Part shown: positions 1 to 64,000 of the stretch, in pieces
Layout of the letters: every line of letters starts with the position of its first letter
How positions within the stretch are numbered: the stretch's first letter is position 1
Assembly (NCBI GenBank): GCA_020403045.1
Contig: JADBYK010000025.1
Coordinates: forward strand, 71,136-135,135
Length of the DNA: 64,000 nucleotides
Origin: Cytophagales bacterium
GTDB lineage: Bacteria > Bacteroidota > Bacteroidia > Cytophagales > Cyclobacteriaceae
Direction: 5' to 3'
Program-made: the position numbers and the translations under genes
Notes under the pieces: model-generated
What the model saw: only the letters and a program-made list of their open reading frames with translations
What the model was told of the DNA's origin: nothing
The model's database searches: none

Positions 1-2615
1 GGCTTAACGATTTCAATCTCGTCTTGATGAAGGTCGAACACTAATTCATCATGCACCTGCAAAATCATTTTCGTTTGTAGCTTTTCTTTTTGTAGCCAAC
101 GATGAATATTGATCATGGCAATTTTGATAATGTCTGCGGCACTACCTTGAATGGGTGCATTGATAGCATTGCGCTCGGCAAACCCACGAGTAGAAATGTT
201 GCGTGAGTTAATGTCGCGCAAGTATCTTCTTCTTCCTAAAATGGTTTCTACATATTCTTTTTCGCGAGCCAGGTTGATACTATCGTCCATATATCGCTTG
301 ATGGCAGCAAACTCTTTAAAATATGATTCTATGATTTCAGCCGCTTCCGTTCTGGAGATATTGAGATTCTGCGCCAAGCCAAATGCCGTACTGCCGTATA
401 AAATTCCAAAGTTCACTTCTTTTGCCTTACGCCTCATATCAGGTGTCACTTTGTCAATTTCCACTTTGAAGACTTTAGCAGCGGTTGTGGTGTGAATGTC
501 TCTTCCTAGTCGAAATGCTTCAATCATCGTTTCGTCTTTGGCAAAAGAGGCAGCGATGCGCAATTCGATTTGCGAATAATCGGCAGACATGAAAAGAAAA
601 TCTTTGCTGCGTGGCACAAAGGCACTGCGTATTTGTCTTCCCTTTTCTGTGCGAATAGGAATGTTTTGCAAGTTCGGATTGTTAGAACTTAGCCTGCCCG
701 TTGCAGCGACTGCCTGTCGGTAATCTGTATGTACCCGGTGATCGAATTGACTTACCATTTTTGGCAGTGCATCCACGTAGGTTGATCTTAGCTTTTCATA
801 TTCACGGTAATCCAATATCTTCTTGGCGATTTCGTGTTCATCAGCCAACTTAGACAAAACCTCTTCGCCAGTTGCATACTGACCCGTTTTTGTCTTTTTG
901 GTTTTATCCATCAGCTTCATCTTGTCGAACAAGATTTCGCCTAGTTGCTTGGGCGAGCCAATGTTAAATTCCTGCCCGGCTATTTCATATATTTCCTTCT
1001 GTACTTTTTCGCTATCTTTTCTCAACGCATCTGACATCAGTAGAAGGGCTTGTTCATCTAAAGCCACTCCTTCAAACTCCATTGCGACCAGCACGTGTAA
1101 CAATGGCATCTCCACATCACGCATCAGGCGCGAGTGACCTCGCTTCTCTAACTCCTTTTGCAATTTTATTTTCAATTGAAGCGTTTGATCTACACGTTCA
1201 AAGCGTGCTTGTGCTTCTGTTTCGGGTGATAGTTGATACCCCAGGTATTGATTGCAAATGATTCCCAAATCGTGTGAAGCTTCCGGCTCAATCAAATAAT
1301 GAGCAAGCATCGTATCGAAGAGGGTGCCTTTCACTTCGATACCAGTCTTTTTTAGGGCAAGAATTGGTAACTTAATATTATGGCCTACTTTAACGATGGC
1401 CTCGTCTGCAAACACCTCGCGAAATACAGAAACAAATTTTTGTTCAAGTTCAAAGGCTTCGGTAGGTGATGGCGAAATGAGCAACCCCGTTATCGCAAAA
1501 TCAAAATGATCTGCCTGATCGGTGAGTACTTCAAACGAAAATTCTTTCTGTCCTCTAAGCCTTGCAGCTAGCTGAGCTGCTTCCTCTTCATTGAGTTTTT
1601 TGTAGTTGACCGAAGATTGATCGAGGACTTTTTTTTCAGTCTCTTCAACGACAACAGCTGGTGTCTCCTCCCCCCCAAACATGGAAAGCTGTGCCGGTTT
1701 AGCAACTGCCGCTGGCGTGCTGACAACCGAGGTTCCAGCTGCTGTCGCAAAAATCCGGGGTGCCATGGTCTTAAACTCTAAGTCTTCGATAATCGGCTTT
1801 AGTTTTTCAGCATCCGGGCCAGAATACTCAAGGTCCTTTTCATTCCACTCTACAGGAACATCTAAAATAATGGTGGCTAATTTTTTTGATAAGGTAGCTT
1901 GTTCGCCAAACTGTTCTACGCGTTCTTTCAATTTTCCTTTCAGTTCGCTGGCATGTGCAATAATGTTCTCTACACTCTTGTATTGCTTCAGAAGTTCGGC
2001 TGCCGTTTTGGGCCCTACACCAGGTATTCCCGGAATATTATCGGAGGTATCTCCCTGCAATCCCAGGATATCGATCACTTGCGAAACATTTTCAATGTCC
2101 CACTTTTCACACACCTCTTTTGGGCCGAGAATATCTACCGAGTTGCCCATGTAGGCTGGTTTGTACAGCAAAATTTTGTCGGTGACTAATTGACCAAAGT
2201 CTTTGTCAGGCGTCATCATGTACACGGTGAACCCTTCTCGTTCGGCCTTCTTGGCAATGGTGCCGATGATGTCATCCGCTTCGTAGCCATCCATTTCCAA
2301 AATAGGGATGTTGAAGCCTCGGATAATGTCCTTTACTTTAGGTACACCTGCTCGAATATCTTCGGGCGTTTCTTGCCGGGTGGCTTTGTACTCGGTAAAA
2401 ATCTCATCGCGGAAAGTTTTGGCAGAGGTATCAAAGGCAACCGCTATGTGTGTGGGCTTTTGCTTTTGCAACACTTCAAGCAATGTATTGGTAAATCCAA
2501 AAGGAACAGAGGTATTAATTCCCTTGGAGTTGATACGTGGGTTTTTGGTAAACGCAAAATGGGCACGGTAAATTAATGCGTAGGCATCGAGGAGGAAGAG
2601 CTTTTTTTCGGGCAT
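1..2615 (-). CDS. polA: DNA polymerase I (3' end runs off the window)
   Basis: Manual translation from ATG 2615: MPEKKLFLLDAYALIYRAHFAFTKNPRINSKG (5'-3' exonuclease N-terminus). Polymerase motifs include SADYSQIELR and QVHDELVF near position 60. Missing from the ORF track because no stop lies in the window. Confidence 0.98.
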   Translation of the reverse strand, partial: MPEKKLFLLDAYALIYRAHFAFTKNPRINSKGINTSVPFGFTNTLLEVLQKQKPTHIAVAFDTSAKTFRDEIFTEYKATRQETPEDIRAGVPKVKDIIRGFNIPILEMDGYEADDIIGTIAKKAEREGFTVYMMTPDKDFGQLVTDKILLYKPAYMGNSVDILGPKEVCEKWDIENVSQVIDILGLQGDTSDNIPGIPGVGPKTAAELLKQYKSVENIIAHASELKGKLKERVEQFGEQATLSKKLATIILDVPVEWNEKDLEYSGPDAEKLKPIIEDLEFKTMAPRIFATAAGTSVVSTPAAVAKPAQLSMFGGEETPAVVVEETEKKVLDQSSVNYKKLNEEEAAQLAARLRGQKEFSFEVLTDQADHFDFAITGLLISPSPTEAFELEQKFVSVFREVFADEAIVKVGHNIKLPILALKKTGIEVKGTLFDTMLAHYLIEPEASHDLGIICNQYLGYQLSPETEAQARFERVDQTLQLKIKLQKELEKRGHSRLMRDVEMPLLHVLVAMEFEGVALDEQALLLMSDALRKDSEKVQKEIYEIAGQEFNIGSPKQLGEILFDKMKLMDKTKKTKTGQYATGEEVLSKLADEHEIAKKILDYREYEKLRSTYVDALPKMVSQFDHRVHTDYRQAVAATGRLSSNNPNLQNIPIRTEKGRQIRSAFVPRSKDFLFMSADYSQIELRIAASFAKDETMIEAFRLGRDIHTTTAAKVFKVEIDKVTPDMRRKAKEVNFGILYGSTAFGLAQNLNISRTEAAEIIESYFKEFAAIKRYMDDSINLAREKEYVETILGRRRYLRDINSRNISTRGFAERNAINAPIQGSAADIIKIAMINIHRWLQKEKLQTKMILQVHDELVFDLHQDEIEIVK

Positions 2616-2771
2616 CTTAGGTTCTTAAAACGCCTACAAGGTAAAAAGATTTATTCCGGCTTACCCACACATTGAGATGTACATCAATAAAGGCTAATTC
2701 ATGATCAGTTTTATAAGATCGACTAATAATGAGTGTAATTTGAATCATTCACTGACTGGACGAATCTAATT

Positions 2772-2873
2772 AACGTGTCCATTTTTTACAAATAAATGGA
2801 CACGTTGTCTTGTCAATCTCTATTTTTGAGCGCATTTTCGTATCATGTTCAGGTTTACAACAAATATGAACAT
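2772..2873. promoter_or_regulatory. Two inverted-repeat operators (RTGTYCA-N15-TGRACAY) flanking a TAnnTTTG -7 element upstream of fic
   Basis: AACGTGTCCATTT (2772-2784) / AAATGGACACGTT (2794-2806) is a perfect 13-bp inverted repeat. ATGTTCA (2845-2851) / TGAACAT (2867-2873) is a second. TATTTTTG lies at 2821-2828. Confidence 0.6.
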
Positions 2874-2879
2874 ATAAAT

Positions 2880-3995
2880 ATGGAAGCTTTTGACCGAAAC
2901 CAACCTTTTAACCAGCTTCCATTACTTCCACCTGGCATCCAGTTAGAAAATGATCCGCAAATACTTAAAAAGTTAGTAAGCGCTTCGCGGGCTTTGGCGA
3001 TGGTGAATAGCAACGTGCTTCGTTTGCCTAACCCATTGATGCTGGTAAACACCATTGCCTTGCAAGAAGCCAAAACATCAACCGCCATTGAAAACATTTT
3101 TACAACCGAAGACGAACTCTACAAAGCAATTTCTGATACTACCAAAGAGGCACGGGCTAACGTGGCTACCAAAGAAGTGCTTAAGTACAGCGAGGCACTT
3201 TGGAATGGTTACAACCAATTGCTAAGTGCTAACGAAATAAATCTTGAATTACTCATCTCCATTTTTCAAAAAATCAAAAGTACAAATGCGGGGATAAGGC
3301 CACCACAGGCGCAGGTGGTTATCAAAAGAGGTGAAAGCGAATTCAGACCTGGCGAAGTTGTTTACACACCTCCGCGGGGTGAGCAACTCCTGCTTACCTT
3401 ACTCAACAACCTGAAGCAATACCTCAACGATGATGTGAATGACACCACCGATCCACTAATCAAAATGTGTGTAGCCCATTATCAGTTCGAAGCGATACAT
3501 CCTTTTCAGGATGGCAATGGAAGGACGGGGCGCATTATGAATTTACTTTATCTCATTGACAAGGGCTTACTCGCTAAGCCGGTATTATACCTGTCGAAAT
3601 ACATTATTCAACACAAAGAAGATTACTATTACAAGCTGGGTGCCGTGACTACCCGAGGTGAATGGACACCATGGGTTTTATATATGCTCGATGCCGTGGA
3701 AAAAACATCGGTGCTCACCAACTCATTGATCAACGATATTGTACAGCAAATGGGCGCCACTCTCGAACATGGCAAGTCGAAAATCAAGTGGTATAACAGA
3801 GAAGTAAACGAGGCTATCTTCAGCCAACCCTATTGCCGATTTAAAACAATCGGCCAGGCAATGCAAACCACCTCACGCACTACATTAACGAAATACATGA
3901 GCGAGTTAGAAAAGGCTAAAATATTGACACCAAAAAAAGATGGCAAAGAAGTCTATTATGTGAATGATGACTTGGTGCGGATTTTGGAAGGGTGA
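2880..3995 (+). CDS. Fic family protein (class II, likely AMPylase) with C-terminal HTH-like region
   Basis: Catalytic motif HPFQDGNGRTGR and N-terminal inhibitory motif STAIEN. ATG 2880 (MEAFDRNQPF) preferred over 2796. Confidence 0.93.
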   Translation: MEAFDRNQPFNQLPLLPPGIQLENDPQILKKLVSASRALAMVNSNVLRLPNPLMLVNTIALQEAKTSTAIENIFTTEDELYKAISDTTKEARANVATKEVLKYSEALWNGYNQLLSANEINLELLISIFQKIKSTNAGIRPPQAQVVIKRGESEFRPGEVVYTPPRGEQLLLTLLNNLKQYLNDDVNDTTDPLIKMCVAHYQFEAIHPFQDGNGRTGRIMNLLYLIDKGLLAKPVLYLSKYIIQHKEDYYYKLGAVTTRGEWTPWVLYMLDAVEKTSVLTNSLINDIVQQMGATLEHGKSKIKWYNREVNEAIFSQPYCRFKTIGQAMQTTSRTTLTKYMSELEKAKILTPKKDGKEVYYVNDDLVRILEG

Positions 3996-4018
3996 ATTTT
4001 AGGAAGTAGGAACCGTAA

Positions 4019-4106
4019 TTTGCTAGACCCAACACAAGCGGAGGTAAAATTCCCAGTGGCATTTTTTTATAAAATAGCTTTATCAGATGTGGGCAAAACA
4101 CTAACT
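4019..4106 (+). pseudogene. Degraded fragment of a T9SS type-B (gliding motility-associated) C-terminal domain
   Basis: Reads FARPNTSGGKIPSG-(frameshift)-YKIALSDVGKTLT, matching FAGLTSGGNKISSGTYFYKIVPADAGKTLT at the end of the next relic. Confidence 0.55.
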
Positions 4107-4555
4107 CTATTCAGATTGCTATTCCGCCCGCAAGGGGAGCGCAAACTACCATTAGCAAGGGCATTCTCACGATAAACTACAAGGGTGTTGTTTTCTCAGG
4201 CAACGAAACGTTCAAAATTCGCGCCTGCGATCTGCCGGCTAACTGTCCAAAACAAAAGTTTACTATAGAAGTAGCCGGTCAGATTCTGGTGTATAACGCT
4301 GTATCGCCCAATGGCGATGGCAAAAACGAATTTTTGGCTTTGCAATTCATCAAATCGATATCGCCAAACAGCCAAGTGAGCATCTACAACCGATGGGGCG
4401 ATGAGGTGTTTTCCATTTCGGATTATGATAATAAAACACGCGTGTTTGCCGGACTTACCTCGGGAGGAAACAAAATTTCCAGCGGCACCTACTTCTATAA
4501 AATCGTACCGGCCGATGCCGGCAAAACCTTGACGGGCTTTATTTCATTAAAGTAG
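4073..4555 (+). pseudogene. 5'-truncated T9SS type-B cargo (last Ig-like domain plus CHU_C CTD only)
   Basis: Frame is open from 4073 with no ATG or signal peptide: ...ILTINYKGVVFSGNETFKIRACD...IEVAGQILVYNAVSPNGDGKNEF...IYNRWG...GTYFY. Colinear with the C-terminus of 7542..10961. Confidence 0.85.
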
Positions 4556-4651
4556 TAACGGCTATGAATGCCAAAAAACAGTCTTGAAATGGATTCGCTC
4601 TCAAATGATCATGTGATTTCAAGAGGGCGGACGATAAGCGATATTTGGAAT

Positions 4652-5053
4652 ATGAAACTATCCATCGCTACCCTGTTGGTGTTACTAAGTCTTTCCGCGA
4701 AAGCGCAGCAAGACCCGCTCTATTCGCAATACCTCAACAACCCATTTGTGCTCAATCCGGCCTATGCCGGCCTTACCAACAACCTTAATTTTTCGTTGGG
4801 CTATCGCAGCCAATGGGCAGGCTTTGAAGGCAGCCCGAAGACCATCAATTTCAACTCGCACATTTCCCCCCACGACAATAAGATGGGTGCGGGGCTAATG
4901 GTTATCTCGGACCAAATCGGGAACAGCACCATCAATGAAATATTTGGGAGCTATAGCTACCGCATCAATCTAACGGATAGCAAAATTTTGTCTTTCGGTT
5001 TGCAGGCCGGCATTGCCAACTACCAACTAGATAATTCAAAAGTAAATACGTAA
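4652..5053 (+). pseudogene. 3'-truncated PorP/SprF family T9SS membrane protein (133 aa versus ~300)
   Basis: MKLSIATLL...AQQDPLYSQYLNNPFVLNPAYAG is nearly identical to the N-terminus of the intact 10958..11869 copy. Stops at DNSKVNT*. Confidence 0.88.
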
Positions 5054-6228
5054 TAGTTGATTTCCTCTGCTAACTTCTAGTTCATTTCTGATGTTAGCTG
5101 CGGTTAGGGACGCGATTTCTCTCTCGCTTTTTTGATGTTGATACGTTGATTCAAGTGTCAGCGTAATATGCTGCGTTTCTTGATTAATAGCATTATCAGC
5201 ATAAATTTTGTTCTATTCGGCATAGAACACCGCGTTTTTAAAATCAGCTTTTCATCCTGAGAAACTCTGTAGCACAGAAAATGTGCTGGCGAAAACATGA
5301 TAAAGTTTCAATTCCCTTTCTATTGAATTGGCTTCCAGCGCATACTTTTCTGACAACATATAGTTTCCTTTTTTGAATAGAATATTTGCCATGTTGTCCC
5401 CGGCCTCACTTTGCAAAAGTCTATGATTACCTTTTTTATTGAGCTGATAAGATTTTAAGTAAGCCATGTATGCTCTCTCACTATCATTTATTTTTTAGTA
5501 GTAAAGCCCTAAGTTGTTTGCTACCATAGCAGCTATCATCTCGTTATCAATCAAATTACTTAATCTGATTGCTGAGTCTAGATAAATTTTAATCGTGTTT
5601 AAACCGCCTGTTTCGAGATACGCAAAAACAACATCGTGCGATGCCTCTCTTCGCTTGAATATTATCTTAGTATTAGTCCTTTTTTTCCATAGTCGATGGC
5701 TTTAGCATACTGTTTTTCATTGACGAAATTATAGGCCACTCGGCCATAATTTTGTGGCAGTACGTTTTTGATGTTAACAACGCGCGATTGATCAATTAAC
5801 ATAACCGCTTGTAAGGAATACTCAACGGAAGCCGCATAGTCGGTTTGGTAGCTGCGCAATGTTGCTAAAGCATCCAAACAGATTACTAGTTGCAATGTAT
5901 CTCTCGCAATTGTGGGAGAAGTCAACGTCTTTTCCAAATAGGAGGAAGCACTGTCATAAATTTGGAGATTCGTGTAGGTCATGCCCAGACGATACCATAG
6001 GTGCAACAGCGTTTTTTGACTTCCCATTCAATTCAATATGGGTAACGCCAGCTTTGCATACTTAAGCGTTGAGTCAAAATTTCCTTTTTCGTAAAAGTGG
6101 CGCTGTAGTCGAGTAAATGCTCATATTGAATTGCTATCGGAACTGGCACGGTAAGCCATATTCAATAGACTATTGGTATAGATTTTGGATTTATCTTGGG
6201 CTACTAAAAATTAACTACATCAAATCAT
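5040..6228 (-). pseudogene. Decayed TPR-repeat protein, probably the periplasmic part of a TPR sensor kinase
   Basis: TPR-like helices continue through several in-frame stops and a frameshift near 5600 (track ORFs 5662..6027 and 5252..5467 are pieces). Ends ...YQHQKSEREIASLTAANIRNELEVSRGNQLLRIYF*, the kind of linker that usually precedes a TM helix. Confidence 0.7.
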
Positions 6229-6419
6229 CCCCGCTAAGGCAAAATACAGTGTGCGCCATTTCATCCGTCTATAAAATTACGGATTGTTCCGTTCCGCCTT
6301 CTATCTGTTTTCAGGTATTTTTTGATCAACTAATTCATGGTTATCAGATATTGATCTTGGTTTAGAACAAGTGTATATTTAAATTTATAAAGTGCATTTT
6401 CACTTAACTAGTAAAAAAT

Positions 6420-7541
6420 ATGAAAAAAGTCTTCTTCTTAGTGGTAGGATTGATAGCAACCATCAGTGCCTTCTCAACCGTGCGCACGGTGAGCAGCAAC
6501 CCGGCAACCATCGGTCAGTTTACTACAATACAAGCTGCCATTGATGCCAGTGCCGATAGTGACACAGTGTATGTATATGGCAGCCCCAACAGCTATGCCA
6601 TTTTCACAATTCAAGATAAAAAGATAACGGTAATTGGCCCTGGCTGGAGCCCGGATAAAAATCTTCCACTTACGGCAACAGTTGACGGAGCCATCTTTCG
6701 AAATTCTCCAGCCGGAGGAAGCCCGGATGGTTCTGAACTTCAAGGCCTTATTTTTAATTCCAACGTTCGTGCCTCAGCTTTGAATGTGGGCGGTGATATT
6801 GGTGTCAATAATGTTCGACTCATAAGATGTCAATTTAATTTTCCGGTTACATGGGATTTGGCATCAAGTGGTTTTTTGATGGAAGGGTGTATTTTCTATA
6901 ATACGTTAAACTTTTCTGGTAGTCTTACCTATCAGAATTTTCTCTTTCAAAACAACTACTTCTACTTTTCGATTGGCTTCATCAGCACACAGATCAATTC
7001 ACTTACCAATAGTGTAAACGTACGATTCGACCACAATCTTTTCACGAGCAACAATAATAGTGGTGGTGGAACCGCCTCCGTATTCTTTTCCAGCCGCTTC
7101 CTTACTTTTTCCAATAACATTTTCAATCAAGCCAATGTGGGGAATAACGTCAGCTTCAGCACCTTCACTAATAACATTACTAATAACATTACTTTAAATT
7201 CTTCCAATGCAACTTCGAACGCTACCCCCTGGGCAATAAATAGCAACGTAGATGGCGGAGGCAACTTGGCCAACACAAGTCCCGGAATGGTGGATCAAAC
7301 AACCATCAACAACGGAAACTCATCTCCGAATCTAAACTTCACAATCGCCAGTGGGGCTGCCAATAATTCGGGTAGCGATGGCAAAGACATGGGGTTGCTC
7401 TTTGATGCTACCGGAAGTTTAAACTGGACCAACAGCCGTAACAGCCGCGTGCCACGCATCTTCAGCATGAACATCACCACACCTACCGTAACACCCGGGG
7501 GAAATCTAAGTGTGACGGTGGATGCACGGAAGAGCAATTAA
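6420..7541 (+). CDS. Secreted Asn-rich protein, probable parallel beta-helix
   Basis: Signal peptide, then TVRTVS...FTTIQAAIDAS..DTVYV (typical start of a pectin-lyase-like beta-helix) and repeated xFxNNxF stacks. No recognisable T9SS CTD. Confidence 0.75.
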   Translation: MKKVFFLVVGLIATISAFSTVRTVSSNPATIGQFTTIQAAIDASADSDTVYVYGSPNSYAIFTIQDKKITVIGPGWSPDKNLPLTATVDGAIFRNSPAGGSPDGSELQGLIFNSNVRASALNVGGDIGVNNVRLIRCQFNFPVTWDLASSGFLMEGCIFYNTLNFSGSLTYQNFLFQNNYFYFSIGFISTQINSLTNSVNVRFDHNLFTSNNNSGGGTASVFFSSRFLTFSNNIFNQANVGNNVSFSTFTNNITNNITLNSSNATSNATPWAINSNVDGGGNLANTSPGMVDQTTINNGNSSPNLNFTIASGAANNSGSDGKDMGLLFDATGSLNWTNSRNSRVPRIFSMNITTPTVTPGGNLSVTVDARKSN

Positions 7542-10500
7542 ATGCTATCTAGTACTTCCCGTTTTGTTTGCAAACTTTGTCCAAAGTCGTCCATTGACCG
7601 TGGACTGTGGACCCTTGTACTTTTTATTTTTCTTTCCGGAACTTCTATTCCTAGTTTTTCACAGAGCGTAGTAAGGGCAGAATATTTTTTTGATACAGAT
7701 CCCGGAGCGGGCAATGGAACGCTGATTTCGTTTACACCCACGGGAGGAGATGTTACTTTCACAACGAGTATTTCTACTGCCTCGCTCAGTCAGGGTTTTC
7801 ATCAGTTAGCCATTCGCCTGAAAGAAAGCGGTGGGTTGTGGAGTCAATTTGAAGCCCGTGGGTTTTACATTACAGCCTCTACTACCGATGTTGCAAATAT
7901 TACTGCTGCCGAATATTTCTTTGACACAGATCCGGGTCAAGGAAGCGGCACCCCCATTTCGGTTACGGCAGGAGCCACAACAAATTTTACAGTAAGTATT
8001 CCCACTGCAAGTCTCGGAGCCGGGTTTCACTTTTTAGCAATCCGCACAAAAGGAGCTGATGGAAAGTGGGGGATATTTGAAGGCCGCGGATTTTACATAA
8101 CAGCATCTACCAGCGATGTTCCCAACCTGGTGGCTGCCGAATACTTTTTTGATGCCGATCCCGGTAACGGAAATGGAACCCCTATCTCCATTACCGCGGG
8201 GGCAACCTCTAATTTTTCAGTCAGTCTTCCGGCTACAGGATTACAACCTGGTTTTCACTTTTTAGCAATCCGCACAAAAGGCGCGAACGGCAAGTGGGGG
8301 ATTTTTGAAAGCCGTGGATTTTATGTGACGGGCTCAACCACGGATGCTCAAAATATTACCAAAGCAGAATATTTTTTTGATACTGATCCCGGAAACGGAA
8401 ATGGAATTTCTATTCCCATCACACCAGGCGCTACTACTAACTTTACGGCAACCATTCCCATCACTGGATTATCAACAGGCTTTCATTTTCTGGCGGTCCG
8501 TACCAAGGGTGCTGACGGCAAGTGGGGAATTTTCGAAAGCCGTGGATTTTATGTTTCGCCTATTAATGCAACCGTGGGTGATATCGTGGCTGCTGAATAT
8601 TATATTGATACCGACCCCGGAGAAGACAACGGCACCGCACTCACCGTTACACCTACTGGGCCCACCATCAATCAGATTTTTCCCATTTCGATTACAGGAG
8701 TTACAAGCGGGGCTCACAAATTAGGTTTGCGAGTGAAAGATGCAAATGGAATTTGGAGTACTGTTGAAACAACCAATTTTAGTGTGCTGGCTTGCACACC
8801 ACCATCTGCGCCAACTGCGCCAAACGCCAGTCGCTGTAATAGTGGAACGGTCTTGTTAAACGCGACTGCCGGAGCAACTGGATCACAAGTCTATAGGTGG
8901 TATGCCGATGCAAGTACATCGACAATTCTATTTACCGGGCCATCGTTCACCACACCGAGTATTTCTGTCTCTACAAATTATTTCGTTTCGGTTTTCGACC
9001 CTATTACTTTATGTGAAAGTGCCCGCACGAGTGTCACGGCAGGAGTGATCAGCATTTCGCCTCCCATTCTAAATGTAACTGGTACTGTTACTATTTGTCA
9101 AGGGAACTCGATTACGTTGATTGCTCCTGCTGGCTTTTCAACCTATTTATGGTCAACAGGAGAAACCACTCAAACCATTTCTGTGAGCACCACTGGAAGC
9201 TATACGGCAACAGTAGGAAACGGAACTTGTTCAAGTGTGCCCTCAGCTGCTGCTTCTATCTCTGTTTCAGCAAGGCCAGCTAAACCCACCATTACAATAA
9301 CTGGAAGTTTGTTATGTGCGGGGCAGTTGATAACACTACAAGGACCGAATGGATTTAATTATTCCTGGTCGAATGGTGCAACTACACAACAAATTTCTCC
9401 AACTCAAGCTGGTAGCTATAAACTTACTGTGGCTGACATCAATGGTTGTACAAGCGTTGCTTCCGATGCTGTCATTATCAATGCTCCACCTGCAAAACCT
9501 TCCATATTCGTAGTAGGTACCACAACGCTATGTCAGGGTCAATCAACTACATTGGTTGGCCCAAGTGGGTTCACATCTTATTTATGGTCTAACGGGGCTG
9601 TTACTCAACAGCTCGTTGCGAATGCCGCGGGCAGCTATACATTGCGAGTCACGGATGCCGGAGGATGCACAAGTGTTTTATCCGACCCAGTTGTGATCTC
9701 TGTTAACCCAGCACCAGCCAAACCTTCTATTACAATAACAGGAAGTTTGTTATGTGCGGGGCAATTGATCACACTAAAAGGACCGAATGGATTTACCTAC
9801 GCCTGGTCCAATGGTGCAACTACCCAACAAATCTCTCCAACTCAAGCTGGTACCTATACGCTTACAGTGGCTGACGTCAATGGCTGCGTAAGTATTGCTT
9901 CTGATGCTATTATCATCAATGCTCCACCTTCAAAACCTTCCATATTCGTAGTAGGTACTACAACGCTATGCCAAGGTCAATCAACTACCTTGGTTGGCCC
10001 AAGTGGGTTTACATCATATTTATGGTCTACCGGGGCTGCTACTCAACAACTCATTGCGAATGCCGCGGGCAGCTATACATTGCGAGTCACGGATGCAGGA
10101 GGATGTGCAAGTGTTTTATCCGATCCAGTGGTGATCTCTGTTAACCCAGCACCAGCCAAACCGATTATCAACGCAGCGGGAGCAACAACCATTTGCGTTG
10201 GGCAAACCGTTTCTCTCAGCGGTCCAGGTGGCTTTGGATATGTATGGTCAACAGGTGCAACCACACAACAAATTTCAGTTGGTCAAACGGGCAGCTACTC
10301 GCTCATTGTACGAGATGCACTGGGATGCACGAGCGCTTTATCTGATGCCATAGTGGTGACGGTTAATCCCTGCGATCCCACGGACAATACCCGCCCCCCT
10401 GTGATTCAAAATAAAACGATCACGGTTCAAGTCAACGGAAGCACCACCTTAAGCCTGGTTGAATTAATCACGGATGCAGACAATGATTTGAATTTAACCT

Positions 10501-10961
10501 CGCTCAAAATTTTTAAAGCCCCCGCGAGTGGGGCGGTGGCGGCCATAGATGGTGCCGGAGTTTTGTCTCTTAATTATACTGGAATTCAGTTTGCCGGTGA
10601 CGATATAATCACCATTGAAGTTTGCGATCAAGCTAACAACTGTAGCCGTCAAGATTTTATTATTAAAGTAGTCGGTGATATCATCGTTTACAATGCCATT
10701 TCTCCGAACGGTAATGACATGAATGAAGTATTGTTTTTAGAATATGTAACCATTTTGGAAGAGGCGAGAACAAACACAGTTAGGATATTCAATCGCTGGG
10801 GTGAAGAAGTTTACTCCGCCCAAAACTATAACAACAACACCATCGCATTCAAAGGCCTTAGCACAAATGGCGATGTATTACCGACTGGCACTTACTTCTA
10901 TCGAATAGATTTTGCAAGTGGAGTTCCCGTCAAGACCGGTTATTTTTCACTACGTAGATGA
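7542..10961 (+). CDS. Large T9SS type-B cargo: 5 AEYFFDTDPG repeats, Ig-like/SprB-like repeats, gliding motility-associated CTD
   Basis: Five 76-77 aa repeats, six CxGxxxTLxGPxGFxYxWSxGxTTQ repeats, and C-terminal YNAISPNG...IFNRWG...GTYFY. Followed by a PorP/SprF gene. Confidence 0.9.
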   Translation: MLSSTSRFVCKLCPKSSIDRGLWTLVLFIFLSGTSIPSFSQSVVRAEYFFDTDPGAGNGTLISFTPTGGDVTFTTSISTASLSQGFHQLAIRLKESGGLWSQFEARGFYITASTTDVANITAAEYFFDTDPGQGSGTPISVTAGATTNFTVSIPTASLGAGFHFLAIRTKGADGKWGIFEGRGFYITASTSDVPNLVAAEYFFDADPGNGNGTPISITAGATSNFSVSLPATGLQPGFHFLAIRTKGANGKWGIFESRGFYVTGSTTDAQNITKAEYFFDTDPGNGNGISIPITPGATTNFTATIPITGLSTGFHFLAVRTKGADGKWGIFESRGFYVSPINATVGDIVAAEYYIDTDPGEDNGTALTVTPTGPTINQIFPISITGVTSGAHKLGLRVKDANGIWSTVETTNFSVLACTPPSAPTAPNASRCNSGTVLLNATAGATGSQVYRWYADASTSTILFTGPSFTTPSISVSTNYFVSVFDPITLCESARTSVTAGVISISPPILNVTGTVTICQGNSITLIAPAGFSTYLWSTGETTQTISVSTTGSYTATVGNGTCSSVPSAAASISVSARPAKPTITITGSLLCAGQLITLQGPNGFNYSWSNGATTQQISPTQAGSYKLTVADINGCTSVASDAVIINAPPAKPSIFVVGTTTLCQGQSTTLVGPSGFTSYLWSNGAVTQQLVANAAGSYTLRVTDAGGCTSVLSDPVVISVNPAPAKPSITITGSLLCAGQLITLKGPNGFTYAWSNGATTQQISPTQAGTYTLTVADVNGCVSIASDAIIINAPPSKPSIFVVGTTTLCQGQSTTLVGPSGFTSYLWSTGAATQQLIANAAGSYTLRVTDAGGCASVLSDPVVISVNPAPAKPIINAAGATTICVGQTVSLSGPGGFGYVWSTGATTQQISVGQTGSYSLIVRDALGCTSALSDAIVVTVNPCDPTDNTRPPVIQNKTITVQVNGSTTLSLVELITDADNDLNLTSLKIFKAPASGAVAAIDGAGVLSLNYTGIQFAGDDIITIEVCDQANNCSRQDFIIKVVGDIIVYNAISPNGNDMNEVLFLEYVTILEEARTNTVRIFNRWGEEVYSAQNYNNNTIAFKGLSTNGDVLPTGTYFYRIDFASGVPVKTGYFSLRR
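7665..8800 (+). repeat. Five intragenic repeats with 228-231 nt period
   Basis: The GAA codon of EY(F/Y)(F/I)D(T/A)DPG falls at 7680, 7911, 8139, 8367 and 8595. Confidence 0.92.
9280..10155 (+). repeat. Recent 438-nt tandem duplication of a two-domain unit
   Basis: attacaataa.ggaagtttgttatgtgcgggg starts at 9291 and 9729. The copies are highly similar in nucleotide sequence. Confidence 0.9.
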
Positions 10962-11869
10962 GCAACGCCATGAGAAAGATAGTGTTCACTTTAAGTTTTG
11001 CCTCGATGTTGCTTGCTAGTTACGCCCAACAAGACCCCCTCTATTCCCAGTACCTCAACAACCCCATATTGGTAAATCCTGCCTACACGGGCATCAACAA
11101 CAAATTGAATGTAGTGGCGGGGTATCGAATGCAGTGGGCCGGCTTCGATGGAAGTCCCACTACACTTAATTTCAGTTCGCACTCTTCATTCTTTCAAAAC
11201 AAAGTAGGTGCCGGTATTATCGTTGTCCAAGACAAAATTGGGGAAACAAAAATTACACAATACAATGCTACCTATTCCTACAAGATTGAATTGAAAAAAG
11301 GAAGAACATTTTCTTTCGGCTTGCAAACCGGATTGACTAATTACCGCAACGACAACGAGCAACTTAATCCCAAACAGGCTGGCGACCCAGCCTTCGCTTT
11401 TATCAATGACTTGAAATTTAATGTTGGAGCTGGCATCATGTTAAAAAGTGAACGTTTTTTAATAGGGCTGTCCGCTCCACGATTAACAAAGGCCAGTGTA
11501 GACATGGGTGGACAAAGTATCGAAATCTACAACCAGCATTATTATTTGTTGGGTGCTTATGTCGTTTACCTCACTGATAGAATTCGGCTAAAACCTTCCG
11601 TTCTTTTGAAAGCGACCAAAGGAGCCTTATCAAGTGATTTGAACTTCAATTTGAATTTAGAAGAGAATTACACAGTTGGGATATTCACACGCAACTTTGA
11701 TACGTACGGGTTATTGGTTCAAATGAACATTAAGGACTACCGCATAGGCTATGTTTTCGAAATGCCCTCCAACAATTCCGTTGGCACCCGTTTTACATCT
11801 CATGAGTTTAGTCTGGCTCTTTCGTTGGCCGTTTTTAATTTTCATGATCGAACAAAAAGTAATTTCTAG
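10958..11869 (+). CDS. PorP/SprF family type IX secretion system membrane protein
   Basis: AQQDPLYSQYLNNP..VNPAYTG, YRMQWAGFDGSPTT and a C-terminal SHEFSL motif. ATGA overlap with the cargo gene. Confidence 0.93.
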   Translation: MSNAMRKIVFTLSFASMLLASYAQQDPLYSQYLNNPILVNPAYTGINNKLNVVAGYRMQWAGFDGSPTTLNFSSHSSFFQNKVGAGIIVVQDKIGETKITQYNATYSYKIELKKGRTFSFGLQTGLTNYRNDNEQLNPKQAGDPAFAFINDLKFNVGAGIMLKSERFLIGLSAPRLTKASVDMGGQSIEIYNQHYYLLGAYVVYLTDRIRLKPSVLLKATKGALSSDLNFNLNLEENYTVGIFTRNFDTYGLLVQMNIKDYRIGYVFEMPSNNSVGTRFTSHEFSLALSLAVFNFHDRTKSNF

Positions 11870-11998
11870 ATTACTTTATCTGCAACTGTAACGGTGCCCT
11901 AAGTTCGAAACCGTCAGGAATTAAATTACCGAGGTTATAAGAACCCTTTCCTTTTTGTCAATTTATTGCTAAATCGTATTTCAAACGATTGTAAACCT

Positions 11999-13642
11999 AT
12001 GGAAACCAGTAGCCCTCTTGCCGAATTTTGTAAATGGGAAAAGCAAATGCCCAACAACACCTTCCTCCGCCAACCCTTCAATGGCCAATGGCGAACATGG
12101 ACCTATCAACAAGCAGGTGAAGAAGCCCGCAAACTGGCAGCTGGCATAAACTCGTTAAACCTACCGCCCAAAAGCAACATAGCGATACTCTCAAAGAATT
12201 GTGCGCATTGGATTATGGCCGACTTGGCCATCATGATGACGGGGCATATTTCTGTTCCACTTTATGCCACATTAACAGCCCCATCCATTAAACAAATTCT
12301 AGAGCATAGTGGATCAGCAGCCATTATTATAGGAAAGTTAGATGATTATTCTACACAGCAGGATGGCATTCCATCCTCAATGATTCGAATAGGAATCGAG
12401 TTATATGGAATAAATGAACAGGAGTCTTGGGAAAAAATGGTAGCTGGTCATCAACCCCTTGGGCAAGTCGCCAACTGGACAAGTGATGATCTGTTGAGTA
12501 TCATGTACACATCAGGCACAACAGGCAAACCAAAAGGCGTGATGCATACCGTGGGAAATTTTGATGGCACCAAGTTGGCCATGGACGAACTGGGCGTGCC
12601 AATGCACCCAAAAGTTTTTTCCTATTTGCCGATGAGTCATATTGCAGAGCGGGTAGCGATTGAAATGTGTGGCATCTATCGGGGTGGAGAATTTTCTTTT
12701 GCTGAGTCATTGGAAACATTTCCCAAAAATCTATTTGAAACACAGCCCAGCATTTTCTTCGCAGTGCCTCGTATTTGGGCAAAGTTCCGCGAAAAGATAT
12801 TGGAGAAAATGCCTCAAAAAAAATTGAGCCGATTGCTTTCTATCCCCATCATCAGTTCGATTGTAAAAAAGAGTATTCGGAAAAAATTGGGACTGGGCGA
12901 TACCATTTACATTTTCTCGGGTGCAGCGCCCATTACTGTCGACTTGTTAAACTGGTTTCAATCCATTGGCATTACTATTCTGCAGGGCATTGGCATGACA
13001 GAAGATTGCATTGTTTCTCATTGCAATCGCCCCGGAAAAAATAAAGTTGGATCGGTGGGTCTTCCTTATTCAGGATTAAAAATAAAAATCGCGCCAGATG
13101 GCGAACTTCGATTGAAGGGGCCAACTAACATGAAAGGATATTACAAAGAGCCTGAGCTAACAGCCGAAGCTTTTGATGAAGAAGGTTATTTGAAAACGGG
13201 TGACAAAGGTGAAATTGATGCCAACGGCTACTTAACAATCGTGGGTCGGGTGAAAGATCAGTTCAAGACAGATAAAGGAAAGTATGTATCACCCTCTCCG
13301 ATCGAGATGAAGTTATTGACTAACCCAGACATTGAACAAGTCTGTGTAGTGGGTATGGGTATACCGCAACCATTGGCTTTGACTGTTTTATCGGCAGCCG
13401 GAAAAGCAAAGTCAAAGCAAGATCTAACACAAAGTTTAGCAGCTTCATTGGTAGACGTAAATGCTGGGCTAGAATCTTATGAGAAACTAGAGAAAGCCGT
13501 AGTGATGCAAGGTGAATGGACCATTCCCAATGGATTGATGACGCCAACGATGAAAGTGAAACGAAACGAAGTAGAAAAAATACACGTGCCAAAATACCCC
13601 ACTTGGTATCATGCTAAAGAGGGGACGGTGATTTGGGAGTAG
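11999..13642 (+). CDS. AMP-binding long-chain fatty acid-CoA ligase
   Basis: Adenylation motifs YTSGTTGKPKG, GIGMTE and YLKTGDKG. ATG 11999 preferred. Confidence 0.9.
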   Translation: METSSPLAEFCKWEKQMPNNTFLRQPFNGQWRTWTYQQAGEEARKLAAGINSLNLPPKSNIAILSKNCAHWIMADLAIMMTGHISVPLYATLTAPSIKQILEHSGSAAIIIGKLDDYSTQQDGIPSSMIRIGIELYGINEQESWEKMVAGHQPLGQVANWTSDDLLSIMYTSGTTGKPKGVMHTVGNFDGTKLAMDELGVPMHPKVFSYLPMSHIAERVAIEMCGIYRGGEFSFAESLETFPKNLFETQPSIFFAVPRIWAKFREKILEKMPQKKLSRLLSIPIISSIVKKSIRKKLGLGDTIYIFSGAAPITVDLLNWFQSIGITILQGIGMTEDCIVSHCNRPGKNKVGSVGLPYSGLKIKIAPDGELRLKGPTNMKGYYKEPELTAEAFDEEGYLKTGDKGEIDANGYLTIVGRVKDQFKTDKGKYVSPSPIEMKLLTNPDIEQVCVVGMGIPQPLALTVLSAAGKAKSKQDLTQSLAASLVDVNAGLESYEKLEKAVVMQGEWTIPNGLMTPTMKVKRNEVEKIHVPKYPTWYHAKEGTVIWE

Positions 13643-13646
13643 GATC

Positions 13647-13731
13647 TGATTCGTTGATTAAACAATTCGATGATTCGTTGATTTGAAAGTGGGACCTTCT
13701 ACAAAATCAAATCAACGAATCAACGAATCAG
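13647..13731. repeat. Palindromic intergenic element (GATTCGTT / AACGAATC units) between convergent genes
   Basis: tgattcgttgatt occurs twice, followed by aatcaacgaatcaacgaatca in inverted orientation. Confidence 0.6.
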
Positions 13732-13735
13732 CAAG

Positions 13736-14578
13736 TCATTTCAATCTTGCCTTAAAAAATGCCAGCGTATTTTTATACGCGTCTGTCGCCATTTCTTTGT
13801 TGTGCTTGGGATTGCTTGGATTCGCAAAGGCGTGATCAGCTTCATAGGATTTCACCGTCAAATTTTTACCGGCTGCTTTCATGTTGGCTTCAAATTTTTC
13901 AGTCAATTCTTTGTTAATCCACTTGTCTTGAGTAGGCCAAATGTCCAATACATCACAATTCAAGGTTTTCAGACGATCAATATTGTCTTCAGGTTGACCG
14001 TAGTAGATAACACATGCTGCCGCTTGTGTTCCTGCGATCAAACTCGCTTGCATAGATTGACCTCCACCGAAGCACCAACCAATCGTTCCCACTTTTGCAG
14101 CAGGTCCGGCAAGTGCTAATGCACCCTTGACGATTTCGGCACCACGTTCTTTTTTAAACTCTTGCATGTACTTGCCGGCTGACTGTGGGTCTGTCGCCAA
14201 TTTACCATCGTACATATCTAGTGCAATGACGTTCACATTGCCTAAGTCATTGAACAAGTTATCAGCTTCACGCTTAATGTGATCATTTAAACCCCACCAT
14301 TCTTGAAATACAAAAACCCAATTATTCGTCTTTGATTTTGCATCGATCAAATAGGCATTTGCCTCTACGCCATCAGCACATTTTATCTTAATCATCTTTC
14401 CTCCTGCCTGGCTTTCGTGCAAATAGGGCAGCGGACTGGGATGATCGCGATTGAATTTTTTGTTGGAGGCAAACACGGCAAACTTATCAGTGGCGGATGT
14501 GTGACACACGGTTACGTCTTTCTGCGCGAAAGCAGAAGCTGAAGCGATCAGAGAGGCAAAGAAAAATAGTTTTCTCAT
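13736..14578 (-). CDS. Dienelactone hydrolase family protein (secreted)
   Basis: QEWWGLN, nucleophile elbow GWCFGG and HAFANP. Signal peptide. Confidence 0.92.
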   Translation of the reverse strand: MRKLFFFASLIASASAFAQKDVTVCHTSATDKFAVFASNKKFNRDHPSPLPYLHESQAGGKMIKIKCADGVEANAYLIDAKSKTNNWVFVFQEWWGLNDHIKREADNLFNDLGNVNVIALDMYDGKLATDPQSAGKYMQEFKKERGAEIVKGALALAGPAAKVGTIGWCFGGGQSMQASLIAGTQAAACVIYYGQPEDNIDRLKTLNCDVLDIWPTQDKWINKELTEKFEANMKAAGKNLTVKSYEADHAFANPSNPKHNKEMATDAYKNTLAFFKARLK

Positions 14579-14636
14579 GGTTTTATGTTTTGTTTAAGTG
14601 TAGCAGCAACAATCTTATCTTTTAAATAGTTTTTGG

Positions 14637-15107
14637 TCACTCTTTCCATTGACCCCGCACCACCCGATCATAGGTGATTAAGTCGGTGTTGATGGGCTCG
14701 AATCCCTGTTGCCGAAGTAACAAGGCTACCTGTGCCCGATGATAAGAGCAATGATTGACAAGGTGCATCATAATAATTTCTACGTTATTAGTGTAGGAAT
14801 CTCCGGTATAGTTCGTGTAAGTCAACTCCCGGTCAAAGGTTTCATTGCCTTCGACAAAATCAAGCCATTGTTGGTTGGCATCCATCGCCATCTTTTCTAA
14901 CGTATCAACCGAATACTCTCCCCATAATTTTACGTTGGGGGGCGTAAGTCCTTTGATCCGATGCAACCACAGAAATTGAGCCGCTAGCACATGTCCAAAA
15001 ATGGATAGAATTTTTTCATCCTTTACATCTTCACGCTTCAGTCTGGTTACTACTTGTTCATTGGCCCAAGCGTTGAATTGATACAGTTTTAAAAAATATT
15101 TTTTCAT
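14637..15107 (-). CDS. DinB family protein
   Basis: FNAWAN, H...AQ..W and MHLVNHCSYHRAQ. ATG 15107. Confidence 0.88.
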   Translation of the reverse strand: MKKYFLKLYQFNAWANEQVVTRLKREDVKDEKILSIFGHVLAAQFLWLHRIKGLTPPNVKLWGEYSVDTLEKMAMDANQQWLDFVEGNETFDRELTYTNYTGDSYTNNVEIIMMHLVNHCSYHRAQVALLLRQQGFEPINTDLITYDRVVRGQWKE

Positions 15108-15124
15108 GGTTGGTTTAAAAACAG

Positions 15125-15154
15125 AAAGGGAAAGCAAGTTACTTGCTTTCCTTT
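15125..15154 (-). terminator. Intrinsic terminator
   Basis: GGAAAGCAAG-TAA-CTTGCTTTCC hairpin followed by a T-rich run on the minus strand. Confidence 0.7.
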
Positions 15155-15184
15155 AAATAAATAATTCGATGACCGAAACCTCTT

Positions 15185-15949
15185 TTATTTTCTATTCTTC
15201 TGTCCCCAACGCTCGTCCATTCTGTTTAATCTTTTTAAATCCCAAATTTCAAATCGAAGCCTAAAATTCCACTCGAAGCCACTCATTTTAATGGGTGCCC
15301 TATCGCTTTGATAAAATGGGGGATAGTTGCCGGAAAAAAAATTCGAAGTTGAAAGGCGATAGCCCCCAGAAACTCCAACATAAAAATCATAGACCCAAAC
15401 GCGAAACTTTCTTTCAATGCCCATACCCGTATTGATATAAACATAGATTGATGACCAAGTCTTGGTTGTTGGGCCAGAGAAATTAGCAACACTTGTCGCA
15501 AAAGATTGCCTGGTAATATTATCGTATAAAGTGAACTCCCCATACCCCAAACCTTCGCCCAGGTAAGGATAGATCAACCATTTGGGGTGCTTGATCAAAT
15601 CATAGTTAGCCCTCACATGTACTTCCCAATTCTTTAGCGCACCATCTTTTGTGGCTGCTAAGTCAGTTTGGCCTGACCGCGTTGAAGTGAGGTACGAGAG
15701 CCCGACATTTATATAAGACTTTCGAGTTGAACGCCTAAGTGAATAGCCAATCGATACTCCGGCATAACTATCCCGAAGTTGGGGGTAACCGAGCGGCACG
15801 ATGACGTCATTGATCTTCGCCAAATCGCCATAGACCGTATTGGCTTGAGAATAAAATCCAATGATATGTTTCCGCTTGGTCGAATCACTCTGAGCCAGGC
15901 CGATTTGCCAGCCGATCAGAAGGAAGAAAAGGAAAATCTTCGAACGCAT
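15185..15949 (-). CDS. Hypothetical outer-membrane beta-barrel protein
   Basis: Signal peptide (MRSKIFLFF...LAQ) and alternating aromatic beta-strands. ATG 15949. Confidence 0.6.
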   Translation of the reverse strand: MRSKIFLFFLLIGWQIGLAQSDSTKRKHIIGFYSQANTVYGDLAKINDVIVPLGYPQLRDSYAGVSIGYSLRRSTRKSYINVGLSYLTSTRSGQTDLAATKDGALKNWEVHVRANYDLIKHPKWLIYPYLGEGLGYGEFTLYDNITRQSFATSVANFSGPTTKTWSSIYVYINTGMGIERKFRVWVYDFYVGVSGGYRLSTSNFFSGNYPPFYQSDRAPIKMSGFEWNFRLRFEIWDLKRLNRMDERWGQKNRK

Positions 15950-15987
15950 TATTAAAGATAAATAAAAAACCCTTTTGTGGAACAGAA

Positions 15988-17181
15988 TTACCTTTTCAAA
16001 GACTGAACCTTGAAGTAGGTCAAGCTCCTCCACAGCCATTCGACAGGGCCATATTGAAATCGAGCCAGCCACCATTTACTGAATATGATTTGAAGAACGA
16101 AAAAAATGAGGGCGATCATCGCCCAAGCACTTGCTCCGAAATCTCCAAGCCAGCCAAGACCATACGAAAACAAAAGCAAAGTGCCTATTAGCGCTTGCAA
16201 CAAATAGGTAGTAAGCCCCATCCGCCCTACTTCATAAAAAATCATCAATCGCTGGCACCACTTTTCTTTTTGAAAAGCCGAAACAATCAACCCTACATAA
16301 ATAGCGGCCAGCGCAGCATTGAAAACATCAAACACGGCACCTCCTACCAAAAATTGAAGCGGCTGCGTCATCTTTATCTTGGCCACAAAAATTACCAAGG
16401 CCAACAATCCTGAAAAAACTACACAACCTAGCAGCGCCCAAAGCCCATAGCGGATTAACTTTTTGAAAAAAGGAATATTTTCAAACACTTCCTTTCGCCC
16501 GGCATAGAGACCCAACAGAAACAAACCCATTGTAATATATAGCCTGCCCGAAAGAATTTGAAAATCAAACTTCGACTTGAACTCATAAAAATTTGCCCGA
16601 AGGATATTTGGATAGCTTCCGGATTTTAGCGTGTTGTAATAAATTTCCAATGCCTTCTCATCGCCACTCATAAAAGGATTAGCCGTGTCTGACGCTGATA
16701 ACACATCAATAATCCGTTGGATGATAGCCGGAGCATCAAAAACCAACAACAGTGCCAGTGTCAATAAAAATTTGTCGGGCAATTTATAGCATAAAAGCAA
16801 CCCCACGCCCAGCACAGCGTAGATGGTGAGTATATCGCCCCGGTAGTGAAGGTGGTGGATAAAACCGATTGCAAACAGCACCAGCAATCGCCAGGCAAAG
16901 CGAAATAGAAAGGCAGGAGAGCCATCGCTTTTATGTAGTTGAATAAAAAAGCTCATTCCAAAGAGGAAAGAAAAAATCATGAAGAACTTGCCGGAAATGA
17001 AAATGCCAATGAACCCCTGCACGATCATATCGGCCAGGTTGTGCGCGCCATAATTTTCATGAATTTTAGGCGGCTGCCCGGCATAATACTGTTCGGTGAA
17101 GTGAACTAAGATGATGCCCAGCAGAGTAAACCCCCTGAGCACATCGATGACTTGGATTCTTTCTTGATTGGTGGTGCGCAT
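15988..17181 (-). CDS. DUF418 (YeiB-like) membrane protein
   Basis: RIQVIDVLRGFTLLGI, GKFFMIFSFLFG, GRMGLTTY and GPVEWLWRSLTY. Confidence 0.9.
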   Translation of the reverse strand: MRTTNQERIQVIDVLRGFTLLGIILVHFTEQYYAGQPPKIHENYGAHNLADMIVQGFIGIFISGKFFMIFSFLFGMSFFIQLHKSDGSPAFLFRFAWRLLVLFAIGFIHHLHYRGDILTIYAVLGVGLLLCYKLPDKFLLTLALLLVFDAPAIIQRIIDVLSASDTANPFMSGDEKALEIYYNTLKSGSYPNILRANFYEFKSKFDFQILSGRLYITMGLFLLGLYAGRKEVFENIPFFKKLIRYGLWALLGCVVFSGLLALVIFVAKIKMTQPLQFLVGGAVFDVFNAALAAIYVGLIVSAFQKEKWCQRLMIFYEVGRMGLTTYLLQALIGTLLLFSYGLGWLGDFGASAWAMIALIFFVLQIIFSKWWLARFQYGPVEWLWRSLTYFKVQSLKR

Positions 17182-17207
17182 CGAGGGAGTGGTGGGCGTT
17201 ACTAGCG

Positions 17208-18158
17208 CTATTTCGACACCCGCTCCAGTCCCTCCTTCGCTTCTTTCAAACTTCCATCTAGTTTTAATGCTGTTTCAAACAATTTTTTAGCCTCGGCTTT
17301 GTTACCTCTTTTCTCTTTGATTTGAGCCAAGCGCATCGAAGCACCAGCATGTGAGGGTTCGTTTTGCTTGGGCGAATAGGACAAATATTTTTTCAAACAC
17401 TCCTCGCCACGATCTAATCGTTGTCCACTAACAGCTGCTGTTCTCCCTATTTGATATATCGAAACATAGTCTTCCGGTGTTTTCTTCAGAGCTTCTTCAA
17501 ACAAAGCAAATGCCTTATCGTATTGCTTTTGATTCGTGTAGAAATTGGCAAGCCCATTTGCATAAGTGGGGTCTGCTTTCGCCATTTCCAAAAACTCTTT
17601 TTCGGCTTCGTTCGGCTTCTTCTCAGATAGCAAAATATTCCCCATCTGCCGATGCCCCTCCGCTGGGTTAAGTTTTAAAATTTGCTTGGCAACCTCTTTA
17701 GCCTTTTCTACACTTCCGCCCATAAAGCCCGGTGCTTGCAGATAGTATTGTATGAGCGAAGTGCGCGCATCGATGTTTTTGGTATCTAGTTCAACCGCTT
17801 TTTCCCAAGCTCGTTTCATTTTGGGAGCCAGGATGCCCTGCTTGATCATATTCGCATCGCGTGCAATAGTGCCATAGGTGTTGCCCAGCCAATTGTGGTA
17901 ATCCGCGACTTTATCGTTTACTACTACTGCCTCTTCAAAATAGTCTTGGGCATCATCAAATTCCTTTTGATTGAAGGCGATCCGCCCCAGATAATAACGT
18001 GACCCGGCATAGTCAGGGCTCTTCTTTGGCACACCTTCCAGGATTTTCACAGCCTCGTCATATTTTTTGGCTTCAAAAAGTGCAGTTGCTTTGTCGATAG
18101 CCGACTGGCCATAGAGGGAAACAGGAATAAATAATAAAACACAGATCAATGATTTCAT
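17208..18158 (-). CDS. Secreted tetratricopeptide repeat protein
   Basis: Signal peptide, multiple TPR helices and a YLQAPGFMGGS motif. Confidence 0.85.
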   Translation of the reverse strand: MKSLICVLLFIPVSLYGQSAIDKATALFEAKKYDEAVKILEGVPKKSPDYAGSRYYLGRIAFNQKEFDDAQDYFEEAVVVNDKVADYHNWLGNTYGTIARDANMIKQGILAPKMKRAWEKAVELDTKNIDARTSLIQYYLQAPGFMGGSVEKAKEVAKQILKLNPAEGHRQMGNILLSEKKPNEAEKEFLEMAKADPTYANGLANFYTNQKQYDKAFALFEEALKKTPEDYVSIYQIGRTAAVSGQRLDRGEECLKKYLSYSPKQNEPSHAGASMRLAQIKEKRGNKAEAKKLFETALKLDGSLKEAKEGLERVSK

Positions 18159-18322
18159 AAAGGGAGTAGTTTGTCTAACTCTTCATTTAAGACTGAAAAT
18201 ATAGCGATAAGGTTGCGCTTGTCCACCGGATGTTTACCAAATTGTTAAAAATAGGAGAACGATGGGTGAGAACTAGGCATTATTTGTTTGCAATACCTAC
18301 CTTCATACAAATAGTTCATCCT

Positions 18323-19846
18323 ATGCGCATTTTTACAGTTCTACTTTTGGTACTGAGCCTTGCGGCTTGCCAAACAAAAAAAGAAGCTACGATCAAATGG
18401 AAGGAGGCGGTAGCCGCCCATTTCGACATCGGCCTAAAGCCGTTCTACCACGGAGTAGCCTCTGGAGACCCATTGCCCGACCGCGTAATCATCTGGACAC
18501 GCGTCACCCCTGAAGATTCAGTTGAATGGATCACCGTAAAGTGGGAGTTAGCCGAGGACGCTTCTTTTTCTTCTGTCTATAAATCCGATTCGATCAGCAC
18601 TTCTCCAGCACATGATTATACCGTGAAAATAGATGTAGATGGCCTAAAACCCGGTCAGGTTTATTTCTATCGGTTCATGGCATTAGGGAAGACGTCCATC
18701 GTTGGTCGCACCAAAACAACACCAATTAATGCAATGGACAGTTTGAAATTTGCGGTGGTTAGTTGTGCCAATTGGGAGTGGGGGTTTTTTAATCCCTACG
18801 ACAAAATTGCCGATCGCCCGGTCTTAGATGCAGTACTTCATCTTGGCGACTATATTTATGAATACGGGAAAGGAAGATATGGAGATACCACTATTGGGCG
18901 GATTAATATTCCTCCGCATGAGATTGTTTCATTGAAAGATTATCGTACTCGTTATTCCCTTTACAGATTGGATAAAGGACTGAGACGAGTACATCAGCAG
19001 CATCCTTTTATTTCTATTTGGGACGACCACGAAGTGGCCAATAATTCGACCGTAACGGGCGCACAAAATCATCAGCCAGAAGAAGGTGACTACCAGGCAA
19101 GAAAAGCAGCTGCACGCCAAACGTACTATGAGTGGATGCCCATTCGGGAAAGCAAAGAACTCTATCGTTCCTTTTCGTTTGGAACATTGGCTGATGTGAT
19201 CATGCTGGACGAGCGGCTGGCCGGGCGTGACCCAGAGATTACAGACATCAACAATCCCGATCTAAAAAAAGAAGAACGAACAATGCTTGGTGCAAAACAA
19301 CTTGCGTGGTTTGAAAATCAATTGAATTCATCGAAGGCTACTTGGAAAGTAATTGGAAACCAAGTGATATTTTCGGACGTGTATTTGGAAGCGGTTTATC
19401 CAAAGATGCCGCGCAACCTTGATTCTTGGGACGGCTTTCCTGTGCAAAAGAAAAAAATCATCGACTTTATTGCACAGAACAAAGTGCAGGATATCATTAT
19501 TACATCCGGGGATACTCACGCATCATGGGCGATAGAAGCTGCGATTGATGTAAAAACATCATATAAACCTTTTGCCGTAGAGTTTGGAACTACCAGCGTA
19601 TCGTCTGCTAATGGCGATGAGCGGAAGAGCGCAGATACGGTGAAGATGGCGGAGCAAGCGTTAATGAAACAAAACCCACATGTCAAGTATGTCAACGATC
19701 GCGATCATGGCTATTTGCTTTTGACACTTTATCCTACTAAAACAAAAGCGGAGTGGTTCTACGTAGAAAGTTTAAGTACGCCTGATACGAGAGAGTTTCT
19801 GGCTAAAAAATACCACGTTGAAAAGGGGAGCACTACATTGAAATAG
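18323..19846 (+). CDS. phoD: Alkaline phosphatase D family lipoprotein
   Basis: FYHGVASGDP, HLGDYIYE, WDDHEVAN, DSWDG and SGDTH. Lipobox LAAC. ATG 18323. Confidence 0.93.
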   Translation: MRIFTVLLLVLSLAACQTKKEATIKWKEAVAAHFDIGLKPFYHGVASGDPLPDRVIIWTRVTPEDSVEWITVKWELAEDASFSSVYKSDSISTSPAHDYTVKIDVDGLKPGQVYFYRFMALGKTSIVGRTKTTPINAMDSLKFAVVSCANWEWGFFNPYDKIADRPVLDAVLHLGDYIYEYGKGRYGDTTIGRINIPPHEIVSLKDYRTRYSLYRLDKGLRRVHQQHPFISIWDDHEVANNSTVTGAQNHQPEEGDYQARKAAARQTYYEWMPIRESKELYRSFSFGTLADVIMLDERLAGRDPEITDINNPDLKKEERTMLGAKQLAWFENQLNSSKATWKVIGNQVIFSDVYLEAVYPKMPRNLDSWDGFPVQKKKIIDFIAQNKVQDIIITSGDTHASWAIEAAIDVKTSYKPFAVEFGTTSVSSANGDERKSADTVKMAEQALMKQNPHVKYVNDRDHGYLLLTLYPTKTKAEWFYVESLSTPDTREFLAKKYHVEKGSTTLK

Positions 19847-19867
19847 GAATTTATTCCAATCAAAACA

Positions 19868-20407
19868 ATGAAGAAATTATTGATGATCTTTATAATGACC
19901 GCCTGTGTGTTTCGCACAATCGCTCAAGTTATTGGCACATCTTTTCCCGAAATGGTAGCCGAAACAGTCGATGACAAGAAAGTCACCTTGCCGTTGGATG
20001 TGAGTGGGAAATACGCACTAATTGGATTGGCCTATAGTAAAAAGTCTGAGGACGAACTTAACTCCTGGTTCAGCCCCATCTTTAACAAATTTATACGCAA
20101 GCCGGAGGGAATGATGGCTGGTATGGGCTATGATATGAATGTTTATTTCGTGCCTATGTTCACGGGTGTGAACGCGGCCGCCACTGGCACGGCAAAAAAG
20201 AAAGCATTAAAAAATACCGATCCACAACTACTTCCCTATATTTTATTCTACAAAGGGGAACTAAAAAAATATAAAGAGGCACTGGATTTTGAGAGAAGGG
20301 ATATTCCCTACTTTTTTATTCTCGATCCCGAAGGCAAAATTATTTATGCTACGTCAGGCGCCTACTCTGAGGCGAAGATGGATGCCCTTGAGGAGGTGAT
20401 TGAATAA
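19868..20407 (+). CDS. Secreted hypothetical protein, possible thioredoxin-like fold
   Basis: Signal peptide, IGTSFPEM...VTLP and PYFFILDPEGKIIY pattern. No CxxC. Confidence 0.55.
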   Translation: MKKLLMIFIMTACVFRTIAQVIGTSFPEMVAETVDDKKVTLPLDVSGKYALIGLAYSKKSEDELNSWFSPIFNKFIRKPEGMMAGMGYDMNVYFVPMFTGVNAAATGTAKKKALKNTDPQLLPYILFYKGELKKYKEALDFERRDIPYFFILDPEGKIIYATSGAYSEAKMDALEEVIE

Positions 20408-20482
20408 GCCCGCTTGCGCTCTAAAAACAAATAGCTCATCTTTGGGCAAAACGTAGATTTTTATCAGACGTAAATAATAACA

Positions 20483-21427
20483 ATGATTACGAAAGAAACT
20501 ATTGTACAAGCGCACGAACGGATCAAACCGTATATTCAACACACACCCGTTTTGACAAGTGAAAGCTTAAATGAAATTGCGGGCTGCAGCCTATTTTTTA
20601 AATGCGAAAATTTCCAAAAGGTAGGTGCATTCAAAGCGCGGGGTGCTATGAATGCGGCACTCTCCCTTCCCAAGGATCAACTTCAAAAAGGGATTGCCAC
20701 CCATTCATCAGGTAACCATGCACAAGCGATTGCACGTGCTGCAAGAATTCTAGGCGTGAAGTCCTACATTGTAATGCCGCGCACTGCACCCGAAATCAAA
20801 AAGCGTGGTGTGAGAGGTTACGGTGGTGAGATTTTCGAGTGTGAGCCGAATCTGGCTTCAAGAGAATCAACGATGGCGGAAGTAATTAGAAAAACAGGCG
20901 CAACAGAAATACATCCCTTCAATAATTACGAGGTGATTACCGGACAGGCCACCGCGGCCAAAGAACTGATCGAAGAAATCAGTTCGTTAGATTTTATTGT
21001 AGCCCCTGTGGGCGGTGGTGGACTATTAAGCGGCACTGCTCTGGCAGCCAAATATTTCTCCCCACAAACAATAGTGATTGCAGGCGAACCAGCGGGCTCT
21101 GACGATGCCTATCGTTCAATGCAAAGCGGTAAAATAGAAGAAGCCCAGTCAAATACGATTGCCGATGGCCTGCTCACGAAGCTGGGCGATAAAACGTTTC
21201 CCATCATTCAGCAGAATGTAAAAGAAATCATTACGGTAACAGACGAAGAAATCATCGCAGCAATGAGGCTTATCTGGGAACGTTTGAAAATAATCGTTGA
21301 GACTTCGTGTGCGGTGCCCTTCGCGGCTGTGCTAAAAGACAAAACAAAGTTTACAGGCAAACGCGTAGGCATTATCCTTACGGGAGGAAACGTTGATTTG
21401 GAAAAAGTGGGAAAACTATTCGCGTAG
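20483..21427 (+). CDS. PLP-dependent threonine/serine dehydratase or serine racemase family
   Basis: KCENFQKVGAFKARGA, THSSGNHAQA, PVGGGGLLSG and TIADGL. Confidence 0.92.
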   Translation: MITKETIVQAHERIKPYIQHTPVLTSESLNEIAGCSLFFKCENFQKVGAFKARGAMNAALSLPKDQLQKGIATHSSGNHAQAIARAARILGVKSYIVMPRTAPEIKKRGVRGYGGEIFECEPNLASRESTMAEVIRKTGATEIHPFNNYEVITGQATAAKELIEEISSLDFIVAPVGGGGLLSGTALAAKYFSPQTIVIAGEPAGSDDAYRSMQSGKIEEAQSNTIADGLLTKLGDKTFPIIQQNVKEIITVTDEEIIAAMRLIWERLKIIVETSCAVPFAAVLKDKTKFTGKRVGIILTGGNVDLEKVGKLFA

Positions 21428-21435
21428 TGTAGATG

Positions 21436-21798
21436 CTACTCAACGGGAAGATTTGCTGCTTTCCATGCCTTCAATCCGCCTGCACATTCATACACCTCTT
21501 CGTACCCTTTTTCCTTTAGAATTTTTGCCGCTTTTGCACTCCTGATTCCACTGCCACAATATACAAAGATGGGTTGGTGTGGTAGTGAATCTAATTTTGT
21601 CGCGAATGAATCATCGTACACAATGTTTTTCGCATCATGTATTTTGCCGTTTGCCACTTCTTCTGTTGTCCGCACATCCAGCAATATTGCTTGGGCGGTA
21701 GATTTGTATTTTGCTTCAAAATCTTTTGGAGATAGAACAGCTTCGGTTGGTTTAGGTTGGCAGGCCAGCAGCGCAAGAAGAATAGCAAATTTTTTCAT
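21436..21798 (-). CDS. Rhodanese-like lipoprotein
   Basis: Lipobox LLAC, LLDVRT and YCGSGIRS. Confidence 0.9.
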   Translation of the reverse strand: MKKFAILLALLACQPKPTEAVLSPKDFEAKYKSTAQAILLDVRTTEEVANGKIHDAKNIVYDDSFATKLDSLPHQPIFVYCGSGIRSAKAAKILKEKGYEEVYECAGGLKAWKAANLPVE

Positions 21799-21842
21799 TG
21801 ATATTAGTTAAGGTCTGAACCAACGCAACGTGCGTCTTATTG

Positions 21843-21909
21843 CCACGAATAACACAAATTTACACGAATTTTATCTTGTATCTATTCGTATTTATTTGTG
21901 AATTCGTGG
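21843..21909. repeat. Nested palindromic REP-like element
   Basis: CCACGAAT...ACGAAT...ATTCGT...ATTCGTGG. Confidence 0.6.
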
Positions 21910-21928
21910 ATAGGTTTTTGAGTTCACA

Positions 21929-22888
21929 CTAGCTTATAGACCCTATTCGCTCTAGCAATTTCTTGGTGGCACGTATGCCTTCGTCCTCCGAAAGTTTAGA
22001 TCCTTCATACTCAATTCCAATATGACCTTTATAACCAGCGGATTTTACGATCGACAGCATTTTTAGGTAGTCTGTCTCGATGCAATTACCCTCAGCATCA
22101 AAATCGTAACTCTTCGCACTAACGCCTTTTGCAAAGGGCATCATTTCTTTCACTCCCTTGTAACGATCGTATTGTTCCACACAAACTTCTCCATTTTCCT
22201 TTTTCTTCCTTCTAATACAAAAATTTCCAAAGTCGGGCAGCGTACCGCAATTCGGCAAATTAACTCCCTTGATTACACCACTTAACCATTCTCCATTGGA
22301 GGAAATACCTCCGTGGTTTTCAACAATCACATTAATGCCAACGGTTTTGGCATACTCACTTAGTTTGTGCAGTCCATCTATCCCCGCCTTTGCGACTTCT
22401 TCCTGTTTTCCTTCACCGTAGCAATTCACACGAATAGAATGACAGCCTAAGAACTTAGCTGCATCAGCCCATTTGTAGTGGTTTTCTACGGCTTGCAGCC
22501 TTTTTGTAGCATCTAAATCCGCCATGTATCCCTCATGATCAATCATAATCAGCACACTGGTAACGCCATGGTCATCGCACCTGCCTTTCAACTCTTTCAA
22601 ATAGTTGAAATCGGTCGCCTTGTCTTTAAAAAACTGATTGACATACTCTACGGCCGAGATATCAAATTCCTTTTTTGCCCTTGCCGGAAAATCTAAATGA
22701 TCTAATACTTTCCCCTGCAATGCCTTGTGTAGAGACCATTCAGCCAAAGAAATTTTAAAAAATAAATCCTTTTTGGAACCAGGCGTTTGCCCAAGTGTAG
22801 TCAGGGGCTCTAAAAACCCGGATAACAAGCCATAGCTGGAAATTAATCCAACACTTTTGAGGAATTTTCTGCGATCAAATTGTTTCAT
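21929..22888 (-). CDS. Sugar phosphate isomerase/epimerase (xylose isomerase-like TIM barrel), Tat signal
   Basis: DRRKFLK signal, ISLAEWSLH, VENHGG, LPDFGNF and GIEYEG. Confidence 0.9.
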   Translation of the reverse strand: MKQFDRRKFLKSVGLISSYGLLSGFLEPLTTLGQTPGSKKDLFFKISLAEWSLHKALQGKVLDHLDFPARAKKEFDISAVEYVNQFFKDKATDFNYLKELKGRCDDHGVTSVLIMIDHEGYMADLDATKRLQAVENHYKWADAAKFLGCHSIRVNCYGEGKQEEVAKAGIDGLHKLSEYAKTVGINVIVENHGGISSNGEWLSGVIKGVNLPNCGTLPDFGNFCIRRKKKENGEVCVEQYDRYKGVKEMMPFAKGVSAKSYDFDAEGNCIETDYLKMLSIVKSAGYKGHIGIEYEGSKLSEDEGIRATKKLLERIGSIS

Positions 22889-22907
22889 TTTTGATTTGTT
22901 TAAAAAA

Positions 22908-24014
22908 TTATTTGGGGAACTGGCTCTTATCCATATTAGGTAAGATGCGCAGCGCGTTTTTATAATAGATTTTCTTCAAAATATCATCCGGTAAGCCAAT
23001 GCCATACATTCTCCAAAAGGCATGGTAGCGTTTATGATAGGGGAAGTATTCGTCTTCAGTCTCTAATACACGAAAATAGGTTTCGTATTCGTCCGGCACC
23101 CAACTATCTTTTCCGAAAAGAACGCGATCTTGATATTTTGTCAAAAAGGTTTTTGCAGCACGTGGCTGTCTCCCTAACTCTGCAATCACGGCACCAATTT
23201 CAGTCACCATGTTTGGATATTGATCCATTAGTTGACTTAGCTTTTTCAAATCGCTGCCAAACCAACCCAGATGGGCATTGATAAATACTGTCTTCGGGTG
23301 TTTCTTGAAAATGTTATGCTGCTCCGCAATTATCGTTTCCCACTTCACGGTATCGGTATCATGTCTTCGACCGGGATGTAGTTTTAATTCCAACCATCGC
23401 TCATTTTCCTTATCAATAGGTTGCCAAAATTGTTTGGGGTCTGCCGCATGAATCAGAACCGGTATACCCAGTTCGCCACACTTTGCCCACACGGGGTCAA
23501 TTCGCGGGTCGTCAATTTGAATTCGTTTACCCTTGGCATCCTTGTTAAACATCCCAAGGCTCTTATAAATCTTCAATCCCTTGGCGCCCCGTTTGACATC
23601 TGCTTCCAATTGTTTGACAGTTCGAGTTGTCCAATCGGGCTCATCGATGGCACCGAAATCGACATTTGTAAATAGTACAAACCGAGTAGGGTATTGTTTC
23701 TGAATATTATCAATCGATTTTTCAAGATGATCTCCACTGCTGCGAAACCCACGCCCACTTAGATTGATCATGATACCCATATTCAGTTTATCCATTTCCT
23801 TTACCAGCCCACTCAAATCAGCAGTATTCATATTGCCCTGGTGGTTGTGGATGTCAATAAAAGGAAACTTAGCCCTTGTTATTCGGTGTTCTTCGACCTT
23901 TAAAGAAGAGGGCGGATCGTAACTCTCAAAGTCCATTTTCATGTCCAACGGCTTTTCTTGTGCCCAAGCCTGGAAAGTCGATAGAACGAGTAAAATGGCC
24001 ATCAAATGCTTCAT
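22908..24014 (-). CDS. Amidohydrolase family 2 protein (secreted)
   Basis: IDIHNH, GLKIYK, PVLIHAADP, INAH and LFGKD. ATG 24014. Confidence 0.88.
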   Translation of the reverse strand: MKHLMAILLVLSTFQAWAQEKPLDMKMDFESYDPPSSLKVEEHRITRAKFPFIDIHNHQGNMNTADLSGLVKEMDKLNMGIMINLSGRGFRSSGDHLEKSIDNIQKQYPTRFVLFTNVDFGAIDEPDWTTRTVKQLEADVKRGAKGLKIYKSLGMFNKDAKGKRIQIDDPRIDPVWAKCGELGIPVLIHAADPKQFWQPIDKENERWLELKLHPGRRHDTDTVKWETIIAEQHNIFKKHPKTVFINAHLGWFGSDLKKLSQLMDQYPNMVTEIGAVIAELGRQPRAAKTFLTKYQDRVLFGKDSWVPDEYETYFRVLETEDEYFPYHKRYHAFWRMYGIGLPDDILKKIYYKNALRILPNMDKSQFPK

Positions 24015-24131
24015 GTATCTATGGTTTTGAAGACAAGGTACGTTTTTGAATCGCATGTGAGCTCAAAAAATATGCAAGCGGTAATTAAACTGTTGGCGCT
24101 TTGGTGCGTCAAAGCTTAAAATTCGATAGTT

Positions 24132-24374
24132 ATGAAAAAATTCATCTCCCTTTCGATCTTCTTAGCGATAGTACTAATCCTGATAGGCGTCAATTCTGCC
24201 AATGCACAGCGAGTTATTGTTACCCGTTCGACCGTGCTTGTGCCAGCGCCTGCCAACGCCCGCATGTCCACCAACGGATATTGGAAATGGAGTCCTCGAT
24301 TTCAAAAATACATTTGGGTTACTCATTCAAGAGCAAGGTTACGAGTGCATCGCGGATATCGTGTCCGAATTTAA
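24132..24374 (+). CDS. Small secreted basic protein with a YXWGXW-like segment
   Basis: Signal peptide, P-rich stretch, GYWKW...YIWV. Confidence 0.6.
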   Translation: MKKFISLSIFLAIVLILIGVNSANAQRVIVTRSTVLVPAPANARMSTNGYWKWSPRFQKYIWVTHSRARLRVHRGYRVRI

Positions 24375-24385
24375 TTTATGAAAAA

Positions 24386-24571
24386 ATGAAAAAAGCAACA
24401 TCCATTCTCAAGCACACCATGAATCTACTGGCCGAAGATGTCCAATCATTCAGAAAAATTGTTTTGACTTCTGGCGGAGGCGACCTCCCCAAGGAGATTA
24501 AGGAAAAACAAAAACTGATTCATGAGATTGAAAGCTGGTTGAAAACCACCTCGGGAAGAGCGGCCGTATAG
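24386..24571 (+). CDS. Small hypothetical protein (61 aa)
   Basis: MKKATSILKH...SGRAAV*, the 3' part of track ORF 24101..24571. It starts 11 nt after the previous stop. Confidence 0.45.
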   Translation: MKKATSILKHTMNLLAEDVQSFRKIVLTSGGGDLPKEIKEKQKLIHEIESWLKTTSGRAAV

Positions 24572-24638
24572 AAGCTCCCCATTTCGTCTTTTGAATCTGT
24601 CAAATCTTAGTAACTTGCTTACTTTGATTTGAAAGCAC

Positions 24639-25748
24639 ATGAAGAAAATATTTTTAGGTTTACTTTTACTCCCCTTTCTTTGCAAAAGTCAAACGATTGA
24701 TCAGTCGTTAGATGTAGCCAAAAGAAAAATTGCTTCCCGAAACTATATTGAAGCAAAAGCGGATTTATCTAAATTGATTGAGACCAATCCAAAAAACAAA
24801 AATGTTTTTATGCTTCGCGGCCGCGCAAAAATGGGGTTACAAGATTATTACGGTGCCATTGGCGATTTCAACTTTGCATTAGATATTGACTCCACGTTCG
24901 CGGAGGCGCTTAACTACCGAGGTGAAGCAAAAGTCAGTCTGGGCGATGATGATGGAGCTATTACGGATTTAGACAAAGCCATTCGATTTAATGCCAAGTA
25001 CGAGGAAGCCTATACCAACCGGGGATTTGCCAAGTACAATAGCGAAGATCTGCAAGGAGCCTATTTTGATTTTTCAAAGGCACTTGAACTGGGTACTGTA
25101 AATGACGATAAATACTTCAACAGGGGAATCGTAAAGGCAGAGCTTGGGGAATTTGTAAGCGCCATTGATGACTACTCTAAAGCAATTGAGTTAGATAAAA
25201 ATGACGCTAACCTTTACAATTATAGAGGCGTTGCCTTTTATAACACCTCCAACTTTGATAAAGCGATTGCCGATTACGACCAGTCGATCAAACTCGATCC
25301 CAAAGATCCGTTAAAGTATGAAAATCGCGCACTGGCCAAAAGTGCAAAGGAAGACTTAAAAGGAGCGTTAGAGGACTATAATAAATCGCTGGAACTTGAT
25401 AATCAGGATTCTGAAACTTTCAACCTGCGTGGGGTTTTGAAACATACTATGCTCGACTACGATGGTGCCATTGCAGATTATGGCAAGGCCATTGAACTGG
25501 ATGGAACCAACCCCACCTACTTCGACAATCGGGCATTGAGCAAAACGATCAAAGAAGATTTTGCAGGTGCCGTGGACGACTATACTTCTTCCATTGAACT
25601 ATATCCAAATGACCCGGAGACGTATTACCAGCGCGCGTTGGTAAAGCTCTCTATGAACAACAATTACGATGGCTGTCTGGACCTAAAACGTGCTGAAGAA
25701 CTGGGATCACCGGATGCGAAGAACGCGATAAAGAAAAATTGTAAATAA
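24639..25748 (+). CDS. Tetratricopeptide repeat protein
   Basis: About ten 34-aa TPR units (YxNRG...GAIxDYxKAIELD). Confidence 0.92.
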   Translation: MKKIFLGLLLLPFLCKSQTIDQSLDVAKRKIASRNYIEAKADLSKLIETNPKNKNVFMLRGRAKMGLQDYYGAIGDFNFALDIDSTFAEALNYRGEAKVSLGDDDGAITDLDKAIRFNAKYEEAYTNRGFAKYNSEDLQGAYFDFSKALELGTVNDDKYFNRGIVKAELGEFVSAIDDYSKAIELDKNDANLYNYRGVAFYNTSNFDKAIADYDQSIKLDPKDPLKYENRALAKSAKEDLKGALEDYNKSLELDNQDSETFNLRGVLKHTMLDYDGAIADYGKAIELDGTNPTYFDNRALSKTIKEDFAGAVDDYTSSIELYPNDPETYYQRALVKLSMNNNYDGCLDLKRAEELGSPDAKNAIKKNCK

Positions 25749-25836
25749 AGAATTAGCCAATTCTTCGATGAGCCAATTCGTCTTTAGCCATATCACACCC
25801 TACATTACTGTCATCGACAAATTGGCAAATTGACTA

Positions 25837-26739
25837 TTGAAAATTCTCATCATCCTCAACGGCATTTCAAGAAAAAAGAACTTTTTCTACAGGGAAATAT
25901 TACCTGCATTGCAAGAGAATTTTGAAATTACTCTGGCTGAAACAGCCTATGCCAGCCACGCTACCCGGCTAGCGTCAGAGGCACCTTCTCAAGGTTTCGA
26001 TTGCGTTTTATCAGCAGGTGGAGATGGTACGTTGCATCAGGTTATCAACGGCATACTGTTAAATGGAAATTCTGACGCCCTGCCTAGTATTGGAGTCATT
26101 CCACTCGGCTCAGGAAACGATTTTGCCACGGCCTGTGAAATCGAGACCAATGCTACCTCGATTATTAAATTACTCAAAGAAAATTCCCCTAAACCCACCG
26201 ATGTTGGTAAGATCCTGTGTGAGGATAGCCATGGGAATAAAATTCAAAAATATTTCATCAACGTGTGTAGTTTGGGAATGGGGCCAGCCACTGTGCAGCA
26301 GATGGAAAAATCACCAAAATGGATGAGTGCAGACCTGCGCTACTTTACTGCTATCGTACAAACTTTTTTCAACCATCAACCTGAAAAGATTTCTTTAAAG
26401 ACTGAGAACTGGGAGTTTTCAGGAAAAGTCCGTGTATTTGCGGTGGCGAATGGCAAGTCGTTTGGAAATAAAATTTTTATTGCACCCGATGCAAAGATGG
26501 AGGATGGGTGGCTGAACACATTTTTAGCAAGTGACCTGCCATTGGCAAAATTTCTTTGGTACCTGCAAACCATCAAACAAAAGAAAAAAATTACTGATTC
26601 GAGAATTGAGTATACTAAAGTGAAGGAGGTTAGTCTCTCCAGCCCACAAAAACTTTTGCTGGAAGCAGAGGGCGAGTTAGTAGGACAGCTACCGGCTCAA
26701 ATTGAAATAATCGAAAACCGAATTAAATTTTTTAGATAA
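25837..26739 (+). CDS. Diacylglycerol/lipid kinase family (YegS/BmrU-like)
   Basis: AGGDGTLHQVING and IPLGSGNDFA. TTG start. Confidence 0.9.
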   Translation: MKILIILNGISRKKNFFYREILPALQENFEITLAETAYASHATRLASEAPSQGFDCVLSAGGDGTLHQVINGILLNGNSDALPSIGVIPLGSGNDFATACEIETNATSIIKLLKENSPKPTDVGKILCEDSHGNKIQKYFINVCSLGMGPATVQQMEKSPKWMSADLRYFTAIVQTFFNHQPEKISLKTENWEFSGKVRVFAVANGKSFGNKIFIAPDAKMEDGWLNTFLASDLPLAKFLWYLQTIKQKKKITDSRIEYTKVKEVSLSSPQKLLLEAEGELVGQLPAQIEIIENRIKFFR

Positions 26740-26820
26740 ACAGTCACAAAAACGGTTTATCTCAAAAGGTGAAATGTTGTTTCTTGTTACTACTTTTGAA
26801 AACCTTAAAACATCAACCCC

Positions 26821-27339
26821 TTGAATACTAAACTTCAACAAATTTTTGATTCGCTTGAAACCCAACGAAATCAACTATTCACATCGCTCAACGGCCTTGC
26901 AGTCGAAAAGCTCAATCAACAACCCACAAATGGCTGGTCAATCAATCAGGTAATTGCCCACCTTATCGCTGCCGAACGCTTGTCGGTTCTCTACCTTCGA
27001 AAAAAAATACAAGCAATCAACGAGGTAGAAAATACCGGCTTGATTGAAGAACTAAAAATGATTGTGATAATTCTCAGCCAGCGATTGCCGTTCAAATTCA
27101 AAGCGCCCAAGACGGTAGTTGAAAATACCAAGTCCTCAACAAGCCTTCACCAACTCGAACAAGAGTGGAATGCCGTGCGAAATGAATTAAAAATAGTGCT
27201 GGAGAAATTTAATGACGACCAGATAAAACGGAAAATATATAAACACGTGGTGGCCGGCAAGCTCAACATTCAACAAACGCTTCTATTTTTCCGCGAACAC
27301 ATCATTCACCATCAGCAGCAGATTAAGCGATTGTTGTAA
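26821..27339 (+). CDS. DinB family protein
   Basis: WSINQVIAHL...E and HIIHHQQQI. TTG start. Confidence 0.82.
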   Translation: MNTKLQQIFDSLETQRNQLFTSLNGLAVEKLNQQPTNGWSINQVIAHLIAAERLSVLYLRKKIQAINEVENTGLIEELKMIVIILSQRLPFKFKAPKTVVENTKSSTSLHQLEQEWNAVRNELKIVLEKFNDDQIKRKIYKHVVAGKLNIQQTLLFFREHIIHHQQQIKRLL

Positions 27340-27707
27340 CTTGGATGAGAATCTGATTTGGTAGCCCAAATGCGAAACTGCGTTGCCTGGTGGCTGTTTA
27401 CGCGATAGCCTACCGCTATGATGGCATCCAGATTGTAAAAATCCAAATCGCGGTTTACATCCCTGTTTCCCTCTTTTTGAACCACTCGAATTTTTCGAGT
27501 AGTTGCCTTCTCCTCCAATTCGCCTGTTTTGTATATCTCTTTAAGGTGGTACGTAATGGTGTTACTTTCTACCCCAAACAATTCCGCCATTCGCTTTTGG
27601 GTGAGCCAAAAAGTTTCCTGATTAAATACCACTTCTATTTTCACATCACCGGCAGGGGTGTTGTAAAAAATGATGTCGCTTTGCTGTGGGTTGTTTTTTT
27701 CTTCCAT
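27312..27707 (-). pseudogene. Truncated virulence RhuM family protein
   Basis: WLTQKRMAELF and YNLDAIIAVGYRVNS..ATQFRIWAT. Similarity ends there and the frame runs into the end of the convergent DinB gene. Confidence 0.8.
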
Positions 27708-27915
27708 TCCTTCAAACCCCAATTTTATTTTCCTTCAATAATATTCAGCGACTCCCGGATGGCTTGTTGTCGAAGCAGCTTTATTCTGTTTGAAACGAAG
27801 CAAAATATGAAAATTTGGCGTCTTTCTTGTGCGTTTTAAGTTTGCCGTTGGGGAAATAAAGGTTTTAAAAAAACCATTATTGTTATACTTTGCCGTTTAG
27901 TATCTCCACTTCATT

Positions 27916-30444
27916 ATGAAAAAATTCATTTTAGTTCTTTCTACACTAGTATCGCTTTCTGCTTTAGCGCAACCCAAACTTCAAAGTCCTGCTGAATTTT
28001 TAGGATATGAATTGGGGGATCGGTTCACTCGCCATCACCGCGTGGTTGAGTATTTCAAACATATCGATGACGCGGCCACAAATGTGCAAGTGCAGCAGTA
28101 TGGAGAAACCTATGAGCATCGTCCATTGATTTATGCCATTATTGCTTCCCCCGATAATTTCAAGAACATCGAACAAATTCGCCTCGACAATCTGAAAAGA
28201 ACAGGCCTTGCATCAGGCACTCCTTCCACGAAAGTGGCCATTGTATGGCTGAGTTATAACGTACATGGCAATGAAGCTAATTCTATGGAGGCTGCTATGA
28301 AAACCATCTATGAATTAGTCAATCCCGATAACGCGAAAACAAAAGAATGGTTGAAAAACACAGTGATCATCATGGATCCTTGTATTAACCCGGACGGTAG
28401 AGACCGATATGCCAACTTTTTTAATCAATACGGAAATCTTCCTGCCAATGCAGACCCGCAAGCACGCGAGCATGCCGAGCCTTGGCCACGCGGCAGAGCT
28501 AATCACTATCTGTTTGACCTGAATCGCGATTGGGCATGGCAAACGCAAATAGAATCACAAGCCCGTATCAAAATCTACAACCAATGGATGCCACATGTCC
28601 ATGTTGACTACCACGAACAAGGTTATAACTCTCCTTACTACTTTGCCCCAGCTGCAGAGCCCTATCACGAAGTAATCTCCAACTGGCAACGTGAATTCCA
28701 AAATACGATCGGTAAAAACAATGCCAAGTATTTTGATGAACAAGGATGGCTTTACTTCACCAAAGAACGTTTTGACTTATACTATCCCAGCTATGGCGAT
28801 TCTTACCCTACCTACAGTGGGGCAATTGGAATGACCTATGAGAAAGGAGGAATAGGTGCAGGCATTACGATAACAACCAAAGAAGGCGATCCGCTCACAT
28901 TGAAAGACCGGTTAACTCACCACTTCACAACTGGGATGGCGACTATTGAGACCTCTTCTCAAAACGCTAACAAGTTAGTAGACGAGTTCGAAAAGTTCTT
29001 TAAAGAAAATATAAACAGCCCTGCTGCGCCTTTCAAAACCTATGTTATCAAGGCAGAGAATAATCCTGACAAATTAAAAAAGTTAACCAGTTGGTTGACC
29101 AGTCATGGTATCCAGTTTGGTCATGCTGCCGCCTCTAAACCTTCGAGAGGATTTGATTTTCAAACCCAATCAACCAATAACTTTACGCTAACAACAGAAG
29201 ATATTATTGTCAATATCCACCAGCCAAAGGGTCGTTTTGTTACTACTATTTTTGAACCTGTAACAAAATTAACTGACTCATTAACCTATGACATCACTGC
29301 CTGGAATTTGATGTATGCGTATGACCTAAAGGCATTCGCCTTGACTGAAAAAGTGAGCTTTGCCAAAGGGTATGAGCCAAAAGTGGTTGCGCAAGATGTT
29401 GTTGCAACCAAGCCTTATGCCTATCTATTCAACTATCAAAGTTTGAATGATGTAGAGCTGTTGGCGTCATTGATGAAAAAAGGAATCAAGGTTAGAAAGG
29501 CGATGAAAGCATTTTCTACAGCTGGCAAAAATTTCGAACCGGGAACACTCATCGTGACAAGAAGAAATAACGAAGGGGTTACTGACTTTGACAATGTGGT
29601 GCAAAATGCCGCTAAGAGTTTGGGCAGAAAGATTTACACAACATCAACAGGCTATTCTGATAAAGGTGCTGACTTTGGTTCTTCTGAAATGAGCTATATC
29701 AAAGCTCCCAAGGTGGCATTGCTAGGTGGCGACCAAACTTCTTCTCTCGACCACGGACAAGTATGGCATTTTTTCGAGCAGCAACTTCATTATCCACTTA
29801 CCATTATTGGCACTGATTACTTTAAGAGTGTAGATCTTTGGAAATACGATGTTCTCATTATACCGGATGGAAACTACAAATTACTTGACGAGGGTACACT
29901 AACCATGATTGAGCGCTGGACTAGTGATGGTGGAAGACTAATTGCAATAGCTGGCGCCAATTCTTCTTTTGCAGACAAGAAAGGTTTTGGCTTGAAAGTA
30001 TTTGCTAATGATGATGCAAAAAACAAAGCCGAGAAGGAAGCCAAGGAACAAAAAGAAAAAGAAGGACCGATAAAGTATGGTGATGCCGAAAGAAAAGAGT
30101 TAAGCAATTCCATTTTTGGGGCTATCTACAAAGTAAGTTTGGACAAGTCTCACCCGCTTGCGTTTGGCTTAGGCGACTTTTATTATTCGCTTCGCACAAG
30201 TGAGTTGCATTATGCATACTTGGAGAAAGGTTGGAATGTTGGTTTACTAAAAGGCAAACAAAAACCATTGATTGGTTTTGCCGGAGTGAAAATCAATAAA
30301 CAATTAGAGAATACTCTTGTTTTTGGCGTGGAAGATAAAGGAAAAGGACAAGTTGTTTACTTAGTCGACAATCCGCTGTTTCGCAGTTTTTGGGAGAATG
30401 GTAAAATGCTTTTCTCCAATGCCGTGTTTATGGTGGGCGAATAG
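27916..30444 (+). CDS. M14 family zinc carboxypeptidase with C-terminal domains
   Basis: VHGNE, NPDGRDR, FDLNRDW and DYHEQG. Signal peptide. Confidence 0.92.
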   Translation: MKKFILVLSTLVSLSALAQPKLQSPAEFLGYELGDRFTRHHRVVEYFKHIDDAATNVQVQQYGETYEHRPLIYAIIASPDNFKNIEQIRLDNLKRTGLASGTPSTKVAIVWLSYNVHGNEANSMEAAMKTIYELVNPDNAKTKEWLKNTVIIMDPCINPDGRDRYANFFNQYGNLPANADPQAREHAEPWPRGRANHYLFDLNRDWAWQTQIESQARIKIYNQWMPHVHVDYHEQGYNSPYYFAPAAEPYHEVISNWQREFQNTIGKNNAKYFDEQGWLYFTKERFDLYYPSYGDSYPTYSGAIGMTYEKGGIGAGITITTKEGDPLTLKDRLTHHFTTGMATIETSSQNANKLVDEFEKFFKENINSPAAPFKTYVIKAENNPDKLKKLTSWLTSHGIQFGHAAASKPSRGFDFQTQSTNNFTLTTEDIIVNIHQPKGRFVTTIFEPVTKLTDSLTYDITAWNLMYAYDLKAFALTEKVSFAKGYEPKVVAQDVVATKPYAYLFNYQSLNDVELLASLMKKGIKVRKAMKAFSTAGKNFEPGTLIVTRRNNEGVTDFDNVVQNAAKSLGRKIYTTSTGYSDKGADFGSSEMSYIKAPKVALLGGDQTSSLDHGQVWHFFEQQLHYPLTIIGTDYFKSVDLWKYDVLIIPDGNYKLLDEGTLTMIERWTSDGGRLIAIAGANSSFADKKGFGLKVFANDDAKNKAEKEAKEQKEKEGPIKYGDAERKELSNSIFGAIYKVSLDKSHPLAFGLGDFYYSLRTSELHYAYLEKGWNVGLLKGKQKPLIGFAGVKINKQLENTLVFGVEDKGKGQVVYLVDNPLFRSFWENGKMLFSNAVFMVGE

Positions 30445-30598
30445 AAATTCAAGGTTCAAAATTCAAAGATTAAGATCACCAAGCCTTGATGCGAGAACCC
30501 TGAAAGGTAATGTTACTGAAATGTTACTTGAAAATTTGGGATGAAGGATCCTTCTAGGCTTCTTGAAAAAGCCCGATAGATCAGTTTTGAGGCTCGAT

Positions 30599-30796
30599 CT
30601 ACGCTGCTAGTTGCAGCCCCTTTTTGCCTTTGCGCAATGCCTGGCGGATTTCCTTCATCGCTTCCTTTTTGAAAGAAGGACTATCCTTACCAGAATGGCT
30701 GACGATACTTTTGATGTAACCAAGTACCTCTTCCATTTGCACAAAATCCAGCGCATCTAAGCTCTGAAGAATGGCTAACTTTGGTGATTGTTTCAT
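30599..30796 (-). CDS. Small hypothetical protein (65 aa) ending ...LQLAA
   Basis: MKQSPKLAILQSLDALDFVQMEEVLGYIK...KEAMKEIRQAL, helical pattern. ATG 30796. Confidence 0.6.
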   Translation of the reverse strand: MKQSPKLAILQSLDALDFVQMEEVLGYIKSIVSHSGKDSPSFKKEAMKEIRQALRKGKKGLQLAA

Positions 30797-30956
30797 GACA
30801 ATTAGTGGTTGTCTGGTACAAATAACGGAAATTTTTATGTTCAGGTTTGCGTCCCCAAACAGCATTTCATCGAAACATAACATGGAAGTGCTTTTTTTGA
30901 CAAAATAGGAGAATTTTTAGCGGCACCAGCGATCTTAATTAACGAAAACGTCATCT

Positions 30957-32132
30957 GTGAAAGTATTAATCCTTCACCAGCACTTCAACCACCCGGTAAA
31001 GGGGGGCGCTATCCGCTCCTATTATTTAGCAAAAGCACTAATCGATAAAGGGTTTGAAACGGTTGTGATTACTGGACACAACGAGAAAATTTATAAAAAC
31101 GAAATAATTGATGGGATTGAGATTCACTACTTGCCTGTTGCCTACGACAATAAATTCGGGTTTGCCGCTCGATCATTCTCTTTCTTAAAATACAATTGGG
31201 CAGCGATTCAGATGGCCAATAAAATTCAGAATATCAACTACTGTTACGCAATTTCTGTGCCCCTCACCATTGGGCTTGCCGCGATGTGGTTAAAGACATT
31301 TCGCAAAATTCCCTTTCTTTTTGAAGTAGGTGACCTTTGGCCTGATGCTCCCATACAACTGGGGTTTGTTGAAAATTATTTTTTTAAACAGTTTTTGTTT
31401 TTCCTTGAGAAAAAAACGTATCGGTCTGCCAGAGCCGTGGTAGCACTTTCTCCAGCTATCGAAACAATGGTCAAAAAGAAAATGGGATCACCATCGATGA
31501 TACATCAGATCCCCAACATGGCTGACTGTGAATACTACCAATCGGAAACCAAGCGTACGGAGTTGGAAGAGAAATTCAAAGTAAAAGGAAAATTCGTGGT
31601 ATCCTACATTGGCGCGGTAGGTGTAGCCAATGGGCTCGATTATTTTCTCGAATGTGCAAATGCTTCTCGCAAAGCTGAACTCCCTATACAATTTGTTATT
31701 TGCGGAGAAGGGGCATTACGCGAACGACTGACGAAAAACGCACAACAATTAGGCTTAAGTAATCTTACGTTTGTCGATTTTCAAAACCGGCAAGGTGTAA
31801 AAGAGTTGCTAAATGTGACCGATGCTTCCTTCATTTGTTATAAAAATGTGCCCATTTTAGAAACTGGATCGCCTAACAAATTTTTTGATGGATTGGCGGC
31901 AGGCAAATTGATAATTGTCAATTTTGGTGGGTGGATAAAGGACGAAATCGAAGAGGCGTGTTGCGGAATATTTGTTGACCCTAATCATCCTACTGATTTT
32001 GTAAAGAAGATTTCAAGTTTTCTTTCTGATCCGGTTCGATTGAAAAGTTATCAAGCAGCGTCTAGGAAACTGGCTGAAATAAAGTACTCCAGAAAGTTTT
32101 TGTCACAAAAATTTTCTAGCTTGTTTGTGTAA
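30957..32132 (+). CDS. Glycosyltransferase family 4 (WbuB-like)
   Basis: ILHQHF..P..GGAIRSY, FEVGDLWPD and SPNKFFDGLAAGK. GTG start. Confidence 0.9.
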   Translation: MKVLILHQHFNHPVKGGAIRSYYLAKALIDKGFETVVITGHNEKIYKNEIIDGIEIHYLPVAYDNKFGFAARSFSFLKYNWAAIQMANKIQNINYCYAISVPLTIGLAAMWLKTFRKIPFLFEVGDLWPDAPIQLGFVENYFFKQFLFFLEKKTYRSARAVVALSPAIETMVKKKMGSPSMIHQIPNMADCEYYQSETKRTELEEKFKVKGKFVVSYIGAVGVANGLDYFLECANASRKAELPIQFVICGEGALRERLTKNAQQLGLSNLTFVDFQNRQGVKELLNVTDASFICYKNVPILETGSPNKFFDGLAAGKLIIVNFGGWIKDEIEEACCGIFVDPNHPTDFVKKISSFLSDPVRLKSYQAASRKLAEIKYSRKFLSQKFSSLFV

Positions 32133-32142
32133 CGGTTCAATT

Positions 32143-32286
32143 ATGGGTAAAAAGAAAGCGAAGACTCCAATAAAAAAAAATGAGGCAAAGAAGGGTGCTC
32201 CGTTGCCAATACAAGAACTGGAGAAACCTTTTGATTTTGGTGGATTACCTAAGCAGGATTTGAAAAAAAGCCTTGGCTGTGGCTGA
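32143..32286 (+). CDS. Small basic protein (47 aa) ending FDFGGLPKQDLKKSLGCG
   Basis: Manual translation of ATG 32143 to TGA 32286, starting 10 nt after the GT4 stop. Below the track length cutoff. Confidence 0.65.
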   Translation: MGKKKAKTPIKKNEAKKGAPLPIQELEKPFDFGGLPKQDLKKSLGCG

Positions 32287-32546
32287 TGTATAAAACTGCC
32301 TACTTTTTGGCGCTTAGCGTTTTCTAGATTTGCTTACATAGTTGAAAGTACATGAAGGTGCTTGGGAAGTTTAGGCGATTTTGTAATCTGTTTTTTTTGC
32401 TTGGTGTACTTTTTAATTATATCAGAAATTCCTTATTTGAATCCGCTGCCTTACTGGCCGCGTTTCAGGCAGCCGGTTGGCCGTGGCAGTTATGAGGAAA
32501 TTTCGTTTTGAGCAACCTGCTATCCGCACAAACGTTAGAGTTAATT

Positions 32547-33128
32547 ATGAAAAAAAAGCTAGCTCCATTAATTGCTATATTAGTTTTGTCTGGATCATGT
32601 TCAGTTGAAAAACTGCATCAGATGAAGCAAACTCAAAAGCGAACGGAATTTGAGCAAATGGACTTTGACGACTTGGCTAAGCTCTATATGACAAAGAAAA
32701 TCGGTGAAAATGAGTTGGAGGGGATTTACTCGGTGTCGCATATTATCGTGAAAAGAGCAAAAGGGTTTCTTTCTTCCGTGGAAAAGGAAAAAGTGGTGGA
32801 TCGTAAAGAAAATTTTGGACGGGTGGCAATTTTCAGCGATCAGGGGAAATCGGCCCGGAACTTTTTTGAGGTACCTCTCACCGATAGTCGCCAACTATCT
32901 CACTCCATCCGCGGAGAGTTTATCAAAGCAGCGGAAGGAAATATTTTGATTTATAAGCACTTCGAGCCAAGAAAAAAAGTACTGACGTATACCTTTACCT
33001 ACGATGAAGAAAAGAACATGTTAGAAGGTATCCGGACGGAAAACAACGGTAATGCAGTCATTACATACACCCTCACGTACATAAAACTTTTCCCCAAATC
33101 GGATTTTGAACCACGGGCCAAAAACTAA
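32547..33128 (+). CDS. Hypothetical lipoprotein
   Basis: MKKKLAPLIAILVLSGSC lipobox. ATG 32547. Confidence 0.7.
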   Translation: MKKKLAPLIAILVLSGSCSVEKLHQMKQTQKRTEFEQMDFDDLAKLYMTKKIGENELEGIYSVSHIIVKRAKGFLSSVEKEKVVDRKENFGRVAIFSDQGKSARNFFEVPLTDSRQLSHSIRGEFIKAAEGNILIYKHFEPRKKVLTYTFTYDEEKNMLEGIRTENNGNAVITYTLTYIKLFPKSDFEPRAKN

Positions 33129-33217
33129 AAAAGCTGCACTCAGCAGCTTCCTTGGTTTCGAAATATTGCTGACAAACAATACTAAAACCTGTTTTGTGCA
33201 ACAAAATCCATTTTGAG

Positions 33218-35650
33218 TCAAATACTCTCCGCAAAGAAAATACGTTTCACGCGCTCGCTTGTGTTGGTCAGTATTTCGTAAGGTATAGTGTTAATACTGG
33301 CGGCTACTTCCTGAATTGGATTCTCTGCTCCAAAAACGATTACTTCATCGCCTTCCTGTGCATCAATGTTGGTGACATCCACCATCGTCATGTCCATACA
33401 CACGTTGCCTACCACGGGTGCTTTCTTACCTCTGATAGAAACAACACCTTTTCCTTTGCTAAATCCACGGCTAAATCCATCTGCGTAACCAATCGCAATG
33501 GTGGCAAGGCTCATATCATTTTCTGCTTTGCCTTTTCTTCCATACCCAATCGTTTCTCCCTTCCCAATTTTTTTTATCTGAGAGACAATTGTTTTTAACG
33601 TGGCCACAGGCTGCAATTGATCAACCTTTCCCTCGGTTGGATTGACGCCATACAAACCGATACCAAGTCGAACCATCTCCATTTGAAAATCCGGAAAACG
33701 TAAAATGCCGGGAGAGTTAAGAATATGTCGCAGTGGTTTTATCCCTAGTGAGTCGGCCAATATTTTATAAAAGTGTTGAAACCGATCAAACTGTTCTTGT
33801 GAAAATCCATCATGGGCGGCCTCGTCTGCACCTGCCAAGTGAGAGTAAACAGAAGCAATAGAAATCGATGGATGGCTTTTTAAAATGGCAATTATTTCGG
33901 GCAAGTCGCCCTCATCAAATCCCAATCGGTGCATTCCTGTGTCCACCTCAACATGAATCGTCATGGGTCTTCCTTCAATAAATTGCGAAAAAGCACGAAG
34001 CATTTTCAAACTATACATCACCGGCTCTAAACAATGCGAAAGCAGGGTTGGAAAATTCTCTTCAGCCGGGTTCATGACCATAATGGGCAGTGAAATATTA
34101 TTCTTCCGAAGTTCAACTCCTTCGTCTGCATAAGCGACACCTAAGTAGTCAACCTTGTGATATTGTAGTAAGTTGGCTACCTCCTCGCTGCCGCTGCCAT
34201 AGGCAAAGGCTTTAACCATCGCCATTAGTTTTACGCCCGGCTTCAACTTCGACTTAAAAAAATTCAGGTTATGCACCATCTTGTTCAAATCAATCTCCAT
34301 CACCGTGCCATGCACTTTGCGTTGAAGTTGTTGAACGATCTTCTCGAATTGAAAAGGTCTTGCACCTTTAACTAAAATGAGTTCACTTTCAAAATTCTCC
34401 CATTTCACACTTCGCAAAAATTCCTCGGTGGTCAGAAAGAAATTTGCTTTTATATCTCTAAAATGTGCTTGATGGGAACTAAGTATCAAACCAATCCCAA
34501 CGAAAGAAAATATTCCGCTTTGAATCAGTAATGCCTTGATACGATCCACTAATTCTATTTCATCAAGTCCCGATTGAAGAATGTCGGAGAGAATGAGTGT
34601 TTTCTTTTTTTTCTGTAAGCTGTTTAGAAAGTCGAGACTGATTTTTAATCCTGCCAAATCATTGTTATAGGTATCATCTATTACCTGACAGCGGTTGACG
34701 CCCTGTTTCAGTTCCAGGCGCATCGGCACCGATTTCAATTGGCAGACACGTTCTTGAATGATTGCTGGCGAATAGCCTAAATGAAGCATGACTGCCACAC
34801 AATGAAAGCAATTTTCAATGGAGGCTTTGTCTGCAAAAGGAAGTTGTATTGAAATCAGCTGCGCTTGATAACTCAACTCATATCCTGTAGTAGTCTGCTT
34901 TATTTTAATCGTTGCTTTCTCACTACTTCCCCACGTGAGCGAAGGGATTTTCTTGAGCTGAATCACTTTATGCAATTCCGAATGATCTGCGCAGTAGATC
35001 AGCAAATCAACACGTGAAAAGAGTTTTAATTTTTCTTCAATCTTTTCGGTTCGAGTCGCAAACCCTTCATCATGGGCGGTGCCGATATTGGTGAAAATGC
35101 CAATCGTTGGCCGGATCACCTTCTCCAGCTTTTCCATTTCACCAGGCAGTGAAATTCCCGCCTCAAAAATGCCCAGTTGGTGATTGGGTTGTAAGCCCCA
35201 AACAGAAAGAGGCACACCTATTTGCGAATTGTAACTGCCAGGATTTTTTGCAACGTTCTTATCCGCTGATAAGATTTGAAAAAGCCATTCTTTGATAATC
35301 GTCTTTCCGTTGCTCCCGGTGATACCAATAACTGGAATTGAAAAACTTCTTCTGTGCTCCGCTGCAATGGCCTGTAGCGCAGCAAGCACTGAGGTAACCT
35401 GAATGAAGTTTCCCTCTGGAAAAAACTTGAAGTCTGCCCCGTTTTCAACTACGAATTGTCGAATGCCGAGATGATATAATTCAGCTATGTATTGATGGCC
35501 ATCATGCCTTTCTCCACGCAATGCAAAAAAAACAGACTCGTCCGATATGATTGGCTTGCGACTGTCTGTGACCAGTGTACTTACATTTCTATCTCTAGCA
35601 AGCTGAATGATGTTGCCTCCGGTTATTTTATCTAGGTCTGAGAAACGCAT
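33218..35650 (-). CDS. alr: Bifunctional MurF-like ligase / alanine racemase
   Basis: Mur ligase GITGSNGKT and DDTYN, fused to Alr AMVKAFAYG, HVEVDTGMHRLG and GRVCMD-like GNVCMDM. Confidence 0.95.
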   Translation of the reverse strand: MRFSDLDKITGGNIIQLARDRNVSTLVTDSRKPIISDESVFFALRGERHDGHQYIAELYHLGIRQFVVENGADFKFFPEGNFIQVTSVLAALQAIAAEHRRSFSIPVIGITGSNGKTIIKEWLFQILSADKNVAKNPGSYNSQIGVPLSVWGLQPNHQLGIFEAGISLPGEMEKLEKVIRPTIGIFTNIGTAHDEGFATRTEKIEEKLKLFSRVDLLIYCADHSELHKVIQLKKIPSLTWGSSEKATIKIKQTTTGYELSYQAQLISIQLPFADKASIENCFHCVAVMLHLGYSPAIIQERVCQLKSVPMRLELKQGVNRCQVIDDTYNNDLAGLKISLDFLNSLQKKKKTLILSDILQSGLDEIELVDRIKALLIQSGIFSFVGIGLILSSHQAHFRDIKANFFLTTEEFLRSVKWENFESELILVKGARPFQFEKIVQQLQRKVHGTVMEIDLNKMVHNLNFFKSKLKPGVKLMAMVKAFAYGSGSEEVANLLQYHKVDYLGVAYADEGVELRKNNISLPIMVMNPAEENFPTLLSHCLEPVMYSLKMLRAFSQFIEGRPMTIHVEVDTGMHRLGFDEGDLPEIIAILKSHPSISIASVYSHLAGADEAAHDGFSQEQFDRFQHFYKILADSLGIKPLRHILNSPGILRFPDFQMEMVRLGIGLYGVNPTEGKVDQLQPVATLKTIVSQIKKIGKGETIGYGRKGKAENDMSLATIAIGYADGFSRGFSKGKGVVSIRGKKAPVVGNVCMDMTMVDVTNIDAQEGDEVIVFGAENPIQEVAASINTIPYEILTNTSERVKRIFFAESI

Positions 35651-35691
35651 GAGTTTTGTTTTTTACCGCCAAGGCATGAATAGCTACCAAA

Positions 35692-36024
35692 TTAAAATAA
35701 CCTCGACCCATTCGGAACTTTCCTTTCGATAGAAGTCAACACTACGTTTTCTTCCTCATCGGGAAAGCCAGTCACCAATACCTCTGAGATGAAATTGGCA
35801 ACTTGCTTAGGTGGAAAATTGACCACACAGACCACTTGTCTGCCAACTAGTTCGTCCGGACGGTACAACTTAGTGATCTGGGCACTCGATTTTTTTACCC
35901 CTAAATCAGGGCCTAAATCTACCCAAACCTTGATTGCGGGCTTTTTCAGGCCTTCAAAAGGCTCAGTTTTTATAACTGTGCCTGCCCGAAAGTCAATTTT
36001 TATGAAGTCATCCCACGTTATCAT
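35692..36024 (-). CDS. csaA: tRNA-binding / export chaperone CsaA
   Basis: KKSSAQIT..Y, VVNFPPKQVANFISEVLVTG and VPNGSRLF. Confidence 0.9.
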   Translation of the reverse strand: MITWDDFIKIDFRAGTVIKTEPFEGLKKPAIKVWVDLGPDLGVKKSSAQITKLYRPDELVGRQVVCVVNFPPKQVANFISEVLVTGFPDEEENVVLTSIERKVPNGSRLF

Positions 36025-36091
36025 CAGAAAAAATTCTATTTTGCATAGCTAAAACCCAAAGTAACGGGGTTCGTTAGAGACTTTCAGTTGC

Positions 36092-36445
36092 ATGCAGCAA
36101 AAATATCTTCATAGTCTGGTTATTTTGATTGCCCTGAGTGGCTTGCTGGTCTATTCTGTGCAGGCGCAAGAAAATCTTCCCATCGACCCGCAAGAGAAAG
36201 AAATCAAGGAGCTAAATAATCACCCGGAATTGAATCTGGACGATGATAAAACCCTCCTTCTCGAATCCGAAGGCCAGAAGCCAAGTACTAGCCAGACCAT
36301 CTCAAAAGAAACTGTAACTGTAAACAAGTCAGCAAAATCAAAATCAGACAAAGCCCATCCCGATAAAGAAGAGGAAGACGCTCTCTCTTTTAATTTTCTT
36401 TATTACATCATCCAGAAGTTCAAGATTTCGGATATCGTTGATTAG
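36092..36445 (+). CDS. Secreted hypothetical protein, disordered core with aromatic C-terminal motif
   Basis: Signal peptide, charged low-complexity middle, ends [21 protein letters not shown]. Confidence 0.65.
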
Positions 36446-37650
36446 ATCGGCCACGGGTCAGCGAATTTATCTTTCGCCTTCCATGCAATCAGTTCATTTG
36501 TCGTAAGTAAACATTTCTGTAGTTCGTTTTTGATAATTTCCGGATTGAGCTCTGTTCCGATAATCACCAACTCGTTCATCCGGTCGCCAAACTCTTTATC
36601 CCATTTTTTCATTAGCTGTTCCTGGTTTTCCATAAAATCGGCTCTGGCTACACGCTGCGCCATGGACATAGACGCCCACCACTTGCCATACATCTCCGCT
36701 TTGGAAGAACCCCCGGCTTGACTCCAAAGAATGGCATCACTTGGCCTGGAGGCAAGCCAAAACATGCCTTTACTTCGAATCACATTCATAGGCCAATTCG
36801 TTTGTACAAAATCCCAAAAACGCTGTGGGTGAAAGGGTCTGCGATCTCGAAAAACAAAGGAGCTGATCCCATATTCCTCGGTTTCAGGAGTGTGTTCATT
36901 GTTTAACTCTTTTAACCAGCCTGCTGATTGTTGAGCCTTTTCAAAATCAAAAAGGCCAGTGTTTAAAATTTGTTTCAAGTCAATCTTCCCATGGTCGGCT
37001 TTGATAAGTTTTGCATCGGGATTGAGTTTTATCAAGATGCCCTCCAGCAACTTTAATTTTTCGGCTGGCACCAAATCTACTTTATTGAGCACGATCACAT
37101 TCGCAAACTCGATTTGATCGGTTAGTAGGTTGACGATACTCCGATCATCTTCCATTTCGCCCGTTAGTTTGCGGTCTTTCAATCGCTCTGCCGAACCAAA
37201 ATCATTGAAAAAATTAAACGCATCGACTACCGTCACCATGGTATCTAGCTGCGAGTATTTGGTGAGGTCGAGCAATTCATCACCTGAAGCAAAACTAAAT
37301 GTTTGTGCTACCGGCAATGGCTCCGATATACCTGTGCTTTCGATCAACAAGTAATCAAACTTCTTTTGCTTGGCGAGTTTTTCCACCTCAATCATCAAAT
37401 CTTCGCGCAGTGTGCAGCAGATACAGCCGTTGCTCATTTCCACCAACTTCTCCTCGGTGCGCGAGAGTTTGATTTCGTTTTTAACCAATTGAGCATCGAT
37501 ATTTACCTCGCTCATGTCGTTGACGATCACAGCTACGCGGAGTCCTTCTCGATTCGAGAGTATATGATTGAGCAACGTGGTCTTTCCTGCTCCCAAAAAT
37601 CCGCTTAGAACGGTAACAGGCAATTTCTTTGCCTTAAATGGATTTATCAT
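36442..37650 (-). CDS. COG0523/CobW family GTPase metallochaperone (ZigA/YciC-like)
   Basis: [33 protein letters not shown], and a CobW_C ELVIIG motif. Confidence 0.95.
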
Positions 37651-38026
37651 AACCAGTTTGTAGTTTTTTTAATCTTGTTTGAATGTCAGTCAGCTGTTGT
37701 CTCAGTTCCTGTTGTACCGACAGCATTTGATCAGGTGTTAGCTCTACTACTTTATGCGAATGAAAATGTTTGTGCTGGTGATGGGTTGACTCATTCACGG
37801 GGACATCTACCATTTCATTTTCCCATTTGGCTATCTCCCGTTCAATTTTTGCGATGGAATCTATGAGCGCTGGATTTTTCCTTAGTGATTGAATAGTTGC
37901 CTGAATATTATCTAAAACAGAAAACGATTCTTGCTGAATAGCCGCTGCCTTTTTTAGTAAGGCATTTTCTTTTTGTGAGCAGCTTAGAGCCAGCATCATG
38001 CCTGTTAGGAAAAGTACTGTCTTCAT
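37634..38026 (-). CDS. His-rich helical lipoprotein
   Basis: Lipobox ALSC and a [11 protein letters not shown] segment. Confidence 0.75.
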
Positions 38027-38454
38027 GGAGTAAGTATCTCAGCTTCATCTAAGATGAAATTCATGTGATTGACATCCGTTCCGTTAAGGCGTAATTTCCC
38101 TTTCACCGTAATGATCTGGTCGGCTTTTAATTTGGGTCGCTTCGTTTTAAAATTGATTTCGGCTACCGATTCAGGGCCAGCACCCCCACAAAAGAAACAA
38201 GAGGCATAGGGATTTTTTGAAAGTACAATGGCGTTGCCCTCTAAATCAAAAGGAATGTAGTGGCCCTTCAAACTAAACTCTTTTCCAATTTTTGCACGCA
38301 ACTCGGGCGTAAAGGACGGAACCAGAAAGTACTCGTTCATCTCTTTAAAAAAAGTGGAAGTGAACTTAACGCGGGCGAGTGTCATCCATCCATCTTCGGG
38401 ATCAGACGGAAAAAAGAAGTGAGCCGCAAAAACGATCGTGCTAATTAGCTTCAT
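38023..38454 (-). CDS. DUF3299-like protein
   Basis: W.TL..V, LKGHYIP, SCFFCGGAGP and an OB-like VKGKLRLN segment. Confidence 0.8.
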   Translation of the reverse strand: MKLISTIVFAAHFFFPSDPEDGWMTLARVKFTSTFFKEMNEYFLVPSFTPELRAKIGKEFSLKGHYIPFDLEGNAIVLSKNPYASCFFCGGAGPESVAEINFKTKRPKLKADQIITVKGKLRLNGTDVNHMNFILDEAEILTP

Positions 38455-38462
38455 AAAGTGGC

Positions 38463-38849
38463 TTATTGTTCGCGCGTCATTTTTTTATGAAGTTTCCAAT
38501 TCACCAGATGAGCAAGTGCGAGACACACGGCCCCCACTGAAGTGAAGAGTACTTCCCATAAGCTAGATAACTCAATTCTACCAATGATGATCAGGAACAC
38601 TCCCAATACAAAAATTAAAATGGGAGAAAGCCGGTGATGATGATTGATGTAAGACGGTAATAAAGAAGCAAGCGCGAGAAAAAAACTTATGCCTAACACG
38701 CCTCTCTCAATTGAACGGTCAGCCAGGAAATGGAGGCCTTGAAAGAACGATAAAGTGAGCAGCACTGGAACAAACGCACAATGCACGGCACACAGCAGTG
38801 AAGCGGAGAAACCTAACGCGTCTAAGTAATGGGTAAAAAAACTTTTCAT
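38463..38849 (-). CDS. MerC domain membrane protein
   Basis: LDALGFSASLLCAVHC...P and AHLVNW. Four TM segments. ATG 38849. Confidence 0.88.
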   Translation of the reverse strand: MKSFFTHYLDALGFSASLLCAVHCAFVPVLLTLSFFQGLHFLADRSIERGVLGISFFLALASLLPSYINHHHRLSPILIFVLGVFLIIIGRIELSSLWEVLFTSVGAVCLALAHLVNWKLHKKMTREQ

Positions 38850-38870
38850 CAAAAAAAGCAGAAGAATTAA

Positions 38871-38885
38871 TGCAACAATGTTGCA
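38871..38885. promoter_or_regulatory. Palindromic operator 1, TGCAACAATGTTGCA (putative Zur/Fur-family box)
   Basis: Perfect 7-1-7 inverted repeat overlapping the minus-strand -7 element TATATTTG (38884-38891). Confidence 0.8.
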
Positions 38886-38908
38886 AATATAGGCCAGGTC
38901 AGCTAATA

Positions 38909-38923
38909 TGCAACATTGTTGCA
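38909..38923. promoter_or_regulatory. Palindromic operator 2, TGCAACATTGTTGCA
   Basis: Perfect 7-1-7 inverted repeat containing the minus-strand -33 TTG (38911-38913), 19 nt from the -7. Lies 5 nt before ATG 38929. Confidence 0.8.
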
Positions 38924-38928
38924 TTAAT

Positions 38929-39576
38929 ATGTTATCACTATCATTTTTTGACATCAAAAAGCCAAAAGCATTGGCGGCACAATCGCTTGACGAATTATCA
39001 GGAATAGGTAAGCCTGATACCAACTTGGCCTACTATCAAAGGCCTGTAGATGAAGATATCCATCTTTTTGCTCAAACGCTTCTCGCCAAGGATTTTAGAG
39101 GATTTGACGCGGTGGTGAGTTCCCATTCAATAAAAGAGGTAGTTGCGAATGAATTAGATAAGGTGGCCGTTCACACGTCCGGTAAAATTGGGCTAGCTGA
39201 AGACATTGCCAACCTAACCCAGCTCTTTATTTCCATCACCCGACAAGAACACACACACCTGTATTTGAAACTTGTGAGTGACGATGCCTGCAGAAAATTC
39301 CACACCGATCGGTACGACTTACGACTGCTCTGCACCTACGTGGGGGCAGGCACAGAATGGATAGAAGACCGCTACGTGAATCGAAACAAGTTGGTGGGCG
39401 GAGACAACGAATCCATTGTCAAAGACGCGAGCAAAATAAAAACCATGCAGCCTTTTGAAGTAGGTATTTTAAAAGGTGAAGCATCGCTGCAAAATAAAGG
39501 AAAGGGCATAGTGCATCGCTCTCCACCTATCCAACACAAAAACGAAAAACGACTCTTGTTACGATTAGACTATTAA
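38929..39576 (+). CDS. DUF1826 domain protein (2OG-Fe(II) oxygenase-like fold)
   Basis: CRKFHTD...RLLCTYVGAGTEW and GIVHRSPP...RLLLRLD. Confidence 0.88.
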   Translation: MLSLSFFDIKKPKALAAQSLDELSGIGKPDTNLAYYQRPVDEDIHLFAQTLLAKDFRGFDAVVSSHSIKEVVANELDKVAVHTSGKIGLAEDIANLTQLFISITRQEHTHLYLKLVSDDACRKFHTDRYDLRLLCTYVGAGTEWIEDRYVNRNKLVGGDNESIVKDASKIKTMQPFEVGILKGEASLQNKGKGIVHRSPPIQHKNEKRLLLRLDY

Positions 39577-39590
39577 ACTCAATTATTGAT

Positions 39591-40289
39591 ATGCTAGAAG
39601 CAAAACAACTCAGCAAAAGCTACCAAGGTAAAGAAGCACTAAAACCCACCAGTTTTACCGTCAACAAAGGAGACATCTTTTGTCTGCTTGGCGCGAATGG
39701 CGCAGGCAAAACCACAACAATCAACCTCTTTCTCAATTTCATTCAACCATCCGGAGGTCAGGCATTGATTGGTGGAAAAGATGTGGTGAAAGAACCGCTC
39801 GAAACGAAGAAACTGCTTACCTACATTCCTGAAAACCTGATGCTCTATCCGAATTTGACGGGATTAGAGAACCTCGAATATTTCAGCGGGCTTGCCAACA
39901 AAAAATATCAGAAAGAAGAATTTCTGAAATTCTTAACGGAGGCCGGCCTGCAAGCCGAAGCACACGACAAGAGAATTTCTACGTACTCCAAAGGGATGCG
40001 GCAGAAAGTTGGCATTGCGCTGGCTTTGGCCAAAGATGCGCAAGTGCTACTGTTGGACGAACCTACTTCAGGATTAGACCCGAAAGCAAGCAACGAGTTT
40101 TCGGAATTGCTGACCAAACTGAGCAAGAAAGGAGTGGCTACGCTCATGGCTACCCATGATCTTTTCCGAGCCAAAGAAACGGGCACACACATTGGCATGA
40201 TGCGCGAAGGCAGTTTAGTAGAACAGCTTACCACGGATCAAATCAACCATACGGATTTAGAAAAATTGTATTTGAAACACATGAATTAA
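39591..40289 (+). CDS. ABC transporter ATP-binding protein
   Basis: Walker A GANGAGKTT, signature YSKGMRQK, Walker B LLLDEPTSGLD. Confidence 0.96.
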   Translation: MLEAKQLSKSYQGKEALKPTSFTVNKGDIFCLLGANGAGKTTTINLFLNFIQPSGGQALIGGKDVVKEPLETKKLLTYIPENLMLYPNLTGLENLEYFSGLANKKYQKEEFLKFLTEAGLQAEAHDKRISTYSKGMRQKVGIALALAKDAQVLLLDEPTSGLDPKASNEFSELLTKLSKKGVATLMATHDLFRAKETGTHIGMMREGSLVEQLTTDQINHTDLEKLYLKHMN

Positions 40290-40315
40290 AACATCAAAAA
40301 GCGATATCACCCAAA

Positions 40316-43021
40316 ATGAAGTTTGTCTTTGCAGTTTTAGTCCTCAATGTTTTTTTTGATTCGAATGGCCAATCGGTTAGCGCTATTTCAGCTAAAGTGA
40401 TGGATGCCAAAACCAAAATGCCCTTAGAAAACGTAACAGTGCAACTACTACCAGAAGAGATAGTGACCGTTACCGATGCAAATGGGCTTTTCCAATTCAA
40501 CAAGGTGGCAAACGCAAGTCATACAGTGGTCTTATCGATCATCGGATATACTACGGAAACGATTCTTGTAAAAGACAATTCGATGGGCAGTATCGAGTTG
40601 GAAGAACGAACAATAGCACTAGAAAATGTTACCATAACGGCTACCCCGGGTATGATAGGGTCTTCATCAACCATTGACAAAAGCGCTATTATTCATACAC
40701 AACCTACCAGTTTAGCAGATGTGCTGCAATTGATTCCCGGACAGTTGGCTTCTAATCCGAACTTGGGAGCGGCTCAGCAAATTAATCTTCGCCAAGTACC
40801 GACCACGGGAGATGCCGCAAAAGCCAATGCGCTTGGTACGCAAATCATATTGGACGGTGTGCCCTTTAGTAACAATGCTAATTTACAAACCGATGTTACT
40901 ATCCTGAACTCTAGCCCAGGTGCATTGCCTCCCTTTTCATCAGTAGCTGGGCGCGGGAATGACCTCAGGCAAATTCCTGCTGATAATATTGAAAGCATTG
41001 AAGTGGTTCGCGGTGTGCCCTCTGCTCGTTTTGGCGACCTGACATCCGGCATCGTCATTGTCAATTCAAGAATCGGAAGTTTTAAACCCGAGATACGGGT
41101 ACGAATGAACCCCAATTTGGAGCAGGCCAGTTTTTTCACCGGCTTTCATTCTGCCGGAAAAAGTAATACCTATAATATAAGCGCAGACGCGCTAAATGCC
41201 AGCGATGACATCAGAGATGGTTTCAACAAGTACACACGCGTGCAGGCTCAGATTAGTTGGCAGAAATTTTGGGACAAAGAAAAAAGATTCATCACCACCA
41301 CCATTGGGTCGTTTTATGTAAGTAATGACGGTCAGAACCAAAATCCTGCTGACACGCGCAATCAAATTAAGCGTTATGCTACGGATGATGGATTAAAATT
41401 TAGCACAGCGGGTAAGTGGAGAGCCAATAAAAAATGGCTGGCCTCATTGAACTACATTGCCTCCGTTACCCAAAGCAATCAGAAAGCATATTATCAATCA
41501 CTTGTTACCAGGGATTTGTTTCCGATTTCAACCGCACTGCGAGATACTACTCAAAAAGGTGTTTATGGAAAGAGCGAATACCTCAACAAAACCACCGTTG
41601 ATGGTATGCCTCTTAATGCTTATACACGATTGGAAGCGACCACGTCTGCGAAAGAAATACTCAACACACAGCACAAGCTGACAGTAGGAACAGAATGGAG
41701 ATATGATGTAAACAATGGAAATGGTCGGCAATTCGATTTGCTCACCCCACCACGTCAAAACTACAGTATGGGAGATCGGCCAATATCCTTTTCAAACATA
41801 CCTGGCATGCACCAGATAAGCTATTATCTGGAAGATAGAATGACCAGCGAGCTATACCGTAAACGATGGATTTTGCAAGCTGGAGTCAGAGTCGATAATG
41901 TTTCTCCCACTGGTATTTTAACGAGTAAATATGGGCTAGTCGTAGCTCCGCGCATCAACACTGCATTGGAAATCGCAAATGGAATTTCATTACGAGTAGG
42001 ATATGGAATAGCGGCAAAAGCGCCTCCTCTAAACTACTTGTACCCTGGCATTCGCTATTTTGATTTAGTCAATTTTAATTATTTCGCTACCAATCCTGCG
42101 GAACGTTTGGTCATTATCACCACTCGCACGATCAATCTGAATGACCAACCTTTAAAACCTTACCAATCAAAAAAGTACGAAGCAGGTTTTGACATTGAGA
42201 AAAAAAGAGGCAGTCTAAACGTTTCATTTTTTTCCGAAACGACTACAGGTGCCATCGGTATCAACCGCGAAGTAAAACCATTCGAATTTGCCAGACTGAT
42301 AGCCAGTAGCACCCCTCCCAATCAGCAACCAATAGTAGACCCCAACCCCGCAAGTATTGAAACTTTCTTTGCGGCCTATGATGTGCCGGTCAACAATCGG
42401 TTCATAGAAAATCAAGGTGTTGAATACAATGTTGACTTGCGCGAAATACCAGCTATCCGTACTTCTTTCAACATCACTGGTGCCTATATCCGAACAACTA
42501 GTTTTGACGATGGAGAATTTATAGATGCCCAAAAAGCTTATTTGAGCAACACGACTCCAATTCGAGTGGGTATTTATCAATCATCTTCAAAAGTTATCGC
42601 AGAACGTCTCAACACAAGCGTGCGATTTATCCACCGTATTCCTCAATTGAATATGGTCGTGTCTGCTTTGTGGCAAACAGTGTGGATTACAAAAAGTACT
42701 ACTGAGGCTCTGAATCCATTTCCTCTTGGATATATGAATAGAGCTGGCGAAAAAATCTATCTGAATGAGGAGGAGGCTAGGCAGATCGCTTATGGTGATT
42801 TGGTAAGAACCGTGAGCGATGCACGGCCCTTCAGTTTGCCTGCCCTGTACTTGTTTAACATACGATTAACCAAAGAATGGGCAAAAGGCTTTGGCTTTTC
42901 TTTTTTTGCTAACAACTTCATAAACGACCGTCCCTTGCATACGGATGTCAACACGGGTGGACTGGTTCGCAGAAATGAACCTTTGTTTTTTGGTGCCGAG
43001 TTTAATTTTTCAATAAGATAA
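40316..43021 (+). CDS. TonB-dependent receptor with N-terminal CarboxypepD_reg-like domain
   Basis: N-terminal GKV-like domain, plug DLRQIPADNIESIEVVRGVPSARFGDLTSG, C-terminal FFGAEFNFSI. Confidence 0.92.
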   Translation: MKFVFAVLVLNVFFDSNGQSVSAISAKVMDAKTKMPLENVTVQLLPEEIVTVTDANGLFQFNKVANASHTVVLSIIGYTTETILVKDNSMGSIELEERTIALENVTITATPGMIGSSSTIDKSAIIHTQPTSLADVLQLIPGQLASNPNLGAAQQINLRQVPTTGDAAKANALGTQIILDGVPFSNNANLQTDVTILNSSPGALPPFSSVAGRGNDLRQIPADNIESIEVVRGVPSARFGDLTSGIVIVNSRIGSFKPEIRVRMNPNLEQASFFTGFHSAGKSNTYNISADALNASDDIRDGFNKYTRVQAQISWQKFWDKEKRFITTTIGSFYVSNDGQNQNPADTRNQIKRYATDDGLKFSTAGKWRANKKWLASLNYIASVTQSNQKAYYQSLVTRDLFPISTALRDTTQKGVYGKSEYLNKTTVDGMPLNAYTRLEATTSAKEILNTQHKLTVGTEWRYDVNNGNGRQFDLLTPPRQNYSMGDRPISFSNIPGMHQISYYLEDRMTSELYRKRWILQAGVRVDNVSPTGILTSKYGLVVAPRINTALEIANGISLRVGYGIAAKAPPLNYLYPGIRYFDLVNFNYFATNPAERLVIITTRTINLNDQPLKPYQSKKYEAGFDIEKKRGSLNVSFFSETTTGAIGINREVKPFEFARLIASSTPPNQQPIVDPNPASIETFFAAYDVPVNNRFIENQGVEYNVDLREIPAIRTSFNITGAYIRTTSFDDGEFIDAQKAYLSNTTPIRVGIYQSSSKVIAERLNTSVRFIHRIPQLNMVVSALWQTVWITKSTTEALNPFPLGYMNRAGEKIYLNEEEARQIAYGDLVRTVSDARPFSLPALYLFNIRLTKEWAKGFGFSFFANNFINDRPLHTDVNTGGLVRRNEPLFFGAEFNFSIR

Positions 43022-43055
43022 AAAAGTAAAATAATAACCTAAATACAATTCTAAC

Positions 43056-44246
43056 ATGAAACAATCCCTCTTTTTCGTATTTGCTATAATAATGTCTTTT
43101 ACGGCTTGCCGTAAAGAAATTGATGAACTAAAAACATATGCCGTCACCGTTCAGGCGAAATATCCATCTACCTTTAGTAGCCAACTGGCTCTTGACGCAA
43201 CCGTAACACTTACCAATATAGCAGATGGAAGCATAAAAACAAGTACGACAAATGCTTCGGGCGATGCAGTTTTCAAAGATGTATTGCCCGGAACCTATAG
43301 TATTGCCGCCAACAAAAGTCTTTCGGCTGCTGACGCTCTTTCCCTTACAGGAATAAGCAATAGCGTCCAATTGAATGGTGCTAAAAACGATGTTCTCATT
43401 TCCCAAGCCGAAACCTTCCAGTTACAACTTCAAGGCAGCGCCATTGGTGGGTTAGTCATTAAAGAGGTGTACTATACAGCCAGCAAAACACCAAGTGGTG
43501 GTAACTACTTTAGCGACCAGTTTGTAGAAATTTATAACAATGCCACAGATACGTTATACCTAGACAGCCTCTGCATTGCCGATATACATGGTAATTCAGG
43601 TTTGATAAATCCGACCTCACTACCAACTCCTTTTAATACTGACAATGGCAATGTGTACGCAAACAGTATCTGGCAAATTCCAGGCACAGGCAAACAATAT
43701 CCATTGGCACCAGGCCAGAGTATTGTCATTGCGCAAGATGGTGTGAACCACAAAGACGCATCGCTAAACCCAAGTAGCCCCGTTGACTTATCAGCGGCCA
43801 ATTGGGAGACCTACAACGAACGCCCAGATGGGCGAGATGCTGATGCTCCACAAGTACCGAATTTAAGAAGGGTATATTTCACTGGAGGATTTGATTGGTT
43901 GCTCACCGTGTTTGGGCCGGGCGTTATTATTTACAAAGCCGACTTTACTAAGCTGGAGCAGGTAGCTATCCCAGGTGCCAGTTCTACTACACCCCCGCGG
44001 ATCAAAGTACCCAATGGCGTTATTATTGACGGCTTTGAGGCATTGAGAGATGGAAATAGTGCAAGCTTCAAGCGAGTGACAACGGCAGTGGATGCCGGTT
44101 TTGTGTTTGCCGATAACACCTACAACATGCAAAGTTTTAGACGCAAGGTTACTACAATTATCAATGGAAGGCGTGTGTTGCAAGACACCAACAATAGCAC
44201 TAATGATTTTGAAAAAATAGCGTCACCTACGCCAAAAGGATTTTAA
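43056..44246 (+). CDS. Surface lipoprotein, DUF4876-like
   Basis: Lipobox FTAC followed by KEIDE. LVIKEVYY, DQFVEIYNN..DTLYLD, and LQDTNNSTNDF. Confidence 0.8.
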   Translation: MKQSLFFVFAIIMSFTACRKEIDELKTYAVTVQAKYPSTFSSQLALDATVTLTNIADGSIKTSTTNASGDAVFKDVLPGTYSIAANKSLSAADALSLTGISNSVQLNGAKNDVLISQAETFQLQLQGSAIGGLVIKEVYYTASKTPSGGNYFSDQFVEIYNNATDTLYLDSLCIADIHGNSGLINPTSLPTPFNTDNGNVYANSIWQIPGTGKQYPLAPGQSIVIAQDGVNHKDASLNPSSPVDLSAANWETYNERPDGRDADAPQVPNLRRVYFTGGFDWLLTVFGPGVIIYKADFTKLEQVAIPGASSTTPPRIKVPNGVIIDGFEALRDGNSASFKRVTTAVDAGFVFADNTYNMQSFRRKVTTIINGRRVLQDTNNSTNDFEKIASPTPKGF

Positions 44247-44317
44247 AAAATCTTGAAAGCAGCCTTTCTTTTGTCAAAGCGCGTCAACGATTGGAAATGG
44301 TAAAGTTTAAAAACATC

Positions 44318-45784
44318 ATGCGTAATTTGTTAATCATGGACTGCCTATTGCTGACAGTCTTTGCCGGTAGAGCTCAGCAAATGGGCATTGACAGTTTGCA
44401 AGTGTTGCAAGATGGAAGAGCTTTAAATGCGTTTACTGCTACCGGCAACATGGTGTTTGCTGGCGACTTGTTACCCAACATTGGCTATGGAGCCGCCACA
44501 GCAAGCCGCCAAGTAGGTGGATTTCGTCAACCAATGACTGCCGCTGAGAAAATTGATCTATCGCTGGCAACAACAGGTTTCAAAAAAGTCAAGCAGTTGG
44601 GGTACTATGGGGACTTATCGTATAAAAAGTCAGATGATAGTAATTTGCCCTGGAGCGGTGTATACAATGCAGCAGACGACAACCCCGCAATATGGGCTGA
44701 TAGCAGCCGTGGCAATTGGAAGCGAGACGAGATAGAAGTAACCTTTGGAATTAGCGCACCAGAGTTAATCAAAAAACTTTCTGTAGGCATGCAGATACAC
44801 TATGCGATCGGTTCGGGAGCGCGAACATCTGACCCCAAACCATTCTATCGATACAGAAATATAGTGCTGATGCCCGGCATAACGTACCAATTGCCCAAGA
44901 ATCAATTGATAGGAATAACAGCAACTATTGGCTTTGCTAAAGAAGAAAATGAACTCGGTTTCTTTAGCGATAATAATGACAATGTGTTGCTATACCGCAT
45001 CAGGGGCTACGGTACCTTCAGTAGAACCCCCTTTGTAAGTGGCGAACGAAAAAGAATTCAATCAGACCTTGGCGCTAATGTCCACCACCAAAAAAAATGG
45101 AAAGACTACAAGTTGTTGGTTGCAGCCCACGTCAGGCAGCGAAGCGATGAAGTCATTGAGGGCGTTGCCAGTCCGGTGGTCACCAATTACTTTTCGGGTA
45201 TTGAGTTAGGCAGTTCTATTGACTTATTTAAAGGAAATCCGACTGCCGGAAGATCTGCGTCATTAAAAGTAACTTCTAAAAATGGCTACACCGATGATGT
45301 CATCTTCCAAGCTGAAAGTGCTTCCTCCATCCAGCAACGTGTACTGTTGAAAGTAAGCAACTGGTTTACTCGCAACAAAAGCATCTGGCAGTTTTCGGTG
45401 ACACCCATTTTTACCTTTATCGACAATACTGACTATGCCACCGTAACACAATTTACAGCCAGCAACCTTATTGCTGTTGGCAACGCATCCTTTCGACATA
45501 AAATAGGTAGTGGAATGCAGTTGTATGTCAGCATAGAGGGAGGAGCGAGCCGCTTATTAGAAGCCTATTTTATCAACCAGCGCCCCAATGTGATTACGGA
45601 GCAATTGGTTCGTCCTAATTACCTTTTTCACACAACTAATTATGTGTTGGCTAACGCGCAGGTAGGGGTTGTTATTCAAAGTAACAATAGGCTTGGGCAT
45701 ACGGTGTCAATAAGCTCGGTCAATAAATTGGCGGCCAATGTTTCGAGATCAAATCTTCAGTTTAACTATTCTATTATTTTTTGA
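44318..45784 (+). CDS. Outer-membrane beta-barrel, DUF6850-like
   Basis: Signal peptide, many amphipathic strands, DPKP, C-terminal FNYSIIF. Follows the DUF4876-like gene. Confidence 0.7.
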   Translation: MRNLLIMDCLLLTVFAGRAQQMGIDSLQVLQDGRALNAFTATGNMVFAGDLLPNIGYGAATASRQVGGFRQPMTAAEKIDLSLATTGFKKVKQLGYYGDLSYKKSDDSNLPWSGVYNAADDNPAIWADSSRGNWKRDEIEVTFGISAPELIKKLSVGMQIHYAIGSGARTSDPKPFYRYRNIVLMPGITYQLPKNQLIGITATIGFAKEENELGFFSDNNDNVLLYRIRGYGTFSRTPFVSGERKRIQSDLGANVHHQKKWKDYKLLVAAHVRQRSDEVIEGVASPVVTNYFSGIELGSSIDLFKGNPTAGRSASLKVTSKNGYTDDVIFQAESASSIQQRVLLKVSNWFTRNKSIWQFSVTPIFTFIDNTDYATVTQFTASNLIAVGNASFRHKIGSGMQLYVSIEGGASRLLEAYFINQRPNVITEQLVRPNYLFHTTNYVLANAQVGVVIQSNNRLGHTVSISSVNKLAANVSRSNLQFNYSIIF

Positions 45785-45830
45785 TGAAAAATCGAATGCT
45801 TTTGATGAACCTAAAAACAAACAGCTACGA

Positions 45831-46664
45831 ATGAAAAGGTATTTATGTACGGGCATTATAGCGATTGGGCTGCTTAGTTGTGGTTTAAACAAGTCATTGA
45901 CCAAGCAATTGGCAAACGAACCATTCCAACAAGCGTTGGCTGATACACTATTGGCGTATGCACTAGACCATGAAGCATTGTACACGTTAGCAGATACACT
46001 AAAGCCTGTGAGCAGTGTCAAATTTCTGCGCTATTCCATTGCCAAAGATTCTACGCAACACGATGGGGACATCACCATTGCCACCCGGGATTCTTTATTG
46101 AAAAAAATAAGAGACTATCAACAGGTATGCCATATGCTTAGCGAAGGCGATTGGCAGTTTGTTCTGACGCCATTTAACAGAACAGAAAAGAACATCAGAA
46201 ACATGGAGATCTATGTGGTACGAAAGTCTGTCTTTGCCAAAAAGATACGGCAGCATCAACACTTCTTTGGGCAGTGGGGCTTTACGCCAAATGCCAGTCC
46301 CGCAGTGGTCTTATCCGTAATTGAATATGAAACAAAGTTAGACAGGAACAGAGCCTTCGGCTATCTCTTCGGCTACCCACCACATGCGGTCGATTTTTTT
46401 GTGGAGGCTGCCAAAGTACAAAATGCCGATACGTCTAAACCATTGGTGAAAAGAGACTTCTTTTCAATCCCTGTGTTTGCAAAAGCCACCGGGTATTTTA
46501 CTTACGCGGTGCCAAAAGGTTATAAAGCCACCCCGGTGGATAGCACCATTTATAAAGCCGCAACTCAAACGCTGCAACGATACAAAGTGGCCCGAGCAAA
46601 ATTTAGCCAAACTAAGAATGTAGATGCCCTTAAACTTTGGAGGTATTTAATTGATAAAAACTAA
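45831..46664 (+). CDS. Hypothetical lipoprotein
   Basis: Lipobox LLSC and a FGYLFGYPPHAVDFF motif. ATG 45831. Confidence 0.7.
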   Translation: MKRYLCTGIIAIGLLSCGLNKSLTKQLANEPFQQALADTLLAYALDHEALYTLADTLKPVSSVKFLRYSIAKDSTQHDGDITIATRDSLLKKIRDYQQVCHMLSEGDWQFVLTPFNRTEKNIRNMEIYVVRKSVFAKKIRQHQHFFGQWGFTPNASPAVVLSVIEYETKLDRNRAFGYLFGYPPHAVDFFVEAAKVQNADTSKPLVKRDFFSIPVFAKATGYFTYAVPKGYKATPVDSTIYKAATQTLQRYKVARAKFSQTKNVDALKLWRYLIDKN

Positions 46665-46755
46665 AAATGAATTTAAAAGTCAACTATAGCATCATCATTC
46701 AAGCAAATAAAAAAAGCTAATCTTAAATAACCCAATTATAAACAAATACAACTTT

Positions 46756-48171
46756 ATGACCCTAAAAATCGCACTCAAAGAGCTCAAAGAAATCGTTCGG
46801 GAGGGACGCTTTCGAATTACGGCCATCACCCTTTTTGCTTTGTTGCTGGCCGCCTTGTTTGTGAGCAAAAGCTATTACACATCGGTCAATGCCCAGCACA
46901 GCGAAGCCAAAAAAAATGCACGCAGCGAGTGGGTGGAACAGGGACAAAAAAATCCGCACTCGGCAGCGCACTATGGCACATACGCATTCAAACCAAAGTA
47001 TCCGCTTTCGTTGATTGACAATGGTGTGGATAAGTACACGGGCGTAAGCATTTACCTGGAAGCACATAAACGCAACGAAGCTCAATATGCGGCTGCACAA
47101 GATCAAACCGCCCTGTCGCGTTTTGGTGATCTCACGCCTGATTTTGTTCTGATCTTTATCGTTCCCCTTTTCATCATTCTGATCGGGTTCAATGCCTTTA
47201 CGCGCGAACGTGAAAGCGGCACGCTACGATTATTGAAAAGTCAGGGTGTGAGCACGTGGAAATTAACGATGGGAAAATGGTTGGGCATATTTCTTCCCGT
47301 TTTGTTCATTGTGATTCCCGTGTATGTGCTGGCCGCTTTATTTTTAGCCAACATCAAAGATTACGGACAGTTTAGTTTGTGGGCGCTCACCCTCCTGTTT
47401 GGCGTTTACCTGATCTATTATGCAGTGTTCATCAATATCACGCTGTTTGTTTCCTCTCGTTTTAAAAAATCAAACTTAGCGTTCGTGACATTGCTGGGAA
47501 TTTGGATGGTATCGTGTTTAGCGATGCCCAAGATTTCAACTGCCATTGCGGATAAACTGTACCCTTATCCCACGCAAGTGGAATTTGAAGAACAGGTAGC
47601 GGCTGACAAAAAGAAAGGATTGGATGGACACAATCCGTGGAATACCGAAGCGAAGAAACTGGAAGAAGAAACGTTAAAAAAATATGGAGTCGACAGCGTG
47701 CAGCAATTGCCCTTCAACTGGGATGGCTTTTTGATGCAGGAAGGCGAGAAGCATACTGCTGATATTTATTTCAAGCATTATCAATTGTTGAAAGACACGT
47801 ATGTGAATCAGACCAACGTGTATCGCAGCACGGCTGCGCTTTCTCCTTTTCTGCCCACGCGCTTTTTGTCGATGGCCATTTGCCGCACCGATTACACCTC
47901 GCATTGGGACTTTGCCACCGCAGCTGAAAATTACCGTATTGAATTGGTGGGGAAAATGAATGGTGATATGGCAGCCAATTCAAAATATGGCGATTGGGAT
48001 TATCTGGCCGATGATAAACTGTGGTCTTCGGTGCCTGATTTTCAATATGAACCGGCTTCATACACCACTGTGATCCGTCAGAACACGAGCAATCTCATCA
48101 CCTTATTAGCATGGCTGTTGCTCTCCTTTGCCGCATTGTACGGAGCGGTCACTCAAATGAAAACCATCTAG
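46756..48171 (+). CDS. ABC-2-type permease with DUF3526-like domain
   Basis: NPHSAAHYG, RERESGTLRLL..QG, multiple TMs and SPF. Confidence 0.85.
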   Translation: MTLKIALKELKEIVREGRFRITAITLFALLLAALFVSKSYYTSVNAQHSEAKKNARSEWVEQGQKNPHSAAHYGTYAFKPKYPLSLIDNGVDKYTGVSIYLEAHKRNEAQYAAAQDQTALSRFGDLTPDFVLIFIVPLFIILIGFNAFTRERESGTLRLLKSQGVSTWKLTMGKWLGIFLPVLFIVIPVYVLAALFLANIKDYGQFSLWALTLLFGVYLIYYAVFINITLFVSSRFKKSNLAFVTLLGIWMVSCLAMPKISTAIADKLYPYPTQVEFEEQVAADKKKGLDGHNPWNTEAKKLEEETLKKYGVDSVQQLPFNWDGFLMQEGEKHTADIYFKHYQLLKDTYVNQTNVYRSTAALSPFLPTRFLSMAICRTDYTSHWDFATAAENYRIELVGKMNGDMAANSKYGDWDYLADDKLWSSVPDFQYEPASYTTVIRQNTSNLITLLAWLLLSFAALYGAVTQMKTI

Positions 48172-48232
48172 TCACATCACGGGCGTCAAGACACCTTTAT
48201 ATCGTTAAATCAAAATCATAAACCATAACCTT

Positions 48233-49672
48233 ATGTTAAACCATACTATCAAATACGAATGGCTCAACTTGCTACGCGACAGGTGGGTGATGATTCTGCT
48301 GATTTTATTTTTGGGCATCACCGTGTTTGCGGTGCGCAATGGAAAGGAAAAAGTGGAGGATCGTATGGCCACTATTACCAAAGAAAAAGAAAAAATGGCG
48401 AAGCTAGATCGGAGGATGGCTGCTGAAATAGACTCGCTGCACAAAAATCTGAAACCGGCACCCGCGGCAAGGCAAGATTCACGTGCACTGGATAAAATTG
48501 GGTGGAATGCCCCACGTGTTGTCGCCATGGATGCTCAACCGCTGGCGGTTGTTTCTACTGGCCAAAGCGACTTATTTACGCACTATTCAAAACCAAAAAT
48601 TTATGGCGAGGCCTACACACTTGGCTTCTCGGAACTCTCAAACCCCGTTCAACTTTTGTTTGGCAGTTTTGATCTTGCCTTCGTTTGCATCTACCTGCTT
48701 CCCCTACTGGTGTTGGGCTTTAGTTACAACATACTTTCGTCCGAGAAAGAATCGGGTGTGTTGCGCTTGACGTTGGCACAGCCTATATCCTTGTACCAAT
48801 GGTTATTTGGAAAGTTGCTTCTCCGCTTTTTTATTCTCACTGTCATTGTTGTTGCCTCTATTCTTTTTTCGTTAACAATTTTTGACATTGATTGGATGGG
48901 CAACATGGGAGCAGCGATGAAATTAATTCTGCTCGTCACCGTGTATATCTTTTTTTGGTTCTTGATTTCATTTTTAATAAACCTGTTGGGGAACTCATCC
49001 GGCAGCAATGCGGTCACATTGATAGCGGTGTGGGTTGTGTTTGTGCTTTTGATCCCGTCTATTATTTCGCAAACGGCAAACTCCTTTTATCCCGTGCCAT
49101 CGCGCACCATTATGATTCATGAATATCGGGAGGCAAAAGCATTGGCGGAGAAAAAGGCGGATGAAATACTGAAAACGTATTACCGGGAGCATCCGGAATA
49201 TGCTCCGAAAGATACTACTCAGCAAAACCAGTATAGTTGGTGGCTGGGAAACTTTGCCGCCAGCGATGTCATCAACCAATCAGTACAACCTGTGTTGGAT
49301 GATTATAATGAAGCACTGAATAAACAACAAAGCTGGGTCAATCGACTTCGCTATTTGTCGCCCGCTATTTTGTTGCAAGACGGGTTGAATGATCTGGCGG
49401 GAACTTCTCCAGCGCATTACACCGACTTTCGGAATCAGGTGATTGCATTTGCCAATACGTGGCGCCACTATTTTACTCCACGGATGTTTAATAATGAAAA
49501 GATGCGGGCAGAAGACTTTGGTTCCTTGCCAACGCACAGCTATTCTTCGGCTCAAGTGCCTTCGCACTACAATGCAGATTTGATGGGGCTTCTTTTCTTT
49601 TTAGGATTGGCGTTAGCAGGAAGTCTCTGGGCTTATCGAAGAAATAGTTTTGAGCGGATAGTATCCATGTAG
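48233..49672 (+). CDS. ABC-2-type permease with DUF3526-like domain (second subunit)
   Basis: FGSFDLAFV.IYLLPL, SEKESGVLRL and YLSPAILLQ..LNDLAGT. Confidence 0.85.
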   Translation: MLNHTIKYEWLNLLRDRWVMILLILFLGITVFAVRNGKEKVEDRMATITKEKEKMAKLDRRMAAEIDSLHKNLKPAPAARQDSRALDKIGWNAPRVVAMDAQPLAVVSTGQSDLFTHYSKPKIYGEAYTLGFSELSNPVQLLFGSFDLAFVCIYLLPLLVLGFSYNILSSEKESGVLRLTLAQPISLYQWLFGKLLLRFFILTVIVVASILFSLTIFDIDWMGNMGAAMKLILLVTVYIFFWFLISFLINLLGNSSGSNAVTLIAVWVVFVLLIPSIISQTANSFYPVPSRTIMIHEYREAKALAEKKADEILKTYYREHPEYAPKDTTQQNQYSWWLGNFAASDVINQSVQPVLDDYNEALNKQQSWVNRLRYLSPAILLQDGLNDLAGTSPAHYTDFRNQVIAFANTWRHYFTPRMFNNEKMRAEDFGSLPTHSYSSAQVPSHYNADLMGLLFFLGLALAGSLWAYRRNSFERIVSM

Positions 49673-49674
49673 AA

Positions 49675-49926
49675 ATGAAACTTTACGATGTCATTACCAC
49701 CAAAAAAAAAGCGGCATACATAGGTTTGTATTTGGTGGTATTTTCATTTGTGGGATTCACGCAGTCGCAAGACGAAGCCACCATTTTTACTCCCATCCAG
49801 CCGCCAAAAGAAATAAAGCTTTACAAAGTCAGCGGAGCCATTAATTCAGGTGTCGTCAATTCAAGGATGTCTTGGGAGTATGAAACGGTTTCATTTGTGT
49901 ATAACGATACAGCAAGATGCCTTTAA
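49675..49926 (+). pseudogene. Short ORF, probably the 5' remnant of a longer secreted protein
   Basis: Signal-like N-terminus (...FVGFTQSQ) followed by only ~50 residues. Starts 2 nt after the permease stop. Confidence 0.4.
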
Positions 49927-50028
49927 CACCACCACTTTACTTACCGATCGGCTGCGCACATAAAGTGGCATTTTCAAAATCACCTTTATGAAACAGTTTT
50001 AATCAAGTCCAACTTATCCAGCTATATT

Positions 50029-50043
50029 CGCAACTCTGTTGCA
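50029..50043. promoter_or_regulatory. Operator 3, CGCAACTCTGTTGCA (imperfect copy)
   Basis: GCAAC-N3-GTTGC core intact. Overlaps TATATTCG (-7-like, 50023-50030) and ends 2 nt before ATG 50046. Confidence 0.7.
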
Positions 50044-50045
50044 AG

Positions 50046-52448
50046 ATGAACTACACGTTTACCTTACTTTTACTTTTTAGACTGTCAATGTCCTTTGGCC
50101 AATCGTGTGACTTTACACTTTCAGGCAAGGTCTCTGATGAGATGGGGAACCCATTAGTTGGAGCAACAATTTTGCTAGCGAAGCAAAATAGAGGAGAGGT
50201 AGCAGACGAAAATGGATTCTTCGAATTCAATAAACTTTGCAGCGGGAAATATCAAATTGAAGTCAGGTTTGTTGGTTTCAAAACGATTTCAAGTAGCGTT
50301 AAACTTTCTGCCAACAAAGTTTGGAATGTAACATTGCAAAGTGATAGCACCGCGCTGAATGAAGTAGTCATTTCAGAAAAGCACGTTGAGTTGGCAGCTA
50401 CCTCCACCTATAGTTCGCTTTCTGGAAAAGCACTCGAAGAAACATTAGGCAAATCATTGGGGGAATCGCTGCGCGAAATTCCGGGAGTCAATACCATTCA
50501 AACAGGCCCTGCTATTTTCAAACCAGTGATTCATGGCGTGCATAGCCAACGGGTGTTAATCTTAAACAACGGCATCCGCCAAGAAGGACAAAACTGGGGC
50601 GCGGAGCATGCACCCGAAGTCGATCAGTTTATTGCATCGAACATCATCGTAATTAAAGATGCTGCGGCCATCAAGTATGGAGCTGATGCGTTGGGTGGAG
50701 TGGTGCTGGTGAACCCCGCTAAGGTACCGACCCAAGCCGGGCTGGGTGGACAAGTACATGTAATCGGTGCGACTAACAATGGATCGGGTGTACTTTCTGG
50801 ATATTTGGAAGGTGGGCTGAAAAAGTTGCCGGGATTTGGTTGGCGCGCTCAAGGCACAATCAAAAAGGCAGGCGACTCACGCACAGCCAACTATGTGTTA
50901 TCCAACACAGGTTTTGAAGAACAGAATTTTTCTATTGCCACGGCTTATCACTCCGAAAAAAAAGGAGTCGATATTTTCTATAGCCACTTCAACACTTCAA
51001 TTGGAATTTTGCGAGGCACGGCCGTGGAGACTGCAGAAGACCTGGCTAATGCAATCGAGCGAGAACCGCCTCAGTACACGTCTCCATTCACGTATGACAT
51101 TAAGCAACCTCGCCAATCGGTACAACATGATTTGCTTAAGGTAAATGCGCATTTAGCAGAAGGTAAAAATGAATTCCGTTTGCAATATGGATTTCAAAAC
51201 AACAGGCGTAGAGAATTTGATTTTCGATTAGGTGCTGCCTTGTCCGACATACCCGCGCTCGGGTTTCAGTTACAAACGCACACACTCGATGCCGATTGGG
51301 AGCGCTCACATTCTACAAAGTTTCAAAGTTGCTGGGGTGTGAACATCCTCTATCAAAGCAACAGTAAGATCGATGGCACTCAAACAATTCCTTTCATCCC
51401 TAATTTTGATCACTATACAGCTGGTGTTTTTGCTGTTGAAAAATTGACACTAAATGACTGGGTGGTAGAGCTTGGTCTTCGCTATGACTTCAAAAAGTAT
51501 GATGTGATCGGTTTTAATTTTCAGAATAGACTCTATCGATCAAACATCGACTTTCAGAACTTTAGCGGTACTTTTTCGACAAAACGAAAGCTCGGAAATT
51601 TTTCTTCATTAACTACCTCAATAAGCAATGCATGGAGGCCTCCCAATATGGCAGAGCTGTATAGCCTGGGAACGCACCAAAGTGCGGCAGCGATTGAGTA
51701 TGGATTATTGTTGGACGAAAAAACATCGGAAGTAAAAGAATATACTGCTACTGGTGCAAGAGTAGAAAAAGCCTTTAAGGGGGTAGTCGGTTACAAAATT
51801 GAAAAGCAGAAATTCACCACAGAGTTAACAGGTTACGTCAACTACATTTTCGATTTTATTTACCTGCGTCCGCGTGGAGTAACCGAAGGTCTGCGAGGAA
51901 TTTTCCCGTATTTCCGATACACTCAAACAGATGCTTCTTTTATTGGTTTCGATCTGTTCTCAGTATATCAACTCAATCGACAGCTGACACTTACTGGGAA
52001 GGCCTCACTACTACGAGCCACCGATGAGACTCAAAACGATTTCCTGATCTTCATTCCATCCAATCGAGCCGATATAGGTTTGCGTTACGACTCAAAGCCA
52101 ATAAAAAAATTCAGTTGGAATGCCGAAATAAAGATTCGCTGGGTGGGCATGCAAAACCGCGCGCCACAAGTAATTACACCCCGCGAAATTATTGAAGCTC
52201 AAAAACAAGGCATCGATATAATTGCGCAGCGACCGGACAATTTTGATTTTGCCCCTGCCCCGGATAGTTATTTCTTATCATCACTTGGACTAGGCGCCAC
52301 ATGGAAACTCGAAAAATCGAAGTGGGATATTCGCCTCTCCTGCGATAACCTGACCAACGAAGCCTACCGCGAATACACCAACCGCTTAAGGTATTTTGCC
52401 GATGATGTAGGCCAAAATATCACATTAGGCATTCATTTTAGCTTTTAG
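50046..52448 (+). CDS. TonB-dependent receptor, probably for zinc or another metal
   Basis: Plug KPVIHGVHSQR...WGAEHAPEVD, loop LGTHQSAA, and C-terminal RYFADDVGQNITLGIHFSF. Confidence 0.92.
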   Translation: MNYTFTLLLLFRLSMSFGQSCDFTLSGKVSDEMGNPLVGATILLAKQNRGEVADENGFFEFNKLCSGKYQIEVRFVGFKTISSSVKLSANKVWNVTLQSDSTALNEVVISEKHVELAATSTYSSLSGKALEETLGKSLGESLREIPGVNTIQTGPAIFKPVIHGVHSQRVLILNNGIRQEGQNWGAEHAPEVDQFIASNIIVIKDAAAIKYGADALGGVVLVNPAKVPTQAGLGGQVHVIGATNNGSGVLSGYLEGGLKKLPGFGWRAQGTIKKAGDSRTANYVLSNTGFEEQNFSIATAYHSEKKGVDIFYSHFNTSIGILRGTAVETAEDLANAIEREPPQYTSPFTYDIKQPRQSVQHDLLKVNAHLAEGKNEFRLQYGFQNNRRREFDFRLGAALSDIPALGFQLQTHTLDADWERSHSTKFQSCWGVNILYQSNSKIDGTQTIPFIPNFDHYTAGVFAVEKLTLNDWVVELGLRYDFKKYDVIGFNFQNRLYRSNIDFQNFSGTFSTKRKLGNFSSLTTSISNAWRPPNMAELYSLGTHQSAAAIEYGLLLDEKTSEVKEYTATGARVEKAFKGVVGYKIEKQKFTTELTGYVNYIFDFIYLRPRGVTEGLRGIFPYFRYTQTDASFIGFDLFSVYQLNRQLTLTGKASLLRATDETQNDFLIFIPSNRADIGLRYDSKPIKKFSWNAEIKIRWVGMQNRAPQVITPREIIEAQKQGIDIIAQRPDNFDFAPAPDSYFLSSLGLGATWKLEKSKWDIRLSCDNLTNEAYREYTNRLRYFADDVGQNITLGIHFSF

Positions 52449-52450
52449 GT

Positions 52451-52493
52451 TTGATTATTCATCAGAAGTAGCTATAATTGCAACATTGTTGCA
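52451..52493 (+). promoter_or_regulatory. Promoter TTG-N19-TATAATTG overlapped by operator 4, TGCAACATTGTTGCA (52479-52493)
   Basis: TTG at 52451-52453, -7 at 52473-52480, then a perfect palindrome. Confidence 0.8.
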
Positions 52494-52507
52494 TTAAATT
52501 AAACTTT

Positions 52508-53110
52508 ATGAAAACCTTTCGATTTATTTGTTTGCTATTGGTAGCCGGCTCGCTTTTGTTTTTGGCTGGCTGTAAAAAAGATGACCCGAAACCTGAGAAT
52601 ATACCAGAAGCGATAACCAAGGCTACTCTGACTTTTACGCCAGCAGGCGGTGCAGCTGTAATAGTAACAGCCACAGACCCAGATGGAGATGGTCCACTGC
52701 CACGTACGTTAAGCGGCCCCATCAACTTGGTGAAAAATGTTTCCTACACGCTCAAGATCACATTGATCAATGAATTGGCCAAGCCAACAGATCCTGAATA
52801 TGATATTACTGAAGAAGTTGAAGAGGAAGCAGATGAGCATATGTTCTTTTTTGCCTGGACCAACAATACGTTTTCTAATCCAACAGGAAATGGAAACATT
52901 GATGGCCGAGGTGACCCGGTAAACTATATCGACAGCGATGCTAAGGGATTGCCTTTAGGTTTGGAGACCAGTTGGACGACCATCAACACTGCTGGAAACG
53001 GTACTTTCCGAGTGATTTTAAAACACCAACCTGATTTAAAATCAGCTACCACTACTTCTAATGACGGAGAAAGTGATTTGGATGTGACTTTCAATTTATC
53101 TGTGAATTAA
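52508..53110 (+). CDS. Surface lipoprotein of the family often annotated 'type 1 periplasmic binding fold superfamily'
   Basis: Lipobox LAGC followed by KKDD. EEADEHMFFF, DS..LPLGL and LKHQP. ATG 52508. Confidence 0.8.
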   Translation: MKTFRFICLLLVAGSLLFLAGCKKDDPKPENIPEAITKATLTFTPAGGAAVIVTATDPDGDGPLPRTLSGPINLVKNVSYTLKITLINELAKPTDPEYDITEEVEEEADEHMFFFAWTNNTFSNPTGNGNIDGRGDPVNYIDSDAKGLPLGLETSWTTINTAGNGTFRVILKHQPDLKSATTTSNDGESDLDVTFNLSVN

Positions 53111-53113
53111 ACC

Positions 53114-53230
53114 CAAACTATGCATTAGGAATGCATAGTTTGCCCAGGGGGTTGACGATCCGCCTGAGGCGGATGTCAAGGTTAAACCTCGTGACGCTTG
53201 CGGTCAGAGTCAGACATTTATCTTCTGACC
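53114..53230. repeat. Cluster of three hairpins (REP/MITE-like)
   Basis: CAAACTATGCAT/ATGCATAGTTTG; TTGAC-ATCCGCC/GGCGGAT-GTCAA; GGTCAGA/TCTGACC. Confidence 0.6.
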
Positions 53231-53355
53231 TGAAAATGAAAATCACCAACTTGGTTTTCTTACTTGGGGCTAAATCGTTGATTTTCATTCGTCAATTATC
53301 CAATTGAATTTCTATTGCATAATCTGGGTTAAAATATTCTCTTTTTTGAGTAAAG

Positions 53356-53382
53356 GCTCGGCATCATTGCCGAGCTTTTTTT
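53356..53382 (+). terminator. Intrinsic terminator
   Basis: GCTCGGCA-TCAT-TGCCGAGC followed by T7. Confidence 0.8.
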
Positions 53383-53448
53383 GTTGTAGTCGCTAACAGA
53401 ATACGAAGTAAACAGAATTGTTAACTTTGATATACAAATCAAATAACT

Positions 53449-53688
53449 ATGGATCTTCAAACGGAGAAATTAGACATTATCAAATGGATTGCGGGGGTTA
53501 ACGAGAGAAAGATCATCAAACAATTTGCATTGCTGAAAGAAATGAATCAGAAAATGGCATCAGTTAAACTTGATCCGTTCGAGAAGCAAGCCATCGATGC
53601 AGGCCTCGATTCGATGGAAAAAGGTGGATTCAAATCCCATGAAGAAGTGAAAGACGCAACAAAGAAAAAATACACTCATTTGTTTTAG
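53449..53688 (+). CDS. Putative antitoxin (addiction module component)
   Basis: 79 aa ending G..SHEEV...KKKY, directly before a RelE/ParE-like gene. TAACTTTG -7 element at 53422-53429. Confidence 0.7.
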   Translation: MDLQTEKLDIIKWIAGVNERKIIKQFALLKEMNQKMASVKLDPFEKQAIDAGLDSMEKGGFKSHEEVKDATKKKYTHLF

Positions 53689-53701
53689 GCAATTTGATGC
53701 T

Positions 53702-53988
53702 ATGCATGTCGTTTGGACAGACGAGGCCTTGGCAGATTATCATCAGAACATAGATTTTTTATTAAAAGAATTCACTGACCAAGTTGCATTGGATTTCATA
53801 GAAGATGTTGATTAGTTATTTCACTAATCGTATCTCGTCCGGAATTGTTTCCACTAACAGACTATCGAGGGATACGGAAAGTTGTAGTCCGTAAACAAAT
53901 AACATTGTTTTATACGATAAGCAACAATTCTATCCAATTAATTCGCTTTTGGAATAACTATCAAGACCCAAGTAGATTGAAGCTCTAG
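53702..53988 (+). pseudogene. RelE/ParE family toxin with a 1-nt frameshift
   Basis: MHVVWTDEALADYHQNIDFL...FIEDVD*, then in a shifted frame VISLIVSRPELFP...IRKVVVRKQITLFY...LIRFWNNYQDPSRLKL*. ATG to final TAG is 287 nt. Confidence 0.85.
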
Positions 53989-53996
53989 ATCTATCC

Positions 53997-54587
53997 ATGA
54001 CGCTAAACGAATCTTTTGAAGGTTTAAAACAATTCACATTCGCCATTCACCCACTGTCCGATGGAGAATGGACCGACTTCAGCACCATCTGGCAAACGGG
54101 TGAAGCCAAACACAAAACAATACTAACGTCCAAAGGAGAAACGGAGAAGTCTCTATATTTTATTACCGAAGGCGTGCAACGGGCTTACTATTTAACCGCT
54201 GACCACAAAGAAGCCACTATTGTTTTTACGTACCCGTTTTCATTTTCAGGAGTAGCTGATTCTTTTTTAACGCAAACCCCCTCGCTCTATTTCTTTGAGA
54301 CGCTTACCCAAAGTTCATTTTTGAAAACAAGTCATTCAAAAGTGATGGAGTTGTTAGATCAATATCCAAATCTTGAAAGATTGATCAGTCGGGCCACTGC
54401 TTTTGCTTTGAAGGGCGCTTTAGAACGTCAAGTAGAACTTCAAACTTTCTCGGCAGAGCAAAAATTCACTACCCTCCTTACACGCAGTCCGCAGGTATTG
54501 CGATTGATACCTCACAAATACCTGGCGTCATACCTGGGTATTGATGCCGCCACGTTTAGCAAGTTGCTTTCTACTGTTCGAGTGTAA
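53997..54587 (+). CDS. Crp/Fnr family transcriptional regulator
   Basis: cNMP-like LYFITEGVQRAYY and C-terminal IPHKYLASYLGIDAATFS HTH. Confidence 0.9.
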   Translation: MTLNESFEGLKQFTFAIHPLSDGEWTDFSTIWQTGEAKHKTILTSKGETEKSLYFITEGVQRAYYLTADHKEATIVFTYPFSFSGVADSFLTQTPSLYFFETLTQSSFLKTSHSKVMELLDQYPNLERLISRATAFALKGALERQVELQTFSAEQKFTTLLTRSPQVLRLIPHKYLASYLGIDAATFSKLLSTVRV

Positions 54588-54654
54588 ATCTTTGTGTAGG
54601 CAAAGATTTTTATTGTTGTGCCTCCTCACCTTTGAGCCAACAAAAAAATACCAT

Positions 54655-55287
54655 ATGACTAGTTACAATCGGAACACATTAATTGAGAACCTGTTAGACC
54701 AAACAGAAATCATTCTAAAAAAAGCTATTGAGTGGCAAATGATTCCGCACAGTACGTTTGCATTGAGACCAACCTCCGAAAGTTGGAGTGCTAATGAGTG
54801 CCTCCAACACTTGAATAGTTATGGTCGGTTTTATTTACCCGCGATAGAAGGTGTTTTGATTAGATCTGAAGAGAGGGATTCATCCACTCAATTTTCGCCA
54901 GGTTGGTTGGGGAACTATTTTGCCAAACTGATGACGCCTGGAATTGGTGGCAAGCCTTCAAAAAAAATGAACTCTCCGAAGAATCATGCTCCCAAAACAA
55001 TTATTGACAGCCGACTGGTGATTTCTGAGTTTATTGATCAGCAAGAAAAGCTTCTGGCGCTATTGAACACTGCCAAAAAGTTTGACTTAGATACAGTGAA
55101 AGTAGGAATCTCCATTGCTCCCTTTATCAAACTGAAATTGGGAGACGTGTTTAGATTTGTGATTGCTCATCAAGTCAGACACATCTTTCAAGCAGAACGA
55201 GCGTTGGCTAACGCAGGAGTGGTGCAAGAAAAGTTGAAAGTTATTTCTTTGACTTCTCTTGACCGTTCCCTCGTCTTATTTTACTAA
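54655..55287 (+). CDS. DinB family protein
   Basis: WSANECLQHLN and FVIAHQVRHIFQ. ATG 54655. Confidence 0.85.
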   Translation: MTSYNRNTLIENLLDQTEIILKKAIEWQMIPHSTFALRPTSESWSANECLQHLNSYGRFYLPAIEGVLIRSEERDSSTQFSPGWLGNYFAKLMTPGIGGKPSKKMNSPKNHAPKTIIDSRLVISEFIDQQEKLLALLNTAKKFDLDTVKVGISIAPFIKLKLGDVFRFVIAHQVRHIFQAERALANAGVVQEKLKVISLTSLDRSLVLFY

Positions 55288-56010
55288 AAATTGTTTTAGG
55301 TCTTCCAACTTAAGAATGCCTTCGTAATACGCCTTACCAAAGATGACGGCAAAGATGCCCATGTCATTCAGTTTCTTTATGTCATCTGCACCTCGCACGC
55401 CACCGCTGGCTAAGATTTGAAGATCGGGAAACTGATTTTTGATCTCCTGATAGAACGAAAATGCAGGCCCTTCCAACACTCCATCGCGGGATATATCTGT
55501 ACATTTTGCGTACTTCAATCCCTTGTCATAAAAAAATTGAAGATGCTCAAAGAGATTCACCTCTGATTTGTTCTGCCATCCGCGAAAGGCCACCTTCTTG
55601 GTAATGATATCGGTAACATCCGCGCCTAGTGTCATCTTCTCACGACCATAAGAAACGATCCACGATGCGAAAAGCTCAGGTTTGGCAATAGCAATACTAG
55701 ATGCTGTGATATAATCTGCGCCATAGTTATAGGCGTTTCCAATATCTCCATCTGTATTGATACCCCCGGTAAAATCTAATTTCAAATCGGTATATCCTGC
55801 AATTTGTTCTAGTACGTGAAGATTCTTAGGAGCACCCGTTTCAGCTCCATCCAAATCTACAAGATGGAGTACCTCAATGCCATGATCCTCAAACCGCTTG
55901 GCTAAATCAACGGGATTCTCTTCGTAGGCTTTCTCACTGGCAGGGTCGCCTTTGCGCATTTTTACAACTCTACCTTTGCGAATGGCAATGGACGGAATTA
56001 CTTGAATCAT
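55276..56010 (-). CDS. HisA-like TIM barrel, N-terminal catalytic Asp replaced
   Basis: LHLVDLDGA, TDISRDG and ASGGV are present, but the N-terminus is VIPSIAI rather than IIPAIDL. Confidence 0.85.
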   Translation of the reverse strand: MIQVIPSIAIRKGRVVKMRKGDPASEKAYEENPVDLAKRFEDHGIEVLHLVDLDGAETGAPKNLHVLEQIAGYTDLKLDFTGGINTDGDIGNAYNYGADYITASSIAIAKPELFASWIVSYGREKMTLGADVTDIITKKVAFRGWQNKSEVNLFEHLQFFYDKGLKYAKCTDISRDGVLEGPAFSFYQEIKNQFPDLQILASGGVRGADDIKKLNDMGIFAVIFGKAYYEGILKLEDLKQFLVK

Positions 56011-56028
56011 TATAAAAAAATTAGGTGT

Positions 56029-56580
56029 CTATTTTGCTGAAAAAGGGGCTGCTACGAGTGTTTTGTCCCATATAAAAACCAGTTCCATTTCCTCGCCCGT
56101 CTTTTCAATTGATATCGTGAACTGTTCAAACTCTTTTTCTTGCAGGACAACCGGTGCCGTTATGGTAAGCACGTCCTTTTCTGGTTTCCGCAGAGTCTGT
56201 CCATCGAAGCCCATCCCCCATAGTGGCACATCCGAATTAAATATTATACCCCACGAGATTTCATCAGGAATTGTCCAAAGGCTATACTTGCCTTTCGGCA
56301 AGATCCTCCCTTCAAAATTCAGATCTCTGTTAGCCACAAAAACAGTAGCTTCGTTAGCTCCTGTCCTCCACACTTTGCCAAATGGCACTAGCCCATCTTT
56401 TGCAAAAATAACTCTGCCTTTCTTATGTGGTCTGTTGTAGAATACGTCCACTTTCAAATCGCCATTCGAGAAAGAAACGGTGCCCTCTTGACTGTACGAC
56501 TTTGTACGAGTAACCATAGCGTAAACTATTACCGCCAACACAACCGCTACTATACCCAGAATTAACAAAAATCTTCTCAT
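56029..56580 (-). CDS. DUF2911 domain protein
   Basis: YNRPHKKGRVIF, VPFGKVWRTGANEAT and GKYSLWTIP. Confidence 0.9.
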   Translation of the reverse strand: MRRFLLILGIVAVVLAVIVYAMVTRTKSYSQEGTVSFSNGDLKVDVFYNRPHKKGRVIFAKDGLVPFGKVWRTGANEATVFVANRDLNFEGRILPKGKYSLWTIPDEISWGIIFNSDVPLWGMGFDGQTLRKPEKDVLTITAPVVLQEKEFEQFTISIEKTGEEMELVFIWDKTLVAAPFSAK

Positions 56581-56678
56581 GTTGCTTCAAAGAAATAGAA
56601 TCCTAGTTAATATTTAGCTCTCAATTTGCAAATAATTAATGTTATCCGTTTACTTTTGGCTAATAAACATTTTTTACC

Positions 56679-56786
56679 ATGGCAGTTTTTGGAGTTGTTA
56701 TAGCCCTTTTCATTTTAGCTATCCTGTCTATCTGGCTATTTCCCAATAGCAAAGTAAGCGACAACGAACACGATGTGAAGCACTAG
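56679..56786 (+). CDS. Small single-pass membrane protein (35 aa)
   Basis: MAVFGVVIALFILAILSIWLFPNSKVSDNEHDVKH*. TACTTTTG -7 element at 56651-56658. Stop lies 8 nt before the next ATG. Confidence 0.6.
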   Translation: MAVFGVVIALFILAILSIWLFPNSKVSDNEHDVKH

Positions 56787-56794
56787 TTTCCCAA

Positions 56795-57346
56795 ATGAAT
56801 ATCTGCGTATTCTGCGGATCTTCAGTAGGCAGTGAAGCCATCTACGCGGCTTCTGCACAAGGGCTGGGGTTTTTGCTTGCCCAATCTAATTCTACACTTA
56901 TTTACGGAGGCGGTAATGTAGGCCTTATGGGTATTTTGGCCGATGCCGTTTTGACCAATGGAGGAAAAGTAATTGGCGTAATTCCTGATTTTTTGCTGCG
57001 CAGAGAAGTCGCTCACCACGGGATCACCCAATTGGAGGTGGTAGACAGCATGCATGAGCGAAAACGAAGAATGGCCGATCTGGCGGACGCATTTATTGCG
57101 TTACCCGGAGGATGGGGGACCTTGGATGAACTGGCTGAAATACTTACCTGGAGACAATTAGGACTAATCAGCTCCCCGATCGGATTGCTTAATGTCAATG
57201 GCTACTTCGATCACTTAGTAGAGCAAATGAAAGTGATGACAAGGGATGGGTTTTTGGCCGATACCAATTTAGCCTCATTAGAAATTTCCGATTCCCCCAT
57301 TTCTCTGCTAACCCAATTGGGTGTATATTCCGTTCAAGGCACATAG
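56795..57346 (+). CDS. LOG family protein (TIGR00730 Rossmann fold)
   Basis: CVFCGSS, YGGGNVGLMG and PGGWGTLDE. Confidence 0.93.
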   Translation: MNICVFCGSSVGSEAIYAASAQGLGFLLAQSNSTLIYGGGNVGLMGILADAVLTNGGKVIGVIPDFLLRREVAHHGITQLEVVDSMHERKRRMADLADAFIALPGGWGTLDELAEILTWRQLGLISSPIGLLNVNGYFDHLVEQMKVMTRDGFLADTNLASLEISDSPISLLTQLGVYSVQGT

Positions 57347-57388
57347 CCTTATTCAAAAAAGCAGTAGCTTTCCAGAAGGGTCTCCCGT

Positions 57389-58633
57389 ATGCTTAAAGCT
57401 ATTATTGGTTGTCTTTGTTTGGTGATTTGCGTAGGCCAGTTGGCTAACGCGCAAACACAAATCTTGGGATTTTCGATGCCTCCGGGCATAGAAAAAGTGG
57501 AGATTCCCATAGAGATCCACAATAACCTCGTGGTGGTGCCGGTCATTATCAACAACCAACTGCCCTTAAAATTTATCATCGACACGGGAGTTCGAACAGC
57601 GATACTTACAGAAAAAGTATATAGCGACATTCTTAATTTATCTTATTCGCGCAAGTATACACTGTCGGGCCCTGGGGGCCAGAAACTAGTTGATGCTTAC
57701 ATCACGAGTAATGTAACGTTGGACATGCCGGGCATACATGGCGAAGGTCACTCACTGCTCGTGTTAGATGAAGACTATTTGGAATTAAAAAACTCTATGG
57801 GTACGGAAGTACACGGGATTTTGGGCTATGAACTGTTCAGTCGGTTTGTTGTAAAAGTCGACTACTCGAACAAGCGACTTACCTTAATGCTCCCCGGTGG
57901 ATTTCATCCTCGAAAAAAATATGATGTGATTCCCATTACCGTTGAGGATACCAAACCTTTCGTACAGGCAAAAGTGCAAATCAGTGATACAACAACAATC
58001 AATGGAAAGTTTCTCGTTGATTCCGGGGCAAGCCATGGGCTACTTTTAGAAACATTATCTGATCCGCGCATCGTAGTGCCAACCAAAAATATTGATGCAA
58101 TTCTGGGAAGAGGGATTGGAGGAGTCTTGAGAGGCAAGATTGCGCGAATTCGGTCTTTCACGTTAGGAAAAAATAAAACGAATGACCTCATCACTCATTT
58201 TCCGGACGACTATGCCTACAGCGACTCGCTGCGAAAAGGAAGGTTTACCTTTAGAAACGGCTCGATCGGTGGGGAAATACTAAGCCGCTTTACCGTTATT
58301 TTCGATTTCCCAAATGAAAAGTTGTATCTGAAAAAGAATATTTCTTTCAAAAAGAAATATTACTACAATCTCAGCGGCTTGACCGTACGAGCCACCGGCA
58401 TTCGATTGCAGACCTACGAGATTTCAGATGTGCGTGACAACACTACCGCACAAAGAGCAGGGCTGCTTCGAGGCGATCAAATTGTCGCCATCAATGGAGT
58501 GTCTGTCATTGGCTATGAGCTGAACAATATCAACGACTTTTTGAATTCAAAACCCGGCAAAAAGATACGTGTTGAGGTGAAACGTAAAGGTGAAAAAATT
58601 AAAAAAACCTTTGTGCTGGAAAGTCAGATTTAG
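57389..58633 (+). CDS. Retropepsin-like aspartyl protease with C-terminal PDZ domain
   Basis: Two catalytic motifs (FIIDTG and FLVDSG) and PDZ AQRAGLLRGDQIVAING. Confidence 0.9.
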   Translation: MLKAIIGCLCLVICVGQLANAQTQILGFSMPPGIEKVEIPIEIHNNLVVVPVIINNQLPLKFIIDTGVRTAILTEKVYSDILNLSYSRKYTLSGPGGQKLVDAYITSNVTLDMPGIHGEGHSLLVLDEDYLELKNSMGTEVHGILGYELFSRFVVKVDYSNKRLTLMLPGGFHPRKKYDVIPITVEDTKPFVQAKVQISDTTTINGKFLVDSGASHGLLLETLSDPRIVVPTKNIDAILGRGIGGVLRGKIARIRSFTLGKNKTNDLITHFPDDYAYSDSLRKGRFTFRNGSIGGEILSRFTVIFDFPNEKLYLKKNISFKKKYYYNLSGLTVRATGIRLQTYEISDVRDNTTAQRAGLLRGDQIVAINGVSVIGYELNNINDFLNSKPGKKIRVEVKRKGEKIKKTFVLESQI

Positions 58634-59097
58634 AATCGACTTGTCAATAGCTGTTTTAGTTTTCCTTTTCTCCGTTGATAGGCTTGCTGCAAAAAGATTT
58701 GTGCCTTAGAGTAGGTTTCCGAATTACTAAGCGCACGATACAAGAGCTCACCGGTCAGATTTGATTTCAACAAATAATTGAAGGTGCCCTCGCAGGTGGT
58801 GTCTTCGTAATTCGAGTTTTTTAGGATTGTAATGGGGATATCTTTCGTAGCTCTCCTGCGGCAGAATGAATTGACAGAGCGAGCTAATTCTTCCTTTCCG
58901 ATATTATCGTCAATAACAATATAGCGGGGTGTAAACGTGGCAAGGCACTGTAAACTGCTCTTTACATCAAATGCGATTTTTGTAATAAACTCTTTCTCCT
59001 TTAGTTGTTTCAGTCGGTCCAGAATATTGCCCAATTCAATGGGATTGTTGCCAACCATCAAAACTGGAATAGAGTTATTGTTTCCTACTGCAAGCAT
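58630..59097 (-). CDS. Atypical stand-alone response-regulator receiver
   Basis: VLMVGNNP, YIVIDDN and YLLKS. ATG 59097. Confidence 0.6.
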   Translation of the reverse strand: MLAVGNNNSIPVLMVGNNPIELGNILDRLKQLKEKEFITKIAFDVKSSLQCLATFTPRYIVIDDNIGKEELARSVNSFCRRRATKDIPITILKNSNYEDTTCEGTFNYLLKSNLTGELLYRALSNSETYSKAQIFLQQAYQRRKGKLKQLLTSRF

Positions 59098-59232
59098 AGC
59101 CAACTTGTTAACGACCAATGAATCATTATGTTTGCCCAATCATAACCCGTTTTTGAAATGATTGCTGGAATTTCATTTTGTTTAACGGTATTTTGATAAA
59201 AATAAGAAAGCGACCAAAAAGATTCAACAAAA

Positions 59233-60342
59233 TTGAAAAATGTAGTCATTATTGGAGGGGGACTTGCTGGCCTGGTAGCCGCAAATTATCTGGCGCAACT
59301 GCAGGTTCCCGTTACCTTGTTAGAGCGAAAGGAGTATCCTTTTCATAGAGTCTGTGGCGAATATATCTCCAACGAGACAATCCCATTTTTAAAATCGCTA
59401 CAGTTATTCCCTGAGCAATTCAATCCGCCTTCCATTCGTCAGCTTCAGCTAACTTCCGTGAATGGTCGGTCTGCCACTTTAGAATTGGACTTGGGTGGTT
59501 TTGGCATCAGCCGATTTATGTTTGATCAGTTTCTATACGAGAAAGCCAAAAAACGTGGCGTTGTTTTTCATTTGAATACAGAAGTAGACAGTGTAACCTA
59601 CTCAAAAGAAAAATTCGAAGTAAAAACAAAAGATCACTTGTTGGAGGCAGACGTGGTTATTGGCTCGTTTGGCAAAAGATCAAAATTGGACGTTTCACTA
59701 AAGCGCAGTTTCATCCAAAAGCGTTCTCCCTATGTGGGCGTTAAGTACCACATTCGCACACAGCATCCCGATGCCTTAATAGCACTGCACAATTTCAAGG
59801 ACGGTTACTGCGGAATCAGCAACATTGAAGAGGGTAAAAGTTGCCTTTGCTATCTTACCCATCGCGACAATGTCAGAAAATTTGGAACCATCAAAACGAT
59901 GGAAGAAGCTGTACTTTACAAAAATCCCTTTTTGAAATCTATTTTCACCAGCGCTGAGTTTCTTTTTGACAAGCCTGAGGTGATCAATGAAATATCGTTC
60001 GAAACGAAAAGCCCGGTAGAAAATCATATCTTAATGAGTGGCGATGCGGCAGGCATGATCACGCCATTGTGTGGCAATGGTATGGCATTGGCTATTCACT
60101 CCGCAAAAATTGTAAGTGAGTTAGTAAGTGCCTTTAATAAAAATGAAATTTCCAGAGAGCAGCTTGAAAACAACTATGCTGATAAATGGAATTCTCTTTT
60201 TGCCAACAGACTTTGGGCTGGGCGCCAAATCCAAAATTTGTTTGGCAGCGAGTGGGCTTCTAATGTGGCGGTGAATCTGGCGCGGCATGTCAAACCAATT
60301 GCCGGCATTCTAGTAAAAAAGACGCACGGGGCGCCTTTTTAA
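59233..60342 (+). CDS. NAD(P)/FAD-dependent oxidoreductase (geranylgeranyl reductase-like)
   Basis: IIGGGLAG, HRVCGEYIS and GDAAGMITPLCGNGM. TTG start. Confidence 0.9.
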   Translation: MKNVVIIGGGLAGLVAANYLAQLQVPVTLLERKEYPFHRVCGEYISNETIPFLKSLQLFPEQFNPPSIRQLQLTSVNGRSATLELDLGGFGISRFMFDQFLYEKAKKRGVVFHLNTEVDSVTYSKEKFEVKTKDHLLEADVVIGSFGKRSKLDVSLKRSFIQKRSPYVGVKYHIRTQHPDALIALHNFKDGYCGISNIEEGKSCLCYLTHRDNVRKFGTIKTMEEAVLYKNPFLKSIFTSAEFLFDKPEVINEISFETKSPVENHILMSGDAAGMITPLCGNGMALAIHSAKIVSELVSAFNKNEISREQLENNYADKWNSLFANRLWAGRQIQNLFGSEWASNVAVNLARHVKPIAGILVKKTHGAPF

Positions 60343-60351
60343 GTTTAACTG

Positions 60352-60437
60352 TACCCAGGACGGGACTTGAACCCGTACAGATATTACTATCCACAGGATT
60401 TTAAGTCCTGCGTGTCTACCAATTCCACCACCCGGGC
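60352..60437 (-). tRNA. tRNA-Leu (anticodon TAA)
   Basis: GCCCGGGTGGTGGAATTGGTAGACACG-CAGGACTTAAAATCCTG-long variable arm-GGGTTCAAGTCCC. CCA not encoded. Confidence 0.97.
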
Positions 60438-60488
60438 AGGGCTTTCTTTTGTTGTTCGTTAGTCGATATTGGTTACTCGATCTAAACT

Positions 60489-60518
60489 AAAAAAGTGTGA
60501 GTCTTCCCACACTTTTTT
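60489..60518. terminator. Bidirectional terminator-like hairpin between the two tRNAs
   Basis: AAAAAAGTGTG-N8-CACACTTTTTT. Confidence 0.7.
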
Positions 60519-60557
60519 AACGATTAACCATCATCGAATAATGATTAACCAATAATT

Positions 60558-60631
<74 letters not shown>

Positions 60632-60728
60632 TTACTTCAATTGAAAATTCGGGACTTAAAATTCAAAATTCTCTGTATTTCACACTTTTGAATCTTGAAT
60701 TATACATTTTGAATCTCGAATCGGACTG

Positions 60729-60758
60729 CAAATTTAAGCCTGATTACTAAATTTCCAA
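60729..60758 (-). promoter_or_regulatory. Housekeeping promoter for the tRNA operon
   Basis: On the minus strand, TTG (60758-60756)-N19-TAAATTTG (60736-60729) matches the Bacteroidota consensus exactly. Confidence 0.75.
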
Positions 60759-60770
60759 ATCAGCTCGCCT

Positions 60771-61316
60771 TTAGGGAAGCTTTCTTTCTCTTGATTGGCC
60801 GAACTTTTCCCAATTGAATGCTTGCGATTGACCCTTGGGAATCGACAACGATTTAAAATCTGCTGATTTAATGGCTTTTGCTTGATAAAGAATTTGACCT
60901 ATGTGATGAGGATAATGCGCCAGCTGTCGCTGGATTGCTTCGAGAACGGTATGGCCTTCATTTCGTATGTAAATAACCCTCAACAAGTCATCTGGTTTTA
61001 CAGTCTTGAGAGCATCGAATAAACATTGCCAACCCTTTTCCCATGCTTTCATCAGTGCTAGCTTACTTGGGTATCCTTCGGCAAATTCAGCCTCGCGATT
61101 GCGCCATTCTTTTTCACCGTCACTTACCATAAAATCAGTCCACCTAGACAACATGTTGCCGCTTAAATGGTGGACGATTTGCGCAATGCTGTTACTTGAT
61201 TCATTGGGCTTGCTGTTTAGGTCTTCATCGGAAAGCTGATCCATTGCACCCTCGCCCAGCTTTTTGTAATACTCAAAAAACTTAGTGGTGCTATTTAAAA
61301 ATTGTTGCTCGATCAT
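60771..61316 (-). CDS. DUF1572 family protein (DinB superfamily)
   Basis: NSIAQIVHHLSGNMLSRWTDF..SDGEK.WRNREAEF and HYPHHIGQI. Confidence 0.9.
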   Translation of the reverse strand: MIEQQFLNSTTKFFEYYKKLGEGAMDQLSDEDLNSKPNESSNSIAQIVHHLSGNMLSRWTDFMVSDGEKEWRNREAEFAEGYPSKLALMKAWEKGWQCLFDALKTVKPDDLLRVIYIRNEGHTVLEAIQRQLAHYPHHIGQILYQAKAIKSADFKSLSIPKGQSQAFNWEKFGQSRERKLP

Positions 61317-61424
61317 GTTTTTATTCTATTCGTTAGGATCTAAACGATAGGCAACACAAAAAAGATTTTCAGCATTAAACCAATTGGCACCTTTCATCTC
61401 TAATCGACCTAAATCAATTACGTT

Positions 61425-61976
61425 ATGAAAACAATTATTAGTTGTGTGTTAATTCTAGTAGTGGCTTTTACCACCGATGCTCAGGTTAGACGAAGAGGGG
61501 CGCAGGCCAGAGAGGGTAAATTGAGTGGGCAAACGATAGACGCCAGCCAGGTGCCGGATGCAGTTAAGAGTGCGTTTGCAGCAACGGGTTCAACTGCTAC
61601 CCGCTGGGAAAAACACGCGACTAAGGGCAAGAAAACCATTGTAAGATATGTGGCTGTTTATACACAAGATGGCATGGGTGGTCGTGCTCGTTTCCTGGAA
61701 GATGGTACTGCTATGAGTTCATCCAAATACATGAAAGCTGAGCAACTGCCTGTTGCTATTAAATCAGCAGCTGAAGCCAAAGCACAAGGACAAAAAGTAA
61801 TGGGTGGCGAAGAAATCAAAACAAAGAAAGGTGAAACCTATTTTCGTGTATTTTCCAGAGGCGGTGGTTCGCGAACCGTCTCGGTTTTTGATGCCAACGG
61901 CCAGCCTGTCACGAAAGACAAAATGCCTGAGGATTTGAGTGAATCCGAAGGAGAAGACGAAGGGGACGGCAATTAG
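61425..61976 (+). CDS. Secreted hypothetical protein with PepSY-like repeats
   Basis: Signal peptide, two xQ(V/L)PxA(V/I)KSA repeats, acidic tail. Confidence 0.6.
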   Translation: MKTIISCVLILVVAFTTDAQVRRRGAQAREGKLSGQTIDASQVPDAVKSAFAATGSTATRWEKHATKGKKTIVRYVAVYTQDGMGGRARFLEDGTAMSSSKYMKAEQLPVAIKSAAEAKAQGQKVMGGEEIKTKKGETYFRVFSRGGGSRTVSVFDANGQPVTKDKMPEDLSESEGEDEGDGN

Positions 61977-62965
61977 TCTGCCGGATAACGAATACCTATT
62001 ATGCTTCGAATTTGATCGAGTGTCTGGGTAAGTATCAACGTATCAATATGTGTTCGCGAAGGGCTCTCTGTGAGCCCTTTTTTTATGCAGTCGGTTACAT
62101 GCTGTGCTTCGTATTCATAGCCGTTGCCTTTGGCTTTTTCAAATGCTACGGTCTGTTTTGAATCAATAACACCAGGATAGAACTCTAGTTCGGTAGTCGG
62201 TCCGTGAAACCGGTGCGTCAATCGTATTCGACCTTGATCTCCGGCTATATCTGCACCTGTAGCAAGATTGGTAGCAAAGGATGAAAAGAGGTTTGCCATG
62301 GCTCCATTATTGTATTTGAACTGAATGGAACACTGCTCGTCTACTCCTGAAGGAGCGGGGACCATTGAAGCCTGAATCTGGTCTGGCTTACCTAATATGT
62401 CAAGTGCGAGAAAGACTGGATAAACGCCCACATCAAGCAAAGATCCACCCCCTAAAGCAGGATCATAAATTCGTTGCGAAACGGGCGGGGTTGGTTTAAA
62501 TCCAAACTCGGCATTGATGTATTGGATGGCTCCCACTTTACCTTGCTCAACCATTTCTTTTACTTTCAAATAATGCGGGAGGAATCGAGTCCAGAATGCT
62601 TCCATTAAAAAAGTCTGCTGGCTTTTGGCAAAGTCAATCATTTGCTTCGCCTGGCTGTAATTGATGGCAAACGCCTTCTCTACCAAAACTGCCTTTTTAT
62701 TCTGAAGACATAACATCACATGTTCATAATGTAACGCATGCGGTGTTGCAATGTAAATCACATCCACTTCGAAATTTTCTGCCAACGCTTTGTAACTATT
62801 GTGTTTGTATTCGACCGGAAAGTCTTTGGCAAAAGCATCAGCGGTGCTTTGTTCGCGCGCGCCTATCGCGACCAACTTCGCATCTCTGACCCACTGCAAG
62901 TCACTGGCAAATTTCCTGGCAATCTTGCCACAACCCAATATGCCCCATCGGATGGTTTGATTCAT
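61973..62965 (-). CDS. Gfo/Idh/MocA family oxidoreductase
   Basis: WGILGCGKIA, YIATPH, VLVEKAF and GGGSLLDVGVY. Confidence 0.93.
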   Translation of the reverse strand: MNQTIRWGILGCGKIARKFASDLQWVRDAKLVAIGAREQSTADAFAKDFPVEYKHNSYKALAENFEVDVIYIATPHALHYEHVMLCLQNKKAVLVEKAFAINYSQAKQMIDFAKSQQTFLMEAFWTRFLPHYLKVKEMVEQGKVGAIQYINAEFGFKPTPPVSQRIYDPALGGGSLLDVGVYPVFLALDILGKPDQIQASMVPAPSGVDEQCSIQFKYNNGAMANLFSSFATNLATGADIAGDQGRIRLTHRFHGPTTELEFYPGVIDSKQTVAFEKAKGNGYEYEAQHVTDCIKKGLTESPSRTHIDTLILTQTLDQIRSIIGIRYPAD

Positions 62966-63137
62966 AACCCAAAATTATTCTTCAAAGGAAAGCAATTTTG
63001 CTGCCTCGTAGCTGTACGCTTTTGATTAAAAGTATGTTCACTAATGAAACATAACAAATAGAATCTGTCTAATAGGTACTCATTTTAACGATATTTTGAG
63101 TTGGCAAGTGCTTTGCTAACTACTTCAAAAAATTTCC

Positions 63138-63338
63138 ATGAAGACTATTCTGGCCATTTTGCTTTGGTGTATTCTGTTTACTCTGTGCTGGCCCATTGCT
63201 TTGATGCTCATCTTCCTATTGCCTCTTCTTTGGTTGCTATTGCTACCGTTTCGTATCGTTGGATTTTCGCTAGAGCTAATTTTTAAACTGATAAGTTCTA
63301 TACTTCTTTTGCCTTTTCGGCTCCTGGGAGTAAAGTAA
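63138..63338 (+). CDS. Small membrane protein
   Basis: 66 aa, very hydrophobic, with LCWP and LLPFR repeats. Confidence 0.65.
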   Translation: MKTILAILLWCILFTLCWPIALMLIFLLPLLWLLLLPFRIVGFSLELIFKLISSILLLPFRLLGVK

Positions 63339-63353
63339 TGAACTTTGGTATAG

Positions 63354-64000
63354 CTAATCTTCCTTCTTTTTTTCTACGCGTCTGGATCCGCCATACATTT
63401 CATATTCCAACAAACGGCAATCTATTTGGGCGGTATAGAATTCTATCCTGCGGCTAGCTTTTAATCCAATCTTTTTAGCGAGATCCAGGTTGCCGGTGAA
63501 AATATATCCGAGATAACCTTGGCATTGCTTTTTTAAGAAATCGCCCATGCGGGCATAGGTCGCTTCCAATTCATTTACTTCTCCTAATCGTTCTCCATAC
63601 TCGGGATTGAAATAGATAACTCCTGGTGGTTGTGGGATTGGTGTTGACTCAAAATCACGCACTTTGAATTCCATAAACTGATCTACTCCTGCGAGTTCAG
63701 CATTTACTTTAGAGATCTCAATGGCATCTTGACTGATGTCTGACGCAATCACTTTTAAACCGGGTACATCAATAACTTGTTCCTTCAACTTTTGAAGTTC
63801 AGCTTGATAGACAGTTGCATCGTATCCCAACACGTGCATGAATGAATAATTTTCTCTAAACAAGCCTGGCCTTCTGTTGGTAGCCAACAAAACTGCTTCG
63901 ATAGCTACCGTGGAGGATCCACACATCGGATTTACGAAAGGTGATTTACGATCCCACTTGGTGGCCATAATCGTAGCAACAGCCAAAGCCTCAAGCATGG
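63354..64000 (-). CDS. THUMP-domain class I SAM RNA methyltransferase, RlmL-like (5' end outside the window)
   Basis: PMLEALA, NPMCGSSTVAIEA and FNPEYGERLG. Confidence 0.88.
   Translation of the reverse strand, partial: MLEALAVATIMATKWDRKSPFVNPMCGSSTVAIEAVLLATNRRPGLFRENYSFMHVLGYDATVYQAELQKLKEQVIDVPGLKVIASDISQDAIEISKVNAELAGVDQFMEFKVRDFESTPIPQPPGVIYFNPEYGERLGEVNELEATYARMGDFLKKQCQGYLGYIFTGNLDLAKKIGLKASRRIEFYTAQIDCRLLEYEMYGGSRRVEKKKED

Follow-up and report, generated by a model that had tools for sequence, protein, structure and literature searches.

How could a secreted protein that carries no sorting domain reach the cell surface? The question is raised by a tandem of three genes, named here P1, P2 and P3, in the window, a 64,000-nucleotide stretch of DNA from a freshwater Cytophagales bacterium (Table 1). 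At present, a protein is identified as T9SS cargo by a C-terminal domain (CTD) in its own polypeptide. P1 encodes a signal-peptide protein without such a domain, the next gene encodes a CTD-bearing stalk, and a gene of the PorP/SprF family follows. We conclude that the P1 head probably binds to the stalk protein and is exported together with it, because the genes for head and stalk invariably lie side by side and in some relatives are fused. A literature search for piggybacked, hitchhiking or CTD-less cargo of the T9SS returned no precedent, and we could find no earlier description of export by docking and riding for the T9SS.

The three genes are tightly packed. The P1 stop codon abuts the P2 initiation codon in the same frame, the last 4 nt of P2 are shared with P3, and the whole unit reaches position 11869. 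The first-pass annotation, which covered positions 6420-8800, had the start right but missed roughly the last 25 nt of the fifth DTDPG module.

Table 1. Features of the P1-P2-P3 unit (positions in the window; coordinates of genes include the stop codon where stated).
Feature	Position	Strand	Basis
P1, 373-aa CTD-less protein, putative beta-solenoid 'head'	6420..7541 (including stop)	+	ORF
P1 Sec signal peptide, aa 1-19	6420..6476	+	read from sequence; mature from ~TVRTVSS
P1 putative beta-solenoid body, aa ~21-330, with Asn ladder and C-terminal GSDGKDMG cap motif	6480..7409	+	AF2, family alignment
P1 C-terminal tail RVPRIFSMNITTPTVTPGGNLSVTVDARKSN, two-strand beta-hairpin, proposed docking element	7446..7538	+	conservation, AF2
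P2, 1139-aa stalk/carrier, T9SS type B CTD cargo	7542..10961	+	ORF and Pfam domains
P2 signal peptide region, aa 1-42	7542..7667	+	read from sequence; h-region LWTLVLFIFLSG, then SFS|QS
DTDPG module 1, aa 46-122	7677..7907	+	motif positions, AF2 chimera
DTDPG module 2, aa 123-198	7908..8135	+	motif positions, AF2 chimera
DTDPG module 3, aa 199-274	8136..8363	+	motif positions, AF2 chimera
DTDPG module 4, aa 275-350	8364..8591	+	motif positions, AF2 chimera
DTDPG module 5, aa 351-428, most divergent module	8592..8825	+	motif position, column identity
P2 Ig-like stalk: Ig_7 (aa 421-502), Cys-containing Ig-like repeats, Big_9 (aa 952-1039)	8802..10658	+	Pfam, translation
P2 type B T9SS C-terminal domain, CHU_C, aa 1047-1135	10680..10946	+	PF13585
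P3, PorP/SprF-family outer-membrane protein	10958..11869	+	PF11751, TIGR03519

Two AF2 models were used in the analysis, one of a natural fusion and one of a window chimera consisting of P1 and mature P2. In the chimera, the P1 signal peptide was modelled as a helix at residues 2-16, and the P1 alignment is invariant from T20 onward. P1 gave no sequence match in Pfam, NCBIfam or PDB, and searches of Pfam and NCBIfam for a C-terminal sorting domain of type A or B were negative (E ≤ 0.01); ten diverse members of the family had no Pfam or NCBIfam match even at E ≤ 1. Because of this lack of matches, P1 is regarded as CTD-less, and its tail of about 30 aa is too short for a seven-strand CTD. The ORF, the profile searches and the AF2 strands of the tail agree with its initial description as a 373-aa signal-peptide protein with a beta-rich end and no T9SS CTD. 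All the 814 homologs are standalone proteins of about 373 aa, and the family comprises 3314 clusters (50% identity, E ≤ 1e-30). A family profile HMM, built with a length filter that kept fused ORFs out, reached the exact C-terminus in 127 of 136 P1 proteins.

In both AF2 models, the head was predicted as about 25 short strands and no helices, at pLDDT above 90. The strands of the chimera (E21-E255) had pLDDT values mostly of 85-95, and the same short-strand pattern was found in the P1-type body of the natural fusion. An NN/N ladder of Asn residues is conserved across the whole family. No Pfam beta-helix family matched P1, and Foldseek searches with both models did not retrieve the head fold, the output being dominated by Ig modules. 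The near-invariant residues are Asn, Gly and the cap motif, and no catalytic-type residue is conserved across the family; for this reason, the sequences make ligand binding or adhesion a more likely role of the head than enzymatic activity.

P2 has a signal peptide of its own (aa ~22-42, assigned by eye), with a basic n-region and a hydrophobic h-region, and motifs of the YFFDTDPG type at aa 48, 125, 201, 277 and 353. All five modules that had been proposed are present, spanning nt 7677-8825, with lengths of 76-78 aa rather than the 76-77 aa first given. Modules 1-4 are about equally conserved and have the same invariant residues, and the mean column identity of module 5 was 0.64 versus 0.73-0.76 in the others. 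In the relatives of P2, the first module starts at a median position of aa 37. Since the module family has more than 1400 matches and the P1 family the above number of clusters, the modules are no chance feature. The analysis defines two widespread domain families for which Pfam and NCBIfam lack a model, and a literature search found no paper on either.

The remainder of P2 matched Ig_7 (PF19081, E = 8e-22), Big_9 (PF17963, E = 1e-5) and CHU_C (PF13585, E = 1.6e-19; 70.2 bits, cut-off 27), and the score for TIGR04131 was 33.2 bits, just below the cut-off of 35. P3 matched PF11751 over profile positions 2-272 of 273 (E = 3e-65) and TIGR03519 with 231.6 bits (cut-off 90.55). These matches confirm the assignment of a stalk and a type B CTD with a PorP/SprF partner behind. 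Cargo with a type B CTD is known to need a PorP-like partner (PMC9143113, PMC12618676), and P2 has the sequence marks of such cargo, namely the CTD, the signal peptide and the adjacent PorP/SprF gene; most Cytophagales loci have a PorP/SprF gene in the position of P3. Many P2 relatives consist of DTDPG modules and a CTD and nothing else, for which reason a role as carrier or scaffold fits P2.

Pairing of the two genes was surveyed from both sides. The 55 genome loci found with P1 included two (L040 and L051) that end at the contig end and were left out; a DTDPG gene lay directly downstream on the same strand in all the 53 loci with downstream DNA. Distant P1 paralogs (25-35% identity) are each paired with their own DTDPG gene. 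In the reverse survey, metagenome loci were found by the motif only (EY[FY][FI]DxDPG), and a P1-like gene was directly upstream in 72 of the 76 assessable loci, the other four being in-frame fusions. Four loci at first scored as lacking P1 were ORF-calling or contig-end artefacts; in three of the four, a P1-like gene does lie directly upstream. The first-pass annotation had asked whether DTDPG genes consistently follow such a gene, and had taken usual independence of the two as evidence against its proposal. They do follow it, in 53/53 and 76/76 loci including the four fusions, and linkage held in all assessable loci. The pairing thus looks obligate in both directions. One metatranscriptome contig spans the P1/P2 junction.

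The linkage persists in loci with a type A CTD and no PorP gene (L053, L054 and L142 of Geojedonia litorea) and in those where the modules are internal in P2 (L101, L125 and L133). Linkage of P1 therefore follows the DTDPG modules and not the CTD type, and the link with a type B CTD and PorP is incidental, since P1 and the modules are found together in these type A loci without PorP as well. The cultured G. litorea (GCA_042654525.1) has a minimal pair, a 338-aa head and a 330-aa protein in which three modules precede a type A CTD.

Single-chain proteins joining head and modules were found in three divergent clades (L090/L093/P0241, L109, P0242 and L122/P0248 in one, P0361/P0381/P0398 in another, and P0477 in the third). 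The joint is identical in all of them: the tail is followed by 6-8 residues and then by module 1 (AEYF.D.DPG), without an internal signal peptide. All end in a type A CTD. In all three clades the head and the CTD of a T9SS substrate belong to one chain, so that the head must be exported in these relatives. Standalone P1 is absent from the loci of P0361, P0398 and P0477, which, like P0381, have one head and one module. The fusion of the L090 type has one head and 5-6 modules, and in the loci L090, L093 and L109 a separate P1 gene, its tail intact, is retained some 100 nt ahead of the fusion gene.

No other part of P1 is as conserved as the tail, and none of the P2 modules matches its extreme conservation. 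Among 57 close relatives its protein sequence was near-invariant although each position used 2-9 synonymous codons, indicating that it is under selection at the protein level. A conserved RNA or DNA element was ruled out by the free variation of the synonymous sites. Distant members of the family keep the C-terminal pattern P.I..h....G..L.V.h.A[KR].N.

In the model of the natural fusion, the beta-helix, the tail and module 1 were continuous at pLDDT 78-86, and values below 50 occurred only in inter-module linkers. A long beta3 strand (371-379) was formed only in module 1, beside the tail strand at 329-337. The chimera repeated this pattern, with tail strands at aa 346-352 and 362-370 and, in module 1, beta1 at 375-382, beta3 at 403-410, beta4 at 417-427 and beta5 at 432-442 (chimera numbering); the pLDDT of its tail was just 52-67, and a flexible link at 330-335 joined helix and tail. 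The beta2-beta3 segment of modules 2-5 gave no long strand in either model and was the least confident part of modules 2-4 in the chimera. Modules 2-5 may be complete and stable domains, because they were modelled confidently without a tail. The tail hairpin thus appears to adjoin beta3 of module 1, a contact read from DSSP and pLDDT in covalently linked models. Mutual information between tail and modules was at noise level: it did not exceed that of the control modules, and neither module 1 nor any other module stood out. The idea that a module is bound or strand-complemented by the tail is consequently favored by the pairing, the fusion joint, the tail conservation and the models of module 1, but gains nothing from covariation.

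The explanation we favor, and consider fairly probable, is a split head-on-stalk surface protein, in which P1 docks by its hairpin on one or more DTDPG modules and is exported in trans by the CTD of P2. P1, P2 and P3 would form one cell-surface structure of two secreted chains and an outer-membrane partner. P2 would serve as carrier and stalk, and after Sec export its type B CTD would be recognised by the T9SS and held by P3, as is established for pairs of this kind. P1 would be the distal head, taken to the periplasm by its own signal peptide. Its C-terminal hairpin would dock on a module at the N-terminal end of P2, where, as the AF2 models suggest, two strands would be added beside beta3 to complete the Ig-like sandwich. 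Once docked, P1 would therefore pass the T9SS translocon together with its carrier and be presented in trans on the stalk; we infer this co-export from sequence, by way of the single-chain relatives. The pair would be a split version, or the ancestor, of a chain that runs from a signal peptide through beta-helix, tail, DTDPG module(s) and stalk to a CTD. A more general proposal, to which we give somewhat less than an even chance, is that the T9SS exports a non-covalent hetero-complex, with P1 hitchhiking by its hairpin on the carrier modules, possibly as several heads, and that the minimal carriers are a 'CTD in trans' adaptor family across Bacteroidota.

The number of heads per stalk would be at least one, the fusions showing a ratio of 1:1 or higher, and the extra modules may hold further heads. 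In its full form, with every module binding one P1 tail and up to five heads on a stalk, this arrangement is rather unlikely. It would account for the 2-7 modules, never one, in all the 97 complete split P2s, and agrees with the equal conservation and common invariant residues of modules 1-4, the missing long strand in modules 2-5, the existence of P2s with modules and CTD only, and the standalone P1 kept beside a gene with the head in cis in L090, L093 and L109. However, the single-chain relatives P0361, P0381, P0398 and P0477 manage with one head and one module, a single head accompanies 5-6 modules in the L090 type, nearly all loci have one P1 gene per P2, and the extra modules may be mere spacers.

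Display of the head is itself denied by two further explanations. P1 could be a periplasmic chaperone or assembly factor that donates its hairpin to the modules, like PapD, and is released before or at translocation. The obligate and tightly coupled gene pair is compatible with this, as is the fact that the Sec signal is the only export signal of P1, which has no known outer-membrane route. Nevertheless, we consider it improbable, since a 330-aa beta-solenoid would be an unusual chaperone and the head is covalently joined to the exported substrate in the three fusion clades. Beta-helix proteins are frequently polysaccharide lyases or hydrolases, and operon partners need not bind one another; P1 could accordingly be a secreted or periplasmic carbohydrate-active enzyme and P2 a substrate-binding adhesin of the same pathway, with no stable complex between them. 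This is slightly less probable still, because the P1 family conserves no catalytic-type residues, P1 matches no Pfam or PDB enzyme family, and the invariant hairpin and constant fusion point would be left unexplained. The abutting stop and start in one frame might also suggest a single gene broken by the in-frame TAA (7539-7541), or read-through of this stop codon. Both are effectively ruled out by the signal peptide of P2 and by the split found in more than 130 loci, where the spacing of P1 and P2 varies from -4 to about +300 nt and the frames differ, and the identical sequence was found in many independent freshwater metagenomes.

The proposed head-on-stalk complex has partial counterparts in known systems. 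P2 and P3 share the defining pair of SprB/SprF and other Flavobacterium johnsoniae pairs and of P. gingivalis PG1035/PorP (PMC12618676, PMC9143113), that is, a long Ig-like repeat protein with a signal peptide and a CHU_C/type B CTD, encoded next to a PorP/SprF gene. Unlike the present locus, SprB/SprF-type systems have no described upstream CTD-less head subunit, and what P1 is consistently paired with is the DTDPG array and not a CTD type. Cohesin-dockerin scaffoldins likewise combine tandem modules on an anchored scaffold with a C-terminal docking element on a separate subunit, but dockerin is a Ca-binding F-hand pair whereas the P1 tail is 30 aa of beta structure; neither cohesin (PF00963) nor dockerin (PF00404) was found in P1 or P2 with Pfam, and no homology was found. 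Donor-strand complementation or exchange operates in chaperone-usher pili and in Bacteroidota type V pili, where FimA and Mfa1 donate C-terminal strands. As in these pili, C-terminal beta-strands of one chain are proposed, from the AF2 models, to complete the Ig-like sandwich of another. In contrast, P1 and P2 are unrelated in sequence to the pilus proteins and involve no polymerisation, lipoprotein precursor or protease step, and P1 would donate a two-strand hairpin to a partner that is a T9SS substrate.

Co-export of signal-less hitchhiker partners is known in the Tat and T2SS pathways. In a similar way, P1, lacking a T9SS targeting signal, would cross the membrane bound to a signal-bearing partner. 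The T9SS is listed as a transporter of folded proteins (PMC9251779). If the proposal is true, it would join Tat and T2SS as a mover of hetero-oligomers. Lists of cargo compiled by CTD searches would, if P1 and P2 are exported as a complex, miss a whole class of surface proteins, of which the P1 family alone makes up thousands of clusters at 50% identity. The tail and the DTDPG module would then be a small portable docking pair, possibly useful for surface display in Bacteroidota.

The DTDPG modules of the window had no significant Pfam match, and Foldseek with both models returned GbpA and generic tandem Ig/FN3 adhesin stalks at low TM-score. The C-terminal half of the module (G.H.L.IR.KD..G.WS) resembles the E-set Ig-like domains Y_Y_Y (PF07495) and GbpA_D3; some relatives pass the Y_Y_Y cut-off by summed weak matches, with no single stretch doing so. 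Unlike these domains, the AEYFFDTDPGxGNG half is specific to the DTDPG family.

Three closely packed genes on the forward strand make up the unit at 6420-11869, namely P1, encoding a predicted beta-helix 'head' protein that lacks a T9SS CTD, P2, encoding the stalk that carries the DTDPG modules at its N-terminal end, and P3, encoding a PorP/SprF protein. The TAA stop codon of P1 (7539-7541) directly abuts the ATG of P2, in the same frame. The ORFs, Pfam and NCBIfam agreed with the first-pass annotation on P1, the modules, the stalk, the type B CTD and PorP/SprF. The region it had assigned, 6420-8800, starts correctly but its end cuts slightly into module 5; as a functional unit the region reaches 11869. 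Searches of Pfam and NCBIfam with P1 gave no match, and its sequence has no relative in the PDB.

Features of the window, with P2 genes of other loci that have internal modules
Feature	Location	Strand	Description
P1	6420-7541	+	373 aa; Sec-type signal peptide; C-terminal end ...RVPRIFSMNITTPTVTPGGNLSVTVDARKSN
P2	7542-10961	+	1139 aa; own signal peptide, h-region aa ~22-42
P2 DTDPG modules	aa 46-428	+	five, 76-78 aa each, all beginning AEY[FY][FI]D[TA]DPG
P2 after modules		+	Ig_7, Cys-containing Ig-like repeat run, Big_9, CHU_C type B CTD (Pfam)
P3	10958-11869	+	PorP/SprF, full-length (Pfam, NCBIfam); 4-nt overlap with P2 end
CHU_C (type B CTD) fragment	4289-4555		88 aa
PorP/SprF N-terminal part	4568-5053		161 aa; after CHU_C fragment
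Fic-domain protein	2796-3995		HPFQDGNGRTGR motif; Fic_N/Fic/SoFic-like_C (Pfam); directly upstream of CTD fragment
AMP-dependent (long-chain fatty acid) CoA ligase-like ORF	11966-13642		motif inspection
Dienelactone-hydrolase-like secreted protein	13736-14578	-	motif inspection
DinB-family protein	14637-15137	-	motif inspection
Internal-module P2	L101:2863-7641		first module at aa 1046
Internal-module P2	L125:4777-8481		first module at aa 328
Internal-module P2	L133:1543-12231		first module at aa 1170

The pairing of P1 and DTDPG genes is obligate in both directions. When P1 relatives were sought in one genome per species (55 loci), a DTDPG-repeat gene came next after P1, in the same orientation, at all 53 loci having downstream DNA. 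For the reverse survey, metagenome contigs were scanned with the module motif EY[FY][FI]DxDPG only, giving 80 loci, and upstream P1-like genes were called with a length-filtered P1 HMM. At first count such a gene was directly upstream of 68 DTDPG genes, fused in 4, not assessable in 5 and seemingly absent in 4. The last four absences proved to be artefacts. At three of these loci, naive ORF extension had masked a P1-like gene immediately upstream, and the remaining locus holds a frameshift fragment where its contig ends. The final result was a P1-like partner, upstream or fused, at 76 of 76 assessable loci.

This linkage tracks the modules and not the remainder of P2. The pair also occurs with a type A CTD on P2 and no PorP gene (Chitinophagaceae loci L053 and L054), and most of the module-family matches listed were ~574-aa proteins of modules plus PF18962. 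The cultured flavobacterium Geojedonia litorea has a minimal pair, in which 27 nt separate a 338-aa head (C-terminal end ...LNVTFTAEKKN) from the downstream gene for a 330-aa protein of signal peptide, three modules and type A CTD. At three loci the modules lie far inside P2 (see table) and the P1-like gene is still directly upstream, indicating that a free N-terminal module cannot be a docking requirement. Every distant P1 paralog (25-35% identity) at L028, L030, L038, L039, L041 and L048 comes with a DTDPG gene of its own. Some of these genomes carry two or three tandem paralogous P1/DTDPG/(PorP) cassettes with clearly unlike tails, e.g. ...PIPQVTEMNISNTTIQPGTSLNVNVKARVNN vs ...PRIFSMNITNPTVTPGGNLNVTVDARKSN, which hints at cognate tail-module specificity.

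Head and modules were also found in one chain, in ~4 of the best 150 P1-family representatives. Clade 1 of these fusions comprises L090/L093 (1469 aa), L109 (1558 aa), L122/P0248 and the NCBI fragments P0241 and P0242 (annotated 'SprB repeat-containing protein'); its junction reads ...GGNLGINFKAQGK-MAKGVLT-AEYFFDTDPG... and is followed by 5-6 modules, SprB repeats and a type A CTD. Clade 2 (P0361, P0381, P0398; ...LGITVKARRFD-SSPIYT-AEYFYDVDPG...) and clade 3 (P0477; ...ANIEAEHSENIVA-IEYFVDDDTG...) have one module each, with PKD or SprB repeats between it and a type A CTD. The junction point is identical in all three clades (tail, 6-8 residues, module), none of the fusions has an internal signal peptide, and standalone P1 is absent from the P0361, P0398 and P0477 loci. 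The fusions are classical Rosetta-stone evidence that head and modules belong to one physical assembly, and they also show that the T9SS of these organisms exports the head, which sits at the N-terminal, distal end of the stalk. Three loci are two-head loci (L090:1164-6757, L093:3080-8673, L109:2905-8691), where the fused gene itself has a P1 domain and 5-6 DTDPG modules, and a standalone P1 with intact signal peptide and tail lies ~100 nt upstream of it.

P1 represents a conserved family of standalone proteins whose C-terminus is fixed. We detected 814 homologs, and the 120 listed were ~370-390 aa long, 70-99% identical, and from Cyclobacteriaceae, Cytophagales, Chryseolinea and Ohtaekwangia MAGs. 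A profile built from 40 diverse members retrieved 3314 clusters at 50% identity (E<=1e-30). In 127 of 136 P1 proteins, the end of the family profile coincides exactly with the last residue. Distant members, with body identity down to 25-30%, still fit the tail pattern P.I..h....G..L.V.h.A[KR].N, which closes the protein. Conservation across the family also covers an Asn ladder, several glycines and the cap motif ..GTDGTDIG.YGG.., and the family alignment has no conserved catalytic-looking residues. In an alignment of 17 homologs, the last 30 residues were the best-conserved part. Most tail positions hold one amino acid yet use 2-9 codons (57 distinct nucleotide versions), indicating constraint at the protein level; this free codon variation rules out an RNA or DNA element or translational coupling as its cause.

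Head, tail and modules were modelled as covalent single chains, using the natural fusion P0241 (84-row alignment, mean pLDDT 79) and a window chimera of P1 and mature P2 aa 42-432 (66 rows, mean 78.8). In P0241, the region 23-~300 is built of stacked short strands and has no helices (pLDDT 90-97); it is followed by tail strands 314-320 and 329-337 and module 1 strands 344-351, 361-363, 371-379, 385-395 and 404-411; pLDDT is 78-86 throughout helix, tail and module 1, and below 50 only in four inter-module linkers. Modules 2-5 have only the long strands beta1, beta4 and beta5, the beta3 region not being a DSSP strand. The chimera repeats this pattern (tail strands 346-352 and 362-370; beta3 of module 1 at 403-410; no beta3 strand in modules 2-5), with a low-confidence hinge at 330-335 joining helix and tail and modest tail confidence (52-67). 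We infer from the models that the tail hairpin would pair with the beta3 edge, so that a module of five strands would become an Ig-like sandwich of seven. The only PDB structures that Foldseek retrieved were tandem Ig/FN3 adhesin stalks (6xi3, SiiE, GbpA and the T9SS grappling-hook protein GhpA), and some module relatives reached the Y_Y_Y and GbpA_D3 Pfam models only through summed weak matches; the module would therefore be a divergent E-set/Ig-like domain for which no dedicated model exists. Across 17 diverse modules (window 7677-8825 consensus), E2, D8, P9, G10, H41 and R46 are invariant and D6, G12, G39 and W54 nearly so, and the acidic D.DPG loop with the His is a possible metal- or ligand-binding site.

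The first-pass annotation had proposed that the P1 tail could dock on each module. Obligate pairing and fusions uphold the part that places P1 and the DTDPG array in one surface assembly, which is almost certain; for the docking element, the leading candidate is the tail. Tail-module mutual information (116 pairs, Neff 77) was at noise level, with module 1 scoring no better than module 2, module 3 or the final module, and no module is as near-invariant as the tail (mean column identity 0.73-0.76 for modules 1-4, 0.64 for module 5). The single-module fusions argue for one head per module as the probable unit. Carriers with several heads would be compatible with the 2-7 modules of all 97 complete split P2s, the standalone P1 beside L090-type fusions, and carriers of modules and CTD alone. 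The T9SS transports folded proteins (PMC9251779), and type B CTD proteins need cognate PorP-like proteins and stay bound (PMC9143113, PMC12618676). Our literature search brought up no case of the T9SS exporting a hetero-complex or a hitchhiker that lacks a CTD, and no paper containing the motif FDTDPG. Five-fold display of the heads and co-export of P1 are both hypotheses. The system draws on known kinds, namely T9SS adhesins, strand complementation and hitchhiker export, and P1 and DTDPG are two uncharacterised, very widespread domain families.

Upstream of P1, the CHU_C and PorP/SprF fragments resemble what is left of another adhesin/PorP pair. This pair is intact at L001 and L046 (a 1503-1777-aa protein and a 332-335-aa PorP, ~3 kb upstream of P1), and the truncated arrangement recurs in independent assemblies (L136-L138). 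The Fic gene may mark the event that truncated the adjoining adhesin gene. The genes downstream of P3 (11966-15137) look unrelated to the head/stalk system.

The exact P1 protein was found on contigs of 35 collection blocks, including NCBI GCA_020403125.1, and 20 freshwater metagenome runs contain 88-100% of the words sampled from the DNA. A metatranscriptome contig (7181-7577) covers the P1/P2 junction, weak evidence of co-transcription given its low depth and possible DNA carry-over. In metatranscriptome run X25, one RNA-derived contig links opposite strands at window 8136/8234, between modules 3 and 4; misassembly of the near-identical repeat units is the likeliest cause.

Follow-up and report, generated by a model that had tools for sequence, protein, structure and literature searches.

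Predicted operators of a zinc-starvation regulon in an uncultured freshwater Cytophagales bacterium

A 15-bp palindrome recurs in front of several genes in a 64-kb stretch of DNA (the window) from an uncultured freshwater Cytophagales bacterium, which raises the question whether its copies are operators and, if so, which regulator and which metal they serve. The initial annotation had listed copies at 38871, 38909, 50029 (imperfect) and 52479 and none elsewhere in the window, and had read them as the box of Zur, or of a related Fur-family regulator, in this lineage. Three of the copies are perfect matches to TGCAACAnTGTTGCA, and the one at 50029, CGCAACTCTGTTGCA, has two mismatches to the 7-1-7 form with a perfect GCAAC-N3-GTTGC core (Table 1). 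The exact sequence TGCAACANTGTTGCA was found three times in the window and in none of 100 dinucleotide-preserving shuffles (0 expected by chance). A position weight matrix (PWM) was trained on the sites of other genomes with the window left out. The four sites were the only ones in 64 kb to exceed the maximum of 14.2 bits reached over 20 shuffles, and the next-best match in the window scored 8.9. Exact matches, shuffles and PWM confirm both the four positions and the lack of further copies.

Table 1. Predicted operators, putative promoter elements and genes of the locus (window coordinates).
Feature	Position	Strand	Description
Operator O1 (predicted)	38871..38885	.	TGCAACAATGTTGCA; exact match, PWM 29.4
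Operator O2 (predicted)	38909..38923	.	TGCAACATTGTTGCA; exact match, PWM 30.0
Operator O3 (predicted)	50029..50043	.	CGCAACTCTGTTGCA; perfect core, PWM 18.5, above shuffle maximum
Operator O4 (predicted)	52479..52493	.	TGCAACATTGTTGCA; exact match, PWM 30.4
-7 element (putative)	38884..38891	-	TATATTTG; perfect Bacteroidota TAnnTTTG match; merC-like/COG0523 operon
-7 element (putative)	50023..50030	+	TATATTCG; TBDR_B; sequence read
-7 element (putative)	52473..52480	+	TATAATTG; lipoprotein gene; sequence read
Operon 1	36442..38849	-	four genes (next four lines)
MerC-like membrane protein	38463-38849	-	Pfam MerC
143-aa protein	38023-38454	-	operon 1
His-rich 130-aa lipoprotein	37634-38026	-	operon 1
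COG0523 GTPase, ZigA type	36442-37650	-	Pfam cobW + CobW_C
Operon 2	38929..49926	+	Pfam; same-strand genes with short gaps
TBDR_B, TonB-dependent receptor	50046..52448	+	Pfam Plug, barrel, CarboxypepD_reg
200-aa lipoprotein	52508..53110	+	ORF and sequence; lipobox LAGC

The genes behind the sites had been described as metal-related, and Pfam and NCBIfam agree, giving a ZigA-like COG0523 GTPase, DUF1826, two TonB-dependent receptors (TBDRs), ABC transporters and a MerC-like protein. The gene set of operon 1 also stands behind the motif in related loci L001-L006, L010 and L011. On the other side of the divergent region, the 3' end of O2 lies 6 nt ahead of the start codon of DUF1826, the first gene of operon 2, which continues with an ABC ATPase, TBDR_A, a DUF4876 protein (putatively a lid lipoprotein), DUF6850, a 308-aa protein, two ABC-2/DUF3526 permeases and an 83-aa protein. 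The motif is followed by DUF1826, ABC and permease genes in L001-L008. O3 is placed 2 nt ahead of the start codon of TBDR_B, for which the zinc receptor ZnuD was the second-best match among PDB sequences (E 4e-10, plug region). O4 falls in the 59 nt that separate TBDR_B from the lipoprotein gene. In related loci this lipoprotein gene is invariably found behind TBDR_B and carries a motif copy of its own, and its product is probably the surface partner of TBDR_B.

Conservation of the box was assessed in 16 Cytophagales loci collected via DUF1826 and in unlabelled Bacteroidota-type metagenome contigs. The conserved core is TGCAAC-N3-GTTGCA, and positions 7 and 9 merely prefer A and T. It heads COG0523/DUF1826/ABC/TonB-receptor operons in 14 of the 16 Cytophagales loci, with rearranged gene order, and is absent from the other two (L015 and L016). 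Bacteroidota-type loci totalling 763 kb contain 133 sites with no more than one mismatch, vs about 1.7 expected; 126 of them lie at the 5' ends of open reading frames, and the 133 reduce to 95 non-redundant contexts. Across these 95 sites each half-site position carries 1.3-2.0 bits and the centre is variable. The box is a 15-bp inverted repeat that can be read as 6-3-6 or 7-1-7, the symmetry required of a Zur box, for which a length of about 15-19 bp is expected. C at position 1, as in O3, is a common variant (20/95). Synteny extends to the individual copies: O1 and O2 recur in L001-L006, always 38 bp apart, O3 is kept in L001, L002, L004 and L006, and O4 in these four and in L100 and L115. 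The initial annotation had spoken of a Bacteroidota regulon; what is shown here extends to Cytophagales and the unlabelled Bacteroidota-type contigs rather than to the whole phylum. The window sequence occurred only in sequencing runs of DNA, in one contig of a sparse metatranscriptome and in three runs of unrecorded type.

Promoter elements were assigned by the Bacteroidota sigma-A pattern, i.e. a -7 element TAnnTTTG a few bases before the transcription start and a -33 TTTG about 19 bp further upstream. The overlap of the palindromes with such elements is as had been described: the final two bases of TATATTTG, TATATTCG and TATAATTG are each common to the palindrome. Three of the four window sites have a -7 match at a fixed offset, and the 38909 site has only a weak TAATATGC. 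A TTTG is present at 52450-52453, 19 nt 5' of TATAATTG. O1 shares bases with the minus-strand -7 box assigned to the merC-like/COG0523 operon and, with respect to the DUF1826 promoter on the plus strand, sits in the -33 region; the 3' half of O2 is the source of the TTG at -33 of the minus-strand promoter. Among 94 non-redundant sites, 59 have TAnnTTTG at offset -6, 34 of them perfect, counted as sequence matches alone. As far as sequence can tell, overlap with the -7 element at most sites is the geometry of a repressor.

Palindromes in such positions might also be RNA hairpins acting as terminators or attenuators, or a repetitive extragenic element, and one copy, 38885-38871, does appear in a loose consensus terminator scan as a 6-bp hairpin with a T-rich tail. 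The sites, however, lie 5' of genes and in divergent promoter regions rather than at 3' ends, the stem has just 6 bp, the arms are nearly invariant around a variable loop without compensatory changes, and an Rfam search returned no family match. Intrinsic terminators and structured RNA were rejected on these grounds, and given the overlap with promoter elements at a fixed offset we regard any such explanation as very improbable.

If the palindromes are operators, a regulator must recognize them. The initial annotation had noted that none was encoded in the window, and phmmer with E. coli Fur and a hidden Markov model (HMM) of the Fur-like clade described below found no Fur-family open reading frame in a six-frame translation of the window; we predict that the cognate repressor gene lies elsewhere in the source genome. 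In relatives, a Fur-family gene (PF01475, 30.1 bits vs a cutoff of 23.1) is located inside motif-headed operons in L001, L009 and L063. It follows COG0523 in L001 and is accompanied in L063 by a ZIP transporter, COG0523 and, behind it, the TBDR-DUF4876-DUF6850 module corresponding to that of TBDR_A. Further loci were fetched by homology to the Fur-like protein alone; many of them are close to identical, and they carry no taxonomic label. Where the gene stands alone, the motif is placed directly upstream of it in 7/7 non-redundant clusters and in 46/46 loci with enough upstream DNA. There may be a single copy, but as a rule there are two with a spacing of 38 bp, and a COG0523 operon usually runs divergently on the other side. 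No motif was found before the distant Fur paralogues among the loci so fetched. The clade is thus tied by position to the motif and is predicted to be autoregulated in related genomes.

A second kind of regulator deserves mention here, as a Crp/Fnr-family gene (53997-54587) lies just 3' of the regulon and its product could bind the palindrome in place of a Fur-family protein. In L001, L002, L004 and L006 this gene keeps its syntenic place 3' of the lipoprotein gene, and in L013, a more distant locus, a homologue lies close to DUF1826; four of these five loci, however, are close relatives of like gene order. Crp/Fnr sites are even palindromes of the type 5-6-5 (TGTGA-N6-TCACA) or 5-4-5 (TTGAT-N4-ATCAA), whereas the palindrome here is of odd length. 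Moreover, the Crp-like gene of the window lacks a motif in front of it, and Crp-like genes are near only 2 of 69 metagenome loci, as against the presence of the motif in every independent stand-alone cluster of Fur-like genes. Recognition by the Crp/Fnr protein thus appears very improbable, and the palindromes would most likely be bound by a divergent Fur-family zinc regulator.

Whether zinc is the signal is a separate matter, since the same operator and a Fur-family repressor could respond to iron, manganese, cobalt or nickel, the repressor then being Fur-, Mur- or Nur-like. Solved Fur, PerR and Zur structures align with the clade profile from end to end, both CxxC motifs included; the best PDB match of the profile is a Fur, and sequence alone does not place the clade in Zur vs Fur/PerR. 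In B. thetaiotaomicron and P. gingivalis, the strongest inductions under iron limitation include those of TBDR-DUF4876 clusters (PMC10434189). COG0523 has subfamilies linked to cobalt and to iron, and the window protein is matched by CobW and other models as well. Against this, that protein scores 578.8 bits with NCBIfam ZigA (cutoff 600) vs 159.5 with CobW, the L063 operon includes the ZIP transporter, and DUF1826 was picked out by RNA-Seq in a Francisella Zur study (PMC5786701). The initial annotation had suggested looking for the motif before zinc-free ribosomal protein paralogues, and this search was positive in L017, a Sandaracinaceae genome, in which a cysteine-less L33 paralogue and DUF1826 flank the box. 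Overall, the box is found at putative core promoters of genes for zinc acquisition or zinc sparing (COG0523, DUF1826, TonB receptors, the ZIP operon, the L33 paralogue), and an identical predicted box precedes znuABC-zur in Desulfovibrio (PMC545781). We consider another metal unlikely. Comparative genomics, namely the conserved regulon, the linkage to the Fur clade and the L33 locus, supports the Zur-box reading, and from it we infer protein binding, repression and zinc as effector. With good confidence we take O1-O4 to be probable operators of a Zur-type regulon that answers to zinc starvation and is controlled by a divergent Fur-family repressor.

Under such control, a zinc-loaded homodimer of the repressor would occupy each TGCAAC-N3-GTTGCA site. 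Each site would share bases with the -7 element (TAnnTTTG) and cover the expected transcription start, and because of this overlap RNA polymerase would be shut out by the bound repressor. O1 and O2, spaced 38 bp apart in the divergent region, would each lie over one promoter's -7 box and the opposite promoter's -33 region. Under zinc scarcity, the regulatory metal would be lost and the repressor would leave the DNA, derepressing the merC-like/143-aa/His-rich lipoprotein/ZigA-like COG0523 unit, the DUF1826/ABC/TBDR/DUF4876/DUF6850/ABC-2 operon, and, as third and fourth units, the second, ZnuD-like TonB receptor and its lipoprotein.

A zinc-starvation regulon is of an ordinary, already known kind, nor is the box sequence new. 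Rodionov et al. (2004; Genome Biol 5:R90; PMC545781) predicted ATGCAACnnnGTTGCAT as the Zur box (ZUR_D) before znuABC-zur in two Desulfovibrio genomes. Its consensus is identical to that of the window box, as is the 6-3-6 palindrome, both being computational predictions; the two systems also share the function in zinc uptake and a regulator encoded within the regulated operon. Desulfovibrio, however, belongs to another phylum and its regulon is one znuABC-zur operon, whereas here it comprises COG0523, DUF1826, TonB receptors and ABC-2 genes, and ZnuABC was not seen.

The gammaproteobacterial Zur box is GAAATGTTATAWTATAACATTTC, and the alphaproteobacterial TGTTAT-N3-ATAACA box was found at L018, L033, L034 and L050. 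The initial annotation had called the window box unlike the AT-rich boxes of proteobacteria and Bacillus in sequence. For proteobacteria this needs refining: the 6-3-6 (7-1-7) inverted repeat is kept, with T, G and A at half-site positions 1, 2 and 5, and hybrid boxes, TGCAAT-AAT-GTTGCA and TGCAAC-AAT-ATTGCA, occur at L040 and L043. COG0523 and DUF1826 are common targets, and zur often adjoins them. TGCAAC nevertheless differs from TGTTAT at three of six half-site positions, giving a G+C-containing core, and the Fur-like clade is too diverged for phmmer detection by E. coli Fur. For Bacillus the claim holds, as the half-site differs from that of the B. subtilis Zur box, TCGTAAT-N-ATTACGA, quoted as TAAATCGTAATNATTACGATTTA (PMC545781). 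The promoter there is of the -35/-10 type, and here putatively of the Bacteroidota -33/-7 type. Common to both would be core-promoter overlap, one dimer per 15-bp 7-1-7 repeat and metal-bound repression. The regulons of Acinetobacter baumannii (Zur-ZigA) and Pseudomonas aeruginosa, with COG0523, the MacB-type ABC genes PA4063-4066 and TonB receptors (partly after PMC2770081), resemble the present one in their ZigA-type COG0523, DUF1826 neighbours and TonB-dependent receptors, and relatives L009, L012, L016 and L063 have a MacB/FtsX-type ABC transporter, as in P. aeruginosa; operator sequence and regulator clade are different.

A bolder proposal, to which we give slightly less than even weight, is that the motif and the Fur-like clade mark an undescribed Zur regulon of Cytophagales, possibly of wider Bacteroidota, whose members of unknown function jointly form a new route for zinc from the outer membrane to the cytoplasm that replaces ZnuABC. 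The route would then comprise the TonB receptor with DUF4876 lid and DUF6850, ABC-2/DUF3526, the MerC-like inner-membrane protein, the 143-aa protein and the His-rich lipoprotein. The Bacteroidota-specific partners among these, namely the DUF4876 lid, DUF6850, the MerC-like protein and ABC-2/DUF3526, are not known to act in zinc uptake. As a separate observation, the MerC-like protein is fused to DUF1826 in L012.

All four copies of the palindrome that the initial annotation had put forward as a candidate Bacteroidota Zur box were recovered in the window, and no further copy was found there, as had been stated. Three are exact copies of TGCAACANTGTTGCA, which was matched in 0 of 100 dinucleotide-preserving shuffles, and the fourth, site 3, is the variant CGCAACTCTGTTGCA with a perfect GCAAC-N3-GTTGC core. 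A weight matrix trained solely on sites from other genomes, with the window left out, scored the four at 30.4, 30.0, 29.4 and 18.5 bits; the next-best window position reached 8.9 bits, below the maximum of 14.2 over 20 shuffled windows. The annotation had also noted that the sites precede metal-related genes, and ZigA-like COG0523, DUF1826, TonB-receptor and MerC-like genes indeed lie behind them. With the NCBI ZigA model, whose cutoff is 600, the COG0523 GTPase reached 578.8 bits. For the receptor behind site 3 (TBDR_B), a SusC homologue was the closest solved sequence relative, followed at E 4e-10 by ZnuD, a receptor for zinc. A role as lids of TonB transporters has been proposed for DUF4876 proteins (bioRxiv 10.1101/2023.03.17.533168). 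The 143-aa, 130-aa, 308-aa and 83-aa proteins and the 200-aa lipoprotein had no significant match in Pfam or NCBIfam. The 143-aa protein likewise had none in the PDB, and a supposed likeness of it to DUF3299/PA4066 was not confirmed.

Candidate operators, transcription units and neighboring features in the window and in related loci
Feature	Position	Content or setting
Site 1	38871	divergent intergenic region; 38 bp from site 2, center to center
Site 2	38909	same divergent intergenic region
Site 3	50029	ends 2 nt upstream of the TBDR_B start codon
Site 4	52479	within 59-nt gap ahead of 200-aa lipoprotein gene
-7 elements		TATATTTG (minus strand), TATATTCG, TATAATTG; read from the sequence
Leftward unit from sites 1/2		MerC-like membrane protein, 143-aa protein, His-rich 130-aa lipoprotein, COG0523 GTPase
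Rightward unit		DUF1826, ABC ATPase, TonB-dependent receptor (TBDR_A), DUF4876, DUF6850, 308-aa, two ABC-2/DUF3526 permeases, 83-aa ORF
DUF1826 gene	38929-39576
Four-gene module	40316-46664	TBDR_A, DUF4876, DUF6850, 308-aa; between ABC ATPase and permeases
Lipoprotein stop codon	53108-53110
Repeat element	53112-53300	hairpins, e.g. 53114-53142
Short ORFs	53449-53990	79-aa ORF, then apparently interrupted ORFs (MHVVWTDEALADYHQNIDF...)
L009 (Flammeovirgaceae)		motif-headed operon: ABC ATPase, MacB/FtsX permease, 144-aa protein, 143-aa homologue, MerC-like, DUF1826
L063 (33-kb contig)		behind perfect motif: 140-aa ORF, ABC, FtsX, ZIP-family transporter, Fur-family gene, 149-aa ORF, TBDR, DUF4876, DUF6850, 303-aa ORF, COG0523
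L012 fusion	7893-9002	MerC-like domain and DUF1826
L016 (Cytophagales) fusion	3451-4947	MerC-like domain and pyridine-nucleotide-disulphide oxidoreductase
L016 divergent promoter region	3360-3560	palindromes AACGCAAATATATTGCGTT, AACGCAACAAAACTGCGTT; degenerate TGCCATACAGTTGCA
L040 hybrid box	7985	AATGCAATAATGTTGCATT; between zur and COG0523
L043 hybrid box	8397	AATGCAACAATATTGCATT
L071 operon (example)	6736-9552	DsrE-like 125-aa, MerC-like, C92 (YaeF/YiiX) amidase, COG0523

Each copy had further been said to overlap a -7 or -33 promoter element. At three window sites a putative Bacteroidota -7 element overlaps the first two bases of the palindrome; site 2 has just TAATATGC as a -7 element but coincides with -33 in the promoter facing the other way. 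Across Bacteroidota-type loci a TAnnTTTG box occurred at a fixed offset of -6 in 59 of 94 sites (34 perfect), and in L009 and L063 the palindrome is positioned between -33 and -7 instead. A sigma-70 promoter scan, which is uninformative for Bacteroidota, gave 35 matches against 34.6 expected. Only freshwater DNA metagenomes, three runs of unrecorded type and one metatranscriptome contained the sequence, the last as a single 186-nt contig.

Scanning species-representative genomes with the DUF1826 protein yielded 62 loci (best match, 72% identity). The 16 from Bacteroidota all belong to Cytophagales or unclassified Bacteroidota and include Cyclobacteriaceae, Flammeovirgaceae, Chryseolinea, Ohtaekwangia and Roseivirgaceae. 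The window thus stems from an uncultured Cytophagales bacterium. The GCAAC-N3-GTTGC core was present in 14 of these 16 loci and always headed COG0523/DUF1826/ABC/TonB-receptor operons, even where gene order was reshuffled (L008, L010-L014). Bacteroidota-type loci totaling 763 kb contained 133 sites with one mismatch or none, in 95 non-redundant contexts, where about 1.7 would be expected; 126 of the 133 fell between -130 and +300 relative to the 5' end of an ORF. The information content of the half-sites is 1.3-2.0 bits per position; the three central bases are variable, position 7 favoring A and position 9 favoring T, and 41 of 46 neighboring site pairs are spaced by exactly 38 bp. Invariant arms, a free center and a fixed promoter register are the hallmark of a dimeric DNA-binding protein and do not match what an RNA hairpin would show. 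One palindrome copy was listed in a loose terminator scan, and Rfam gave no match; that the palindromes act as RNA, or that a Crp/Fnr-family neighbor binds them, is in our view very improbable. The Cytophagales locus L016 lacks the TGCAAC box and has other palindromes in the same divergent promoter region; operator and regulator may both have diverged there.

No Fur-family gene was found in the window, in line with the initial annotation, which had seen no cognate regulator there. A phmmer search with E. coli Fur detected Zur genes solely in the proteobacterial loci and missed a divergent Bacteroidota clade, which was spotted by eye in L009 and then confirmed with Pfam: the 144-aa protein matches FUR at 30.1 bits (gathering score, 23.1). 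A homology search from this protein returned six proteins, too few to define a family, leading to L063-L065. The homologue in L063 is 58% identical to it, and there the regulator and a classical zinc importer belong to the same operon as the module known from the window. With an HMM of the Fur-like proteins, a 128-aa member was found directly after COG0523 in L001, the locus whose DUF1826 is closest to that of the window. In 69 metagenome loci fetched purely through homology to the Fur-like family, the stand-alone Fur-like gene had one or two motif copies directly upstream in all seven non-redundant clusters, and all 46 stand-alone loci with sufficient upstream DNA carried the motif. TGCAACAATGTTGCA and CGCAACAATGTTGCA are the typical copies; they are spaced by 38 bp, and the gene is divergent from a COG0523 operon. 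In L066-L069 the Fur-like gene is internal, after COG0523 or other cluster genes, and in L067-L069 it lies upstream of DUF1826. The motif was not found at distant Fur paralogues (26-28% identity). Comparative genomics customarily assigns a cognate regulator on evidence of this kind: co-localization, autoregulation and a negative control from paralogues. Solved Fur, PerR and Zur structures are matched by the family profile over its whole length, both CxxC pairs included.

A tblastn search of plasmids with the Fur-like protein found relatives in Bacteroidota only. Those inspected lacked the motif and lay in czc/P-type ATPase efflux or TBDR-DUF4625 contexts, and they were set aside as regulon members. 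On a Pontibacter (L135) and a Flavobacterium (L137) plasmid, paralogues with about 32-34% identity to the clade are part of CzcA/P-type ATPase clusters for heavy-metal efflux; on a Parabacteroides plasmid (L136) a similarly distant one is transcribed away from a TBDR accompanied by two DUF4625 genes. The TGCAAC box is absent from all three, P. distasonis having merely a degenerate AGCAACAATGTTTCA. In L071 and some 40 metagenome loci like it, the putatively autoregulated Fur-like gene is divergent from a COG0523 operon whose gene content differs from that in the window.

Zinc as the effector is suggested by the ZigA type of the COG0523 protein and by the ZIP transporter within the L063 operon. 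DUF1826 genes have been placed in predicted proteobacterial Zur regulons (PMC2770081), and one was identified by RNA-Seq in a study of Francisella novicida Zur (PMC5786701). One Sandaracinaceae (Myxococcota) locus has TTGCAACCGTGTTGCG placed between DUF1826 and a gene for a 53-aa ribosomal protein L33 (PF00471, 67 bits) without cysteine, with COG0523 nearby; a motif copy before a Zn-free ribosomal paralogue had been named beforehand as a sign in favor of a Zur box. The same repressor-operator system could sense another metal, since iron limitation elicits a response from the TBDR-DUF4876 clusters found in Bacteroides and Porphyromonas (PMC10434189) and the clade is not assignable to Zur over Fur by sequence alone, but we regard this as unlikely. 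The conserved sites, the Fur-family linkage and the zinc-gene context support the Zur-box reading, and from them we infer binding, repression and response to zinc: the palindromes are probably operators of a zinc-sensing Fur-like repressor.

The box had been described as unlike AT-rich Zur boxes, which is true of its letters and not of its design. Alphaproteobacterial DUF1826 loci, several with an adjoining canonical zur, have the recurrent palindromes TGTTAT-N3-ATAACA, TGTAAT-N3-ATTACA and TGATAT-N3-ATATCA. The Cytophagales box departs from the TGTTAT type at three half-site positions but shares the 6-3-6 (7-1-7) architecture of the family, and each half-site still has T at position 1, G at position 2 and A at position 5. 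Two alphaproteobacterial loci have hybrid boxes upstream of COG0523 (TGCAAT-AAT-GTTGCA and TGCAAC-AAT-ATTGCA; L040 and L043), intermediate between the TGTTAT and TGCAAC types. Together, these palindromes and hybrids argue that the Cytophagales box retains the family architecture. A full-text search for the motif string located the same box in another phylum: for Desulfovibrio vulgaris and D. desulfuricans, Rodionov et al. (2004) predicted that ATGCAACnnnGTTGCAT, located ahead of znuABC-zur, is the site of the divergent Fur-family ZUR_D (PMC545781). The Cytophagales finding lends this 20-year-old prediction independent support; a full-text literature search found no experimental work on the Desulfovibrio Zur (DVU1340). 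The Cys-less L33 by the box in Sandaracinaceae and the hybrids by canonical zur in L040 and L043 indicate that a putative G+C-containing Zur-box variant reaches beyond Bacteroidota and Desulfovibrio.

Occlusion of a promoter by a Fur-family repressor is a textbook mechanism. Here, a zinc-loaded Fur-like dimer would bind each palindrome, which has bases in common with the -7 element and spans the expected start site, and RNA polymerase would thereby be excluded. Each site in the divergent region would block one promoter at its -7 element and the opposite one at its -33 region. Under zinc scarcity the repressor would be released, switching on four units, which together could plausibly carry zinc across both membranes, with the ZigA-like chaperone delivering it.

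A regulon of Zur type is of a known kind, and its box sequence was previously predicted for another phylum. A full-text search, for which 'zur' is a noisy term and RegPrecise out of scope, found no description of zinc-homeostasis regulation or a Zur box in Bacteroidota. The finding is of practical value: the operator can be modeled as TGCAAC-N3-GTTGCA, with many copies paired at a spacing of 38 bp, a clade of candidate regulators is at hand, and co-regulated genes whose function is unknown (DUF1826, DUF4876, DUF6850, DUF3526 permeases, MerC-like and others) are now testable as zinc-uptake components in environmental Bacteroidota.

Several features of these operons deserve mention. The four-gene module is missing from this position in the closest relatives, L001, L002, L005 and L006, where the ATPase runs straight into the permeases, and in L063 a TBDR/DUF4876/DUF6850 module is placed behind the Fur-family gene; given these differing positions, it seems to be mobile as one unit. 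The DUF1826 of the window is just 67-70% identical to its counterparts in L001, L002 and L003, and the flanking genes in L002 are 90-99% identical to those of the window, which suggests unusually fast divergence or replacement of DUF1826 alone. The fusions in L012 and L016, and a separate pyridine-nucleotide-disulphide oxidoreductase after COG0523 in L106, hint at a functional link among the MerC-like, DUF1826, oxidoreductase and COG0523 proteins.

Just past the lipoprotein stop codon, a segment without tRNA or Rfam match reached 120-540x contig depth in three metagenome runs in which the flanking genes had 2-8x. Many contigs enter it at 53105-53112 from differing left-hand contexts, and one variant swaps 70 nt; the segment resembles a hairpin-rich repeat element present in many copies. 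Farther on, short ORFs recall RelE/ParE-type toxins and, judged by eye, may be a decayed toxin-antitoxin pair.

Follow-up and report, generated by a model that had tools for sequence, protein, structure and literature searches.

Do four outer-membrane genes that lie between the ATPase gene and the permease genes of an ABC transporter belong to one system with that transporter, and which metal controls them? The question is raised by positions 39591-49672 of the window, the whole 64,000-nt stretch of DNA analyzed here, which comes from a freshwater bacterium (lake Bacteroidota). ORF calling and Pfam/NCBIfam profile searches of this run returned the reading frames and domains that a sequence-only reading had described, and the gene run was confirmed from 38908 to 49672. 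All of its genes lie on the plus strand. A DUF1826 protein (38908 or 38929 to 39576; PF08856, 4.8e-51), the first product of the rightward operon, is followed by an ABC-2 type ATPase with an ABCA/NosF-like NBD (39591-40289; ABC_tran, 1.6e-29) and by the module itself, namely the non-SusC TonB-dependent transporter TBDR1 (40316-43021; CarbopepD_reg_2, Plug and barrel domains), a DUF4876 lipoprotein (43056-44246), a DUF6850 outer-membrane barrel (44291-45784) and LP4, a 277-aa lipoprotein of an orphan family (45831-46664). Two DUF3526/ABC2_membrane_2 permeases complete the run, the NosY-related permease 1 (46756-48171; PF12679, 9.7e-30; PF12040, 9.9e-29) and permease 2 (48233-49672; PF12040, 1.7e-29; PF12679, 1.4e-20). 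The earlier DUF4876 and DUF6850 assignments were borne out in Pfam (PF16215, 3.9e-39, and PF21012, 1.5e-58), and the distance of about 6.5 kb given for the ATPase and its permeases was measured as 6,467 nt from the ATPase stop (40289) to the first permease start (46756). Spacers between the genes of the run are 14-91 nt long. A putative 83-aa ORF with a signal-peptide-like N-terminus was called immediately downstream (49675-49926, plus strand); it has no family match and no homologue in the related loci. The run is part of a larger island at 36.4-53.4 kb with four copies of a palindrome. With a probability of roughly 0.6, we read it as the rightward operon of a metal-starvation island whose repressor is most probably a Fur-family protein of Zur type, which appears to be the best explanation of the whole. 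The protein families are mostly already named; the four-gene unit, the DNA control site and LP4 are previously undescribed.

The island operator is the palindrome TGCAACAnTGTTGCA, a 7-1-7 inverted repeat of Fur-family type that overlaps the promoters of several operons and occurs at four sites in the window. Its pattern TGCAACANTGTTGCA has three exact matches in the window vs none in 100 shuffles. Copies 1 (TGCAACAATGTTGCA, 38871-38885) and 2 (TGCAACATTGTTGCA, 38909-38923, directly 5' of the DUF1826 start) lie 38 nt apart, are both exact and make up the palindrome pair of the sequence-only reading; the operator is, however, not confined to 38871-38923, where that reading had placed it, since further copies lie at 50029-50043 (copy 3, CGCAACTCTGTTGCA, two mismatches) and 52479-52493 (copy 4, exact). 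At most sites the palindrome overlaps the Bacteroidota -7 promoter element. TATATT precedes copy 1 on the minus strand and yields the -7 motif TAnnTTTG for the operon running from the MerC-like to the COG0523 gene; it also precedes copy 3, which ends 2 nt before the TBDR2 ATG, and TATAAT precedes copy 4. With up to two mismatches, the operator is present in 16 of the 19 distinct related loci, in which it precedes the module, the ABC ATPase gene, the COG0523 gene and the Fur-family gene itself, and pairs spaced 35-40 nt (mostly 38-40) were found in L001, L003, L009, L015, L017 and L021. More than 120 metagenome contigs contain the 19-mer TATTTGCAACATTGTTGCA without mismatch. Of 104 distinct metagenome sites, half are followed first by a homologue of an island gene, most commonly LP5 (13 of the 104 sites), then COG0523 (9), Fur-family (8), TBDR2 (7), MerC (7) and ABC ATPase (3) genes.

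An internal promoter or terminator separating the module from the ABC genes was looked for by motif and hairpin scans, and none was found in the spacers. The TAnnTTTG motif is absent from the internal spacers of the rightward run, and between 38929 and 49926 there is no intergenic terminator-like hairpin comparable to the first strong one downstream (53352-53379, plus strand, a 12-bp stem with a T run); hairpins inside the run are weak and confined to coding sequence. A sigma-70 promoter scan stayed at chance level, the model not being applicable to Bacteroidota. Together with the short spacers, the missing motif and hairpin suggest that the rightward run is one transcription unit. Metatranscriptomes contributed three short contigs (151-214 nt) that fall cleanly on the island and are too thin to speak to co-transcription.

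The divergent operon on the minus strand opens with a MerC-like small membrane protein (38463-38849; Pfam MerC, 1.2e-20), the start of which had been misplaced at 39023 and is corrected here to 38849. This protein, a candidate inner-membrane metal permease, has a conserved C-x-x-H-C in its first TM segment plus His residues, and elsewhere the operator is frequently followed first by a MerC-like gene. The next two products have no assigned family: p143, a 143-aa exported protein with a conserved CxxC (38023-38454), has homologues in L001, L021, L023 and operator-linked metagenome loci, and p130, a 130-aa protein with a lipobox (37634-38026), yielded a sub-threshold DUF7342 match and no significant one, its homologues being found behind the operator in metagenome loci. 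The last gene encodes a ZigA-type COG0523 metallochaperone GTPase (36442-37650; Pfam cobW and CobW_C). At the other end of the island, on the plus strand, lie a second TonB-dependent transporter, TBDR2 (50046-52448), and LP5 (52508-53110), a 200-aa acidic lipoprotein (CKKDDP) and predicted surface-exposed partner of TBDR2. TBDR2 shows weak similarity to heme and ZnuD-type receptors (NCBIfam TonB-hemin 105 bits, ZnuD 72.7 bits, both far under cut-off), and genes like it are often located 3' of the operator or of a Fur-family gene.

A synteny survey recovered TBDR1-DUF4876-DUF6850-LP4 as a fixed four-gene unit in 19 other distinct loci that span Cytophagales, Chitinophagales and Sphingobacteriales. 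The unit is repeatedly linked, in shuffled order, to a DUF3526 ABC-2 transporter, a ZigA-type COG0523 gene, MerC-like permeases and a Fur-family regulator. TBDR1 orthologues of 41-71% identity are present in all module loci, and the pairing with DUF4876 is kept in 19 of 19; here the DUF4876 gene starts 34 nt after TBDR1, and its product (PF16215, 135 bits against a cut-off of 27.9) has the lipobox SFTAC followed by RKEIDE. Most DUF4876 orthologues carry export-signal-like K-K/R-D or D/E-rich residues after the lipid Cys, and the family has been predicted to form the lid of TonB-dependent transporters (bioRxiv 10.1101/2023.03.17.533168). The lipoprotein is accordingly predicted to be a surface-exposed lid of TBDR1. 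Among the residues conserved in it, Asp, Asn and Glu prevail; it has one conserved His and no Cys, a point against the zinc reading. The DUF6850 protein has 18 predicted strands and an AF2 model of pLDDT 86.8, in which the invariant LLYR-RG-G loop (residues 224-250) is modelled with low confidence; a fold search against the PDB returned generic barrels only (TM <= 0.42) and thus nothing specific. The LP4 ORF opens at 45738 and has its lipobox start MKRYLCTGIIAIGLLSC at 45831. LP4 has no Pfam or NCBIfam match, 358 homologues of 45-65% identity and a confident AF2 model (pLDDT 88.5). The PDB yielded nothing comparable to it in fold (best E 0.17) and no significant relative by sequence (best E 0.095). 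An acidic residue after the lipid Cys is missing in 17 of 18 orthologues, and LP4 is predicted to face the periplasm. Roles given below to DUF6850, LP4 and DUF1826, the last of which has no match in the PDB, are guesses.

Both junctions of the nested arrangement are spanned by single contigs of two other sequencing runs (40197-46932 and 40236-47024), the whole 10 kb is present in freshwater metagenomes from several studies, and the arrangement is no assembly artefact. In sibling populations of 90-97% nucleotide identity the ATPase stop lies about 12 nt from the permease start without the module in between; this contiguous-type joint (40291 to 46765) was found in X27 and X18, and the depth of the ABC genes is 2-4 times that of the module. 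Composition analysis revealed no shift across the module, and no convincing flanking repeats that would indicate insertion or excision were found. The exact nesting is specific to this population; in the main reading it arose when this lineage rearranged genes that are associated in others as well. These sibling data and depths also fit a reading in which the module and the ABC transporter work as separate uptake systems, with only the regulator in common, and were interleaved by accident and without mechanistic meaning, an alternative that we regard as unlikely yet the one to be taken most seriously. It is further favored by Chitinophaga, L013, L015, L020 and other lineages, in which the module has no ABC genes within 10 kb, a distribution that counts against our main reading, and by Spirosoma and Blastomonas, whose DUF3526 ABC genes lie beside TBDRs of other types. 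Against it, seven or more further lineages, with differing gene orders, have module and ABC genes side by side on one strand, and in five other loci a TBDR gene of a third type separates the permease genes from the ATPase (or COG0523) gene, so the placement recurs. ABC genes were found no more than 10 kb from the module in nine loci, in varied orders, and across other genomes the module stands before, after or apart from them. The clusters of DUF3526 and TBDR genes in Blastomonas and Spirosoma likewise point to a coupling of the two kinds of transporter. LP4 is also joined with a DUF3526 permease (P0174) and with MerC (P0288) in merged or adjacent ORFs of other organisms, the former of which argues against independence; both keep signal-peptide-like segments before the LP4 part and were therefore treated as evidence of adjacency and not as proven fusions. 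L007, in which the ATPase gene directly precedes TBDR1, was rejected as a second case of nesting, as no permease follows LP4. Of the linkage proposed by the sequence-only reading, the tie between the module and DUF3526 ABC genes under a common operator thus holds across three orders, whereas the nesting itself is not conserved, siblings being contiguous and orders varied.

The best NCBIfam match of the ATPase is DrrA-type, and its PDB matches are ABCA NBDs followed by NosF (4.5e-35); the sole PDB sequence match of permease 1 at E < 0.1 is NosY (7o0y_D, 1.4e-3). Each permease has six TM segments and two large loops (92 and 189 aa in permease 1, 112 and 171 aa in permease 2), which are predicted to be periplasmic DUF3526 domains. 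Transporters of the ABC-2 (type V) class are mostly exporters or mechanotransducers, which makes an import role of the DUF3526 system doubtful. Within a zinc regulon, the system might instead secrete a small molecule that binds zinc, or return the ligand once it is emptied, TBDR1 and DUF4876 importing the loaded form and zinc entering via MerC-like or EamA-type proteins. The DrrA-, ABCA- and NosFY-like class of its components, the lack of a substrate-binding protein gene in the island and the place of MerC-like permeases among the core regulon members are in line with this explanation, as is an EamA (DMT) gene found directly 3' of LP4 in L003, L005 and L012, the pseudopaline exporter of Pseudomonas being a DMT-family protein. 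We nevertheless hold it to be improbable, for neither the island nor the related loci examined contain metallophore biosynthesis genes, and a simple small-molecule exporter would not need large periplasmic domains.

The identity of the metal was approached through the regulon. A Fur-family regulator gene is absent from the window, which counts against the main reading; such a gene adjoins the operator in L003, L017 and eight metagenome sites and is also present in L022. The regulator (PF01475, 4.1e-6) has E. coli Zur (4mtd) and PRK11639 as its best PDB and NCBIfam matches, both weak, and scores closest to Zur with a slight margin over Fur. The COG0523 protein reaches 578.8 bits over 389 of 390 positions of the NCBIfam ZigA model NF038288, just under the cut-off of 600, against 159.5 for CobW, and in other loci few genes stand behind the operator as commonly as its orthologues (61-84% identity). 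Operator-linked genes also encode His-rich lipoproteins and CxxHC MerC-like proteins, and a COG0523-DUF1826 pair stands behind the operator in L022. DUF1826 has been linked to Zur-regulated COG0523 genes (PMC2770081), and in Caulobacter the genes of an ABC-2 ATPase, of two permeases and of a neighboring TBDR are direct targets of repression by Zur (PMC4176598). Since module, ABC, ZigA-type COG0523, MerC-like and Fur-family genes all stand behind one operator, Zur-type zinc control would be the best reading of the island. The proposal of a metal-starvation regulon with zinc as best candidate is thereby strengthened by the ZigA-type COG0523 protein, DUF1826, the ZnuGHI/ZnuK-like pairing of ABC-2 transporter and TBDR, and the Zur-closest regulator. 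Against zinc, no ZnuA-type binding protein was found behind the operator, nor, among about 104 sites, any paralogues of ribosomal proteins that do without zinc or other signs typical of Zur control. Literature searches returned neither a published Zur regulon for Bacteroidota nor a case of zinc uptake through TBDTs in them.

The island might also serve iron or heme iron under a Fur-type regulator, with COG0523 and DUF1826 as passengers or devoted to another metal. The sole studied DUF4876-TBDT systems are iron- or heme-responsive, which counts against zinc: in gut and oral Bacteroidota, iron depletion induced PG1019-22 up to 214-fold and BT3625-33 38- to 128-fold in a transcriptome study, PG1019/1020 are up-regulated when heme is lacking, and BT3625-33 likewise unites a TBDR, DUF4876 and an ABC ATPase, although these operons are still called uncharacterised. 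The slight advantage of Zur over Fur in the regulator scores and the best, though weak, TBDR2 matches to heme/hemoglobin receptor models point the same way. On the other side, the COG0523 protein is ZigA-type and not of the CobW or another subfamily, and no Feo, PepSY/ferric reductase, HmuY or siderophore genes were detected among the operator-linked genes examined. L017 has two adjacent Fur-family paralogues, so the lineage possesses more than one such regulator, and the operator half-site TGCAACA is unlike the classical Fur half-site TGATAAT. An iron island is on balance quite improbable. Control by another divalent metal (cobalt, nickel or manganese) is very unlikely: Co and Ni are further metals handled by COG0523 proteins and His-rich lipoproteins, and sequence alone does not type the regulator, but the score with the ZigA model lies far higher than those with CobW, HypB and UreG, and there are no linked genes for cobalamin, urease, hydrogenase or Mn enzymes.

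Under the preferred zinc reading, dimers of the repressor would bind the 7-1-7 palindrome when metal is sufficient, and the operons would be derepressed when zinc is scarce. TBDR1 and DUF4876 might then capture zinc or a small zinc-ligand complex, with import driven by TonB energy, LP4 would handle the cargo in the periplasm, passage of the inner membrane might be provided by the MerC-like permease or the DUF3526 ABC system, or by the two together, and the ZigA-like GTPase would allocate zinc in the cytoplasm. A bolder version, which we consider doubtful, unites module and DUF3526 ABC-2 transporter into one envelope-spanning metal-handling machine of a novel type. TBDR1 and DUF4876, possibly with DUF6850, would bring a zinc carrier in, and LP4 would dock on the DUF3526 domains; as in NosDFY, cytoplasmic ATP hydrolysis would power mechanical work on the periplasmic side, here the stripping of zinc from that carrier, without pumping a substrate through the membrane, and the freed zinc would be handed on to the MerC-like permease and to the ZigA GTPase.

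For Cytophagales, Chitinophagales and Sphingobacteriales, the analysis thus provides a candidate Zur operator and the regulon that it defines. The DUF4876-TBDT family, known only as a member of the gut and oral iron stimulon, gains a second metal context and, as obligate partners that are so far unstudied, a barrel of 18 strands and a lipoprotein without solved structural relative. DUF3526 ABC-2 transporters emerge as TBDR partners in both Bacteroidota and Proteobacteria, which leads one to ask why a regulon for metal uptake should include an ABC system of exporter type. No mention of DUF6850 or DUF3526, and no described outer-membrane route of zinc acquisition in environmental Bacteroidota, was found in the literature searched. 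Cultured carriers exist (Chitinophaga alhagiae T22 and Spirosoma oryzicola RHs26), so these questions are testable.

Among known systems, the iron-capture system (ICS) of Capnocytophaga canimorsus had been suggested as a relative. Like the present locus, it encodes an outer-membrane system for metal uptake in Bacteroidota, with several lipoproteins beside a TBDT. The comparison fails because the ICS, as described in PMC5429918, is a SusC/SusD polysaccharide-utilisation-type locus with a SusC/RagA-type TBDT, a SusD/RagB lipoprotein and a metallohydrolase-type lipoprotein, all absent here. TBDR1 and TBDR2 score 76.4 and 75.5 bits with the SusC model TIGR04056 (cut-off 368), no SusD/RagB match was obtained among the products of 38908-53110, and orthology was rejected on the basis of this domain content. 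The ZepA system is unrelated. Neisseria TbpA/TbpB/Slam and ZnuD-type piracy systems also co-encode a TBDT, a surface lipoprotein and an extra outer-membrane barrel and are regulated by metal starvation, as is presumably the case here; they differ in that the present locus has no DUF560/Slam domain, TbpB-like fold or significant ZnuD similarity for TBDR1. A Slam-type barrel was rejected, as the barrel is DUF6850 with generic folds only and no DUF560 match. The export signal of Bacteroidota surface lipoproteins differs from that of Neisseria.

NosDFY/NosL (PDB 7o0y; PMC8457098) includes the closest solved relative of the permease, NosY, and one of the closest of the ATPase, NosF, but the likeness is confined to the TM core (E 1.4e-3). 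No NosD beta-helix or NosL family match occurs in the island; its periplasmic mass is built into the permeases as DUF3526, and LP4 is unrelated to NosL. Closer is the Zur regulon of Caulobacter crescentus, which comprises znuK (TBDR), znuGHI (ABC-2 ATPase and two permeases) and zrpW-zrpX (membrane protein and COG0523) (PMC4176598). Both have an ABC-2 ATPase and two permeases beside a TBDR, an operon of membrane protein and COG0523, and one Fur-family operator. Caulobacter, however, belongs to another phylum, its operator is of the GTTATnnnATAAC type, and it has no lipoprotein lid, extra barrel or LP4; a Caulobacter-type Zur box was not found in the Blastomonas DUF3526 locus either. Compared by description, the architecture of the DUF3526 system appears to be that of ZnuGHI, whose direction of transport is assumed in PMC4176598, with NosFY as fold relative. 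In Bacteroides and Porphyromonas (BT1939/BT1938, BT3633/BT3632, PG1020/PG1019) a non-SusC TBDT is likewise followed by a same-strand DUF4876 lipoprotein, the operons are induced by metal starvation (known there, probable here), and BT3625-33 also has an ABC ATPase. By the annotation of the transcriptome study, which includes unnamed hypotheticals, they list no DUF6850; they are not linked to COG0523 or DUF3526 genes, whereas here the fixed four-gene unit stands in a ZigA/COG0523 regulon. The closest relatives of the module are thus these uncharacterised iron-induced DUF4876-TBDT systems and Caulobacter ZnuK/ZnuGHI.

The gene order proposed by the sequence-only reading, from DUF1826 to two DUF3526 permeases, was recovered by ORF and domain searches. 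The rightward run opens with DUF1826, whose ORF begins at 38908 and whose likely start is 38929, since the first ATG falls within the operator. It continues with an ABC ATPase (39591-40289), the 901-aa TonB-dependent receptor TBDR1 (40316-43021), a DUF4876 lipoprotein (43056-44246), a DUF6850 protein (44291-45784), LP4, a lipoprotein without family assignment (45831-46664), and two DUF3526/ABC2_membrane_2 permeases (46756-48171 and 48233-49672). The four genes from TBDR1 to LP4, referred to here as the module, lie within the 6,467 nt that separate the ATPase stop from the first permease start. Leftward from a palindrome pair runs a tight operon encoding a MerC-like membrane protein, two small exported proteins (p143, with a CxxC motif, and the lipoprotein p130) and a COG0523 GTPase. 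The arrangement is genuine: the whole 10 kb is covered in freshwater metagenomes of several studies and both module junctions are crossed by single contigs from two further runs.

Intergenic spacers within the rightward run measure 14-91 nt. In a motif search, TAnnTTTG, which we take to be the Bacteroidota -7 promoter element, was absent from every internal spacer, and a terminator scan revealed no terminator-like intergenic hairpin before 53352. Nothing was found against a single transcription unit; promoters may still lie within coding sequence, and the metatranscriptome data are thin. The second permease is followed after 2 nt by an 83-aa ORF (49675-49926) whose start resembles a signal peptide; it has neither a family match nor a homologue in related loci, and its coding status is uncertain. 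Further upstream, on the reverse strand (33218-35650), an 810-aa product combines Mur ligase domains and a complete alanine racemase in one protein.

The operator is the palindrome TGCAACATTGTTGCA, a candidate target of a Fur-family protein. Both copies claimed from sequence, at 38871 and 38909, are exact, and the pattern TGCAACANTGTTGCA has three exact copies in the window compared with none in 100 shuffles. The sequence-only reading gave this pair as the only operator recognised upstream, but the operator is not limited to it: a third exact copy lies at 52479, and one with two mismatches at 50029 ends 2 nt before the start codon of TBDR2, so that the control region first recognised is one of three in a 17-kb island. 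The stretch 50029-53110 comprises a second receptor/lipoprotein pair with its own operator copy for each gene, namely TBDR2 (800 aa, weakly heme/ZnuD-like) and LP5 (a 200-aa acidic lipoprotein with CKKDDP). With up to two mismatches, the palindrome was also found in 16 of 19 related loci, where it precedes the module, the ABC ATPase, COG0523 or a Fur-family regulator gene and is often paired at a distance of 38-40 nt; Fur-family homologues are encoded, for example, in L003 (Pelobium) and L017. It is usually directly preceded by TAtaTT, which together with its first two bases forms TAnnTTTG; access to the promoter would therefore be blocked by a repressor bound there. In the window, three of the four sites conform to this arrangement; the fourth, at 38909, conforms poorly.

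Searching metagenome contigs for the 19-mer TATTTGCAACATTGTTGCA gave at least 120 contigs with a match and, after removal of duplicates, 104 sites with a downstream ORF among the matches listed. At half of these 104 listed sites the first downstream gene has a homologue in the island: most commonly an LP5-type lipoprotein (13), followed by COG0523 (9), the Fur-family regulator (8), TBDR2-type receptors and MerC-like proteins (7 each), the ABC ATPase and p143 (3 each) and p130 (2). Other listed sites precede further MerC-like proteins, His-rich lipoproteins and lipoproteins of DUF4625, another predicted TBDT-lid family. The MerC-like proteins (window 38463-38849; L024, L043, L073, L093 and others among the metagenome loci) are small membrane proteins whose first TM segment carries a conserved C-x-x-H-C motif. 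They belong to the core of the operator regulon, often with COG0523 behind them, an arrangement that resembles a mer-type relay reused for another metal. Five 19-mer sites fall in what is apparently one phage and are probably chance. In L056, L061, L071 and L113 the exact 19-mer precedes a run of genes whose products (237, 410, 185 and 111 aa) look, from their sequences, like phage-head proteins; this is either a coincidental match or a phage carrying the host operator.

The spread of the module was surveyed by collecting the neighbourhoods of DUF6850 homologues, scanning species-representative genomes and mapping the island proteins onto the loci. The combination of TBDR1, DUF4876, DUF6850 and LP4 recurs in 19 distinct loci, which belong to Cytophagales, Chitinophagales and Sphingobacteriales (Pelobium). 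Among its carriers is the cultured Chitinophaga alhagiae T22, and a MAG of Leadbetterella byssophila also has the locus. One locus departs from the pattern, LP4 lying immediately upstream on the opposite strand (L017), and one contig (L014) is too short to display the complete module. Identity to the window proteins is 41-71% for TBDR1, 49-73% for DUF4876, 36-64% for LP4 and 26-53% for DUF6850. The module forms a fixed functional unit rather than an accidental neighbourhood. In two orders an EamA (DMT) gene directly follows LP4 (L003 12296-13228; L005 12291-13166; L012 12334-13251); the window has none. In Chitinophaga alhagiae (L005) the operator and TBDR1 are separated by a small His/Cys-rich ORF (HHHDHEIH..CPVCE; 5655-5960).

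TBDR1 falls outside the SusC family (76 bits against a cut-off of 368). DUF4876 proteins are predicted to cover the outer face of their own TBDT as a partly open lid (bioRxiv 10.1101/2023.03.17.533168), and the K-K/R-D or acidic runs that follow the lipid cysteine are consistent with surface export. In LP4 an acidic residue after the lipid cysteine is absent in 17 of 18 orthologues, and this lipoprotein should stay on the periplasmic face. The DUF6850 model is a confident 18-strand barrel (pLDDT 86.8), for which a fold search of the PDB returned generic barrel matches only. Its best-conserved motif, LLYR-RG-G..SGERKR (residues 224-250; window 44960-45040), lies in the only low-confidence loop of the model, which may be a partner-binding or plug-like loop; the barrel may serve as a channel or may help to assemble the lid lipoprotein. 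LP4 is modelled confidently (pLDDT 88.5), and searches of the PDB gave no match by fold (best E 0.17, TM <= 0.21) and nothing significant by sequence (best E 0.095). Its family comprises 342 representatives at 50% clustering, and its conserved D-H-E triplet, E-x-E and D-R-x-R hint at a site for binding or catalysis. Two single ORFs from other organisms link LP4-like domains to island functions: P0174 carries a DUF3526 permease, and P0288, which to judge from its amino-acid composition appears to stem from a high-GC organism outside the group, a MerC domain and a CBM9/DUF5916 protein. Both retain signal-peptide-like segments and are therefore counted as adjacency, not as proven fusion; they may be read-through of neighbouring genes. 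Remoter LP4-like domains are found in combination with erythromycin-esterase-like, HAD phosphatase, methyltransferase and DUF5829 domains. Each DUF3526 permease has six TM segments and loops of about 100 and 180 aa, which would be periplasmic provided that the N-terminus is cytoplasmic, as its K/R-rich start hints. In PDB sequence searches the permease matched NosY alone at E < 0.1, and the nearest relatives of the ATPase include NosF. The mechanism of NosDFY is known from cryo-EM.

In 9 of the 19 loci the module has DUF3526 ABC genes at most 10 kb away, in differing orders. The full ABC operon is found immediately upstream (L003, L011, L022), or the permeases and then the ATPase directly ahead of TBDR1 (L004); elsewhere the ABC genes follow the module, either immediately (L021), as a transcription unit of their own behind a separate operator (L001), or interrupted by another TBDR between ATPase and permeases (L009, L012), and in L017 they are encoded on the opposite strand. 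No ABC genes are near the module in Chitinophaga and a few further lineages, where an EamA-family gene often follows it. The linkage recurs with shuffled gene orders, and the exact nesting described by the sequence-only reading is real in this population and specific to it. Contigs in two runs of different studies join 40291 to 46765 and omit exactly the module; about 12 nt follow the ATPase stop, the permease starts with MIL..KIAL instead of MTLKIAL, and identity to the window across the ABC genes is 90-97%. In four lake metagenomes, depth over the ABC genes is 2-4 times that over the module and the outer flanks including DUF1826, which indicates that several co-occurring relatives share near-identical ABC genes in different genomic contexts; the excess spans 39600-40290 and 46760-49600. 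Close relatives therefore have a plain three-gene ABC operon. As a theme, receptor nesting does recur: a third TBDR type (820-855 aa, 45-75% identity among copies) lies directly upstream of DUF3526 permeases in five independent loci, preceded by the ABC ATPase in L009 (receptor at 10116-12581), L012 (14679-17171) and L070 and by COG0523 in L059 and L093. Clusters of DUF3526 genes and a TBDR exist in Spirosoma and in an alphaproteobacterium, Blastomonas, as well; in the cultured Spirosoma oryzicola RHs26 the TBDR and DUF3526 ABC genes come with the exact operator. A sound conclusion is that the partnership of DUF3526 ABC-2 transporters with TonB-dependent receptors spans phyla, and the module is one of several receptors able to fill it.

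Zinc is the best-supported metal, with a probability of roughly three in four. It is favoured because the COG0523 protein matches the NCBI ZigA equivalog over its full length (578.8 bits, just below the cut-off of 600; CobW 159.5, HypB and UreG far lower) and because DUF1826 travels with Zur-regulated COG0523 genes in Proteobacteria (PMC2770081). In Caulobacter, moreover, Zur directly represses an ABC-2 ATPase and two permeases (ZnuGHI) next to a TBDR, as well as a membrane protein/COG0523 operon (PMC4176598). The Fur-family regulator has E. coli Zur as its best, albeit weak, PDB match (4mtd, 1.2e-4, versus 0.015 for Fur), and its best NCBIfam match, also weak, is the Zur model. Two points count against zinc: the sole DUF4876-TBDT operons studied are members of iron or heme stimulons, and neither ZnuA nor zinc-independent ribosomal paralogues were found behind the operator among the matches listed.

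If zinc is the metal, its limitation would release a Zur-type repressor, and TBDR1 with its DUF4876 lid would use TonB energy to import zinc or a small zinc complex. LP4 would handle the cargo in the periplasm; passage through the inner membrane would fall to the DUF3526 ABC system, the MerC-like CxxHC permease or the two together, and the ZigA-like GTPase would distribute the zinc. The role of the ABC-2 system is the weakest step of this mechanism; exporters are typical members of its fold class, as is the NosDFY copper-delivery motor (PMC8457098). A NosDFY-like machine for periplasmic metal transfer, built from LP4 and the ABC-2 system, is unlikely; if true, this would be much more notable.

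The likeness to the Capnocytophaga iron capture system suggested by the sequence-only reading fails, because that system is a SusC/SusD locus (PMC5429918). The island belongs instead to the DUF4876-lidded TBDT kind, and its architecture is like that of the Caulobacter Zur regulon, with an ABC-2 ATPase and two permeases beside a TBDR and a membrane protein/COG0523 operon. Compared with both, it adds the obligate DUF6850 and LP4, differs in operator sequence, has MerC-like and ZigA companions and places the receptor genes within the ABC operon.
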